Assembly: GCA_030390025.1 (NCBI GenBank) | Contig: CM059432.1 | Coordinates: forward strand, 63,800,001 to 63,864,000 | Reading direction: 5' to 3' | DNA length: 64,000 bases | DNA from: Squalus acanthias | Lineage: Eukaryota | In this document: piece by piece, positions 1 through 64,000 of the stretch | Layout: each line of letters starts with the position of its first letter | How positions within the stretch are numbered: the stretch's first letter is position 1 | The notes under the pieces: model-generated | Told to the model about the DNA's origin: nothing | The model's database searches: none | Seen by the model: only the letters and a program-made list of their open reading frames with translations | Program-made: the position numbers and the translations under genes

Positions 1-48
1 GGTGGCTCAGCTGTACAGGAGGGGTGGAGGAAGATCGGGAAAGCTATA

Positions 49-543
49 GTGATAGGGAATTCGATAGTTAGGGGAGCAGACAGGTGTTTCTGTGGCCGCA
101 GATGTGATTCCAGGATGGTATGTTGCCTCCCTGATGTCAGGGTCAAGGATGTCACTGAGTGGCTGTACAACATTCTGAGAGAGGAGGGTGAACAGCCAGA
201 GGTCATGGTTCATATTGGTACCAACGACATAGGTGGCAAGAGGGATGAGTTCCTGCATGCAGATTTTAGGGAGCTATGAAAGAGAGTAAAAAGCAGGACC
301 TCAAATGTAGTAATCTCCAGATTACTCCCGGTGCCACAAGTTAGTGAGTATAGAAATAGGAGGATGGAGCAGATGAATGCGTGGCTGGAGAGATGGTGCA
401 GGAGGAAGGGCTTTAGAATCCTGGGACATTGGGACTGGTTCTGTGGGAGGAGGGACCTGTACAGGCCGGACAGGTTGCACCTCAACAGAGCTGGGACCAA
501 AGTTCTCGTGGAGGTTTTGCTAGTGCTGTTGGGGAGGGTTTAA
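49..543 (+). pseudogene. CR1 ORF1 C-terminal SGNH/GDSL esterase domain, interrupted by a stop
   Basis: Motifs G(N/D)SIVRG, VHIGTNDI and D(R/G)LHLN in ORFs 49..279 and 331..543. Esterase domains are known in CR1 ORF1. Confidence 0.85.
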
Positions 544-699
544 ACTAATTTGGCAGGGGGATGGGCACCAGGATGTAGCATTAGAAAGGAGAATCAAGGT
601 GCACAAAGGATTGGGAGAGACAGATAGCACTAGAGTAAGAAATAGTACAGTATTAGGCGGGGTCAGACTAAGATAGAATACAAGAAGGTCTAAGATAGG

Positions 700-3480
700 T
701 TTACAGTGCATGTGTGTAAACGCACAAAGCGTGGTAAATAAGGTTGGTGAGCTGCAGGTGCAAATAATCACATGGGAATATGATGTCGTGGCAATAATGG
801 AGACCTGGCTCAAAAAAGGGCAAGATTGGGCACTAAATATTCCTGGATATAAGGTGTTCAGGAAAGATAGGGAAGGAAAGATAGGAGGTGGTGTGGCAGT
901 ACTGATTAAGGAGAATATTACAGTGCTGGAGAGAGAGGATGTCCCGGAGGATTCAAGGACAGAATCTATTTGGTTAGAGTTAAGAAGAAATAGAGGTGCC
1001 ATTACACTACTAGGTGTATTCAATAGGCCACCAACTAGTGGGAAGGATATAGAGGAGCAAATTTTCAGAGAAATTACAGAGCGGTGCAAGAACTATAGAG
1101 TAAGGATAATTGAAGTCCCCAATTATCACAATATAGACAGGGATAGTAATAGTGTAAAGGGCAGAGAGGGGAAAGAATTTCTGAAGTGTGTTCAGGAGAA
1201 CTTTCTTGATCAGTATGTTTCTGGCCCAATGAGGCCCAGCATTGCTGGATCTGGTTCTGGGGAATGAGGTGGGTCAAGTGGAGCAAGTGTCAGAAGGGGA
1301 ACATTTAGGGAACAGTGATCATAGTATCATAAGGTTTAGATTAGCTAGGACAGAGAGCAATCTAGAGTAAAAATACATAATTGGAGGAAGGCCAATTTCA
1401 GTGGGTCAAGAATGGATCTGGCCCGGGTAAATTGGAATCAAAGATTAGCAGGCAAAACTGTAGTTGAACAATGGGCTGCCTTTAAAGAGGAGATGGTTCG
1501 GGTACAGTCGAAGTACATTCCCATGAGGGGGAAAGGTAGGGCAACTAAAGCCAGAGCTCCCTGGATGACAAAAGAGATAGAGAGTATGATGAAGCAGAAA
1601 AAGGGGGCGTATGACAGATGTCAGCTTGAGAATACAAGTGAGAACCAGGCTGAACATAGAAAGTTCAGAGGGGAAGTGAAAAAGGAAATCAGAGGGGCAA
1701 GAGAGTATGAGAATAGATTGGCAGCTAACACAAAAGGGAATCCAAAAGTCTTCTATAGGCATATAAATAGTAAATGGGTAGTAAGAGGAGGGGTGGGGCC
1801 GATTAGGGACCAAAATGGAGACCTACACATGAAGGCAGAGGGCATGGCTGAGGTATTAAATGAGTACTTTGCATCTGTCTTCACCAAGGAAGAGGATGCT
1901 GCCAAAATCATAGTGAAAGAGGAGGTAGTTGAGATACTGGATGGGATAAAAATTGATAAAGAGGAGGTAGTAGAAAGGCTGGATGTACTTAAAGTAGATA
2001 AATCACCAGGACCGGATGGGATGCATCCTAGGATGCTGAGGGAAGTAAAGGTGGAAATTGCGGAGGTACTGGCCATAATCTTCCAATCCTCCTTGGATAC
2101 GGGGATGGTGCCAGAGGACTGGATAATTGCAAATGTTACACCCTTGTTCAAAAAAGGATGTAAGGATAAACCCAGCAACTGTAGGCCAGTCACTTTAACT
2201 CGGTAGTGGGGAAGCTTTTAGAAACTATAATCCATACAAAATTTACAGTCACTTGGACAAGTGTGGATTAATTAAGGAAAGCCAGCATGGATTTGCTAAA
2301 GGCAAGTTAATTAACTAACTTGATTGAGTTTTTTAATGAGGTAACAGAGAGGGTTGATGAGGGCAATGCGGTTGATGTGGTGTACAAGGACTTCCAAAAG
2401 ATGTCTGATAAAGTGCCACTTAATAGGCTTGCCAGCAAAGTTGAAGCCCATGGAATAAAAGGGACAGTGGCAGCATGGATATGAAATTGGCTAAGTGACA
2501 GGAAACAGAGAGTAGTGGCGAACGGTTGTTTTTCGGACTGGAGGAAGGTATACAGTGGTGTTCCCCAGGGGTCGGTACTAGGACCACTGCTTTTCTTGAT
2601 ATATATTAATGACTTGGCTTTGGGTGTACAGGGCATCATTTCAAAATTGGCAGATGACACAAAACTTGGAGGTATAGTGAACAGTGAGGAGGATAGTGAT
2701 AGACTTCAAGAGGACAGACAGGCTGGTGGAATGGGCAGACATGTGGCAGATGAAATTTAATGCAGAAAAGTGCGAAGTGATACATTTTGGTAGATAGAAT
2801 GAAGAGAGGCATTATAAACTAAAGGGTACAATCGTAAAGAGGGTGCATGAACAGAGAGACCTGGGGGTATACTTGCACAAATCGTTTAAGGTGGCAGGGC
2901 AGGTTGAGAAAGCGGTTAAAAAAGCTTACGGGATCCTGGGCTTCGTAAATAGAGGCATAAAGTACAAAAGCAAAGATGTTATGATAAACCTTTATAAAAC
3001 ACTGGTCCGACCTCAACTGGAGTATTGTGTCCAATTCTGGGCACTGCACTTTAGGAAGGATGTGAAGGCCTTAGAGAGGGCGTAGAAAAGATTTACAAGA
3101 ATGGTTCCAGGGATGAGGGACTTCAGTTACGTGGATGGACTGGAGAAGCTGGGGTTGTTCTCCTTAGAACAGAGAAGTTTGAGAGGAGATTTGATAGAGG
3201 TGTTCAAAATCATGAGGGGATCAAAATCTAGACAGAGCAGATAGAGAAAAACTGTTCCCATTGGCATAAGGGTCGCAAACCAGAGGACACAGATTTGAGG
3301 TGATTGGCAGAAGAACCAAAGGCGACATGCGGAAAAACTTTTTTTTACACAGCAAGTGGTTAGGATCTGGAATGCACTGCCTGAGAGGGTGGTGAAGGCA
3401 GATTCAATCATGGCTTTCAAAAGGGAATTGGATAAGTACCTGAGGGGAAAAAAATTTGCAAGGCTACGGGGAAAGGACAG
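700..3480 (+). pseudogene. CR1 ORF2 (APE endonuclease + reverse transcriptase), fragmented
   Basis: ORFs 710..1267 (ETWL, GGGVAVLIK, RPP), 1412..2206, 2515..2760, 2843..3085 and 3356..3559 are collinear pieces of one ORF2. Confidence 0.92.
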
Positions 3481-4679
3481 GGGAGTGGGACTAGCTGAAG
3501 TGCTCTTGCAGAGAGCCGGCACGGGCTCGACGGGCCGAATGGCCTGCTCTGTGCTGTAACCATTCTATGATTCTAAATGCTCAGAATTCAGCTTGTATAG
3601 TGAAGAATGACTAACAAAAAAAAATATAGCAAAATCATTTAATAATGAAGGTTAAACAGCAGTGAGAAAAGGAGACGGCTTTGACTTGATCCAAAGGCTA
3701 ATGACTGAGTTTGAATAAGGAGAGTGACACTTGAGGTTAGCAGATGAATGAAAGGGAGAATGTTGTCTATGTAAAAAAAAGTGATAGCACAAATCTGTGC
3801 ATCCATGATAGAAGGAAGTTCCCAGGTGCTTGCTGACATATAAATCAAGATGATGGTTGGCAGTTGTGATTTGAACTACAAGAGCATCAAAAAGCCCATG
3901 CAAAAAGCCATATTTAGAAGACTTCATAACAAGTGCACTTCCAAGATGTGTGACAAATCGTGACCAGTTGAAACCCTAGTTTTGGATGAAGAGTTTAAAT
4001 TTTATATCCAGTCTGAGGATAAAGAAGCAAACCAAGATTAACACAGTTATAGAGTAAATACAACTGTCCACTGTCAAAGTCTTCTCAGTGTCAAACAATA
4101 CTACACCGATTCATTGCCCCTGCATGTGATTAGCAGAACAAATACGTTAACCATAATGTAACACTCATTTAACCCTCAAAATAAGTGGACTTGATCCAGT
4201 ATCATCCTCCCCGCCAATTCCTCTACAGAAAAAATATGAACAACTTCTCTAGATAGTAATTGCCTTAAGCGCTCCAGCGAAGAATGGTTAAATAATAACC
4301 AAACCCATAAGCATGTTTGGTATTGCTGGCTGGACTGAAAATTTCAAAGTATATAAAAAAGCCAAATTAATCCCAAAATCCCTACCCCTACTAGGAAATC
4401 TTTATGGATGATCCTTACCCAATGTAGCAAAGTGTCATTACATACTGAAGAACCCAATTGCACTCTATGATTTCCACTTAGCCTCACTCCTTCAACTGAA
4501 CACTTATTCAGCTCAGAAGGGTTTCCCATTTTGCTTATACCATTTTAAATTCAAAGTTTTATCACTATAAATCAGTAATATAACATTGCAAGTTAATTCT
4601 TTAAATCTACACAAAATAATCCACATTTTAGAGTAGAGAGCTGCGCTCAGTCTTATCTATCTAACCAATTATTATCTAT

Positions 4680-6880
4680 TATTAAGGACGTAGTAACAGG
4701 GCACTTGGAAAATCATAATATGATTAGGTAGAGTCAACATGGTTTTCTGAAATGTATTCGAGCTTTTTGAGGGTGTAACTAGCAGGATAGATAAGGGGGA
4801 AACCAGTGAATGTAATATATTTGGATTTTCAGAAGGCATTCAATAAAGTGCCACATAAGAGGTTGTTACACAAGATAGGGCTCATGGGATTGGGGGTAAT
4901 ATATTAGCATGGATTGAGGATTGGTTAACGGACAGAAAACAGAGAGTAGGAATAAATGGGTCATTTTTGGGATGGCAGGGTGTAACTAGTGGTGTGCCGC
5001 AAGGTGCAGTGCTTGGGCCTCAGCTATTTACAATCTATATCAATGACTTAGATGAGGGGATCTGAGTATAATGGGGGAAGATTTCAGTTGGTTGCGCCTC
5101 CCATTAGCGCCTTAAGGGGGCGCTAATGGGGCGCAAAGCAACTAGCGCCCGGGCGCGGTGATGTTTACGCAGCTCGCGAAATTAACTCAACATTTTGCGG
5201 CAGCGCTAAACACTACCGCCATGACCTACTGCACCAGCAGATCGTGACGTCAGTCGAGTGCGCAACACCCTGGTAGTGCCCCGGAGCGGATATTGAGTGG
5301 CGCCGCCTGCCGCTAGCAACGACAGGTTGAGGGGAGCGTTTTGCAGTCAGGAAGGGACTGGGGGAGCGCTATTTAAAGGTGACCGCTTCCTGCCTTTTTT
5401 TGTTGGTGACATTTTTGAACCACGCATTCTGAGAGAGAGAGAGACTTCTGTAGAGATTCAACGCTGTGTGAAGGAGTTTTGGGTACTGAGCAGCACTTTG
5501 CAGGTTCATTTTGATTTGCCCTTCCTTGTATCGATTTAGAAGAGATTGTGGGGGTTGCACTCTGAGCTCTTTCCCTGGTTCTCTCCATTGTTCTTTCCAG
5601 CAGATTTGATGTACAGGTCTCTCTAGGCCGAGATTCAAGGCTGCAATGAGCAGGATGTGGATGGAAAGCAAGATCAACCCTCCCCTTTGAGAACTGGCCG
5701 GCGCCATTGTGTCTGTGTTCCATTGCTGACTGACATCACATGAGCTTCGCCAGTGCTCTGAGTTAGCGCCTCGCTCCTAGGCCTTTGCGCCTTAAGACAG
5801 ATGTGTAGCACCTGATTTAGCACTCCAATCACCTCCAGGGGCGATAAAAGTCAAGTTTGCAGTCGGAGGCGATAATTAGCGGCAGGCGCTAATCTTTGCG
5901 CCCGGCCGATAATTGTGCCCCAAATGGGGCAATACTGAATTTCTCCCCCAATATATCCAAGTTTGCTGACGTTACAAAGCTAGGTGGGAAAGTAAGCTGT
6001 GAAGATGATGTAAGGAGGCTGAAAAGGGATATAGACTGGTTAACTGATTGGGCAAGAAGGTGGCAGATGGAGTATAATGCAGAGATGTGTGAAATTATTG
6101 ACTTCGGTAGAAAGAATGGAAAAGCAGTATATTTTTTAAAAGGGGAGAGACCAGTAAATGTTGGTATTCAAAGGGATTTGGGTGTCCTTGTACACGAATC
6201 ACTGAAAGTTAACGTGCAGGTACAGCAAGCAATTAGGAAGGCAAATGGTATGTTAGCCTTTATTGCAAAGGGGTTGGATTATAAGAGTAAGTAAGTCTTG
6301 CTGCAATTATATAGGGCCTTGGTGAGACCACACCGAGAGTACTGTGTACAGTTTTGGTTTCCTTACCTAAGAAAGGATATACTTGCCTTAGAGGGGGTGC
6401 AACGAAGGTTCACTAGATTGATTCCTGGGATGAGAGGGCTGTCCTATGGGGAGAGATTGAGTAGACTAGGCCTATCTTCTCTGGAGTTTAGAAGAATGAG
6501 AGGTGATCTCATTGAAACATTTAAAATTCTTAGAGGGCTTGACAAGGTAGATGCTGAGAGGCTATTTCCCCTGGCTGTAAAGTATAGAACTAAAGGTCAT
6601 AGTCTCAGGATAAGGGGTCGGCCATTTAGCATTGAGAGGAGGAGAAATTTCTTTACTCAGAGGGTTGTGAATCTTTGACATTCTCTTCCCCAGAGGGTTG
6701 TGGATGCTCAGTTGATGAGTATATTCAAGACTGAGATCGATAGATTTTTGGGTACTAAGGGAATCAAGGGATATGGGGACAGGGCGGGAAAGTGGAGTTG
6801 ATGTAGAAGATCAGCCATGATCTTATTGAATGGTGGAGCAGGCTCGAAGGGCTGTATGGCCTACTCCTGCTCCTATTTCT
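4680..6880 (+). mobile_element. 5'-truncated CR1 (HER1-like 3' end), split by a MITE at 5073-5949
   Basis: RT motifs run up to 5070 and resume at 5950 (ISKFADVTKLGG). 3' end gaatggtggagcaggctcgaagggctgtatggcctactcctgctcctatttctt. Confidence 0.92.
5073..5949. mobile_element. PIF/Harbinger-type MITE
   Basis: Imperfect TIRs GGGGGAAGATTTCAG / CTGAATTTCTCCCCC and a 3-bp TSD AAT (5070-72, 5950-52). Removing it restores the CR1 RT. Termini match MITE 14702-15474 in opposite orientation. Confidence 0.9.
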
Positions 6881-7464
6881 TAGCTTAACTGACATACAAT
6901 TTTTTTGCAAGTAATCATTCATTACCTTCAGCTGCTCAATTTGACTGGGGTCATTAGCTTGATGATTGTGACTCTTGCAATGATGATTTAGAGTAACACC
7001 CAATTAATAATTTCACCTAATTCACAGGAAATAAGGACAGTTACAGAGAAGGTTGAAAGACTATATTGATCTTTGGAAAGACATATTGTTACAGTTGAAA
7101 TTTATCATGTCTGTGACAGCAGAAATCTATATTACCTTTCATTATATTACTGTAAAATATTTTTGGCTGGCATTGCATTAAGACTTCTGTAAAGTATGGC
7201 ACAGATTGTGTTTTTACAATTGTGAGATTGATTAAAAAAATGTATTAATGAAGCCTAAAATCCTAAAATCTATCATATTGTACTTTGCTTGCACTCGGGA
7301 TTTATGTAATGTCATCAGACATCAACATGCTTGCCATAAACATGTATATTGTGCTACAGTCAAACCATACTGACATATTAGTGATTTTGAAAAATCTTAA
7401 GGCAGGAGCTGTTGACTCATTAATATTTTATTTATGCTGTGCATCAATAAATACATCAATAAAA

Positions 7465-8240
7465 AGAGGGATGAGAATAGCTGCTCGCAACATCAAGGCA
7501 GCATTTGACTAAATCCTAGTAAAATTGAGGTCATTGGGAGTGAAATGGAAAACCCTCCAGACATAGAATAATGGTCATGTTTCTCAGAGGCTAATTATTT
7601 AAGCCCCAGAATATCCATGCAGGAGTTGTTCAGGGCAGCAACTTGGCCCACTCTTCTTCAGCTGCTTTATCAATGACCTCTCCGTCATAAGATCAGAAGT
7701 TGGGTTGTTTGCAGATGATTCCACAATGTTCCCAACTTCTCCAGTAATGAAGCAGCCCATGCCAGTTAGTAAGACTTCGACAACATTCAGGCTTGGCCTG
7801 ATTAAGTCCAACAAGGAAAAGCCTAACCACTTCCCCCTGAACTTTAACAGCACCATCAATATTTTGGAGGTCACCATTGGATCAGAAGCTCACCTGGACC
7901 AGCTTTGGCTATAATCCGTACTTTCCACAGGATGCACTGCAGCAGCTTGCCAAGCTTACTTTAACAGCACCTCCCTTCCCCCAAACCTACACAAGGAGAA
8001 GGGCGAAAGCAGCATTGTCATTGGAACACTATTGCTTTCAAATTTCCCTCCAAGTCATACACGGTCCTGATTTGAGCATATATTGCCATTCCTTCATTAT
8101 TGCTGGATCAATATTGTGAAATTCCTCGCTGACACCACTGTGGGACCACCATCACTGCAAGGACTGCAGTGGTTTAAGAAGAATATCCACCACCAACAAC
8201 ACCTTCTGAAGGCAACTGGGATAGGCAATAAATGTCTTGT
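7465..8240 (+). mobile_element. Old, internally deleted 3' fragment of the second (tRNA-headed) LINE family
   Basis: catcaaggcagcatttgac, FADD, and ggataggcaataaatg match the 3' half of 35492-38755. Confidence 0.8.
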
Positions 8241-8917
8241 TTTCAACAGTTTTCATCAAAATCATGTTAAATTTATGAAGTTTGAAAATATATCTAATAC
8301 CAGAGGCTGCAAATTGACTCCATAATTATCAACATGCAGAATAATTAATTTTATATGAGTCATCAGAGGATGCAACAGCCATAGATAAGCCTCCTTTTAT
8401 TGCAGGCCTTAAAAACAGAAGGCAAGCCACCAAGATCACTTCCACACATCTGCTGATGGCTGGCCAAAGAGAAGCATTGGCAGAGGCCAGAGAACCATTT
8501 CCCTACCTTTTAATTACTTTTTAAATCATCAGTTTAAACTAAATATGATTGACCGCAGCAGAGAATGCAAGAATTGGCAGCTTAGATAAAAAGCGTGGGC
8601 AAAGAAACAATGAAAACAATGAATCATTCTGTCTTATTACCAATTCTAGTTTATTTATACTTGAGGGATGTTAGATTCCTGTAATTTATTTGCTGTGACT
8701 CATAGTTTTGCACAGTATTGAATGAATTCACTTGATGCAACGGCAGAGAATCAATTGTAGCACACTTTTTTTTCGTTAGGGGTAAGACCATGACTACTTA
8801 AGATACTTTCTCCTTTTATTGTGTTGTCCAGCTTCATGCAACTTTACTAATCAGGTGAATTACTCCTTGCCCTCCACACATACTGCTCTGAATCAGGAAG
8901 CATCTGGTGGCGAACAC

Positions 8918-9575
8918 TGGGAGGAAAAATTTGTGCCAACAGCAACTCGGGTTAATGGCCGCTGAAAATGGCCGAAGTGCTACCAGGGAAAAATTTGCGC
9001 TGGGGGCGAAAGATTTTTAGGCCAGCGCTAACTTACCATGTAACGCCCTCCTGGTGGCGATAATGCAGGCATGGAAGTCAAGGTTCCCGTCCTGAAGTGG
9101 AGGTCCAGATTCTAACAGCCTCTGGAAGCGAGGCTATGGAGCTCACTAAGAATTGTGGGACATTAAAAGGGCCATGCCTTCTGAACAAATAAAAATTAAA
9201 ATGAAGTGAAAAAATGCAGTTTTCAGCCCTTACAACCTTTAAAAAAAAATTATCATTGAAAAGAAGTCCCAAATGGAAGTCTTCAGCACTTCAAGCTGAA
9301 TTCCCTACCAAACCTCAAAAAATGGGAAAAGTGCTTCAGCACTAACACAAATGGCTCAGCAAGCCAGGGAAGGGGCACCCAGGGTCTTGCGTGCAGCACT
9401 CCAGCTTTGTGCAGGGGGTCAATATTGTAAGAGAGGTCCTCTACCCACGGGGGCCAGGAGGCCCTCCAGAAAGAAGTATGTGGGAACACATGACCGAGGC
9501 CGTCACTGCCAGCAGTGTCACCCCCACCATCTGGCTCCAGTGCCCAAAAGAAGCTTCATGACCTAAGACCACTGG
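8918..9575 (+). mobile_element. Decayed Harbinger fragment with start of Myb/SANT gene
   Basis: Subterminal sequence similar to 50996-51212. MAQQAREGAPR...gtcctctacccac...aagaagcttcatgacct resembles exon 1 of the other Myb-like genes. Confidence 0.65.
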
Positions 9576-9869
9576 TTATGCGTTCCCAGTGGGTGAGGCT
9601 ATGAATTGGAATGTATATTCATAAAATGTACCCCATGGAGTCACATTTTTCCTTTGTGTTAACATTGACAAAAAAGTAGATGAGCATAAAAGGTCTACAA
9701 AATTGGCAGAAAGCAGTAATGGACTATTTCTCTCTTTGAATTGCTAATCTGAGTCTTGCTTACATCCTAATATGCGTTTACAGAAATTGCCAAAATCGAA
9801 TTTTTTGTTTGTTATGGTTTTGTTAAAAGGTAATCAAGAGCAAGTCATGTTAAATTATTTGGGGGGGAG

Positions 9870-11529
9870 TGTAAAATTCGCAATTATCGCGATTCGAAAT
9901 AACGAGATAAAGCAGTTTCGTTTCATAAGTTTTATTTCAACGAAATGCTGTCATGATTAAACAGGACACAGAAGCCTGTAAAATGGCCGCCGCGCCTCGT
10001 GGCAGAAGCTTCCAGAATTTTCAGTGGGCAGACAAGATGGCGTTCGAATAAACATTTCAGTATAAGATTGGTTAATACGCAGCAAACACTGATAAAGACA
10101 GGATGCAACCTGTCTGCATTCAACACAATAGCAAAGATATAAGTGCTGGAATCATTTTCCATGCACAAGTAAGGACTATTGTAATGGGCAATCGAAGGCC
10201 CATCCAGATACATCCATACGCAAATTCCCCACGGCTCTACAATGAGAGAGCCATTCTCGGGTGCTTACACAAGTATTCGGAGGCCCCCAAAACCCCACCA
10301 GGGAGGGTCCTAGCCGGTTCGACAATGGGGAAAACATTAACGGATAGTTGGCCAGTTTAAGGTGCTACCGAAACCCATTAAAGGAAAGAATCGCCCCATG
10401 CTGGGAGTTTTGTGCACCAGTATTACACAAAGGACAAACATTAAGATTTGGGCGGGAGATAAGGGAACTCAGCACTATAACTATAGTGAACAAACGTCCA
10501 TCGCTCTCTTATTCCTCTGATCCTCCCGGGGCTTATTCGTTTGAACTGACTCCTGACGCGGGCTGAACTTTTATTCTCCTATGTTGGGTGGAGCTCAATT
10601 TGAAACGAGTCGCCTCGACGAAGGCCAGTGACCGGGTGCACCATCCCGAGGGTCGGTAAACGGTGTTCTGGACCCGAAGGCCCGAAGAGACGAGACGAGA
10701 CGAGATGAGAAGAGAAGAAGAAGAATCCACGTGCCGCTGCGGTCAGTAAACCCCGACCGCGCCCGTAAATATAAAGACCATTTTTGAACTCTATCAGGTT
10801 GCTGCCGAACCAGTGGAAGACTCTTTCGAATTCTATCGACAACCGGTGTCAATACAGGAAGACTCTTCTTTGAATTTTACCGGTAACTGGTGTCGGTCCA
10901 GAAAGACTTTTCTTTGAGTTCTACAGCCGGGCCCGAGCACTGTCGAGTTCTTCATGACAACGGGGAGCCCAGCCTGCTAGCCGGAGCAGAGAAGATAAAC
11001 AAGTGGGGTACAGAGACCCCTTCCAACACGTGACAGTCAGGTGTTGCAGCAAAACAAGCCGAGTGCCTCGTTTAAAATTCTCCGAATTTTCACGAGTGGT
11101 GAGCATGTTTCCCGATCCTACAAATCTAGATTAGTGTAGGTATTGATAGGGGAGGGTGGTTTCATTAAGGATAAATATAATGTGTTCCCCTTTTTACGAT
11201 GTGCCGTGCGTTCCTCATTACCCTAGACCAAGTTTTATGAATGTATGTATACTTGTACTATCGTTAATTTGTGCCTATGACATGTACTTCATGATTTTGG
11301 ACGTTATGCAATAAAGATTTTCATTTCGTACTATTGAACCGGGTCTATTTGAGTTTTCTCTGCATTACTGCTCTCGCACCTAAGTCCAGTGTTAGAACCG
11401 TAAGGGCGAGTGGGTCGAACCACTCACAGGTGCTTATTGCAACAAGGCTGGCCGGAGACCAGAGCAAGCAACAGTATTAGGCAACGAAGGCCTAACCCCG
11501 CACAAGCACCTACGACCGAACCCCTTACA
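9870..11529 (+). mobile_element. Solo LTR, 1660 bp (ERV- or Gypsy-type)
   Basis: TGTAA...TTACA termini, 4-bp TSD GGAG (9866-69, 11530-33), AATAAA near 11310, internal tandem repeats 10690-10930, no coding domain. Confidence 0.85.
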
Positions 11530-11711
11530 GGAGTGACTAACTCCAGCTCAAAACTGGCATTAATCTGAATGAAGCATTATTACTACACTGACAGAATTTA
11601 ATAGTACAGAAGAATTCAGCACCACAGAGTGCTTGTATTGGCTAAACCCAGCTTTTACTTAATGTACCAGGAGCAGGAGTAATGGGTAGTCCATCGTGCA
11701 GAGGTGATAAT

Positions 11712-13229
11712 GGTCCATATTTTCTGATGCCTACAGGTGTGTACGGGCTGTGTACACACTCGTAGGGACATCGGAAATGCCGGTTTCAGGCATGCGAAGG
11801 GCATGTGCTGAAAACCGGCATTTCTGATCTGTCAAGAATGCTCTTGACAGATCGGACGCCTGCCCGGGAGAAGGGCCTCTTCAGGGGGAGAGTTCCGCTT
11901 TCTGCAGAACCTCGGCCCGCTGAAAACCCTTAGAAATCTTACGCCTGGTAAAAGCAGGCGTAAGGCCTGCTTTTACCAGCATAATAGTTGAAAAAAAGTT
12001 TAAAACATTTTTTTCCCTCATTTATAATTTAAAAATACTTTTAAAAAAAGGTAAGTTTATTTTTAGCCCCGTAAAAAACTTTAATTATTTTTTTCAAAAA
12101 ATTAAATTTTTGTTTAAAATATTTAATTTGTTGGGCCAGAAATTCGGGTCTCCACGGGTGAGTACGCGCTGTGTACTCACCCGTAGACCCAACGAAAGTG
12201 TCGGTTTCGCACTGTGCATGCGCTGGAAACCGGAACTTCCGTTCCCTTGAAGGAAGGGGTTCGGAGGTCAAACGCGTGCGCCAGAGAGGCAGCGCGTACG
12301 CATCGAACTTCCACTTTTTTTTCAGGTTTCTCCGTGAGGGTAAGTCCCTAGCAGCTGCGCGGGGAAAAAGCAGGCGCAAGGCCTGCTTTTAACAAGGTAA
12401 GTGGTGAATTAAGTAAAATTTAAATTTTTTTTCCACAGGTTTATCTTTTTTAAATACTTTAAAGAAAAGTAAGTTTATTTTTAGCCCCGTTAAAAACTGT
12501 AATTAATTTTTTCAAAAATTTAAATTTTTGTTTAAAATAGTTAATTTATGTAATTTATAATTATTTAAAAAATGTGATTTAAAAAAAAATTATTTGAAGT
12601 TTTAGTTAGGTTTTGGGGCAGATCTCTATTCATAGATTTGACAGGTCTTCCTGTCAAATCTATGAATGGAGATTCCCTGCTCCGATTGGCTCCCCATGGC
12701 CCACATGATCCCAGGGGACGCTGCGAACTAGCTTCGCCCCTGGGACATGCGAGCACTGCACACCAGCAGCTGGAGGAGGCCCAGGATCGGAATCCCACGC
12801 GGGCCCACAGTACAATGGCAGGCGCGCTATGTAAGTGCAGGTCGGGGGCTTGCACCTGCAGGAAGCCTCCGACCCAAATTTCTGGCCCACTGTAATTTTA
12901 ACTCATTTTAAAAACATGATTTAAAAAAAAAATTATTTAATGTTTTACTGTGTTTTTGGGGTGATCTCCATTCATATATTTGACAGATCTATCTGTCAAA
13001 AGTATGAAGGGAGATTCCCTTCTACTATTGGCTGGCCTGGCCCACTTGATCTCAGAGACGCTTTCGAACTGCATGCGCCTCTGGAATACGTGGGCCCTGC
13101 GCATTTCGACTGTGGAGAGGCCCAGCATTGGAAGTGTCCGGACCTCGGGAGCCCTCAGGTAAGAGTGTAGATTTTTTTCTGATAGGAGGCATCCGCACGC
13201 AGGAAGCCTCCTATCGGAAATTACGGGCC
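11712..13229 (+). mobile_element. Hairpin-rich Harbinger-TIR MITE, copy 1 (hosts copy 2)
   Basis: Termini GGTCCATATTTTC / GAAATTACGGGCC, flanks AAT/ATT (1 mismatch). Collinear with 12133-12888 and 51725-52487. Confidence 0.8.
12133..12888 (+). mobile_element. Hairpin-rich Harbinger-TIR MITE, copy 2 (nested in copy 1)
   Basis: 18-bp TIR with 1 mismatch, GGGCCAGAAATTCGGGTC / GACCCAAATTTCTGGCCC. No clean TSD. Confidence 0.85.
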
Positions 13230-13544
13230 ATTATGTACATAAGTCACAGAACAAACTATTCCAGGCAGTAGAGAAACTGTAGTGAATAAGGAAGGTTATG
13301 CTTAGCAGGGAGGCTGTGATTGAAGTTGACCACTTGGTCCACAAACCTGTCGGGTTCAGGTCCAGCTTCCACACTATAGGTTTTGCTGTGCACCCACCCA
13401 CACACACTTTAGCACAGCACTGGAGAGGCAGTTAAAGTTTTACCAACTGGCCACTTCCTTTAAGTTAATAAGCAGCATTGGGTGTATGCATGTAATTGAG
13501 AGGTCGCACAACACCAGGTTATAGTCCAACAGTTTTATTTGAAA

Positions 13545-13587
13545 TCACAAGCTTTCGGAGCTATCGATTTGCTCCTTCCTCAGGTGA
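13545..13587 (-). ncRNA. Minimal type I hammerhead ribozyme (mirror copy)
   Basis: Exact reverse complement of 14324-14366. Confidence 0.85.
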
Positions 13588-14323
13588 AGTAAATTAGATA
13601 CAGAATCTCCAAAGCATATATAGATGGAAAACAAAGAATGTGTACTTTACAATTGCAGACCAATAAATTAAATCATCCTGACTATCTGCCGAGGTGTGAT
13701 AAAGTTAATTAAGTCAGCCAGGAAGGTACCACATCAAAGACATAGCAAGATACAACTGAGACAATGAGGTGTAGTCGCAGGGGTTCTAACGTGTCAAAAG
13801 CTGCCGTCTGTATGTAAAACGAAAAGCTTTAACATTTTTTTACTTTTTTACTGGGAAAATTTTTACTTTTTTTACTGGGAATCACATCTGTGAACAAGCT
13901 AACGACGACTCGAGTCCGGATCACGTCATGTATCGTGACATAAACCCAAGATCCCGGGATCTTGGGTTTATGTCACGATACATGACGTGATCCGGACTCG
14001 AGTCGTCGTTAGCTTGTTCACAGATGTGATTCCCAGTAAAAAAAGTAAAAATTTTCCCAGTAAAAAAGTAAAAAAATGTTAAAGCTTTTCGTTTTACATA
14101 CAGACGGCAGCTTTTGACACGTTAGAACCCCTGCGACTACACCTCATTGTCTCAGTTGTATCTTGCTATGTCTTTGATGTGGTACCTTCCTGGCTGACTT
14201 AATTAACTTTATCACACCTCGGCAGATAGTCAGGATGATTTAATTTATTGGTCTGCAATTGTAAAGTACACATTCTTTGTTTTCCATCTATATATGCTTT
14301 GGAGATTCTGTATCTAATTTACT

Positions 14324-14366
14324 TCACCTGAGGAAGGAGCAAATCGATAGCTCCGAAAGCTTGTGA
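14324..14366 (+). ncRNA. Minimal type I hammerhead ribozyme in Penelope pLTR
   Basis: TCAC-CTGAGGA-A-GGAGC-(9 nt loop)-GCTCC-GAAA-GCTT-GTGA: CUGANGA and GAAA cores, helix II, palindromic AAGCTT helix III, TCAC/GTGA helix I. Confidence 0.88.
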
Positions 14367-14701
14367 TTTCAAATAAAACTGTTGGACTATAACCTGGTGT
14401 TGTGCGACCTCTCAATTTTGTCCACCCCAGTCCAACACCGGCATCTCCGCATCATGTATGCATGTAGCCATTCATGCACCTATGCTATGGCAGAGTTAAA
14501 TAAGAAGGGCTATTATTCTATAAACCTACAAATAATATATGACCTCACCAGAAATTAATGCATGATACTTGCATTGTGAGGCAATCATATATGATACAAC
14601 TCTTTGAAGAAGGAAGCATGGAGGGCTTGTTCCTCAGAGATACAAAATGATGACAAATCTGCACATCTCCCGTACTCAGCAGAGAAGAAATAAGACACTT
14701 G

Positions 14702-15474
14702 GGGGTAAAAATTGAGTCGCGCCCCATTTGGGGCGCTAACCTCGCCGGGGCGCGACTTTTAGCGCCCCGAAAAAATTAGCGGCCCCGCGCCGGAACTTCA
14801 GTGGTTGCGCCCCAAGAGGGAAGCGGGGCGCAACTGGAAGCACCCCGCATCCCTCTTGGGGCGCTGCGAGTGAATATCCTGGCGCTACGTGCCGCAGCGC
14901 CACGCGCTGCGGCACGTCGCGCTGCGGTATTGCAGGCCTTCCTCCCCTTCTTAAAGGGGAGGGGCCTTGCGCAGCGCGAACCGGGGCCCAGCTGGGCTCC
15001 CAGGGATCGGGAGTGCCGGCAAAAGAGCCCGGCACTCAAGAGAAGTGCCGGGCTCTTGGAGCGCAGCCGGCACTTCACGGTGGGGGGGCTTCACGGGGGC
15101 CGGGGACAGCAACGGGGGCAGGTGCTGGCAGGCGGCCAGCAACAAAAATGGCCGCCTGCCACCTCCCCTTTAAATATCGCCGCCCCGGCCGCACGTACGC
15201 CCCCCTGAACCCGTCGGACATAGCGTCTGGCGGTAAATCAGGGGGCGCGACTGAAGATCACGGCCGGGGCGCGAGCGGGGCGCTGCGCACGGCGATGACG
15301 TCATCGCCGGCGGCGCAGCGCCACAGGGCGCTACCGGCTGCCGCCGCCGCTAACCTCCCACTAAATTTTTCGGGAGGCGTGGGCGGCGCTGCGCCCGGGC
15401 GTTAGTTGCTTTACGCCCCATTAGCGCCCATTTAAGGCGCTAACGGGAGGCGCAAGCAGCTGAATTTTTCCCCC
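14702..15474. mobile_element. GC/CpG-rich Harbinger-type MITE (probably young)
   Basis: TIR GGGGTAAAAATT / AATTTTTCCCCC and a 3-bp duplication (TTG, or CTT in the alternative register). Termini shared with 5073-5949. Confidence 0.88.
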
Positions 15475-15555
15475 TTGGAGTGCTAAAGCAATACTTCAGA
15501 TATCTTCACCAGTCAGAGGTCTAACAATTTTTCTGAGAGGTAGACAAAATTCTAA

Positions 15556-16280
15556 GGGCTAGAAATTAGGCACCTTAGCGCCTCCCGTTAGCCCCTCCGG
15601 GGGCACTAACTGTGCGCTAAGCAGTTACCGACTGGGCGTGGCGAGAATATCGACTCCGGCTATATTTGGCGGGAGGTTTGCGGCAGCGGTATGGCGTTGC
15701 GCCCCGATCTCCTTCGCCCGAGATCGTGATGTCATCACCATGCGCATCGCCCCGGTCCTGAACTTTGGTTCCGTCCCCTGCAGCATCGCCGGGCGAAAAC
15801 AACGGCAGCTGCAGGAGGCGTTCATCGGGAGGCCGGGCACTTTGGGGCCGATACTTAAAGGCGAGGTGGCTGAGGTAAGTGAAAAAAATTCAGAAATGGT
15901 GTTTCTCATTTTTTTTCCTTGTCTTCACCAGCGATCGATCAGCCCAGCACTCTGCTGCAGTGCAGCAGGCTGATCGGGCCGGATCGTGGCTGCCGTCAGG
16001 GACCAGGTAAGTTTTCCCCTGGCAGAGCCTGCAGCGATGGCCCTTCCCTTTAAGGGAGGGAAGGAGCCTTCCAATGCTGCACGGCCCATTGTACAGCGAT
16101 GCACACCTACTGCCCCGCCTGCTGCCTGTTGCGCTCCAGGAAGGAAGTGGATCACTTGATTTAGTGCTCCACTTCCTTCCTGAAGCGCTAAACCGAATTT
16201 TTTAAAAGTTGAAAACATGAGCGCCTTTTCAACTTTTAAAAGTTAGCGCCCCAAACAGGGCGATATGCAATTTCTCCCCC
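15556..16280. mobile_element. Harbinger MITE with termini matching full-length element 39855-44010
   Basis: TIR GGGCTAGAAATT / AATTTCTCCCCC, flanks TAA/CAA. The first and last ~40 bp match the reverse-complemented ends of 39855-44010. Confidence 0.88.
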
Positions 16281-18017
16281 CAAAAGTATGCTTCATGCAG
16301 TACAATAATGCCATAGACACAGCCTTGCCATAGATTTGGATGATGACCAGCAGCCAGCCTTGGAAGGATAATGATCTGGTAACTACTCCTACGAGTACAT
16401 AACCAAACGTTATGGCATTGTATTTCCATTACATGAATTATTAAGTATTTGTGCTTAATGGACATATTGATGTAACATCTACAAATCATCCACAGATGCT
16501 AGCCCAGAGTATATGAATAATATGGCACATGTCAGTTGTTCTGCGCAGCCTTGGAAACCTCTCTCGTTATAAATTCCACAATTCTTATTGTATAATCAAT
16601 TAACGTCTTCTCCTGGGAGGAACTATTGTGGTTCCACTCTATGCCCCCCTACTATGTGCAAATTCTGCCTTAAAATACAAGTGCAATGTAGATTAAGACA
16701 GAGTGATTTACTTTGCAAACTCTTCAACTGCAGCCTAGCTAAAGTTGATGGGAACATAAGCAATGGCATAGACCAGTTAGGCTTAATGGCTTAATGGCCT
16801 GTTTCTGTGCTATACATTCTATGTAATTCTATGTGAACAGGCCTAATATTACCAACTTGCTTTTGTATTCTATGCCTCTAGATACAAAACCAAGATTGTC
16901 TTTTTATGACCCTATCTACTTGTACTGTGACTTTAATGATCTGTGTATCTGCACAACAATGTCTTTTAACTCCTTTATGCCTTTTAAAATCTTAGCAATT
17001 AGGATGTACTTGTTCTCCCTGTTCTTACTTCCAAAATGCATTACTTCACACTTTTCTATATTGAATTGCATCTGCTATGCATCTGCCTATTCTTCTACAC
17101 TACTTATATCCTAAATTAGGAGGCATAGTAAGTTGTGTAGATGGGAGCAGGAAGTTACAAATACATAGACAGATTAAGTGAGTGGGCAGATAATATCATT
17201 TTGGGATACACTATATGAATGATTTGAGACAGGACATGTGGTAAGTGTAGCATGTTTGGGAGGAAAAAGGTGACTTTGGACCTATGCGGGGCTAAGTTGG
17301 GCTTTATAGCACCCATTTTCTTTAGGTGCTACGCAGCCTCTTAATGCTTGAAGTGCGCCAGATGCCATCTTGGTAAAGAAGTTTGCACGCATGCATACCT
17401 AATGACCATCGGCAGCATGTATAGCAGGCAGATTATGACGTCAGTCAACGTGCAATGCTGATTTGATGCCAGTGCTGTCATTTTCCAAAGCCACACTCCA
17501 GTCTTAACCTTGCACGGTTGAACGCGACATTAAATAACATGAAGGCTCCCTCACCAGCGCTACTTAAAGGGATCATGAACTACTTATAGGTTAGTTGCTG
17601 GATTATTTCTTCTGGCTGCTAGTGCAATTGTACATGATTTTGGAGCTTTCCTGTACTTGCCTAAAGTTTCAATAGTGTACAGGGAGTGGTCTGGCTGGTA
17701 CTGAAGTACATTTTTGTTCATTTAAAAGCTTGTGCTTAAACAAATTGCTTCCAGACATGGGTGGCCTGGTAGGCCATCCTCTTGGAATTAAGTATGACTG
17801 GGTGAATGAAGAGAGGCCACGCAGAGCAGGACAAGCTGCTAAAGAGGGAGGAGGAGGGGGAGAAGGGCTCTCAGAGGGAGACCATATCAGCAGAGGGTCT
17901 TTAGGGAGCAATTCTCTTACCTGAACTTCAGGAACGACCAATGCTTAAGACGTCTTCGCTACACTAAAGAGGTCATGACTGAAATCTGCCAACTGCTGCA
18001 GCCACAACTGCAACCTA

Positions 18018-18110
18018 GGGAACGATAGCGTAGCGGTAATGTCACTAGGCTAGTAATCCAGAAGGCCTAGACTAATGATCTAGAGACGTAAGTTCAAATC
18101 CCACCATAGC
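18018..18110 (+). promoter_or_regulatory. tRNA-derived Pol III promoter head of the LINE
   Basis: A-box TAGCGTAGCGG, anticodon-like arm (ggctagtaatcc), B-box AGTTCAAATCC. Confidence 0.7.
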
Positions 18111-19109
18111 AGCTGGGGAATTTAAATTCAGTTAATTAAGTAAATCTGGAATAAAAAGCTAATGTCAGAAATGGTAACCATGAAACCATTGGATTGTCGT
18201 AAAAACCCATCTGGTTCACTAATGTCCTTTAGGGAAGGAAATCTGCCGTCCTTACCTGGTGTGGCCTATATGTAACTCCAGACCTACAGCAATGTGGTTG
18301 ACTCTTAATTGCCCTCTGAAATGGCCTAGAAAGCGACTCAGTTGTAACAAACCACTACGAAACAAAATAATAAGAAAGAAACTGGACGGGCCACCGGGAA
18401 TCAACCTTGGCACCGGCTACGGACATGGCTACAGCACACCCAGCCCAGTCAACCCTGCAAAGTCCTCCTCACCAACATCTGGGGACTTGTGCCAAAATTG
18501 GGAGAGCTGTCCCACAGACTAGACAATACTCATAGAATCATACCTTTCAGCCAATGTCCCAAACTCCTCCATCACCATCCCTGGGTGGTAGGTCCTGTCC
18601 CACCGGCAGGACAGACCCACCAGGGGTTGTAAAGGAATAGCCATATTCAGAAAAATACACTATCCTATGAACAGAAGTCTGACTTTATTAAAACATGACA
18701 GACTGGGTTTAAAAATTTAAAAGCCTCAATGACACAAAGCTGTAAACACCATACAGGCTTTTGAGATAAGAATCAGTTGTTGACACTAAAACAATAGTCC
18801 CATTGAAGCAGCAGATTGGATCTTCCAGAAAGTCTGAGCTTTCGGAAGAACACAATAAGAATACCCAGTTAAATTGTTTTAAACCAACACTTCGGGAAAC
18901 AGAAACACAGAACATTAAAGAAACATATGCCTTCATAAATATGACATCAAATGAAACAAGGAGACACGAAGTCTGTAATACAACCAATTGAAGTAGCTAG
19001 GAAGACAATCATGTACTCGGCTGAAGTGTTTTTAATTTACATGTTGTAAAAGATACAAACAGAAGACCTTGTAAATATGACATCAGTAGTTAAACCAAGC
19101 AATCACATT

Positions 19110-19606
19110 GGGCTGGATTTTGAATGACCCATGGAGTCGGGTTTGGAGGTGTGCGGGGGGTTAAATTTGTGGGGTCGGGGGTCCCGACCCCATCCCGACT
19201 CCATCCCGCCTCCACGCAATTTTGACAAAATCAGTTGCGGGGTTCCCGACTCCGTCCCGCCTCCAAGAGGTGGGAGAGGCCATTAAAGCCCTTAACAAGC
19301 CCTAAATTGGCTCTGTAATGCCATTTTGAAACATTTTAGCTAGTTTAACCCTTTTCTAACGTGAAGTACACCTGGTGTGAAACACTCCAGTGAAACCTGG
19401 CGGGAGCACAAGTGGATAGCTGACTATGAGCTGCAGGTCCACTATTACAACGGAGATGTGATGAAGGTAGTAGTATTAGGTCTGAAAGTCGCCTCTGATG
19501 CTGCTGCATCGAATGCGTTCAGAGACTGCCTGGCCTTTGCTGTGAGAGGACTTGGATGCAAAAAAATTCTCTCTCTCTCTCTCTCTCTCATTCTCCCTCT
19601 CTCTCT

Positions 19607-19642
<36 letters not shown>

Positions 19643-19646
19643 CTCT

Positions 19647-19682
<36 letters not shown>

Positions 19683-19983
19683 CTCTCATATATCCAGGTC
19701 CAATCACATCAAAAGCCAGGCAGGTCCTCTCTCAGCAACAGCCAGACAGTCTCTGAGACCAGGCAGACAGTCTCTCACCTGCAATGCAGCAGGAATGATG
19801 ACATCATCAGAGGCGACTTTCAGACTAAAACCACTAATTAGTTCATGGGTTCCCACATGCTGGAACTCAATTGCCCAATTAAGTGAAAATTGCATCATTC
19901 ATCCACATTAATCTGGAGTCGGGGGGGGAACACGAAATGCGGATGACACGACCCCAACCCGACCCCAAGACAAAATCCAGCCC
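19110..19983. mobile_element. Harbinger-type MITE nested in the solo LTR
   Basis: Perfect 13-bp TIR GGGCTGGATTTTG / CAAAATCCAGCCC, TSD ATT (19107-09, 19984-86). Confidence 0.92.
19568..19688. repeat. (CT)n microsatellite with CATT interruptions
   Basis: Visible dinucleotide tract. Confidence 0.95.
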
Positions 19984-22450
19984 ATTGTGTTTGTGTTGAA
20001 CTTGGAACAACTAGGAGACACGAAGTCTGCTTACAACCAGCTGAGGTGACTTAAGAATTGAATAGAAGACCTTCGTAAGAATGGCATCAAATAGATACAT
20101 CTGTTACAACCGTTTTTTATGATAAGTTTTGAACACCTAAAGGTAGAGACACAAGTCTGCAAGCTAACAGCTGAACTGACAGTAAGAAAAGAAAGAAGTC
20201 AACAGAAATATAACTAGAGATAATTAGCTTACATCAGCAGGAAACGTCAAAGGATATACCACTGCAAAAAGGGTATAAAATATAGGACTTTCAAATAGGA
20301 GGACAGAAGTCGCTGGAAGGGGCAGAGCGATTCTCGGCAACAGAACCACTCTGTAAGCCTACAACTCTTTGAATCTCGGGTAATCAAAGGTATTTGATTT
20401 TGGTGGATATCCTGGATTAATACTAAGTAAGAAATGTAAAAATGTAATGAAGTTAAGATTTGAGAATAAGGATCTCTGAGAATAAGAATTGTAAGCTATT
20501 TGTTTTTAGAACTGTTAATGTTGCGACTGAATCACTAACTGTTAACTATATGTTGGTTCTTTAATAAATCTATATATTTTTAGAGTTGTCTCACATTGTA
20601 CTTCTGTATCAAACTCGCAAACTCAATCTCTGTACACTCTTTGGTGAGGAGGTGCAGAATTCTGGGGGAGTTTTCCGGACCCTCATAATATCCGGAAGGT
20701 TACAGTCTAGTTAAACTTATTAAAAGTGCTATCTGGAGGACAGTAACATCTTCAGGTCATTCCTTTCCTTTAGGGAGACATAGTCTGGACATTTAGACCC
20801 AATTAAGCGTCTTCTAGGATTCGGCTATCTCTAACTTTAGTTGAAGGTGAACGTCTGGCGAATACGCCTGATCCGGGGTAGCCCGAAAAGGGCTAGGACT
20901 AGTAATTATCCCTTCAGGGTGGCGGCACAGTGGTATACAGTCGGAAAGCAGTGGCCCTGGGAGTCCTCAACATTGACTCCGGACCGCATGAAGTCTCATG
21001 GCTTCAGGTTAAGTATGGGCAAGGAAACCTCCTGCTGATTACCACCTACCGCCCTCCATCAGCTGATGAATCAGTACTCATCAATGTTAAACACCACTTG
21101 GAAGAAGCACTGAGAGTAGCAAGGGCACAGAATGTACTCTGGGTGGAGTACTTCAATGTCCATCACCAAGAGTGGCTCGGTAGCACCACTGCTGGCCTAG
21201 TCCTGAAGGACATAACTGCCAGTCTGGGCCTGCGACAGGTGGTGAGAGAACCAACACGAGGGAAAAACCTACTTGACCTCGTCCTCACCAATCTACCTGT
21301 CGCAGATGCATCTGTCCATGACAGTATTGGTAGCAGTAACCACCGCACAGTCATTGTGGAGATGAATTCCCGTCTTCACATTGAGGACACCCTCCATCGT
21401 GTTGTGTGGCATTACCACCGTGCTAAATGGGATACATTCAGAACAGATCTAGCAGCTCAAAACTGGGCATCCATGAGGCACTGTGGGCCAACAGAAGCAG
21501 CAAAGTTGTATTCCACCACAATCTGTAACCTCATGGCCTGGCATATCCCTCACTCTACCATTATCACCAAGCCAGGGGACCAACCCTGGTTCAATAAGGA
21601 GTGTAGAAGAGCATGCCAGGAGCAGCACCAGGCATACCTAAAAATGAGGTGCCAACCTGGAGAAGCTACAACACAGGACTACATGCATGCTAAAAAGCGG
21701 GCGGAAGCAGCATGCTACAGACAGGGCTAAGCGATCCCACAATCAACGGATCAGATCAAAGCTCTGCATTCCTGCCACATCCAGTCGTGAATGGTGGTGG
21801 ACCATTAAACAACTAATGGAAGGAGGAGGCTCCATGAACGTCCCCATCCTCAATGATGGTGGAGCCCAGCACGTGAGTGCAAAAGACAAGGCTGAAACGT
21901 TTGCAACCATCTTCAGCCAGAAGTGCCGAGTGGATGATCCATATCGGCCTCCTCATGAGGTTGCCACCTTCACAGAAGCCAGTCTTCAGCCAATTCGATT
22001 CACTGCACGTGATATCAAGAAACAGCTCAGCGCACTGGATACAGCAATGTCTATGGGCCCTGACAACATCCCGGCTATTGTGCTCCAGAACTAACCGCGC
22101 CTCTAGCCAAGCTGTTCCAGTACAGCTACAACACTGGCATCTATCCGACAATGTGGAAAACTGCCCAGGTATGTCCTGTCCACAAAATGCAGGACAAATC
22201 CAATCCGGCCAATTACCACCCCATCAGTCTACTCTCAATCATCAGCAAAGTGATGGAAGGTGTCATCGACAGTGCTATCAAGCGGCACTTACTCACCAAT
22301 AACCTGCTCACTGATGCCCAGTTTGGGTTCCGCCAAGACCACTCAGCTCCCGACCTCATTACAGCCTTGGTTCAAACATGGACAAAGAAGCTGAATTCCA
22401 GAGGTGAGGTGAGAGTGACTGCCCTTGACATCAAGGCAGCATTTGACTGA

Positions 22451-22548
22451 GAACATAAGAACATAAGAAATAGGAGCAGGAGTAGGCCAATCGGCCCCTT
22501 GAGCCTGCTCCGCCATTCAATAAGATCATGGCTGATCTGATCCTAACC
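22451..22548 (-). mobile_element. Very short CR1/HE1-type 3' end inserted in the LINE RT
   Basis: gaacataagaacataagaaataggagcaggagtaggcc... is the reverse complement of the CR1 3' end seen at 6810-6880. Confidence 0.88.
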
Positions 22549-24889
22549 GCCAATCTACTATCTACTATCACAGAACCATCTCCTGCATCTAACAGAATTG
22601 CACACACGAAATAGGAGTGTGGCATCAAGGAGCCCTAGTAAAATTGAAGTCAATGTGAACCAGGAGAAAAACTCTCCACTGGCTGGAGTCATACCTAGCA
22701 CGAAGAAAGATGGTTGTGGTGATTGAAGGTCAATCATCTCAGCCCCAGGACATCGCTGCAGGAGTTCCTCAGGACAGTGTCCTAAGCCCAACCATCTTCA
22801 GCTGCTTCATCAATGACCTTCCCTCCAACATAAGGTCAGAAATGGGGATGTTCGCTGATGACTGCACAGTGTTCAGTGCCATTCACAACTCCTCAGATAA
22901 TGAAGCAGTCCATGCCCGCATGTAACAAGACCTGGACGACATTCAGGCTTGGGCTGATAAGTGGCAGGTAACATTCACGCCACAGAAGTTCCAGGCAATG
23001 ACTATCTCCAACAAGCGACAGTCCAACCACCTCCCCTTGACATTAAACGGTATTACCATAGCCGAATCCCCCACTATCAACATCCTGGGGGTTACCATTG
23101 ACCAGAAACTTAACTGGACCAGCCACATAAATATTGTGGCAACAAGAGCAGGTCAGAGGCTAGGTATTCTGCGCCGAGTGTCTCACCTCCTGACTCCCCA
23201 AAGCCTTTCCACCATCTGCAAGGCACAAGTAAGGAGTGTGATGAAATAGTCTCCATTTGCCTGGATGAGTGCAGCTCCAACAACACTCAAGAAGCTCGAC
23301 ACCATCCAGGACAAAGCAGCCCACTTGATTGGCACCCCATCTATCACCTTAAACATTCACTTCCTCCACCATTGGCGTACCGTGGCTGCAGTGTGTACCA
23401 TCTACAAGATGCACTGCAGCAACTCGCCAAGGCTTCTTCGGCAGCACCTCCCAAACCCACGACCTCTTCCATCTAGAAGGTCAAGGGAAGCAGGCACATG
23501 GGAACACCACCACCTCCAGGTTCCGCTCCAAGTCACACATCTTCCTGACTTAAAAGTATAACGCCAATCCTTCATCGTCGCTGGGTCAAAATCCTGGAAC
23601 TCCCTACCTAACAGCACTGTGGGAGGACCTTCACCACACGGACTGCAGCGGTTGAAGAAGGCGGATCACCACCACCTTCTCAAGGGCAATTAGGGATGGG
23701 CAATAAATGCTGGCCTTGCCAGCGACGCCCACATCCTATAAAAACGAATGAATAAAAAAAACCTCAATGCAGGGCAAGGATTGCATTGACTGTGGCTGTG
23801 AAGGTGACCGTGGCTCGTAATGTTTATGTACCTTGCTCCTTCCAGGTTGCTGCTAGAGATGTAAGCAATATCTCTCAGTTTGCTGCATAAGGGAGGTCAC
23901 TGAGGCCCTTTATACACAGAGGGATAGGTTCATCTCATTCCCTCTTGCCAGAGACAAGCAGGCAGAGTGAGCACGAGGGTTTGCATGGATTGCAAGCTTC
24001 CCCGTGGTGCTGGGTGCCACAGACTGCATGCACATTGCCTTGCATGCGCCTCATGTGAACTCTGCCATTTTCATGATCCGAAAGGGGTTCCACTCCCTCA
24101 ATGTGCAGCTGGTGTGTGACCACAGGCTGTGCATCATGCAGGTGAATGCCCATTATCCTGGCAGTGGTCACGATTCCTTCATTCTGCGGCAGCCCTCTAT
24201 GCTACCTTTGTTTGAACTACCACGGTAAATCAAAGGCTGGCTATTGGGTGACAACGGTTATCCACTCATGACATGGCTCATGACTCCGGCCCAGAACCCA
24301 TGCACACGTGCAGAACAGGCATACAATGAGAGCCATGCCCTCACAAGGAATATTATAGAGCACACCATCGGCATCCGTGAGCAATGCTTCCACTGCCTGG
24401 ACCGCTCAGGAAGAGCCCTGTAGTACTCACCTGAGTGGGTATCAAGATTTGTGGTAGTATGCTGCATACTACACAACCTGGCCATTATGAGGGAACATCC
24501 TTTGCCACCACCTATCAGGCGAGAAGCTGAGGAGCAGAAGCACAAGGAAGAGGAGAAGGAAGAAGTGGAGGAGAAGGAGGAGGAAGTGCAACAGAGAGTG
24601 GAGGAATAGGAAGAGGAAGGGAGGCTACAATGTAGACAGCCCCTTTCTGCCCGGGCTCTATGTGATGGAATCCTTCATGAGCGATACCAATAACCTCAAC
24701 CACACCTCCCCACTCACCAACATACCCATGCTCCTTACCTTTGCTCTATCACTGACCATCACGTCGTCCTCTTTCCGACAACACAAAAATAAAAACCACC
24801 AGAAAATACACATTTCAATCCAAATTTATCAATTCAATCATTATCTAATGCAAACAAAAATAAACTAATCACCCTTGTGCATTCCCTTA

Positions 24890-26742
24890 GTGCCTATCTT
24901 CCATGTGCCTTTGCCTCTCCTAGTGCTCCTACGAGGTGCTTCCCCAGTGGCTGCAGCAAGGGTGGTGGAAGGCTGTTGACCTTCAGTTGAGAAGACTACA
25001 GATGGCCTTGGAGGGTGACCTCGAGCAGCTCTGGGCCTAGAAGGCCTGGCTTCAGACTACACCATATGCCTGGGCTGCAGCAGTCTGGGCTGGCTGGTTG
25101 ACAGGCAACAGCAAGGGCACTGATATAGTGGCAGGGGTGGAAGCAGGAATGATGTCAGCCTGAGAGAGGACAGCAGGTTCGTACTCCATGGGAGCCACTG
25201 CCACTCTCCCAGAGCAGCGCCTCAGCAATCCTACTGATCTGTTGGAGAACAGATTGATGGACTGCTGTGATGCCCTGGAAGCTCCTGTGAACAGTGGTAA
25301 CCAAAGCCATGATGGCAGCAGTCTGAGCTTCCACTGCAGCACTCAGACCTTTGATGAAAGGTGTTTGTGCTGCAATGCAAGCTGTGACATTGGCCATCAG
25401 ATGCTGCTGCATGGTGGGTTCCACAAGTGTGCTGATGTAGCTCTGTGAAAAGCCTTGTGCCAAGTTGGTGCTGGACTCCTCCATGCTCCCTAACAATGAG
25501 CGCAGGCTTTCTGGCAGGGTTTGCAGTGCACAAAACATTTGGTTATGCACACCCATCAGCCTTCTTCTGTATCCTGGCCCATCAATATCCTCATCTGACC
25601 CCTCTGCAGCAGAACTAGTAAGCGACCTCGCCCTCCAGTGAGCTGGCACCTGCACTATCCTTTCCCCCTGCCCTGGCTCCTGCGCACTTGTGCCCAGTGT
25701 CTCACCACTTGCAGATCCGTCCTCTATCCTAGCCTCTATAATACGCACAGTGTCAGTCTCTGAGTTGGTGCTGTATGTGTAGGATCCAGTGACGGTGTCT
25801 CTTCATCTTCACTATCTTCTTCCTCTTCCTCCACTGACTGTGAAGGCTCCAGTTTTGGGGTATCTGAAATGAAAAATGGACAAGGGTTGGGTTGTGGTGA
25901 GGGGAGAGGAGAAAGTAAGGAGTGCTTGCTTACACCATTTGCAGCTTCTAAGTTAGAAGAGATTGAGGGAAGAGGGAGAAGTGGGATGAGAGAGGGAGGA
26001 TTAGATATGTGAATACCCTCATCATCAATCGCTTCAATGCCACCAGTGGCCACGGCCTCAGCGATACCCCTTCCCATGATGGCCAGCACTGTCTCCTCCA
26101 TGGGGGTTAAAACATGCAGGTGCGCTTGTCCTCCTCCAATTCTTTGCTGCTGCCTCCTGTTATGTGCCACCTTCCCCTGCAAGGAAGAGTAAAGTGTGTG
26201 TCTTGCAATATGTTTGGGTGATGTGGCTGTCTTGGTTGAATAGCTGCCAGTGTGAGCTGTGATTTGTGGGTGTGAGGCTTGCAACTAAGTGTGTGAGGGT
26301 GAGGTAAAATGTGTGAGGGTGAGTGCTAGGTGTGTGAGGGTGAGGTAAAGCATATGAATTTTAGGGTTGAGTCATGATTGATAGAGATTGCTGGTAGGTG
26401 GGTGATGGGGGTGTAGTGAATTGAGCAGTGGATGAGGCGAGTGGTGCAGTTGGTAGGATATGCCATTTGAAGATGAACTAACTCACCTTGACAACTCATG
26501 TAAGATCATTAAACTTCTTCCTGAACTGAATCCATGTTCTTGGAGCTACACTCCTGCCATTGACCTCCACCACTACTTCTTTCCCAATGTCTCCTGAGCA
26601 TGTGTCTGCAGGGGCTCCTGCCCCCCCCGCCCCCCGCCACCTGCGGATACAGGACATCTCACCTCCTTTCCACCTCTTCCACTAAGGCCTCCAATGTATT
26701 ATTGGTAAACCTTGGTGCACGATCCCTCACATGTTCAGCCAT
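24890..26742 (-). pseudogene. Harbinger Myb/SANT-like DNA-binding gene (3 exons), decayed
   Basis: MAEHVRDRAPRFT..LEALVEEVERR, IQFRKKFNDL, then acidic and coiled-coil-like exons (ORFs 25736..26284, 25155..25748). Confidence 0.82.
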
Positions 26743-27167
26743 TCTTCAATCTTTTACAGCACAGTTTCAGTTCACAAAGGACTCCCACCACTTCTTGCAG
26801 CCACAATGCACCTCCCCTTTAAGAGTTGCAGGCTGCCTTTAAGTTGCGCTAGGCACTTGCGATATCGGGCCCCCTGCTGATGCGTGCAGCCAGTGAACAG
26901 TACGGGTAGCGCTGGCTGCACGCAACAATCTTGTAAAACAGCAGGCATCACGAATTTACTGTGTTGCCTGCAATACAATGAACGGGCGCGGGTTAATCGC
27001 ACAATATGATCCCTGTGGCCGTTTTCAGATCTTATCCAATTTAACCTCCATGGTTCCCAAAGCCCTCCACCACTGGGATTTTCTTCACGCATACCTGGGT
27101 CTGTTGTAGACTAATTGATAGCAATTGATTGCTATGATTAGTCAACAACTGTATTATCATTGTATCA

Positions 27168-28856
27168 TAGATACATAGATACATAGAAGATAGGAGCAGG
27201 AGTAGGCCATCCGGCCCTTCGAGCCTGCTCCGCCATTTAATGAGATCATGGCTGATCCTCCAATTCAGTATCCCGTCCCCGCCTTCTCTCCGTAACCCTT
27301 AACCCCTTTTGCCTGTAGAAATATATCTAATTCCCTCTTAAATATATTTAATGAGCTGGCGTACACTGCCCTCTGTGGCAATGAGTTCCACAGGTTCACC
27401 ACCCTCTGAGTGAAGAAATTCCCCCTCATTTCTGTCCTAAATGGTTTAGCCCTTATCCTTAAATTATGTCCTCTAGTTCTGTTCTCACCCGCCAAGGGAA
27501 ACATTCCTTCTGCATCTAGTCTGTCTAGACCTGTCAGAATTTTATACACTTCTATGAGGTCCCCTCTCAATCTTCTAAACTCCAGTGTGTACATCCCTAA
27601 ACTACATAGTCTCTCCTCATAGGTCAATCCCGCCATTCCTGGTATCAGCCTGGTGAATCGCTGCTGCACCCCCTCCATGGCAAGAACATCTTTCCTCAGA
27701 TGAGGCGACCAAAACTGTACACAGTACTCGAGCTGTGGTCTCACCAGTGCCCTGTACAGCTGCAGCAAGGTATCCCTGTTCCTGTATTCCAACCCTTTTG
27801 CTATGAAGGCCAGCATACCGTTTGCCTTCTTGATCGCCTGTTGCACCTGCATGCTCGCCTTCAGTGACTGGTGTACAAGAACACCCAGGTCTCTCTGTAC
27901 TTCCCCCTCTCCCAATTTATTGCCATTTAAATAATAATTTGCCCTCCCGTTCCTGCACCCAAGGTGGATAACTTCGCACTTGTCCACATTATAGTGCATC
28001 TGCCATTTATCCGCCCAATCACCCAGTCTGTCCAAATCGCTCTGGAGCTTCCTGGTCTCCTCCTCTGAGCCCACCCCTCCTCCTAGTTTAGTGTCGTCTG
28101 CAAATTTGGAAATGCTGCATCCGACTCCCTGATCCAGGTCATTAATGTAAATTGTGAACAGCTGGGGACCCAGGACAGATCCCTGTGGTACCCCACTTGT
28201 TACTGCCAGCCATTCAGAAAATGAGCCGTTTATTCCAACTCTCTGTTTTCTATCTGACAGCCAGTTCTCTATCCACGTCAATACTTTCCCCTTTATCCCA
28301 TGAGCTTCAATTTTCCCTGCTAATCTTTTATGTGGGACCTTATCGAAGGCCTTTTGGAAGTCCAGGTACACCACATCTACTGGCTCTCCCCCATCTATTT
28401 TATCAGTTACTCCCTCAAAAAATTCCAATAGATTAGTCAAGCACGATTTACCCTTTGTAAATCCATGTTGACTCTGTCCTATCCTGTCCCCATTTGCTAA
28501 GTGCTCCGCTATTTCATCCTTAATGATGGACTCCAGCATTTTGCCCACAACTGATGTAAGGCTTACAGGTCTGTAATTACCTGCTTTTTCCCTACCCCCC
28601 TTTTTGAATAGTGGGGTAACGTTAGCTACCCTCCAATCCATGGGCACTGTTCCCGAGTCTAATGAATTCTGAAAAATCATACTTAGTGCATCCGCTATCT
28701 CAAGGGCCACCTCCTTCAGCACCCTAGGATGCATGTTATCAGGCCCTGGGGATTTGTCCGCCTTCAATCCCTTTAGCTTCCTTAACACCATATCCTTAGA
28801 GATATTGACTTGCGTCAGTTCCTCCTTTGCAAATGTCCCTATTTTTCCCGATATCC
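27168..28856 (-). mobile_element. Young 5'-truncated CR1
   Basis: Uninterrupted RT ORF, 8-bp tail repeats (catagata), TATCAT at both junctions. It sits within another LINE 3' UTR remnant. Confidence 0.95.
27265..28791 (-). CDS. CR1 ORF2 reverse transcriptase, 508-aa open C-terminal part (5'-truncated, probably not expressed)
   Basis: [50 protein letters not shown]. Confidence 0.9.
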   Translation of the reverse strand: MVLRKLKGLKADKSPGPDNMHPRVLKEVALEIADALSMIFQNSLDSGTVPMDWRVANVTPLFKKGGREKAGNYRPVSLTSVVGKMLESIIKDEIAEHLANGDRIGQSQHGFTKGKSCLTNLLEFFEGVTDKIDGGEPVDVVYLDFQKAFDKVPHKRLAGKIEAHGIKGKVLTWIENWLSDRKQRVGINGSFSEWLAVTSGVPQGSVLGPQLFTIYINDLDQGVGCSISKFADDTKLGGGVGSEEETRKLQSDLDRLGDWADKWQMHYNVDKCEVIHLGCRNGRANYYLNGNKLGEGEVQRDLGVLVHQSLKASMQVQQAIKKANGMLAFIAKGLEYRNRDTLLQLYRALVRPQLEYCVQFWSPHLRKDVLAMEGVQQRFTRLIPGMAGLTYEERLCSLGMYTLEFRRLRGDLIEVYKILTGLDRLDAEGMFPLAGENRTRGHNLRIRAKPFRTEMRGNFFTQRVVNLWNSLPQRAVYASSLNIFKRELDIFLQAKGVKGYGEKAGTGY

Positions 28857-28944
28857 CATATCATGTGACTACAAAGGCGGTAGAAAGCGAACTAGATGAA
28901 CTTTGATCTTTTATCGTCTAGCAATTCCTATGTTCCTAGAATTG

Positions 28945-29717
28945 TGGCAGGTGGAGTTCAATGTGGAGAGTGTGATCCATGAAAGACAAATCAGAATATT
29001 TTCTTAATGGCGAGAGATTAGGAACTGTGGAGGAGAATTGGGGTTTAGGTGTTCATGTACACAAATCACTAAAAGCTGGTACACAGGTACAAAAAGTAAT
29101 CAAAAAGGCAAATGGAATGTTGGCCTTTATCTCAAGGGAGTTGGAATACAAAGGGGAGGAACTTATGCTTCAGTTGTACAGTCTTGGTCAGACCCCATCT
29201 GGAATACCGCCTTCAGTTTTGGGCACTGCATCTCAGGAAGGACATACAGTATTGGCCTTTGGGGTTGGGTACAGCACAGATTCACCAAAATGATACTAGG
29301 GCTTAAAGGTTTAAATTATGAGGACAGGTTGCATAAACTTGACTAGTATTCCCTTGAGTTTAGAAGGTTGAAGGTTGATCTCGTTGAGGTGTTTAAAATG
29401 ATTCAATAGAGTAGATACCGAGAAGGTATTTCCTCTGGTGAGGGAATCCAGACAAAGGGGCAAAATCTTAAAGTTAGAGCTCGGGCACTCAGGAGTGAAA
29501 TCAGGAAGCACCTTTACACAAAAAACGTGGTGGAAATCTGGAATTCCCTCCCACAATAGGCTGTGGATGCTGGGTCAATTGAAACTTTCAAGACAGATTT
29601 TTATTAGGTAAGGGTGTCAAGGGATATGGATCAAAGGCAGGTAAATGGAGTTGTGGTACAGATCAGACATGATCTAATTGAATAGTGGAACAGCCTAGTC
29701 CTGTTCTTGTGTTCCTG
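28945..29717 (+). mobile_element. Decayed CR1 3' fragment
   Basis: KKANGMLAFISR, LVRPHLEY, and a CR1-type 3' UTR. Confidence 0.85.
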
Positions 29718-29850
29718 TAGTCTTTCACAATCCTCTTCACGGTTTGCCATATCTCCCAATTTGGCAGAATCAGAAAGTTTTAATATTGTTCCTTATTTCC
29801 TGTGTCCAGATCATTTAATAATGTGGTAAATAAGAGTGGCTCGAACAAAG

Positions 29851-30298
29851 ACATAAGAACATAAGATGTAGGAGCAGGAGTAGGTCATTTGGCCCCTCGA
29901 GCCTGCTCCTCCATTCAATAAGATCATGGCTGATCTGATCTTGGCCTCAACTCCACTTCCCTGCCCGCTCCCCATAATCCTTGGCTCCCTTACCTTTCAA
30001 AAATCTGTCAATCTTCACCTCAATGACCCAGCCTCCACAGCTCTCTGGGGAAGAGAATTCCAAAGATTCACGACCCTCTGAGAAAATAAATTCCTCCTCA
30101 TCTCCGATTTAAATGGGTGCCCCCTTATTCTGAAATTATGCCCCCTAGTTCTAGATTCCCCCACGAGGGGAAACATCCTCTCTGCATCTACCCTGTCAAG
30201 CCCCTTCAGAATCTTATGTGTTTCAATAAGATCCCCTCTCATTCTTCTAAACTCCATTGAGTATAGGCCCAACATGCTCAACCTTTCTTCATAAGACA
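29851..30298 (-). mobile_element. CR1 3' fragment
   Basis: ORF 30015..30302 (SYEERLS...RRMRGDLIE...VNLWNSLP) and acataaga tail repeats. Confidence 0.9.
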
Positions 30299-30556
30299 CC
30301 ACTCACTATATTCTTCCAAACTGAGAAACCTTCTTTAAAACCTATCTTTGTTTTCTGTCCTCCAACCATCTCTCTATCTGTGTGACCACATTCCCTTTAC
30401 TGCCATGTGCCATTATCTTGGCCATAAATCTCTTATGTCATACCTTAGTAAATGCTTTCTGAAAATCCATAAACATTGCATTTCCTTTGTCTGCTTTCTC
30501 TGTTACTTCTTCAAACAATACTACAAGGTTAGTGATTCCCAACCTATGCTAACTGG

Positions 30557-30675
30557 AATAACAACAGAAAACGCTGGAAAAACTCAGCAGGCCAGGCAGC
30601 ATCCGTGGAGAGAGAAAGAGAGTTAACGTTTCAGGTCGATGACCTTTCGTCAGAACTGTGAAGAGCCGGAAATCA
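30557..30675 (-). mobile_element. 119-bp hammerhead-containing Penelope-derived mini element
   Basis: 11-bp TSD ATGCTAACTGG (30546-56, 30676-86), contains an intact HHR core. Confidence 0.85.
30621..30657 (-). ncRNA. Minimal type I hammerhead ribozyme
   Basis: Minus strand reads AGTT-CTGACGA-A-AGGTC-ATC-GACCT-GAAA-CGTT-AACT. Confidence 0.88.
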
Positions 30676-31784
30676 ATGCTAACTGGTCCTGATTAACTCA
30701 TGTTTCTCCAAGACTTCAATAATTTAATACTTTCATTCCATATTATAATGTTATTCTATATTGTCACAGGGTTTATCTCTGAACTATACTGCTGGACCAA
30801 AAATGTAGTCCCATCACCACATTAGACAGTTGAATGGGATGACCATAGCTTGGTCAGGGAAACAGGCTTTACAAATGTAAGCCATTTCTGAAAGGTTTTG
30901 CTCACTCCATAGCTGGATTAAAGAACTTGTCATCAATGATACTGGTTAAGTGGTTTGTTCGCTGCTCAGGAAATGTTCAAAAATCATTATTACAGTTGTC
31001 TTATGATTGACCAATTTTCTGTCATTTCCCCTACTGAATCATGCTGCACAAAATCACCAATAGCAAAATCAGGTGTCCTTGCCATTTGATTGCTGATCAT
31101 TAAAATCTATGAAATAGGTTAACCTTTTAAAAAAAAAATGACCCTTCATGAGGAACATTTAACCAAATTAATAATATAAACCTAACATTTTCCGTAGTCT
31201 AAAGGATAACTAACTCCATATTTACCAGATTGTGTGATCTGTAGATTTATATAACATTAATTTTCCAAGCAACATGTTATATAACAATTTATATAACATT
31301 CATTTTCCTTTGTCTGTGGAACCACTTCAGCAAGTTGGATCTGTCCTGGATAGTTAACTTTCCATTGAATGACTTAAGATAATGAAACAAAGGCATCTAT
31401 TTATCCCCCTCCCTCCCGATCCACCACCACTGAAAGAAGAAGCAGGAGCGTTGGACAATTTCTAAAGACACTGTCAGCGCTATGTAAAAATTGATTATTA
31501 CTTACATTATCCAGTTCTGTTAGATGCCCAAATATTTTACTCCTATTTACAGGGGAGGGAACGATATCTAAGGAAGATAGAACCCCTACACATTGCTATT
31601 ACCTGAGGTTAATTTTATGAATTGAATTACAGCCTGATTTTCAAATGATTGTCAAAAAAGGCCAGGGTGAGTAGTCAAGATCCATCAATGACACTTCCCA
31701 TGCTAATGTAAAATTGAACAGCATACTGGGGCCCACCTTTAGTTGACGGAGACTCCAAATCAAACACAAACAGAAATAATGATA

Positions 31785-31966
31785 TAGAATCATAGCATCA
31801 TAGAATAATACAGCACTGAAGCAGGCTATTTAGCCGGTCAGGCCTGTGCCGGCTCTTTGAAAGTCCCACTCACCTGCTTTTTCTCTTCAAGTATTTATCC
31901 AATTCTCTTTTGAAAGTTATTATTGAATCTGCGTCCACCACGCTTTCAGGCAGTGCATTCCAGATC
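31785..31966 (-). mobile_element. Short CR1 3' fragment (same subfamily as 1-3575)
   Basis: IWNALPESVVDADSIITFKRELDKYL and (catagaat)n tail. Confidence 0.85.
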
Positions 31967-33739
31967 AGATGGGTCGCTTCTGCCTGTGCTGCAACGGAAG
32001 CTGCGAAATTGCCCATCACACACAGCATCATGGTTGGATCCACAAGGTCTCTCATGGAGTTGCCCATCATTTCTATCCTGGAAATCACAGGGTCCAATCT
32101 CCACGCAAAGCCCCGTGCAATGTTGGAGCTGGACTCCTCCATGCTCCTTGACACTGACAAGAGGCTCTCTGGCAGGTTTGCCATAGCACAAAGCATTTCT
32201 GTGTGCATGCCCATCACCCTTCTTTGGAAGCCCGCCCCGTCGAGGCCATCATCTGAGTCCTGTGCAGCAGAACTCTTGTGCGAACTCGCCCTCCGGGGAG
32301 CTGGCACTCGAGCTACCCTTTCCCCCTGACCTTACTGCAGCCCACTCGTGTCCAGTAACTCACCACGTGCAGATCCCACCATTTTCTGAGCTGGTGCCTG
32401 CGAATGTCAGATGCAGTGAGGCTGTGTCTTCTTCTTCTTCACTCTCCTCCTCCATCACTTCGGAGACTGGCTGTGCTGGTGGGGCTTCTTGGGTATCTGA
32501 AAGGAGAAAGGCCCAAGAGTCAGGTTGTGGTGAGGGGAGGGGGGGAAGCAAGATATCCATGCATACACCATCAGCAGCTTGTAAATGAGAAGAGATTGTG
32601 GAATGAGGGAGAAGTGGGATGTGAGAAGAAGGATTAGGTATCAGCACACCGTCATCATCAGCAATGCTTTCAACTTTGTCACTCGCCATGGACTCTGTGA
32701 CGGCCCTCCAATAATCTCCAGCACAGTGTCCTCCAGCTCTGTCAGTTCTGCAGATGGGCTTCCCTCCACCTGTCTGCTGCTGCTCCCAGTGGTTATGCCA
32801 CCTTTGCCTGCAAGAGAAAGGGAAGTGTGTCAGTGAGTGTGGTGCAATGTGCTGGGTGATGTGTCTGCCATGGTTGAATAGCTGGCAGTGTGTGCAAGGT
32901 GTGAGATGTGGGTGTGAGTCTTGCAGCAGTGGTAAGTGTGTGAGGGTGAGGTGACACTATGAATGTGAGGTATGTGTGGTGATTGCTAGAGATTGTTGGT
33001 AGGTGAGTGATGGGGGTGTGGTGCATTGAGCAGTGTGTGATGTTAGTGGTGCAGATGGTGAGATATGGCATTTGAAGAGGCATTCACTCACCTTGACCAC
33101 TAACGTGAGGTCATTAAACTTCTTGCGGCACTGGATCCAGATCCTTGGGACAACGGTCGTCGCACTGACGGCTTCAGCTATCTCCTCCCACAGGCTTCTA
33201 CTCTTCTGCTTTAAAGTCCTTTTGCCCCCGCCCCGCGGGTAGAGGACCTGACAGCATCTTTGTTGATTTCAAAAAAACCCTGTACAATAGCAAAATGCTG
33301 GAAGCCTGTTTGGCCCAGTGGTAAGGGCATGATACAGTTAAACCTAGAAGCACAGACACACCTGTGAGTTTTAAGTTAACTTTGATTTAACGGTGAATAG
33401 GTGATTTAACTTTGGACAATGAGACTTCGTGTTTTAATGGGTTTCGATGGATCTTCAATGGATAAGACAATGATACCAGTTTTGCTGGAACAATGGACTT
33501 CCTGGCCTCAATGGAAAATACTTTAACCTTGGGCAAAGCACATCAGCAGTAAGACTAAATCACATTAAATATGTACCACAGTGAGGGGGGAGACAAGATA
33601 AGGAATTATCTTCCATCCCTCAGCCCTGTACATATCTTGTGGTTTGGATTACCAGGTGTGTATTGGAAAACAAGAGTTGGGGGAAGGCCCAGACTCGAAA
33701 AAGGCGTGACGGAAGAGCTGTAAAAAGGAACCACACCAC

Positions 33740-33772
<33 letters not shown>

Positions 33773-34525
33773 AAGCTAGCTCTGACTACAGCAACTGCCA
33801 GGTGTAAGAAGGAAGGGAAGATGGTCATCTCCAGCTCCCAGCCTGCAATCGACGTCGGCCACGACCAGCCGGACGGGTGATTGTAAGTATCAGTTGACTA
33901 CAAGGGGTTTGCGCTGTGTAGGCAGCTGCAGTCACATAAAGGAGGACGGGGACAGGTCACCTCCGATCCAGGCCTACAATCCACAATGGTAACGATCGGC
34001 CGTATGGGTGATTGTAAGTTCCAGCCAAATCTCAACAGGTTTTTGTCTGTGTTTTGTTGGTTTTAATAAACTAACAGTTTTGGGTTGAACCTAAACCTTT
34101 GTGTCGTCTACCATTTTGTTCCTGTAAAACCCAGAGTCAAAGAACCCTTGTAAGGACGAGGAAACCAAACACCTTACATCTTTGAACCCCCAGGACCAAG
34201 GTCTCCAGTGCCAAATCGGAAAATCTCCTCACCCTCTCTCTTGGCTGCTGGGCAATGGCTCTCTCCACAATGACAATGAGGTGCTTCTGCAACAAAGCAT
34301 CCCCCCCTTTAAATAGTGCAGAGAGCCTAGGCCAAACTGTATTGCATCCGTTATTGACCCCCCTGTTCAGCCCTAATCCAATCAGCAGCGCGTTTACCCT
34401 GTAATCAAAGAAATGAACAGGCAACACGAATTTTGCATGGTGCCTGCACCACTTTGAATTGGCGCGGGCACATCTCGCTTCACTCTGCCAGCACCCATTT
34501 TCGGGCCTTATCCAATTTCTAGGCC
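31967..34525 (-). mobile_element. Partial Harbinger: Myb/SANT gene side plus one terminus, split by a solo LTR
   Basis: RFSDLALETLVLGVQRC|CQVLYP across the LTR, WIQCRKKFNDLT, terminus ccaatttctaggcc matching the 59552 terminus. Confidence 0.85.
33261..34178 (+). mobile_element. Solo LTR, 918 bp
   Basis: TGT...ACA termini, 4-bp TSD TCTT (33257-60, 34179-82), (CT)n ~33742-70, AATAAA ~34065. Removal restores the Myb exon 1 frame. Confidence 0.88.
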
Positions 34526-35491
34526 ATAGATATTATCCATTCCTAATAAAAAATCAGATCACTTTTACTTTATGGATAACAAACTGGAGTATGCTGGAAG
34601 CCTGCACAAAGTGAATGAAAACCCTATTCATGTAGGTCTCAGAGTGAAAAGTGAATCAGCATTACAGGCGACAGGGGATAGAATTTCAGAGATGTTTCGA
34701 TGACCATGTAACACAGGAGAGTTCAGTACTTGAAGCACAGAGATGTAGGAAAGTCTGCACTTCAGTCAACATAACCCGGAGCTGCAAATCCATGTACTTC
34801 ATGTTTCCATCCATGGGTTACAAATCTATAACTTATTCAATTTTTGATCGTTTTTTTCATTGTTCCTTTCTAAATGAAGAGCTGAGTCATTAAGAACTGT
34901 GCAGCACATGACCGTTGTGAAGCTGGTACTCCGAAGAGGCTTTTGGCAATATCAGAATAAGGAACATCAAAATATTGTAATAAGCAATTGACAATTTAGA
35001 TTTAGATTCTGTAAACCTCACATGAACAAACTACTTCATAATTGGTTACATGAAATAAATTGCAAAACACGGAGTTACATTCCTGTGGGGCAGTTGAAGA
35101 AATTAGGTGCAACAGGACAAGAAATTGTTTGAACGTATCCATTATTAATTTTGCTCAAAGGCTCTGAATATGTTAAGCTGTTTAAACCAGACAATTCATC
35201 TAGTTCACTATTTTATTTAAAATACTTCTTCCCAGCCATTAGCTATACCCATTACTACCTTTGTATATATATTCTTCCCTATAAACTTTTATAATTTAAA
35301 ATAACAACTTTACAGCTCAAATGAAACATCAGGCACTGTATCATTTTTATAGCAGCAGTTTGTCCACAGTAGAATTCATATTTTAATAATACATAAAACT
35401 TCTCATTCTGGTCCAGTATTCTGGCGTTTCAGCTTAAGATCCCATCTTAGCCACCTCGGAGGCTCTTTCACGTCTAAAGGAGCCGGCAAAA

Positions 35492-38400
35492 TAGGAACGG
35501 TAGCATTGTGGTTATGTTATTGGACTAGTAATCCAGAAGCCTGGACAAATGATCCAAAGGCGTGAGTTCAAATCCCACCACGGCAGCTGGGGAATTTAAA
35601 CTCAGTTAATTAAATGAATCTGGAATAAAAAGCTAGTATCAGTAATGGTGACAATGAACCTATTGGATTGTCGTAAAAACCCATCTGGTTCACTAATGTT
35701 CTTTAGGGAAGGAAATCTGCCGTCCTTACCTGATCTGGCCTCTATGTGACTCCAGACCCACAGCAATGTGGTTGACTCTTAACTGCCCTCTGAAATGGCC
35801 CAGCAAGTCACTCAGTTGTAAAAAACCGCTACGAAACAAAATAAGCATAAAACCGGACTGACCACCCGGCATCAACCTCGGCACCGGCTACGGACACAGC
35901 AACAGCCCAGCCCAGTCGACCCTGCAAAGTCCTCCTCACCAACATCTGGGGACTTGTGCCAAAATTGGGAGAACTGTCCCACAGACTAGTCAAGCAACAG
36001 CCTGACATAGTCATACTCACAAAACCATACCTTTCAGCCAATGTCCCAAAATCCTCCATCACCATCCCTGGGTATGTCCTGTTCCACCGGCAGGACAGAC
36101 CCAGCAGGGGTGGCGGCACAGTGGTATACAGTCGGGAAGGATTGGCCCTGGGAGTCCTCAATATTGACTCCGGACCCCATGAAGTCTCATGGTTTCAGGT
36201 CAAGCATGGGCAAGGAAACCTCCTGCTGATTACCACCTACCGCCCTCCATCAGCTGATGAATCAGTACTCCACCATGTTGAACACCACTTGGAAGAATAC
36301 TGAGAGTAGCAAGGGCACAGAATGTACTCTGGGTGGGGGACTTCAATGTCCATCACCAAGAGTGGCTCGGTAGCACCACTACTGACTGAGCTAGCCAAGT
36401 CCTGAAGGACATAGCTGCCAGTCTGGGCCTGCGACAGGTGGTGAGAGAACCAACACGAGGGAAAAAGCTACTTGACCTCGTCCTCACCAATCTACCTGTC
36501 GCAGATTCATCTGTCCATGACAGCATTGGTAGCAGTGACCAGCGCACAGTCATTGTGGAGATGAAGTCCCATCTTCACATTGAGGACACCCTCCATCGTG
36601 TTGTGTGGCACTACCACCGTGCTAAATGGGATAGATTCAGAACAGATCTAGCAGCTCAAAACTGGACATCGATGAGCCATCAGCAGCAGCAGAATTGTAT
36701 TCCAGCACAATCTGTAACCTCATGGCCTGGCATATACCTCACTTTACCATTACCATCAAGCTAGGGGACCAACCCTGGTTCAATAAGGTGTGTAGAAGAG
36801 CATGCCAGGAGCAGCACCAGGTGTACCTAAAAATTTGGTGCCAACCTGGGGAAGCTGCAACACAGGACTACATGCATGCGAAAAAGCGGAAGCAGCATGC
36901 TATAGACAGAGCTACGCGATCCCACAACCAACGGATCAGATCAAAGCTCTGCAGTCCTGCCACATCCAGTCGTGAATGGTGGTGGACCATTAAACAACTA
37001 ACGGGAGGAGGAGTCTCCATGAATATCCCCATCTTCAATGATGGTGGAGCCCAGCACGTGAGTGCAAAAGGTCAAAGCTGAAGCGTTTGCAAGCATCTTC
37101 AGCCAGAAGTGCCGAGTGGATGATTCATATCGGATTCCTCCTGAGGTCCCCACCACCACAGAAGCCAGTCTTCAGCCAATTCGATTCACTCCACGTGATA
37201 TCAAGAAACGGCTGAGCACACTGGATACAGCAAAGGCTATGGGCCCCGACAACATCCCGGCTGTCGTGCTGAAGACTTGTACTCCAGAACTAGCCACGCC
37301 TCTAGCCAAGCTGTTCCAGTACAGCTATAACACTGGCATCTATCTGACAATGTGGAAAGCTGCCCAGATATGTCCTGTCCACTAAAAGTAGGACAAATGC
37401 AATCCGGCCAATCACCACCCCATCAGTCTACTCTTAATCATCAGCAAAGTGATGGAAGGTGTTGTCGACAGTGTTACCAAGCAGCACTTACTCACCAATA
37501 ACCTGCTCACTGATGCCCAGTTTGGGTTCCACCAGGACCACTCGGCTCCAGACCGCATGGACAAAGGAGCTGAATTCCAGAGGTGAGGTGAGAGTGACTG
37601 CCCTTGACTTCAAGGCAGCATTTGACATGTGGCATCAAGGAGCCCTAGTAAAACTGAAGTCACTGGGAATCGGGGGGAAAATGCTCCACTGGCTGGAGTC
37701 ATACCTAGCGCAAAGGAAGATGGTTGTGGTTGTTGAGGTCAATCATCTCAGCCCCAGGACGTCGCTGCACTAGTTCCTCAGGGCAGTGTCCTAGGCCCAA
37801 CCATCTTCAGCTGCGTCATCAATGACCTACCCTCCATTATAAGGTCAGAAGTGGGGATGTTCGCTGATGACTGCACAGTATTTAGTGTTATTCGCAACTC
37901 CTCAGATAATGAAGCAGTCTATGCCCGCATGCAGCAAGACCTGGACGGCTTGGGCTGATAAGTGGCAGGTATCATTCGCGCTACACAAGGGCCAGGCAAT
38001 GACTATCTCCAACAAGCGAGCGTCTAACCATCACCCCTTGACATTTAATGGCTTTACCATCGTCGAATCCTCCACCATCAATATCCTAGGGGTCACCATT
38101 GACCAGAAACTTAACTGGACCAGCCACATAAATACTGTGGCAACAAGAGCAGGTCAGAGGCTGGGTATTCTGCGGCGAGTGTCTCACTTCCGGACTCCCC
38201 AAAGCCTTTCCACCATCTACTAGGCACAAGTCAGGAATGTGATGGAATACTCTCCACTTGCCTGGATGAGTGCAGCTCCAACAACACTCAAGAAGCTCGA
38301 CACCATCAAAGACAAAGCAGCCTGCTTGATTGGCACTCCATCCACCACCTTAAACATTCACTCCCTCCACCACCGGTGTACCGTGGCTGCAGTGTGTACC

Positions 38401-38755
38401 ATCTACAAGATGCACTGCAGCAACTCGCCAAGGCTTCTTCGGCAGCACCTCCCAAACCCGCGACCTCTACCACCTAGAAGGACAAGGGCAGCAGGCACAT
38501 GGGAACACCACCACCTCCAAGTTCCCCTTCAAGTCACACACTATCCTGACTTGGAAGTAGATCGCCGTTCCTTCATCGTCGCTGGGTCAAAATCCTGGAA
38601 CTCCCTCCCTAACAGCACTGTGGGAGTACCTTCACCACACGGAGTGCAGTGGTTCAAGAAGGCGGCTCACCATCACCTTCTCAAGGGCAACTAGGGATGG
38701 GCAATAAATGCTGGCCTTGCCAGCAATGCCCACATCCCATGAACTAATAATTTTT
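35492..38755 (+). mobile_element. Full-length uninterrupted (but mutated) tRNA-headed APE-RT LINE, ~3.26 kb
   Basis: Same head, UTR, APE (KVLLTNIWGL, PDIVILT, GDFNVHH, SD), RT and 3' end as 18017-23759. No room for an ORF1. Confidence 0.93.
35494..35585 (+). promoter_or_regulatory. tRNA-Ser-like Pol III promoter head
   Basis: A-box-like TAGCATTGTGG, arm TGGA-CTAGTAA-TCCA, long variable region, B-box AGTTCAAATCC. Confidence 0.7.
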
Positions 38756-40209
38756 TAAAATCGCCCCCTTTATCTTCAGTAATTGTTAGCAGCTATATGG
38801 GCATTAGTAAAATTTGTTTAAAGTTAATAATCTCAAATAACTCATCCATAAAGTTCCCTGGGTATCATAGGTAAGCAAGTCTGGATTATGGACTACAGTC
38901 TGACAAGGGCAAATTCTCACTTTTTACTCACCTTTTTTGATAAAATGAACATCAATAGAAATGTTGTCATCAAACATGAATTTTGTGAAACATCTATCAT
39001 TCAGTCCATCCAACTGGGCCTATCAGGAGTGCTTCTGGTGGAATTCCTGGGGAGGTCCGGGAATATCCCCTGACAGGCTGGGTTACAAAAAAAATATGGT
39101 CAATAACAGTGCTTATATGGCTTGTCATGACGACAGAGAATGAATTTAGAAATGGCAAATTAAGCATATTTTACATACGTTCGCACTTGTTTTTTCACTG
39201 CACTCGCAACATAGTAACTATAGATTATACTGACTGATTTCCTGTGGTGTTGCTTATGGGTTATCTGGGTCTGAAGCACCGTCATGAAGATTAGCTGGTA
39301 GCCTGACTTTTCCCTTTGTCAGATATACCTTGTGGGAAGTAAATAGGCACATCCGGAGGCCAGGTGGAGGCCAATTGATCTTGCTGTTGAACATGTCTCT
39401 AGACTGGCAGCTGCTTGACTCTCATTGGCAGCAGGGGAGGGTCTCTCTAAATCCGTAAAACAACAGTAAATGACTGCAATTCTTTCTCTTTTTGCTTATT
39501 TTTATAAAGATTTTTCATTTTTTGTGGTTTAAACTGAGTGTGACATCTGACTTGTGACAGTTGCACTAGAAAGAAGGATCCAGAAAATCCAGGGAAGGAC
39601 CTTTTGGCAAATTTTGGGCAGAGTGGAATTTCTGATTTCTCTGTGGATATGTTCCTGACCCTGTCCCAAAATTTCAGAGTCAGGGGTACTTCTGTTGTCC
39701 TGGTGGGTACATGCACCATTTATGGCACTGATTACAGCATTGCCAGAACAAGTAACAAAAAATGGTGTCACTTTCTCTGCAGGCCATTTTTCCAGAAGCA
39801 ATTCGATTGTTCTGTGATTCATTGCTTTTGGGAAACAGGCCTTTTAAAGTTTAAGGGGGAAAAATTTGGTATTGCCCATTTTGGGGCGCTAACATGGCCT
39901 GGGCTCTAACTTTAACGCCTGCTGCTAATTAGCACTGGCGATCATGAAATTCAGTTTTAGCAGCCCAAGTGTGAAGTGGAGCGCTAAATGAAACGCTAAA
40001 CACTCCTCTTAGGGCGCTAATGTCAGAGAGTGGGGCGCAACTGCAGAACGCTACTCAAGCTCAGGCACTGTCAATTACAAGTACTCAGACAGACTGTCGC
40101 CTTCCAGTTCTTAAAGGGGAGGGTCAATCATGCTGCACAGCTTCACTCTGATCATTGCTGCTTGTGAACTGGGCCTGCAAGGAGGTGCAATCCATCAACC
40201 ACAAATCTC

Positions 40210-42060
40210 ATGGCTGATCTGAGGCCCAGGGAGAAAGCTTACCAGTTCAGCGACCAGGCATTGGAGGTTCTGGTCGCGGCCGTGGAATGCTGACGGGCAG
40301 TGCTCTTCCCAGACACTGGCAGGAGGCCATTGCCGCAGGACTTCAGGAGGATGTTGAGGGAGGTCGCCCAGTATGTCTCGGCCAGAAGTGTGGTCCACAG
40401 GACTCCCACCCAGTGCTGCAAGAAGTTCAATGACCTTACTCGGGTGGTCAGGGTGAGTCCATGCTTCAAAAATCTGTACATCCCACCATTTCAACCTCAC
40501 TCTATGCACAGACGGTATAAACCGCCAAATCCCCAACACTCACCCACCAACTATGCCCACCTGCTAAAAGTGACATCCATATCTCACGCCTTGCATACAT
40601 TTACAGCTATTCAACTATGGTAAGCACATCTGCCAAACACATGGCTGCACACTCACTCACACGCTGTCCTTTTTCTTGCAGGCCAAGCTTGCTCATAACA
40701 GGAGGGAACAGCAACGCACAGGAGGAGGTCAGGTGGAGCTGCACCCCCTTACAGACCTGGAGGAGTGAGTGCGCAGCATCATTGCGGCCCAGGTCGTGGG
40801 CACTGTGGCAGTCGGAGAGGTCGACCCCCTTGGGGACAACAATGGTATGTTCATCACCTCTCCCTCTTCTCTCATACCACTTCTCCCTCACACCACAAGC
40901 CCTTCCCACTTTCCATCTAAGTATACTGTCTCCATTCCTTGCTCCCTTCCTGCCCCCCTCTCCTGACGTTAAACCCACTTTATGCTTTCTGATAATCAGC
41001 CACCATCTGAGCAGCCTGTCCCTCAGCCTCCCAGTGGCAGTGACACGGGAGAGGAGGAGGAACACCAAGCCGGAGCCTCACTGCCTGTGCCTCCTGAGGG
41101 CGAGACATCCGATAATGGGGCCACGCGGTCGTTGGAGGGGAGCAGAGGAAATGGCTCTGATGTAGGTGAAGCTCCGGGACCCAGCGGGCTGCAGCAATGT
41201 CATGGGGAAAGGGAAGCTCGGGGACCATCTCCCCGGAGGGTGAATGCACGCACGAGTTCTGCTGCGCAGGACTCGGATGAGGACCTCGATGTCGAGGCGA
41301 TGACCACACAAGTGATGAGCATGCATACTGAGCTCATGGGTACAATGGCAAGGGTGCCCGAGAGCATGGATACACTGCCTAGGAGCATGGAGGAGTCCGC
41401 CTCCAGCATTGCTCTCATCTCTGTGTAAACCATCGAGCCCATCCTTGGCACTTTGCAGAGGATGGTTGCCTCGCAGAGAGACCGTGGGGACCCAGACCTC
41501 ATGCCGTGTGTAATGGATGAGGTGGCAGCATCTATTGCAGCACAGGCCGAGGCAACACAATAGCTTAGTGCTGTAATGGAGTCAGTGATTGGTGACATCC
41601 AATCTCATTCTGCTCTCATGCAATCTCAGATTGATGCCACGCAAGCGCTGACTGCTACCATCGTCGCTGGGTCGCCCACAGTTCACCGGGGATCTCACGG
41701 GCCGCTTCAGGCCAGCAATCTGCGCTCGAGCAGATTGCTACGGATGCTAAGGGTCTGCCCCGGGAGAGTGGCAGTGTTTCGAGCAGGAAGGTCCTGTCTT
41801 CTCTCAGGATGACAGCATTCTGCTCCCACCACTGCCACTCCGCCATTGCACTTGCTGCAGCCTGTAACCCAGCCATCCCAGACTGCTGCCGCACATGCTG
41901 AGGTGATGCAGTCTACAGCCGGGCCTTCCAGGTCCAGAGCTGGCTGAGGGCGTCGTACAAGGCCATCTGCAGTCTCTGGCTCCCAGACTCAGCAGCCTTC
42001 CGCCAACCTTGCTGCAGCCACTGGGGCCACATTATGGAGGAGCAGATCGGGTTGGGAGGA
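40210..42060 (+). pseudogene. Harbinger Myb/SANT-like gene, 3 exons
   Basis: ATG 40210, FSDQALEVLV...QCCKKFNDLTRVVR|gtgagt; acceptor ttcttgcag ~40681; donor gtatgt ~40844; acidic/coiled-coil exon 3. Contains stops. Confidence 0.85.
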
Positions 42061-42402
42061 GGGGGAATTCAAAGGGGAGGGAGATCATTGAGGAAGGGTG
42101 AGTAAATAATACATTATTAGCAAATGGGGGGAGTGTGAGTAAATAATTTGATGTCTTTGTAAATATATTGTTGAGTTTGGTAACAAATAGGTCAGCTTGC
42201 TAAGAAAGAGTTGTGTTTGTTGATAAATTGTTGTGTTTGTTTATTATTGGTTGTGTTTCATAAGAGAGAGTTGTGCACGATAATAAATAGTTAATTCGAC
42301 GTAGCACATTTTGTGATGTTTCTCATTGACCTTTGCTCGATGATAGGGGCTGCAAGCTGGATGTAATGATGTGATTGTGCTGTGCAAAGGCCATGTGCTA
42401 TC

Positions 42403-43540
42403 TCATTTATTGGAAGCGCTGTCTAATGAGGCGATCACGAACAGCCCTTGTAGAAGCAAGATTGAGTGCCTCCCTCCTACGTTGCTGCTGCTTCTCCTCC
42501 TCTTCATCCTCTTTCTCCACCTCTTCCTCCTCCTGTCCCTATTCCTTCTCCTGAGGTGGTCCTGCAATCCTGGTGGCAATGGCTGGGCCCTCAGAATAGC
42601 CAGGTTGTGCAGCATGCAGCACACAACTATGAAAAGGGAGACTTGATTAAGGGAGTACTGCAGGACTCCTCCAGAGCGGTCAAGGCAGTGGAACCATTGC
42701 TTTAGCACCCTGATAGTTTGTTCGATCAGGTTCCTGGTGGCGGTATGGCTGTCATTGTATGCGTGCTGAGCAGGAGTGTTGGGGTTGCGGAGGGGTGTCA
42801 TCAGCCAGGTGATGAGTGATAACCCTGGTCTCTGAGCAGCCAGCCGTGAGCTTCATGTGATGGGTGGATGAATGCATCGTGGCTGCTGCCAGGATAGCGG
42901 GCATTGAAGGCGAGGATCTGTGGTCTGTGGTCGCACACCAACTGAATGTTCAGAGAGTGGTAGCCTTTGCCGTTACAGAAGACCTCTGCATTGTGATGAG
43001 GTGCCCGCAATGCCACATGGGTGCAGTCAATGGTGCCCTGAACCATGGGGAAGCCCGCTATCCTTGCAAAGCCACATGAGCGTTCATCCTGTTTCTCTCT
43101 GGTCATGGGGAATGAGATGTACTCCCTTCTCCTTCTGTACAGAGCATCTGTGACCTCCCTGATACTGCAACGGCAAACTGAGAAACGTTTGCAATATCCC
43201 CTGTTGAAGCCTGGAAGGAGCCACTGGTGCAGAAATTGAGAGCGACTGTGACCTTCACTGCCACTGAGAGAGACGTCCTGGTCCTGATCTGAAGCTGGAG
43301 CTCTGGCTGCAGGAGGTGGCAGAGCTCTGTGACCACCTCCTTGCTGAAGCGGAGCCTTCTGAGGCACTGCTCCTCTGACAGATGAATGTAGGAGAAGTGC
43401 TCCTGGAATACCCTGGATGGGTAAGGTCTCCTGTTGAGAGCCCTGTTGGCCCTCCTCCCTCTGGCCACGTTTTGCAATATTCTTCTCTGCCTCTGCCAGT
43501 GACACTGGAGGGCGAGGTCCAGTGCCAGTACAGCCCCCAT
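42403..43540 (-). pseudogene. Harbinger DDE transposase (HARBI1-like), frameshifted
   Basis: [65 protein letters not shown]. Confidence 0.92.
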
Positions 43541-44777
43541 TAAGTGTTGGAAACGTTGCACTATCAAATGTAACCCAAATGAAAGTGATACATTTTTCTC
43601 AGGCGCAAAACTCCTTCAAGTAGAAAAAGCTCAAATCAGTAAAATCGCCTGTCTACTTCTATCAAACTGACAAGGCAGCATTGTTTCCCGACTAAAAAAA
43701 AATGGAAGTTCACGCCTTTATATAGAGCTCCTCCAGTACTCAACCGACTGCAAACCGCCTCTCTACCTGTCGTTGCTAACGGCAGGCGCTGAGGCAGGGG
43801 GCGAGAACGAATTTCTGGTCCGGGGCGTTACCGGGGCGATGCGCGGCCGGATGATGTCACGATCTCCGGCCGCAGGCGGGAGTGGCGATAGTGGTTAGCG
43901 CTGTCGCAAACCGCCAGGTGAATTTCGGTGGCGGCGCTATTATCTCAGCGCCCTGTTAGTGCCTGCCGGAGGCGCTAACAGGAGGCGTTAAGGTACCCAA
44001 TTTCTAGCCCTAAATCCCTTGCAAGCTCTTGACAATGCTGAACGCCACGATCACTAGGACACAAATGGCGGGAGGTATTTTGTATGATGTATTTCCCTCA
44101 TTGCATGGTATCCTAATGTGTCTGACATTTGTGGGCAGACATATTAAGCATCTGTCCCCATCTCCACGAAAACTTCTGCCGGGGACAAAAAGGGGCAAGT
44201 TCTTGGCGCAACTGAGTAATTCTTCCCAAAAGATGGTTCATTTTGCGACCCCATGGCCATGAAATTTCATCCCCAAGGTTTTTTGTGTATAGGTAATGTA
44301 GGAATAACTCAGCTACTATAGTGCAATCCATATAGATTAATAATATAACTACAGTACAAAATCAATTACTAGATACAGTAAAAAGTATGTAACAGCATTA
44401 TATATAATTTATTTATTAACCATGTTATTAATATATTAATGAACATTTCTATAATTTTTAAAAGAACCATATATTTTAAAGTGATAGTGCTGGATATTTA
44501 AAAAAATCAAAAACAATTTCCAAATAATCTCATTTTGAAAATTAATTATCCACTTCCTTTTAATCATAGAACAAGATAAAATAATAATGGTTCCTCATTC
44601 CAGTTGGGCATTCGAGAATATTGTTTAATTTATTTAAAAGTATATGGCCTTGAAAAAGGATAAGGCCCAAAAACGGGTGGAGTAACCGCACTGTGCTAAT
44701 TGCCTGTGCCTTTTCTAAGTGGACAAAAGTGAGAAGTCGCACAACACCAGGTTATAGTCCAACAGTTTTATTTGAAA

Positions 44778-44815
44778 TCACAAGCTTTCGGAGCTGCTGC
44801 TCCTTCGTCAGGTGA
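44778..44815 (-). ncRNA. Minimal type I hammerhead ribozyme
   Basis: Minus strand reads TCAC-CTGACGA-A-GGAGC-AGCA-GCTCC-GAAA-GCTT-GTGA. Confidence 0.88.
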
Positions 44816-45139
44816 AGTGAAGGAATACAAATCGGAAAAGCATATATAGACAAAGAACAATGCCTGTGCAGCGTACAATGTCAGACGACTACAGTTAATC
44901 TTTCTGACTGCCTTTTATCACACCTCGGCAGAGAGACAATCAGGTCAGTCAGGGAGACATTATATCAAAGACATAGCAAGATACAACTAAGACAATGAGG
45001 TGGGGTCACAGGGGGTCTAATGTGTCAAATGCTGCAGTCTGTATGGAAAACCATAAACTTTTTACTTTTTTTACTGGAAATCACATCTGTGAACAAGCCA
45101 ACGACGACTCGAGTCTGGATGACTCTACGTCAGGTGGGG

Positions 45140-45836
45140 TTACATGTAGCGTGACATGAACCCGAGATCCCGGTTGAGGCCGTCCTCATGGGTGCTGAAC
45201 TTGGCTATCAGTTTCTGCTCGATGATTTTGCGTTGTCGTGTGTCTCGAAGGCCGCCTTGGAGAACGCTTACCCGAAGATCCGAGGCTGAATGTCCTTGAC
45301 TGCTGAAGTGTTCCCCGACTGGGAGGGAACACTCCTGCCTGGCGATTGTTGCGCGGTGTCCGTTCATACGTTGTCGCAGTATCTGCATGGTCTCGCCGAT
45401 GTACCATGCCCCGGGGCATCCTCTCCTGCAATGTATGAGGTAGACAATGTTGGCCGAGTCACATGAGTATGCACCATGTACCTGGTGGGTAGTGTCCTCA
45501 CGTGTGATGATGGTATCTGTGTTGATGATCTGGCATGTCTTGCAGAGGTTGCCGTGGCAGGGTTGTGTGGTGTCGTGGTCGCTGTTCTCCTGAAAGCTGG
45601 GTAATTTGCTGCGGTTAGGCGGCTGTTTGAAGGCGAGTAGTGGAGGCATGGGGATGGCCTTAGCGAGGTGTTCGTCGTCATCGATGACATGTTGAAGGCT
45701 GCGAAGAACATGGCGTAGTTTCTCCGCTCCGGGGAAGTACTGGACGACGTAGGGTACTCTGTTGGTTGTGTCCCGTGTTCGCCTTCTGAGGAAGTCTATG
45801 CGATTTTTCGCTGTGGCCCGTCGGAACTGTCGATCT
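45140..45836 (-). pseudogene. Penelope GIY-YIG (Uri) endonuclease, C-terminal part of the polyprotein
   Basis: PCHGNLCKTC, NIVYLIHC..C..AWYIGET...LRQRMNGHR, VGEHF, EQKLI, GLNRD. Confidence 0.92.
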
Positions 45837-46058
45837 AAGTGGTGCAGGCAGCACACAAAATTCGTGCTGCCTGCTCATGAACATGATTGGAGCACTGATC
45901 TCAGCGCTAAACGCGCTGCTGATTGGTTTAGCGCTCAACGGGGTGGGCAATATCGGGTGCAGTGTACTGGCCAATAACGTTTGGCCTAGGCTTTCTCCAC
46001 TATTTAAAGGGGAGGTGCTTTGTTGCAGAAGCACCTCATTGTCAGATGAGAAGACACA

Positions 46059-47945
46059 ATGTCGTAACAGCCAAGAAAAAGAGCCAGGTGTTGTTATTCT
46101 GATGCTGCACTGGAGGCCTTGGTGCTGGGGGATCCAACAACGGTAGGCTGTCTTTCACCCGCAGGGAGGCAAGAGACCATCGAATCTCATCACCAGAAGA
46201 ATTTGGGAAGAGATTGCACAATCGTCACGGCCACCAGTGTTGTCCCAAGGACATAGATCCAGTGCCGCAAAAAGTTTAATGACCTTACACGGCTGGTCAC
46301 GATGAATGAAGGCTTCAGTAAAAGCCATATCCCAACATCTGCACCACAAGCCTCACACACTGCTCAATGCACCACACCCCCATCAATCAGGAACCAACAA
46401 TCTTTAGCTATCAACACTCATACCTCACAACCATGGCTTCACTTCAACCTCACACACTTACCACTGCTGCAACACTCACACCCATCTCACACCTTGCACA
46501 CACTGACAGCTATTCATCCATGGCAGGCACATCACCCAAACACATTGCACCACACTCAGTGACACACTTCCCTTTCTCTTGCAGGCAAAGATGGCACATA
46601 ACAGATGTGAGCAACAATGGACCAGAGGCGGCCAAGCCAGGACTGAGACCCTGACCGACCTCGAGGAATCAATCTTTGTAATTATTGGAGGGTCAGTAAC
46701 ATAGTCCGTAGCCAGCGGAGAAGTTGAAAGCATTGCTGATTATGACAATATGGTCATACCTAATCCTTCTTCTCACATCCCACTTCCCCCTCATCCCACA
46801 ATCTCTTCTCACTTACAAGCTGCTGATGGTGTATGCATGCATATCTTGCTTTCCACCCCCCTCCCCTCACCACAACCCGACTCTTGGGCCTTTCTCCTTT
46901 CAGAAATCCAAGAAGCACCACCAGCACAGCCTGTCCTTTATCATCATCAGCAAACTGACGGAGGGTGAGGACGAGGAGGGGGACGAGGAGAAACACCGGC
47001 ACTGCATTTGACACTTGCAGACACCAGCTCAGAAAATGGCACTGCGCATACTTTAGAGGGTAGTATACAGATGGGATCGGCACGTGTTGAGTCACTGGGC
47101 ACCAGTGGTCTGCAGCCAGGCCAGGGGGAAAGGGTAACTCGGGGACCAGCTCCACAGAGGGTGAGTTCGCGCATGAGTTCTGCTGCACAGGACTCAGATG
47201 ATGACTTTGATGGGGCGGCCTTCAGAAGGAGGGTGATGGGCATGCACACGGAAATGCTTGGTGCAATGGCAAGCCTGCCAGAGAGCCTCTTGTCAATGTC
47301 AAGGAGCATGGAGGAGTCCGGCTCCAATGTTGCACGGGGTTTGGTGCAGAGCTTGGAGCCCACGATTTCCAGGATGGAAATGATGGACAACTCCAGGAGA
47401 GACCTTGCGAACCCACGGATGATGCTGGGTGTGATGGGCAATCTTGCAGCTTCCAGTGCAGCACAGGTGGAAGCCACCCAACATCTCAGTGCTGGAATGG
47501 AAGTGCAGACTGCTCTCTTGCCATGCAAGCTTAGACTGCTGCCATTGTCGCTGGGTTTACGAGTGTCAATAGGAGCTTGCAGGGTGTCGCAGCAGTCCAG
47601 TAATCTGTGCTCCAACAGATTGCTAGGAATGCTGAGGGGCTGCCCCGGGGTGGGTGGGCCTGTGGAGCAAGAATCGGCTGTCCTCTCAGGATGACAGCAT
47701 TCCTACTCCCACCACTGCCACTCCACCATTGACCTTGCTGCTGCGTCTCAGCTAGCCAGCTCAGACTGCTGCCGCCCTTGCCGAGGTGGTGCAGTCTACA
47801 GCCGGGCCTTCTAGGTCCAGAGCTGTTCGAGATCGTCCTGCAAGGCCATCTGCAGTCTCCCCCACTGAAAGTCAGCAGCCTTCCACCAGCCATGCTGCAG
47901 CCACTGGGGGAGCATTTTGTAGGAGCATTAGAATAGGCACATGAA
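46059..47945 (+). pseudogene. Harbinger Myb/SANT-like gene
   Basis: SDAALEALV, QCRKKFNDLTR, and ORF 47008..47694 (SSAAQDSDDDFDG...MHTEMLGAMASLPES). Confidence 0.82.
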
Positions 47946-48140
47946 AGACACTAAAGGAATGCACAAACGTGAATAGTTGATAGTCATTGTGATTGGATTT
48001 TGATAAATTTATGAATTTTGTTTGGAATGTGTGTTTTGTGGTGGCTCTCATTTCAGCTTTGTGCCCAGGAAGACACTGTGATGTTGGGTGACAGAGGGAT
48101 GGTATGATGGGAAAGTGGTGAGAAATGGGGATCTGGGGTT

Positions 48141-49249
48141 TCATTCAGTCGAACCGGAGTCTGATGAGGCATTCACGACAGCCTGTCCAGAATGGGGATT
48201 TGCTGCCTGCCTCCTCCCTTCCTCCTCCTCCTCTTCCTCCTCCTGAGGTGGTCCCACAACCCCTGGTGGCAAGGGCTGTGCCTTCATGATGGCCAAGTCG
48301 TGGAGCATGCAGCAGACCAACAGGAAATGGGACATCTGCTCCGGCGAGTACTGGAGGGCTCCTCCCGAGCTGTCAAGGCAGCGGAACCATTGCTTGAGCA
48401 CCCCGATGGTCTGCTCAATGACATTCCTGGTGGCAGCATGGCTGTCATTATATGAGTGCTGGGCATGAGTGGTGGGGTTGCGGAGGGGATTCATCAGCCA
48501 GGTGCAGAGCGGATAGCCCTTGTCTCCGAGCAGCCACCCTTGGGTTTGACGTGGTGGCTGGAAGACTGCTGGCGCAGGATGAAGGCATCATGACTGCTGC
48601 CAGGATAGCGGGCATTGACTATCAGGATGCGCTGGGCGTGGCCGCACAACAAATGCACGTTAATTGAGTTGTAGCCTTTGCGGTTATGGAACATTTCAGT
48701 ATTGTTACATGATGCGCGCAAAGCCACGTGTGTGCAGTCGATGGTGCCCTACACCATGGGGAAGCCCAATATCCTGGCAAAGCCACATGCGCGCTCCTCC
48801 TGCTTCTCTCTGTTCAGCCCCTTCTCCTGGAGTACAGAGCCGCTGTGACTTCCTGGATGCAGCGATGGACGGTGAACTGGGAGATGTTAGCTATGCTGCC
48901 TGCAGCAGACTGAAAGGATTTGCTGCAAAAAAAATAAATCGGTGACCTTGAGGGCGACTGGGAGAGCCATGGTCGCCCTGCTCTGAGGCAGCAGGTCTAG
49001 TTGCAGGAGGTGGCAGAGTTCTGTGACCACCTCCTTGGTGAAGCAGAGCCTCCTAATACACTGCTCCTGGCTTAAGTGCAGGTAGGAGAAGTGCTCTCAG
49101 AAGACCCTAGGTATGTAAGGCCTCCTGCTGAGAGCCCTCCTGCCCCTCCTTCTCCTCCCTCTGCGAGCATCTTGTCCTCTTCTTTGCTGCCCCCGCTCCA
49201 TCTCCCTAAGATACGCGAGCATGAGGGGGACTACAAGTAGAACCTCCAT
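48141..49249 (-). pseudogene. Harbinger DDE transposase (HARBI1-like)
   Basis: [56 protein letters not shown]. Confidence 0.9.
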
Positions 49250-50369
49250 GACTGTGAGCAAGTGATGTGAGCAAAAGCCTTTAAATGAGAAGCAAAGTTT
49301 TCTCCACTTGCAGCAACACTCCCTGTGACCTCAGCAACTTTAAACAAGTTTAGAAAGCTCCAAGAGTTGCAGAAACTTAGACAGAGCCAGTAGAACTGAA
49401 AAGGCATGTCAGCTGCAAGTTGATGATGATCCCTTTAAATAGCTCTCCTTCCTGCTGCAGAACGCTTGCTCAGCTGGTCGTGATTAGGAGAGGGCAGTAA
49501 GTAGAGTGGTGATGTCTAAAATGGCAGATCATGCATCAAATCAGTGTTGCAGCGAGCGCAGGCAATGGCAGCGTGGCCGACCTACCCAAAATGGCGGCTG
49601 CCGCGAGACCCGCCGGAAGTGGGTGGAAGCGAGTTGGCTGCCATTTTTTCTTCAAAACGGGTCTTAACGGCCGGCTCTAAACCCCCAAATTTATCGGCCT
49701 ACCTTCTTAAATCATTGCTAAATCTTTAGGTGAATCAGATATTTTTGATATATATTTACAGGGCTCACAATAGGAATTCCTGTCAGGATTAAATTGGATT
49801 CTTTGATGAAATCCTTAGTAATATTTTTGTAACCTGCAGGGTGGTGTACTGATAAATGTGAATTGATTGCACAACATGAAGTCAAATAAGTGCTATTTTT
49901 AAAAGAATATGTGATATACATTTTTCTCATTCAGAATTTGAATGAAAAGATACTTAATTATTAAAAAATGTTAGTCACACTGACAGCAATTATTGAAAAA
50001 TATATTATTGCTTCCAATGACTGGCTGTGAAACCGTAATGAGTCCAGATTGCAAAATGCATATTCCAAAGATTTTTTTGAATAGAATAAGGACCATCCTA
50101 CTTTATCCTGATAATGCTAGTTCTATTTTCATCATATTTTCACGTAGGCAATTAATTCCAGATGTTAACCTTAACAGTTATGCGCATAAACACACAATCT
50201 GGTGCGAGCACAAGTCATTGATTGGTTGAATCTTCATTTATGCCATTTAACCACGACAGATAAATGAAAAGGGATTCTGCTGATTAAAATAATATCCAAA
50301 CCTTTCCATCATTGCAAAACACATTTTACTCTTTAAAAAAAGAATATTTGATTAAAAGTTTTTTTTAAA

Positions 50370-50525
50370 AAGCTGAATACTCACATCAGGTCAGTGAGCA
50401 TTTGAAAGAAAAAGGTTAATGTTTCAGGCATAACCTTCAGCAGAACTATTTTGACGAGAGATTCCTTCTCAAATTGTAACCTATTTTTATTTTATTTATG
50501 CATCGAGCATTTCCAGCTTTTCTTT
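50370..50525. mobile_element. Heavily decayed inverted pair of hammerhead-type Penelope mini repeats
   Basis: ggttaatgtttcagg...ccttcagcagaact resembles 30621-57, followed by tgacgagagattccttctcaaattgtaac and gagcatttccagc in the opposite orientation. Confidence 0.5.
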
Positions 50526-50995
50526 TTGTCCAAACATATTTGATTATTGTGTTATTCCTCCTGCTCCTCGTGGCCCCACAAAAATAAATAAGTACTTACC
50601 TTTGAGCTCCTCTTCGACTAGACTGCCAGCTGATACTGGCTGGAGTGTGCACAGCGCAAACTACGCCAAGGTGAATCCGAAAATGGCACTGGGATCCTAT
50701 TGATGTTATAGGATTTGATTTAAATACCTAAATTAGGTGTGTGCTTGCTTCAGACGGCAAAATGACGATGACCACACCAATGGCGGGAACGTGGCGATAA
50801 GTTCTACCGCAGAACTTTCTGAGTGCTACCATCCCCCTTTCTGTCAGGTGGGAGACCTCAAAATCTCCCTCGTTGTTTCTTGCCCGTTAACCCACTTTCT
50901 ATCCATGAAGCTATATTTCTTCTTGTACCAGTCCCTTGAATTTTTCAAACAATAGTTTGTGAGACACTTTACCGAATGCCTTCTGAAAATAATTT

Positions 50996-51212
50996 GGCTA
51001 GAAATTGGAAATTGACAGAAACCTGCCATGTCACCACGGCCTCGGGTTTACGGCCGCTGAAATGGCCGCAGCGCTACCGGGCAAAAATTCACATTGGGGG
51101 CTGGAGATTTCTAGCACAGCGCTAACTTACCGTGCAACACCCTCCTGGTGGCGTTAGTTGAGGCATCTGACGAATAAAAATAAAAATGCACTAAGGTAGG
51201 GAATTTCTCCCC
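50996..51212. mobile_element. Short Harbinger-type MITE
   Basis: Ends GGCTAGAAATT / AATTTCTCCCC. Interior similar to 8945-9075. Confidence 0.7.
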
Positions 51213-51724
51213 CTCTGTGTTACATCTACTGCATTTCTTTCATCTATCTAATCAGTCACCTCCTCAAAACATTCTATTAATTTTGTCTCAAATTCTCCAT
51301 TCAAAGGGGTCGATTATAACTTGTCAAAATTGGCATTAATGGGATAGTAACAGAATGGGCTTGTTAGGCTTATTAACCATTAACGCTGATGGTTGGCCCA
51401 GGCAGTAAGGCCCTTTTAATATACAGTTCAGGATCCTCTGTAAATCGGACCCTGATTGCCATTTTATGATAGAACTGGTCAGAGTGTGCACCCTGCACTC
51501 TTTGTGCTGGCTTGAATCCGGCAAACTGCATCGCGATGCATCTCCGTATCACATTCGTCCACGGTTATTAATGCTTCTAACATATCAATTGTGTTTTCAA
51601 TGCTTTGTGCATTCACGTACAAGCCACTCAATCCTTATTCTGATGTTTTGAAACCTTGACCATTTTTCTTTTCCCTGGTTTTCTCATTTTGTGTTTTGAT
51701 CTCTCTTGCTCCTTCTATAACATT

Positions 51725-52487
51725 GGCCCGAAAATTAGACCTAATACGCGAGAGTACGCACTGTGTACTCTCGCGTATTAGGTCCCGAATTGCCGGTTTC
51801 CTGCATGCACTGCGCATGCGCGGGAAACCGGCACTTCGTTTATTGCAAAGGGGGCGGTTCCTAAGTGAACCACGTGCGCGCTACAGGCTGCGCGCACGCA
51901 GTGCACTTAGTTTTTTTTTCAGGTTTGAACGCGCAGGTAAGTGTTGAAGATTTTACACATAAAGAAAGCAGGCGTAGGACCCCCTTTTAACAAGGTAAGT
52001 AGTTAATTAAGTGTTATTTTAATTTTTTGTCAACAGGTTTATCTTTTGTAGAGACTTTAAAAAAGGTAAGTTTATTTTTATAACTTTTAAAAAGATTTTA
52101 AATTTTTTCAAAAATTTTATTTTTTGTTTAAAGTGGTTAATTTATTTAACTATAGTTATTTTATTAATGTGATGGCTTTTTAAAAAAATTAATTGAGGTT
52201 TAGCTGTTCTTTTGGGGGCTTGTAGTATTCATAGCTTTGACAGCCCTTGCTGCCAAAACTATGAATGAAAGATGGTGTGCTGCCATTGGCTCTAACTAAA
52301 TCACGTGATCCCAGAGCTCGCACGAACTAATTGCGCCTCTGGGACACGCAAGCACTGCACGGTTGCAACAGGGAGAGGCCCTGAAACTGAAGTTCGTGTG
52401 GGCCCCAAACAAAAAGGTAGGCGCGGAGTGCGATATCGCGGGGAATCCTTACCCCCGCGGGAACCATCGATGTTTAATTTCTGGGCC
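51725..52487 (+). mobile_element. Hairpin-rich Harbinger-TIR MITE, copy 3
   Basis: TIR GGCCCGAAAATTA / TAATTTCTGGGCC, exact TSD ATT (51722-24, 52488-90). Confidence 0.9.
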
Positions 52488-52988
52488 ATTGTTTTTATCT
52501 CACACTATTTCAACAGCTCTTTCTTTCCTTTTCTCCCTTGATGACATTTTCTCACCGTGGCTCTGTATTTCCTTGAACTTCTGTCGCTGTATCACCGTAA
52601 CGGTGGAAACCTTCTCTACACCGTGAACAGAGTTTCCAACATATTTCTGGCAGAAATCTGAGGAAATTCCAGGCCCATTTACTTCAGCTAAAGCTTCTGC
52701 TTCTATTCCAATAGCTTTATTAATCCTGCTGTGCCTCACTAGTCTCAAACCTAAACTCTCCCACCCACCTGTTATATTAGTTTACATTCTCCCCATTGCT
52801 TTATTTATCCTTTCCAGAAGCACATTGTTGCCGTTTCAGTTGAAGTGAAGGCTGCCCCTTTGGTATATCCTTCACTTGTTCCAGAAATCCTCCAATGCTC
52901 CAAGAATGCGAGCATTTCTTTCCTGCCTTGCAGCCATGCTTTGAACTTTCTTATTTTCCTTTGCCATTAGATTTTGGCTTAAAATTTA

Positions 52989-53513
52989 CAGGTAGAAATT
53001 GGTTCCTGCTCCTTTTTTGGGTCCAACATAGGTAATGTGCCAAAGGCCCGAGGCTCATCCGAAATTGGGCCTTGGCCCTCATTTTAATAATAATATGCTC
53101 GCCTGAAATCGTAAATTAAATTTGGGCCTGTTGCCTTGCCAGCAGCGGCCCTTAAATAAGGACGTTGGGGAGGAGAAGAAGAAAAAGAAGGGGAAGATCA
53201 CCCTCCAGGCTCCATATGAAGGTAAGTAAAAAAAAAACACTTACTTTTTGTTGCCAGCCGTTTCTTAGTTTGTAGCCATCCCACCAAAACCTTAGTAGAA
53301 CAGACCTGCAGACTGCTCTGCTCAGCCTCTGACCAATATTGCTGAGGGGCCTTAAACAAGTGTTAGGACCCTCATTAGAATATTCAAGGGACCTAAAGCC
53401 TGTTTAAGGCGGTCGCGCAACACTGCTGAAAATAGGCCAATATTTGAACTTAGCCATTTTTTCCTCCATTTTCCTCCCGGAATATGGGTACAACAAAGGC
53501 CAATTTCTACCTC
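52989..53513. mobile_element. Harbinger-type MITE
   Basis: 13-bp inverted ends AGGTAGAAATTGG / CCAATTTCTACCT. TSD not clear. Confidence 0.7.
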
Positions 53514-54924
53514 CCAACACTGATTTTTATTTGTGGTGCAGGTCAGGCAGAAGGCAGTGGGTGGGCATTGCCCAATAATGTTGGTGGGAGGACCAATCGA
53601 TTTTCAAGATTGGGTTTCATTATAAATATTGGAGCCAAGCTGCCAGGTCTAATTGTGCTGCTTATAGGCAGCTCACTGTTTGGGAGGGCAGGCAATCCAA
53701 TGGGCTTGCCACTTCTTAAAGCTAGTATGCAGCTCTTAAAGGGAAGGTGGAGTTTTCAGTGGTGGTAAGTCAACAGCATATTACTAAGGTAGCTTGCAGA
53801 TTGATGACATCCTGATTTCCAGATACTGCCATGGAGGTTGTAGTGGGACAAGTGAGGACCAATAAGGAGGTCCTCATTCCTTCAGATGGGCGACGGGTAC
53901 CTCACCAAATTAGCCAGCCGCTGTGGAGAAATGGACTGGGCAGGTCAATGCCAGCAACATAGTTCCTGGAACCAGGATTGCCAAGGTAAAAGTCCTCTTC
54001 ACATCTCTCCTACTCTCTACACTGCCCTGAAATAGCAGACTTTAGGCCCAGCATTAGCAATGCTTTCCCCCACTTCACAAGCCTCACCTCCAAGAAACAT
54101 ATCGACACCTCCTTCTGCTTGCACTCACACGCTCAATACCTGCTACTGCCCTCACAATGAGTTCTTGCTCTTGCCCACACCTGCTACTTCTGCCTCTCAC
54201 CCTCCCATTCTTCTTGCAGCAGAAACTGGCACACAGTCAAAGGGAGGTCTCAAGAGCAGGAGTTGCAAACTTTTGCAAACAGCCTCAAGACTAAAGGAGA
54301 CAATCCTCCCAAAGATTCACTGTCACTCACTCTTCCAAGCACTAGCATAAAAATCAACATCCCACCTGGTATATATAGTGAGGCAGAGTGGTCTGCACAG
54401 GGTGATTCATGGAGGAGCAGGTGAAAATGGAAAGGACATTCTTTCTGGGCTGTATTGGAGGAAGCCACCAGATTTGCTCAGGAAGCAGTTCGTTGGAGGG
54501 CAAGCTTGGGTCCTAGCTCTAATGAAGAGGACTTTAAGAGCCCAGCCTTAAAAGAAATATGTTACCTGTACACCATTGCTGAATGCATTGAATTGCTTGC
54601 CAGGCAGCCACTACAACAGGGATTTAATCAGCTGACGCACTCTTCCGTAATCTCTTGCCAAAGAGCCCTGGCTACAGGTGGGTGTTGGAGCCCTTCCGTT
54701 TTTTCATCATCCTATATTAGCAGTGTCGTCTCCATCACTTTGCTGAAGGTCCTCGCACAAATATGGATCCATGTGTTGATCCCATTGCAGGACAAAATTA
54801 TGCAGCATTTAGCAAACCACTATCGTACAGGATGCTCTTTCTGGGCTGCATTGGAGGAAGTCACCAAACCTGGCCAGGCAGCAGAATCGTTGCTCGAGGA
54901 CTCTAGTCATTGCTTGTGACAAGG

Positions 54925-55075
54925 TCAATATTTATCCTCCAACAACACTAAAAAAAAACAGATTATCTGGTCATTACCTCATTGCTGTTTGCGGGAGCTT
55001 GCTGTGTGCAAATTGGCTGCCACTTCAGAAGTACCAAGTGCTTTGGGACGTCCTGAGGTCATGAAAGGTGCTAGC
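54925..55075 (+). mobile_element. SacSINE1/DeuSINE-like SINE 3' fragment
   Basis: cagattatctggtcatt..cattgctgtttgcgggagcttgctgtg..aaattggctgc..gctttgggacgtcctgaggtcatgaaagg. Family name from recall. Confidence 0.7.
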
Positions 55076-55429
55076 TGTGGAGTGGGTTGCAGGTCTTGAT
55101 GAAGGAGGCAACACAACTCTGTGACAGCCTCCCTGGAGAAACGCAGCCCCCTTAGATACTGTTCCTCAGAGAACTGCAGATATGTTGTCCTGGGCCGACA
55201 GAATCTGATGGGAGGATAAGGATTCCTGTGAGGCCATGTCCTTCTAGCTGGTCTCCCTGCAGCTGCAGCTCTATGTGTTCCTTCTGCCTGTTAAAGCTGC
55301 TTCTCTTTTTCTGGCTGGCATGGAATTGCTAGAAGCGTAATCATTTTTTAAAAAGTGCATTGCCAGTACACTCTTAAGATCTCAGAAGGTTGTCTTGCCA
55401 CAACAAAGAGGGAAAGAAACAACGAAAGA

Positions 55430-55546
55430 ACTTACAGGATGTCACAAAGCGCTTCACAGCCAATGAAGTACTTTTGAAGTGCCGTCACTGTTGTAATGCA
55501 GAGAAACATTCCAGCCAATTAATGCACAGCAAGGTCCCACAAACAT
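55430..55546 (-). mobile_element. Second fragment of the same SINE, opposite orientation
   Basis: aaagcgcttcacagccaatgaagtacttttgaagtg..cactgttgtaatg..cacagcaaggtcccacaaaca. Confidence 0.7.
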
Positions 55547-55771
55547 GCAACATTAAAATTGAATAATTTGCCTAAAAACACTTCGAACTACCAGCAAATT
55601 GTTTCCCAAACCTTTGCGGTATTTAAAATGAGAGCAGGTGAACATCCCTTTAGGTAGCACTGGAAATGGCTGCCTCCCGACTTATGGGGGTGTGGGCTGG
55701 AGGTAAATCCCCCATGGGGATCTCAGTGTGAGACCTGGGCCATTTCAACTGTCGGCCCTTATTTAAACAGT

Positions 55772-56902
55772 CAGAGCTCAGCGATCCCACAACCAATGGA
55801 TCAGATCAAAGCTCTGCAGTCCTGCCACATCCAGTCGTGAGTGGTGGTGGACAATTAAACAACTAACGGGAGAAGGTGGCTCCATGAATATCCCCATCCT
55901 CAATGATGGTGGAGCCCAGCACGTGAGTGCAAAAGACAAGGCTGAAGCATTTGCATCCATCTTCATCCAGAAGAGCCGAGTGGATGATCCATCTCGGCCC
56001 CCTCCTGAGGTCCCCACCATCATAGATGCCAATCTTCAGCCAATTCGATTCACTCCACGTAATATCAAGAAATGGCTGAGCACATTGAATACAGCAAAGG
56101 CTGTGGGCCCTGACAACATCCTGGCTGTAGTGCTGAAGACTTGTGCTTCAGAACTAGCCCCGCCTCTGGCCAAGCTGTTCCAGTACAGCTACAACACTGG
56201 CATCTACCCGATAAAGTGGAAAATTGCCCAGGTATGCCCTGTCCACAAAAAGCAGGATAAATCCAATCTGGCCAATTACTGCTCCATCAGTCTACTCTCA
56301 ATCATCAGCAAAGTGATAGAAGGGGTCATCAACAGTGCTATCAAGAGGCACTTACTCACCAATAACCTGCTCACCGATGCTCAGTTTGGGTTCCGCCAGG
56401 ACCACATGGCTCCAGACCTCATTACAGCCTTGGTTCAAACATAGACAAAAGAGCTGAAATCCAGAGGCGAGGTGACATCAAGGCAGCATTTGACCGAGTG
56501 TGGCATCAAGGAGCCCTAGTAAAATTGAAGTCACTGGGAATCAGGGGGAAACTCTCCACTGGCTGGAGTCATACCTAGCACAAATTTTCAGCAGCTTCAT
56601 CAATGACCTTCCCTCCATCATAAGGTCAGAAGTGGGGATGTTCGCTGATGATTCCTCAGATAATGAAACAGTCCGTGCCCACATGCAGCAAGACCTGGAC
56701 AACATTAAGGCTTGGGCTGATAAGTGGCAAGTAACATTCGCGCCACACAAGTGCCAGGCAATGTCCATCAACAAGAGAGAGTCTATCCATCTCCCCTTGA
56801 CATTCAACAGCATTACCATCAAAGGCAATTACGGATGGGCAATAAATGCTGGCCTGGCCTTGCCAGCAATGCCTACATCCCATGAATGAATAAATAAAAA
56901 TA
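55772..56902 (+). mobile_element. 5'-truncated, internally deleted copy of the tRNA-headed LINE family
   Basis: ORF 55884..56444 matches 37020-37560. 3' end ggcaataaatgctggcc...gaatgaataaataaaaa. Confidence 0.9.
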
Positions 56903-58707
56903 AGTATCCAGGACAGTCTCCCACTTGAAACTGGCAGGATTGATATCAGGGCCAGCGGGCAGATGTGGAAATCGAGTCGGGAGCCTTAGAACACCGGGGA
57001 CTCAAGAGAACTGTCCTTGGCATAAAGTTAATGCTGTTCAAGGGCTTTGGCAGCCGATGCCAGTGCCAAGAGGCCTGGGCAAGGCCGAGGCTGAGGAGGC
57101 CCAAGGACTCCTTGTGGGGCCTGCGGGGAGCACTTTTGCTCATCCTGGCCCACAAGGATTTCACAGAAAAGTAATTTTTTAAACTTATGTTAGCCTCTTC
57201 TGGCCAGTCTGCTCATCCCTCTGTGGTTTGGCTGTTGGGCTGTTTGGCTCCCGAGTCCCGAAAACATCATCGATCCACGACTTTTTAATTTAAATTATGC
57301 CCTCCCTTGCCTGCAGCGGGAGCCTCGGCCGACTTCAAAGCTGATGAAGATAAAATATTGTTGGGTGGGAATGGTGGGGATTCGGGCTGATAAATGGACT
57401 CAGCCTGATGTTAATCCCTTCCATTCTCGCTGGGCAAGGGGGGTTAAAATTGAGGCCATCGACTGTGGTTTTTGGGTGCATTCAGGGTTGGCAGAGAATA
57501 GTAGAGATGGAATTTGGGGCAGGATTTGGATATGGTGGGTCTCAATCTTGTTAGATGACTTGCTGGAGTTTCCTGTAGACTGGTCTGGTAGTGCCCCCAT
57601 ACAAAATCCAAACTGGCAAATAAACATAATGGGGATGGTTAGAAGCACTCACCCCTTCCTAGAGTACAATTTGTAGGGTATGTTTGGAGAGGTGGATACC
57701 TGGCAGATCTAGGTTCCACCAAAAAATTCCACTGCCCCTGCCCCCCCCCACCCCCGGTCAGAATTGTACTCTAGTTCGTCCATCCCCTAGAGTACAGAAT
57801 TTGCAGGCCAAGTTATTTACAACAAAGAACTGGCATACACCCATTAATTATATATATATCGGTTGGCTGAAAGTTAAATTGAGTTCAAATTCCTTTCTTG
57901 ATGTGAAGTTTGCTGCTCTTATCAAGGGAGGATAAGGCATGGCTTTTTTTTTGCCGTTCTCTTGTAACAGTAGTGCCAATGTATAATAATAAAAGTTCAC
58001 TTGTAAATCTCAGACTTGGAATTGGAAATGGATTCTCTAAAGCTACATCTATATACAGTTAAATGATAAATATTACATTTCATTTCATTTGTAGCTATCT
58101 AGAACTGATTGCTATGTGAAGAAACATGGTTTTTCCTGGGGCAGATAGTGAAAAGTCAGAAGACAGATCTATGCAAAGACAAAAATAAGATATGATTATC
58201 CTCAAATTGCTACAAATCGATTTCCCAACAGCCTTTAAATAACCAAGGCACAAATGTGGACCATGTACCAAATGCTCATAATTGAAAAGAAATTTATTGT
58301 TGTAATATGTGTAGTCAGTGGATCCAGAACAAAATAATTCACTTTTGTACCTTAGCCTGGATGTTATTCGAGAATGATTGATACAGACATGACTTTTACC
58401 CTAAAATTAAATGAGATACAATGCAGTTTAGCTGCGATGTTAGGTACTTTCAGCAATGTCCTTATATCTATACTATAAATCCTATTTCCTTATTTTTGTG
58501 CCCAGATTTGATATGAGTTTCCAGAGATGATGGCTGTTTGAACAACTTCAGTTTGTAACTTACCAAGAAAGTCCCTTTCATTTTATGAAGCCAGTTGAAT
58601 ATTTTTTGTCCTATCATTTATACTGCCCTCCCAAATTCATTGATCATGCTTTGCTGGAATTTTAGATGATGTACTGAAATTTCATAGGAGGATAAGTAAG
58701 AAAATAT

Positions 58708-59520
58708 AGGGGGTTATTTTGCCCAAAGGGTGAAAACAGGCACTAAATGGATGCAGTGCTAATAAGACTAGCAGAGAATTTCCAGAAAAAATGTTGACAA
58801 GAGTGTTGGTGAAGTCTTGACAAATTGTCCCAGAAAGTCTCCTGATGTGTTACTCCCAAACAGCTGGTCATTGTTAGGAGAGGGCATTAGGTGAAGTGCA
58901 AGCCATTAAATGCTGTGCAGCATCTTTAATGAGCGCTAGCATGCATTTTAAGTGGTAATCAGCTGTTTAACAAGCCTCCAAGCAGCCTTTCCTAGCACAG
59001 GCTTCAACTCCTTTGCCAAGATGGCATCTTGTGCTAAAAGTGGGCTAAACCAGCACTTCAGCTTAAGATCCCATCTTGGACACCTCTTTACCTCTTTAGT
59101 GCCTAAAGTATTCAACAAAAATCGACCCCCCTCCCGCCCCCCGTCGACTGCTGTGCTACTGCACCTTATTGGACAGCTCATAGGAGTCACCAGGAGAAAG
59201 GGCATTTTTGGTCATCGGCATCTTGCTCTGGACAAGGAATAGGAGGAGGACATGAGACCAGGCAGAGCAGCACCAGTTGCTGCAGGAGAGAGGGACATGA
59301 TGGCAAGGTGGAATCCTTCCCACTTGCGGGTACAGTACATCCCTCCTCCTCTGGACCTCCTCCACTGGGACCTCCAGTTCCGCATCTGAGAACTTGTGCA
59401 ACCTTTCCCTCGGTCCGTGAACCATCCTGCAATGTGCTACTGTATGCCAGCCAGAGCACTCTACACCTTCAGTGGAGATGGGTGTGAGTAGCCCTCATAT
59501 ACTGCATGATGAAAATTGCG
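58708..59520 (-). mobile_element. Old internally deleted Harbinger derivative with Myb exon-1 remnant
   Basis: ORF 59156..59425 begins RERLHKFSDAELEVPVEEVQRRRDVLYP. Confidence 0.65.
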
Positions 59521-60431
59521 TCTAATCAGCACTTGAGTGCTAAACTTGCAGGGCCTAGAAATTGGACAAGGCCCGAAAACAGGCACGGAGATCATGGAGC
59601 GCGATTAACCGCACCTGTTCCTTCCAGTGGTGGGCTGCATGCAATTGTCGTTTAAATTAACATGTAAAATTTGTGCTGCCTGCTAATTTAAATGACAGTA
59701 GCGTGCAGCCCAGCCTGAAATGCGCTGTTGAGTGGCTGCACACTTCAGCAGGAGGACCAAGTTCGTGCAAGGCTAGCAGCAATTAAAGCTAGCCTACACT
59801 ACTTAAAGCCAGCCTGCTCCTCTTAAAGGGGAGGTGCATTCTGGCTGGAGCAGGTGCTGGAAGTAGCTGGGGAAGACATTCTGAGCAGGAACAAGCCTGA
59901 CGAATGGCGCAACAGGGTAGCGAGCTTCAAGGTTCTCAGATACAGCACTGGAGGTCTTGGTGCAGGAGGTGGACAGGAAGAGAGAGGTCCTCTATCCACA
60001 GGGGGCCAGGAGGCCCTCCAGACAAAGTGTGAGAAGGTAATGGGAGCAGATAGCTGACGTGGTCAATGCCAGGAGTCAAACCCAAGAGTCCCGAGGACCT
60101 GGATGCAGGGCCGCAAGAAGTTTAATGACCTCACACAAGTGATCAAGCTCAGTGAATTCATCTTCAAATATCATATCCTTACAATTGATCCACTAGGCTC
60201 AGACACTGCTCAATTCACCAACCCCCTTCACTCACCTATCAACAATCTCTATCAATCACGACTCATACTTCACATTCATAGCTTCACCTCACCCTCGCAC
60301 ACTTAGCACTGCTGCAAGCCTCACACTCACATCTCACAGCTTGCACACACTGCCAGCTATTCAATTATGACAGGCACATCGCCCAAACACATTGCACCAC
60401 ACTCACTGACACTTCCCTCTCTCTTGCATGA

Positions 60432-61712
60432 ATCATAGAATCATAGAATCATAGAAGATAGGAGCAGGAGTAAGCCATTCGACCCCTCGAGCCTGCTCCG
60501 CCATTTAATGTGATCATGGCTGATCATCCAAATTCAGTACCCTGTCCCTGCTTTCTCCCCATATCCCTTGATCCCTTTAGCCTTAAGAAATATATCCAAC
60601 TCCTTCTTGAATCTATTTAATGAATTGGCCTCTACTGCCTTCTGTGGCAGAGAATTCCACAGGTTCACCACTCTCTGGGTGAAGAAATTCCTCCTCATTT
60701 CTGTCCTAAATGGCTTACCCCTTATCCTTAGACTGTGACCCCTGGTTCTGGACTCCCCGACCATCGGGAACATCCTTCCTGCATCTAGTTTGTCCTGTCC
60801 TGTCAGAATTTTATAAGTTTCAATGAGATCCCCTCTCATTCTTCTAAACTCCAGCGAGTATAAGCCCAATCGACCCAATCTCTCTTCATACGTCATTCCT
60901 GCCATCCCAGGTATCGGCCTTGTGAATCTTCGCTGAACTCCTTCCATGGCAAGAACATCCTTCCTCAGATAAGGTGACCAAAACTGCACACAGTACTCAA
61001 GGTGTGGTTTCACCAAGGCCCTGTACAACTGCAGCAAGACATCCTTGTTCCTGTACTCAAACCCTCTCGCTATGAAGGCCAACATACCATTTGCCTTCTT
61101 AACCACCTGCTGCACCTGCATGCTTACCTTCAGCGACTGGTGCACAAGGACACCCAGGTCTCGTTGCACTTCCCCTTCTCCCACTCTATTGCCATTCAGA
61201 TAATAATCTGCCTTTCTGTTTTTGACACCAAAGTGGATAACCTCGCATTTATCCACGTTATATTGCATCACCCAACCTGTCCAAATCATCCTGGAGTTTC
61301 TCGGCATCCTACTCGCAGCACACACGCCCACCCAGCTTTGTGTCATCTGCAAACTTGGAGGTATTACATCCAGTTCCCTTGTCTAGATAATCAATATATA
61401 TTGTGAATAGCTGGGGTCCAAGGACCGATCCCTGCGGTACCCCACTAGTCACTGCCTGCCACTCGGAAAAAGACCTGTTTATTCCAACTCTTTGCTTTCT
61501 GTCTGCCAACCAGTTCTCTATCCAAGTCAATACCTTGCCCCCAATCCCATGTGCCTTAACTTTACACGCTAATCTCTTATGCGGGACCTTATCAAAAGCC
61601 TTTTGGAAGTCCAAATACACCACATCCACTGGTTCTCCCTTATCTATTTTACCAGTTACATCCTCAAAAAATTCCAGTAGTTTAGTCAAGCATGATTTAC
61701 CTTTTGTAAATC
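60432..61712 (-). mobile_element. 5'-truncated CR1 inserted at the Myb intron 1/exon 2 boundary
   Basis: ORFs 61309..61689 and 60534..61352 (RT), (atcataga)n tail, CATGA at both junctions. Confidence 0.93.
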
Positions 61713-62355
61713 CATGAGAAGGTTGTTCATAACTGAAGGCAGCAGGGGCTACCAGCAGGGAGACAGCCGCGCCTGCATGATCTCATGCCTTGGAGGAGAT
61801 GGTACTCGAGATTATTGGAGCCCGTGGCCAGCGGCGGAGCTGAAACAATCGAAGCTGACAGTATCCTCATACCTAATCCCCCTTCTTACATCCAACTTCC
61901 CCCTCATTCCACAATTTCTTCTGATTTACAAGCTGCAGATGGTGTAAGCATGCACCTCTTACTCCCCCCCCCCCCCCACCCTTCCCCTCACTGCAACCCT
62001 ACTCTTGTGCCTTTCTGCTTTCAGATAGCCAAGAACTGCAACCTGGCCAGGCAGTGGTGGAGGAGCAGGAATTGGAGGAAGAAGAAGGCAGTGATGGTGA
62101 AGACATAGCACCATCACTCGATTTCACACTCGCAGCCACCAGCTCAGATACTGACACTCCATGTACTTTAGAGGATAGTTTAGATGTGGGATATGCATGT
62201 GGTGAAACACTGGGAATGAGTGGCCTGCAGTCAGGGCAGGAGACAAGGGTAGCGCAGGTGCCAGCTCGCCGGAGGGCGAGGTCACACACGAGTTCTGCTG
62301 CAGAGGACTCAGATGAGGACTTTGATGGGGCAGCCTATAGAAGAAAGCTGATGGG

Positions 62356-62491
62356 CAATATTCCCTCTAATTTTGTTTGGCCCTGCGCGGCCCCTTTAAG
62401 CCTTGGTGCAGGAGATGGACAGGAGGAGAGAGGTCCTCTATCCACAGGGGGCCAGGACACTGCGGGGCCGCGCAGCTTACAGAAAACATTG
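62356..62491. mobile_element. 136-bp hAT-type MITE with captured Harbinger fragment
   Basis: Imperfect TIR CAATATTCCCTCTAA / TTACAGAAAACATTG, 8-bp TSD CTGATGGG (62348-55, 62492-99), inner IR CTGCGCGGCCCC / GGGGCCGCGCAG. Confidence 0.85.
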
Positions 62492-63424
62492 CTGATGGGT
62501 ATGCACAATGAAATGCTTGGTGTATTGCCGGGCCTGTCAAATGCCTGCGTGCAATGTCAAGGAGCATGGAGGAGTTCGGCACCAACCTTGCACAGGGCTT
62601 TATGCAGAGCTTGGAGCCTGTCCTTTCCAGCATGGAAGTGATGGCCAACTCCATTACCGCACTTGTGGACCCAACCATGATGCAGCGTCTGATGGCCAAT
62701 GTCTCAGCTTCCATTGCAACACAAGCAGAAGCCACCCAACGTCTGGGTGCTGCAGTAGAAACTCAGACTTCGGTCATGCAAGTTCAGCTTGTTGCCACAC
62801 CAGCAAAGTTTGCTGCAACGCAAGCTCAGGTTGCTGCCATCGTTGCTACAGTTACTAGTGTTGAAAGGAGCTTGCAGGGTGTAACAGCAGTCCAGTAATC
62901 TGTCCTCCAACAGATTACTAGGAATGCTGAGGCACCACCCCGGGGAGTGGCAGTGGCCCCGTGGAGCATGACCCTGCTGTCCTCTCTGAGGATGACAACA
63001 TTCCTACTGTCACCACTGCCACTCCGTCAGTGCACTTACTGTTGCCTGTCAGTCAGCCAGTCTGGACTGCTGCCGCCCATGCTGAGATGGTGCAGTCCGA
63101 AGCCAGTCCAGAGCTGCTCGAGATCATCTACCAAGGCAATCTGCAGTCTCACCCACTGAAAGTCACCAGCCCTCCACCAGCCATGCTGCAGTCACTGGGG
63201 TAGCACTGCGAAGGAGCACTAGGACAGGCAAAGGCACACTGAAGACAGGCACTATGGGAATGTGCAAGGGTGATTAGTTGACTTTGGTATGTAATACTGG
63301 ATGGTTTGATCTATAAATTTGGGTTGGAATGTTTGTTTTCTGGTGGCTTTTATTGTAGCATTGTGGCCAAGAGGGTGCTGTGATGGTCAGTAACAGAGGA
63401 AGGTAAGGAATGGTGAATTGGGTT

Positions 63425-64000
63425 TATGTTCACTGGTACTGTAGTCAGATGAGTCGATCCTGGACAGGCCGGCCAGAAAGGGGTTATGTTGGTTGCCTCC
63501 TCCCTTCCTCTTCCTCCTCCTCCTCCTCAGCTCTTCACCGTATACCTGGTGGCAAGTGCTGTGCCCTAATGATGGCGAGGTTGTGCAGCATGCAGCGGAC
63601 CACGAAAAATCTTGAGACGCGCGTTGGTGAGTACTGCAGGCCTCCTCCAGAGCGGTCCAGGCAGCGGAAGCATTATTTAAGTACCCCAATTGTCTGCGCA
63701 ATCACTTTCCATGTGGCAGCATGGCGTTCATTATATGCATGCTGCCCACGGGTGCTTGTGTTGTGCACCAGAGTCATGAACCAGGTTATCAGAGGATAGC
63801 CCTTGTCGCCCAGTAGCCACCCTCTAGTTTGTCATGGTAGCTCAAATGCGATGGTACAGCGGACTGCCACAGAATGAAGGCATCATGACTGCTGTCAGGA
63901 TATCGAGCGTTGACCTGCATGATTCGCTAAGTATGGTGGCACACCAGCTGGACAGTGAGGAAGTGGAATCCCTTTCGGTTCCAGTACATCTCAGAATTCA
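63425..64000 (-). pseudogene. Harbinger DDE transposase C-terminal half
   Basis: [45 protein letters not shown] on the minus strand. Confidence 0.88.

Follow-up and report, generated by a model that had tools for sequence, protein, structure and literature searches.

Three diverged copies of a non-coding element in the 64,000-nt window (the whole stretch of DNA analysed here) carry stem loops at corresponding positions, with stem sequences that differ from copy to copy. The locus raises the question of the level at which pairing is maintained, i.e., in a transcribed RNA, in a single-stranded DNA intermediate, or in double-stranded DNA. The first-pass annotation had described the copies as MITEs mobilized by Harbinger, with covarying hairpins in their interior. 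Its coordinates, the nesting of one copy in another (12133-12888 within 11712-13229), the TIRs and every stem that it quoted were all found in the sequence (Table 1). The six hairpin stretches of the window have DNA folding z-scores of -5.4 to -11.9, and none of 200 shuffled sequences folded as well. The elements are of uniform length, about 740-766 bp (~760 bp), with TIRs that start with G, and no open reading frame of 200 aa or more lies over the MITE copies. The observation is real and unusual, and most likely reflects a DNA-level property of a known type of element, not a new structured RNA.

Table 1. Positions in the window of the MITE copies, their target triplets, stem loops (H) and splice-donor-like motifs.
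Feature	Copy	Position	Strand	Other positions and remarks
MITE, subfamily A (oldest sampled)	A	11712..13229	+	Interrupted by the nested copy at 12130-12891
MITE, subfamily B	B	12133..12888	+	Nested inside the A copy; TIRs about 12133-12150 and 12871-12888
MITE, subfamily C	C	51725..52487	+	Young; relatives 1.2% from consensus
Target triplets	A	Left AAT 11709..11711	+	Right ATT 13230-13232; non-identical
Target triplets	B	Left GTT 12130..12132	+	Right ACT 12889-12891
Target-site duplication	C	Left ATT 51722..51724	+	Identical on the right at 52488-52490
H1	A	11730..11766		Core also in autonomous elements
H1	B	12146..12190		Core 12154-12184 plus lineage-specific outer stem
H1	C	51738..51784		20-bp perfect stem
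H2	A	11770..11828		B about 12191-12244, C 51786-51838; nearly invariant, also in autonomous elements
A/I-specific hairpin	A	11823..11856		Second pair of TTGACAG motifs
H4	A	11945..11979		B 12366-12390; lost from D onward; not in sampled autonomous elements
H6, right-half hairpin	B	12622..12673		A 12964-13015, C 52227-52266; MITE-specific
H7, CCCAG stem	B	12709..12745		A about 13050-13085, C 52309-52344
H8, adjoining the right TIR	A	13176..13220		B about 12840-12874; remodelled in later subfamilies
Three GGTAAG splice-donor-like motifs	C	51936..52070	+	At 51936, 51994 and 52065

Family size and age of subfamilies

A first search of the genome (3.7 Gb, eukaryotic) gave 8301, 3332 and 4332 candidates for the three window copies. 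An exact 34-letter pattern of the right-half hairpin H6 puts the copy number genome-wide at 14,715 or more (control 0), a minimum figure, since copies of the youngest lineage have ceased to fit the H6 pattern. Nine subfamily consensuses (A, I, H, B, D, E, F, C and G) were built from 24-29 best matches each, with three truncated subfamily-A matches left out. A tenth subfamily, J, was sampled from 40 loci and stands apart from the nine full consensuses.

CpG decay is highest in the oldest subfamilies (A 0.163, I 0.150, H 0.154, B 0.137) and lower in the later ones (D 0.090, E 0.082, F 0.046, C 0.057, G 0.030), figures that best-match sampling pushes toward low ages; among relatives of the window A copy it is 0.16. 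This decay puts the subfamilies in time order, and the nesting of B in A agrees. Subfamily J is placed last by its position in the tree, its CpG figure of 0.057 being a mixture of sub-lineages. Further subfamilies exist beyond the 10 sampled.

Within the subfamily alignments haplotypes are mosaic, a sign that active copies often recombine or undergo conversion. Because masters recombine, the order of the steps presented below is one that we infer, and mosaics may be among the intermediates. Lineage substitutions are clustered and rich in transversions (63%, vs 52% of private non-CpG changes), with C<>G changes forming 21% of lineage substitutions vs 9% of private non-CpG changes. Hypervariable spacers adjoin the TIRs (element positions 13-22, 53-62 and 640-760) in MITE and autonomous lineages alike. 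At one locus (L322, G000:C1:3279349-3283723) three young copies occupy a 3-kb stretch and seem to have been duplicated together, and a similar trio is found near C1:3288267-3290877.

Autonomous partners and classification

The genome holds 63,886 candidates for PF13359, and most of the 150 that were scored are open frames without stops. About 1.3 kb upstream of the DDE core, 28 of the 30 top loci match the left end of the MITE and one more does so weakly; the two without a left-end match show an internal stretch only, or no match. When 20 loci were extended to 8 kb, seven matched the MITE at both ends, with lengths of 4.5-4.7 kb, and five represented a second Harbinger family. Intact partners (~4.6 kb) have two convergent genes, the transposase on the + strand and a second gene on the - strand. 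A Pfam scan identified the transposase as DDE_Tnp_4 and, in locus L160 only, the second open reading frame as Myb_DNA-bind_5 (E=4e-13). No PDB relative of the transposase was detected at E 0.01. Mobilization of the MITE by Harbinger is thus borne out, as autonomous partners with transposase and Myb genes have both ends in common with it.

The H1 core, H2 and the H3 core are common to the MITE and the sampled partners, and H4, H6, H7 and H8 are missing from the latter. MITE ends are more structured than partner ends: in single copies of I, H, B, D, E and F the right end folds at -63 to -71 kcal/mol, vs -39 to -50 kcal/mol in seven partners of similar GC, with MITE subfamilies A, C and G at -48 to -59. 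Some MITE-specific stems may have been inherited from old partners, the sample having contained no partners that match A or I. In one autonomous element (L124 / L163, G000:C1120) the first 60 bases are those of MITE subfamily C, including the 20-bp stem, and ends appear to have been exchanged between MITE and partner.

The organization is close to that of PIF/Harbinger elements and Tourist-like MITEs such as zebrafish Harbinger3_DR/Harbinger3N_DR and rice Ping/mPing, with the same two convergent genes, short TIRs, a target-site duplication (TSD) of 3 bp with an extended target preference, and subterminal inverted motifs, as outlined in the available accounts (PMC2836001, PMC9710019). The MITE is built of the element's two ends, as are Harbinger3N_DR and mPing. 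However, the target consensus is A-W-T and not T-W-A, the TSD that defines the strict PIF/Harbinger group in the available part of PMC4482050; the element is therefore filed under the Harbinger/PHIS superfamily, outside the strict TWA group. Pangu, of the PHIS superfamily, resembles it in an A-N-T TSD and GG-starting TIRs, but the same part of PMC4482050 gives Pangu second open reading frames without a known motif and lists no vertebrate host, whereas the second frame here is Myb/SANT. The element is a Harbinger-superfamily MITE with an A-W-T target, from which the strict TWA group and Pangu differ by one feature each. Unlike Harbinger/Tourist MITEs, it has long internal stems (up to 23 bp) that are missing from the sampled partners and that show stepwise compensatory changes. 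A literature search of incomplete coverage found no report of stepwise compensatory evolution of internal MITE stems.

Target-site duplications

Flanking triplets were compared in 231 copies, from which 63 with inexact termini, including all 24 of subfamily I, were set aside. Left and right triplets are identical in 91 of the remaining 168. The form A-N-T is present on both sides in 121 copies (loci L002-L359), and in 42 of these the middle base differs (p about 1e-27 against 4% decay); 7 of 21 in subfamily J differ likewise. That the duplication is of 3 bp is indicated by homologous empty sites, with a 3-nt overlap in 41 of 49 copies. In 11 mismatched cases with an empty site, the foreign triplet is on the left in four, on the right in four, and unclear in three.

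We infer that the mismatched TSDs are strands of the donor TSD carried along with the excised element. In piggyBac, left and right triplets also differ, with the triplet of the empty site on one side and the canonical triplet on the other, and such asymmetry has been explained by mismatch repair of carried overhangs (available part of PMC8717057). Non-canonical piggyBac insertions amount to about 2% in the same account, vs 42 of 121 A-N-T sites here, a frequency seen because the middle base is free. Staggered TSD cleavage has been proposed for mPing (PMC4561436, in the part available). The non-identical TSDs are genomic support for such cleavage, which for Harbinger-type elements had so far been proposed from yeast assays. 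No report of asymmetric TSDs in natural Harbinger insertions was found in a literature search of incomplete coverage.

Stem loops gained, lost and kept

The proposal that five to six stem loops persist at the same positions holds for the H1 core, H2, H6 and H7, which are present in all nine consensuses, but not for H3, H4, H8 and the outer H1 stem, which were gained and lost. Outer H1 stems were said to be different but paired. They are indeed paired in several subfamilies, but in differing registers, and are missing from D, E, G and J. An outer stem of 6 bp or more is found in 6 of the 9 MITE consensuses vs 1 of 17 autonomous haplotypes. A G.T pair next to the H1 loop is present in all nine consensuses, and has become G-C in the youngest autonomous elements.

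H2 contains motifs that we take to be NRF1-like and ETS-like. A recurrent deletion of 11 nt in H2 (element positions 77-87), between short direct repeats, is found in several MITE and autonomous lineages, e.g., L137, L153, L159, L169 and half of subfamily H. The A/I-specific hairpin gives way to a different hairpin in later subfamilies (51861-51910 in copy C).

For H6, the description of three different pairs at one position is overstated, since hardly any copy other than A has the A-T pair seen at 12971-13008: among 26 subfamily-A relatives this position is G.T in 12, A-T in one and G.A in one, and the other 12 fall outside the pattern. A change that did occur along the lineage is from G-C to C-G via a C.C mismatch, which is present in 15 of 23 F copies. 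In the youngest lineage the seemingly fixed TGACAG core of H6, presumably MEIS/TGIF-like, has become TCACAG, and this speaks against a single fixed protein motif at H6; a fixed TGACAG site was thus ruled out as the reason for H6.

A guess that hairpins had grown over time was reversed by the age ladder. The oldest subfamilies are the most structured, with 165 stem pairs in A vs 65-89 in D-G. A 7-mer at the inner side of the TIR has 4-5 copies in A, I and H, and from H to I it changes in concert at three homologous sites, two of them in the same orientation.

GGTAAG and poly-T CAG, which we take to be splice-donor-like and acceptor-like motifs, were also noted. In addition to the donor-like motifs of copy C (Table 1), GGTAAG is found at window positions 12339 and 12396, with 3-4 such motifs on the + strand accompanied by the acceptor-like motif. 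These motifs are kept from subfamily H to J, with only 1-2 in A and I, and the motif at 51936 aligns with one upstream of the transposase open reading frame in B-like autonomous elements. Ordinary splicing was rejected as the spacings are too short ("exons" of about 14 and 30 nt, and a 40-nt "intron").

Covariation and stepwise re-pairing

Stem sequences were claimed to change on both arms while remaining paired. Among 63 pairs that persist in four stems across the nine consensuses, 12 vary on both arms vs 3.8 expected, but 44 are simply invariant, with the remaining seven variable on one side. Nine of the 12 re-pair, showing Watson-Crick pairs of two kinds (p=0.004 against 1/3, a value that is not exact phylogenetically), and two of the 12 adjoin an alignment gap in H7. 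Overall, 93.8% and 94.4% of cells are paired, a level reached by none of 500 shuffles and far above slid controls, with relatedness uncorrected; the count of pairs with two-sided change was not above the shuffle control (149 and 148 of 500). Complementarity rather than sequence is therefore kept at several positions, as the annotation had held, beyond chance when kinship is left uncorrected. An example is an H7 pair in which 99 of the 100 first-listed sites, among 6,199, are paired (33 G-C, 66 C-G, and a single C.C).

An intermediate was sampled for nine switches, seven of which pass through a non-wobble mismatch (T·T, A·A, C·C, G·G or A·G). T.T is found in 20 of 24 I copies and A.A in 23 of 24 F copies. 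C.C is present in H1 of the autonomous elements L160 and L175, in H6 (the 15 F copies above) and in H7 (1 of 100 sites), G.G in H6 of 3 of 38 young copies, and A.G in H8 (2 of 26). Both transition-type switches have G.T on the + strand as their intermediate. The clearest series is in H6, where G-C/C.A is followed by G.G/C.A (2 copies), C-G/C.A (3 copies) and C-G/C-G (most J). Here two mismatches 4 nt apart were repaired separately, the left arm changing first and the right arm later. Mismatch states were thus amplified, some of them in whole subfamilies, and then repaired one base at a time. Unrepaired mismatches can be long-lived, with G.A persisting through four subfamilies and C.A through three. 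These long-lived mismatches, together with the loss of whole stems over time, show that pairing is not essential.

Along the ladder, stem sites changed at 0.38 per site vs 1.14 elsewhere. Inserted copies decay neutrally in their stems, where divergence vs that elsewhere is 5.2% vs 6.5% at CpG, 1.39% vs 1.25% at other G/C, and 0.73% vs 1.05% at A/T positions. Eight double changes were found in inserted copies vs about six expected from the rate of single changes, and 7 of 25 changes fixed a mismatch (7 of 15 without one shared variant), which is not clearly above chance; both counts are of low power. Thus the transposing lineage regains symmetry, whereas inserted copies do not detectably do so. 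The mobile lineage keeps its complementarity, most likely at the level of DNA.

A possible role for DNA symmetry

Judged from the sequence comparisons, the internal inverted repeats have been repeatedly broken and re-paired probably, though far from certainly, because their symmetry as DNA is selected in transposing copies. The time-ordered ladder of subfamilies, with its stepwise re-pairing through mismatches, and the neutral decay after insertion speak for this. An arm could carry a change for some time, and a subsequent change in the opposite arm would be favoured if it brought symmetry back. As whole stems have been lost over time, the benefit, if any, would be quantitative.

In the left stems H1-H3, which the autonomous element also has, putative sites bound by the Myb partner or by promoter factors of the host would be arranged as inverted pairs. 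The stems confined to the MITE (H6, H7, outer H1, H4 and H8) may raise mobility, either by adding dyad sites or as extrudable hairpin or cruciform DNA. It is possible, if doubtful, that these stems act as extra dyad protein sites. The left stems common with the partners, the concerted change of the TIR-inner 7-mer, and the short inverted motif pairs at the ends of a sister family are consistent with protein sites. Near-matches to what we take to be the 9-bp Myb motif of Harbinger3_DR cluster in H1-H3. A 9-bp subterminal Myb site has been described in Harbinger3_DR (PMC9710019, in the part available).

A role of the MITE-specific stems as extrudable DNA is suggested more tentatively. H6 and H7 flip in sequence yet stay paired, and the hypervariable spacers that flank H1 pair in six of nine MITE consensuses vs one of 17 partner haplotypes. 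A wider proposal, also on the unlikely side, is that hairpin or cruciform shape may itself be a selected cis-determinant of amplification, with pairing restored base by base and with mismatched TSDs as a record of carried donor bases. Stem sequences would keep changing, possibly to escape sequence-specific silencing by the host, and RNA-like covariation would then arise in a DNA element.

Neutral homogenization, RNA and single-stranded DNA

A rather unlikely account that nevertheless carries weight is neutral. One arm would be copied onto the other, by template switching or transient-hairpin repair, during replication or post-excision gap repair and without benefit, and lineages that transpose often would gather more such events. 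The strand symmetry of the mismatches, the clustered and transversion-rich lineage substitutions, the recurrent H2 deletion, and the origin of some outer stems through runs of adjacent one-arm changes are as expected, and in bacteria template switching perfects inverted repeats in a strand-symmetric manner, a process known as quasi-palindrome correction (PMC5941160, in the part available). However, repairs here are of single bases, go in either direction, and follow amplified mismatch states; those 4 nt apart in H6 went in opposite directions without co-conversion. The annotation's alternative of strand-symmetric, DNA-level maintenance of palindromes fits best, but the H6 repairs do not resemble simple template switching of tracts. 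Ongoing template switching was not detected in inserted copies, where neither double changes nor mismatch-fixing changes provided a clear signal at the low power available. In addition, the excess of outer H1 stems in MITEs over autonomous haplotypes is found despite the same machinery, with the limit that it represents only about three independent gains.

Conservation of a structured non-coding RNA or small-RNA precursor, transcribed from an inherited transposase promoter, is improbable, and the signs favouring RNA are weak. The MITE left end does correspond to the region upstream of the transposase frame, with its donor-like motifs on the + strand, G.T was used on the + strand in both transition-type switches, and one-arm changes in copies give G.T 272 vs A.C 218 (cells not independent). 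The G.T beside the H1 loop in all nine consensuses could also be read as a sign of RNA, one weakened by its replacement with G-C in young autonomous elements. A G-U vs A-C asymmetry had been suggested as a means of assigning a strand, but the mismatches in consensus stems (G.T 7, A.C 12, other 24) show no G.U excess, and the G.T share of 7/43 is that expected at random. Seven of the nine sampled intermediates are non-wobble; the excess of transversion switches equals the lineage background of 63% transversions and so indicates the absence of a G.U filter, nothing more. Folding z-scores are alike on both strands. Rfam gave no match at gathering threshold in the window; five sub-threshold matches were found in four loci, two of them over the MITE at E 0.67 and 0.97, and these were taken as chance. 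Together with the neutral decay of inserted copies, these results do not bear out the earlier suggestion of an RNA. It should also be noted that a lineage of DNA transposons propagates without an RNA copy, and an RNA fold would have to bring an indirect benefit in cis.

The annotation had also raised a single-stranded intermediate of transposition; hairpin folding in such DNA, of the kind found with IS200/IS605 or Helitron-type elements, is very improbable: the DNA hairpins are very stable and H1 and H8 could compete with TIR pairing, but TIRs with a true 3-bp duplication represent ordinary double-stranded cut-and-paste anatomy, and the enzyme is a transposase of the DDE_Tnp_4 type that has a Myb partner; Pfam reported neither an HUH nor a helicase domain in the five open reading frames scanned.

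The rise of some MITEs to tens of thousands of copies still calls for an explanation. This family offers at least 10 subfamilies in a dated ladder, partner genes that are intact, and intermediates with natural single mismatches, so that what internal palindromes do is directly testable, as paired, broken and compensated variants of the stems already exist in the genome. A caution is that strong covariation can arise in a DNA element that shows no sign of an RNA fold.

Other elements

The second, sister Harbinger family (L168, L170-L173) is also intact, with a length of about 4 kb, TIRs starting with GGGGG and the inverted motif pairs at both ends. Related to it are decayed Harbinger-type elements in the window, with transposase and Myb fragments, at about 23760-26550, 39850-43470, 46200-49150 and 61800-64000. 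At about 4000-8000 of locus L162, open reading frames interrupt an autonomous element; these have a retroviral look by eye, and are putatively integrase-like and envelope-like. The window is otherwise rich in repeats, and fragments of LINE-type endonuclease/reverse transcriptase with their repeats are found at 20906-23740, 27161-28860 and 36108-38743.
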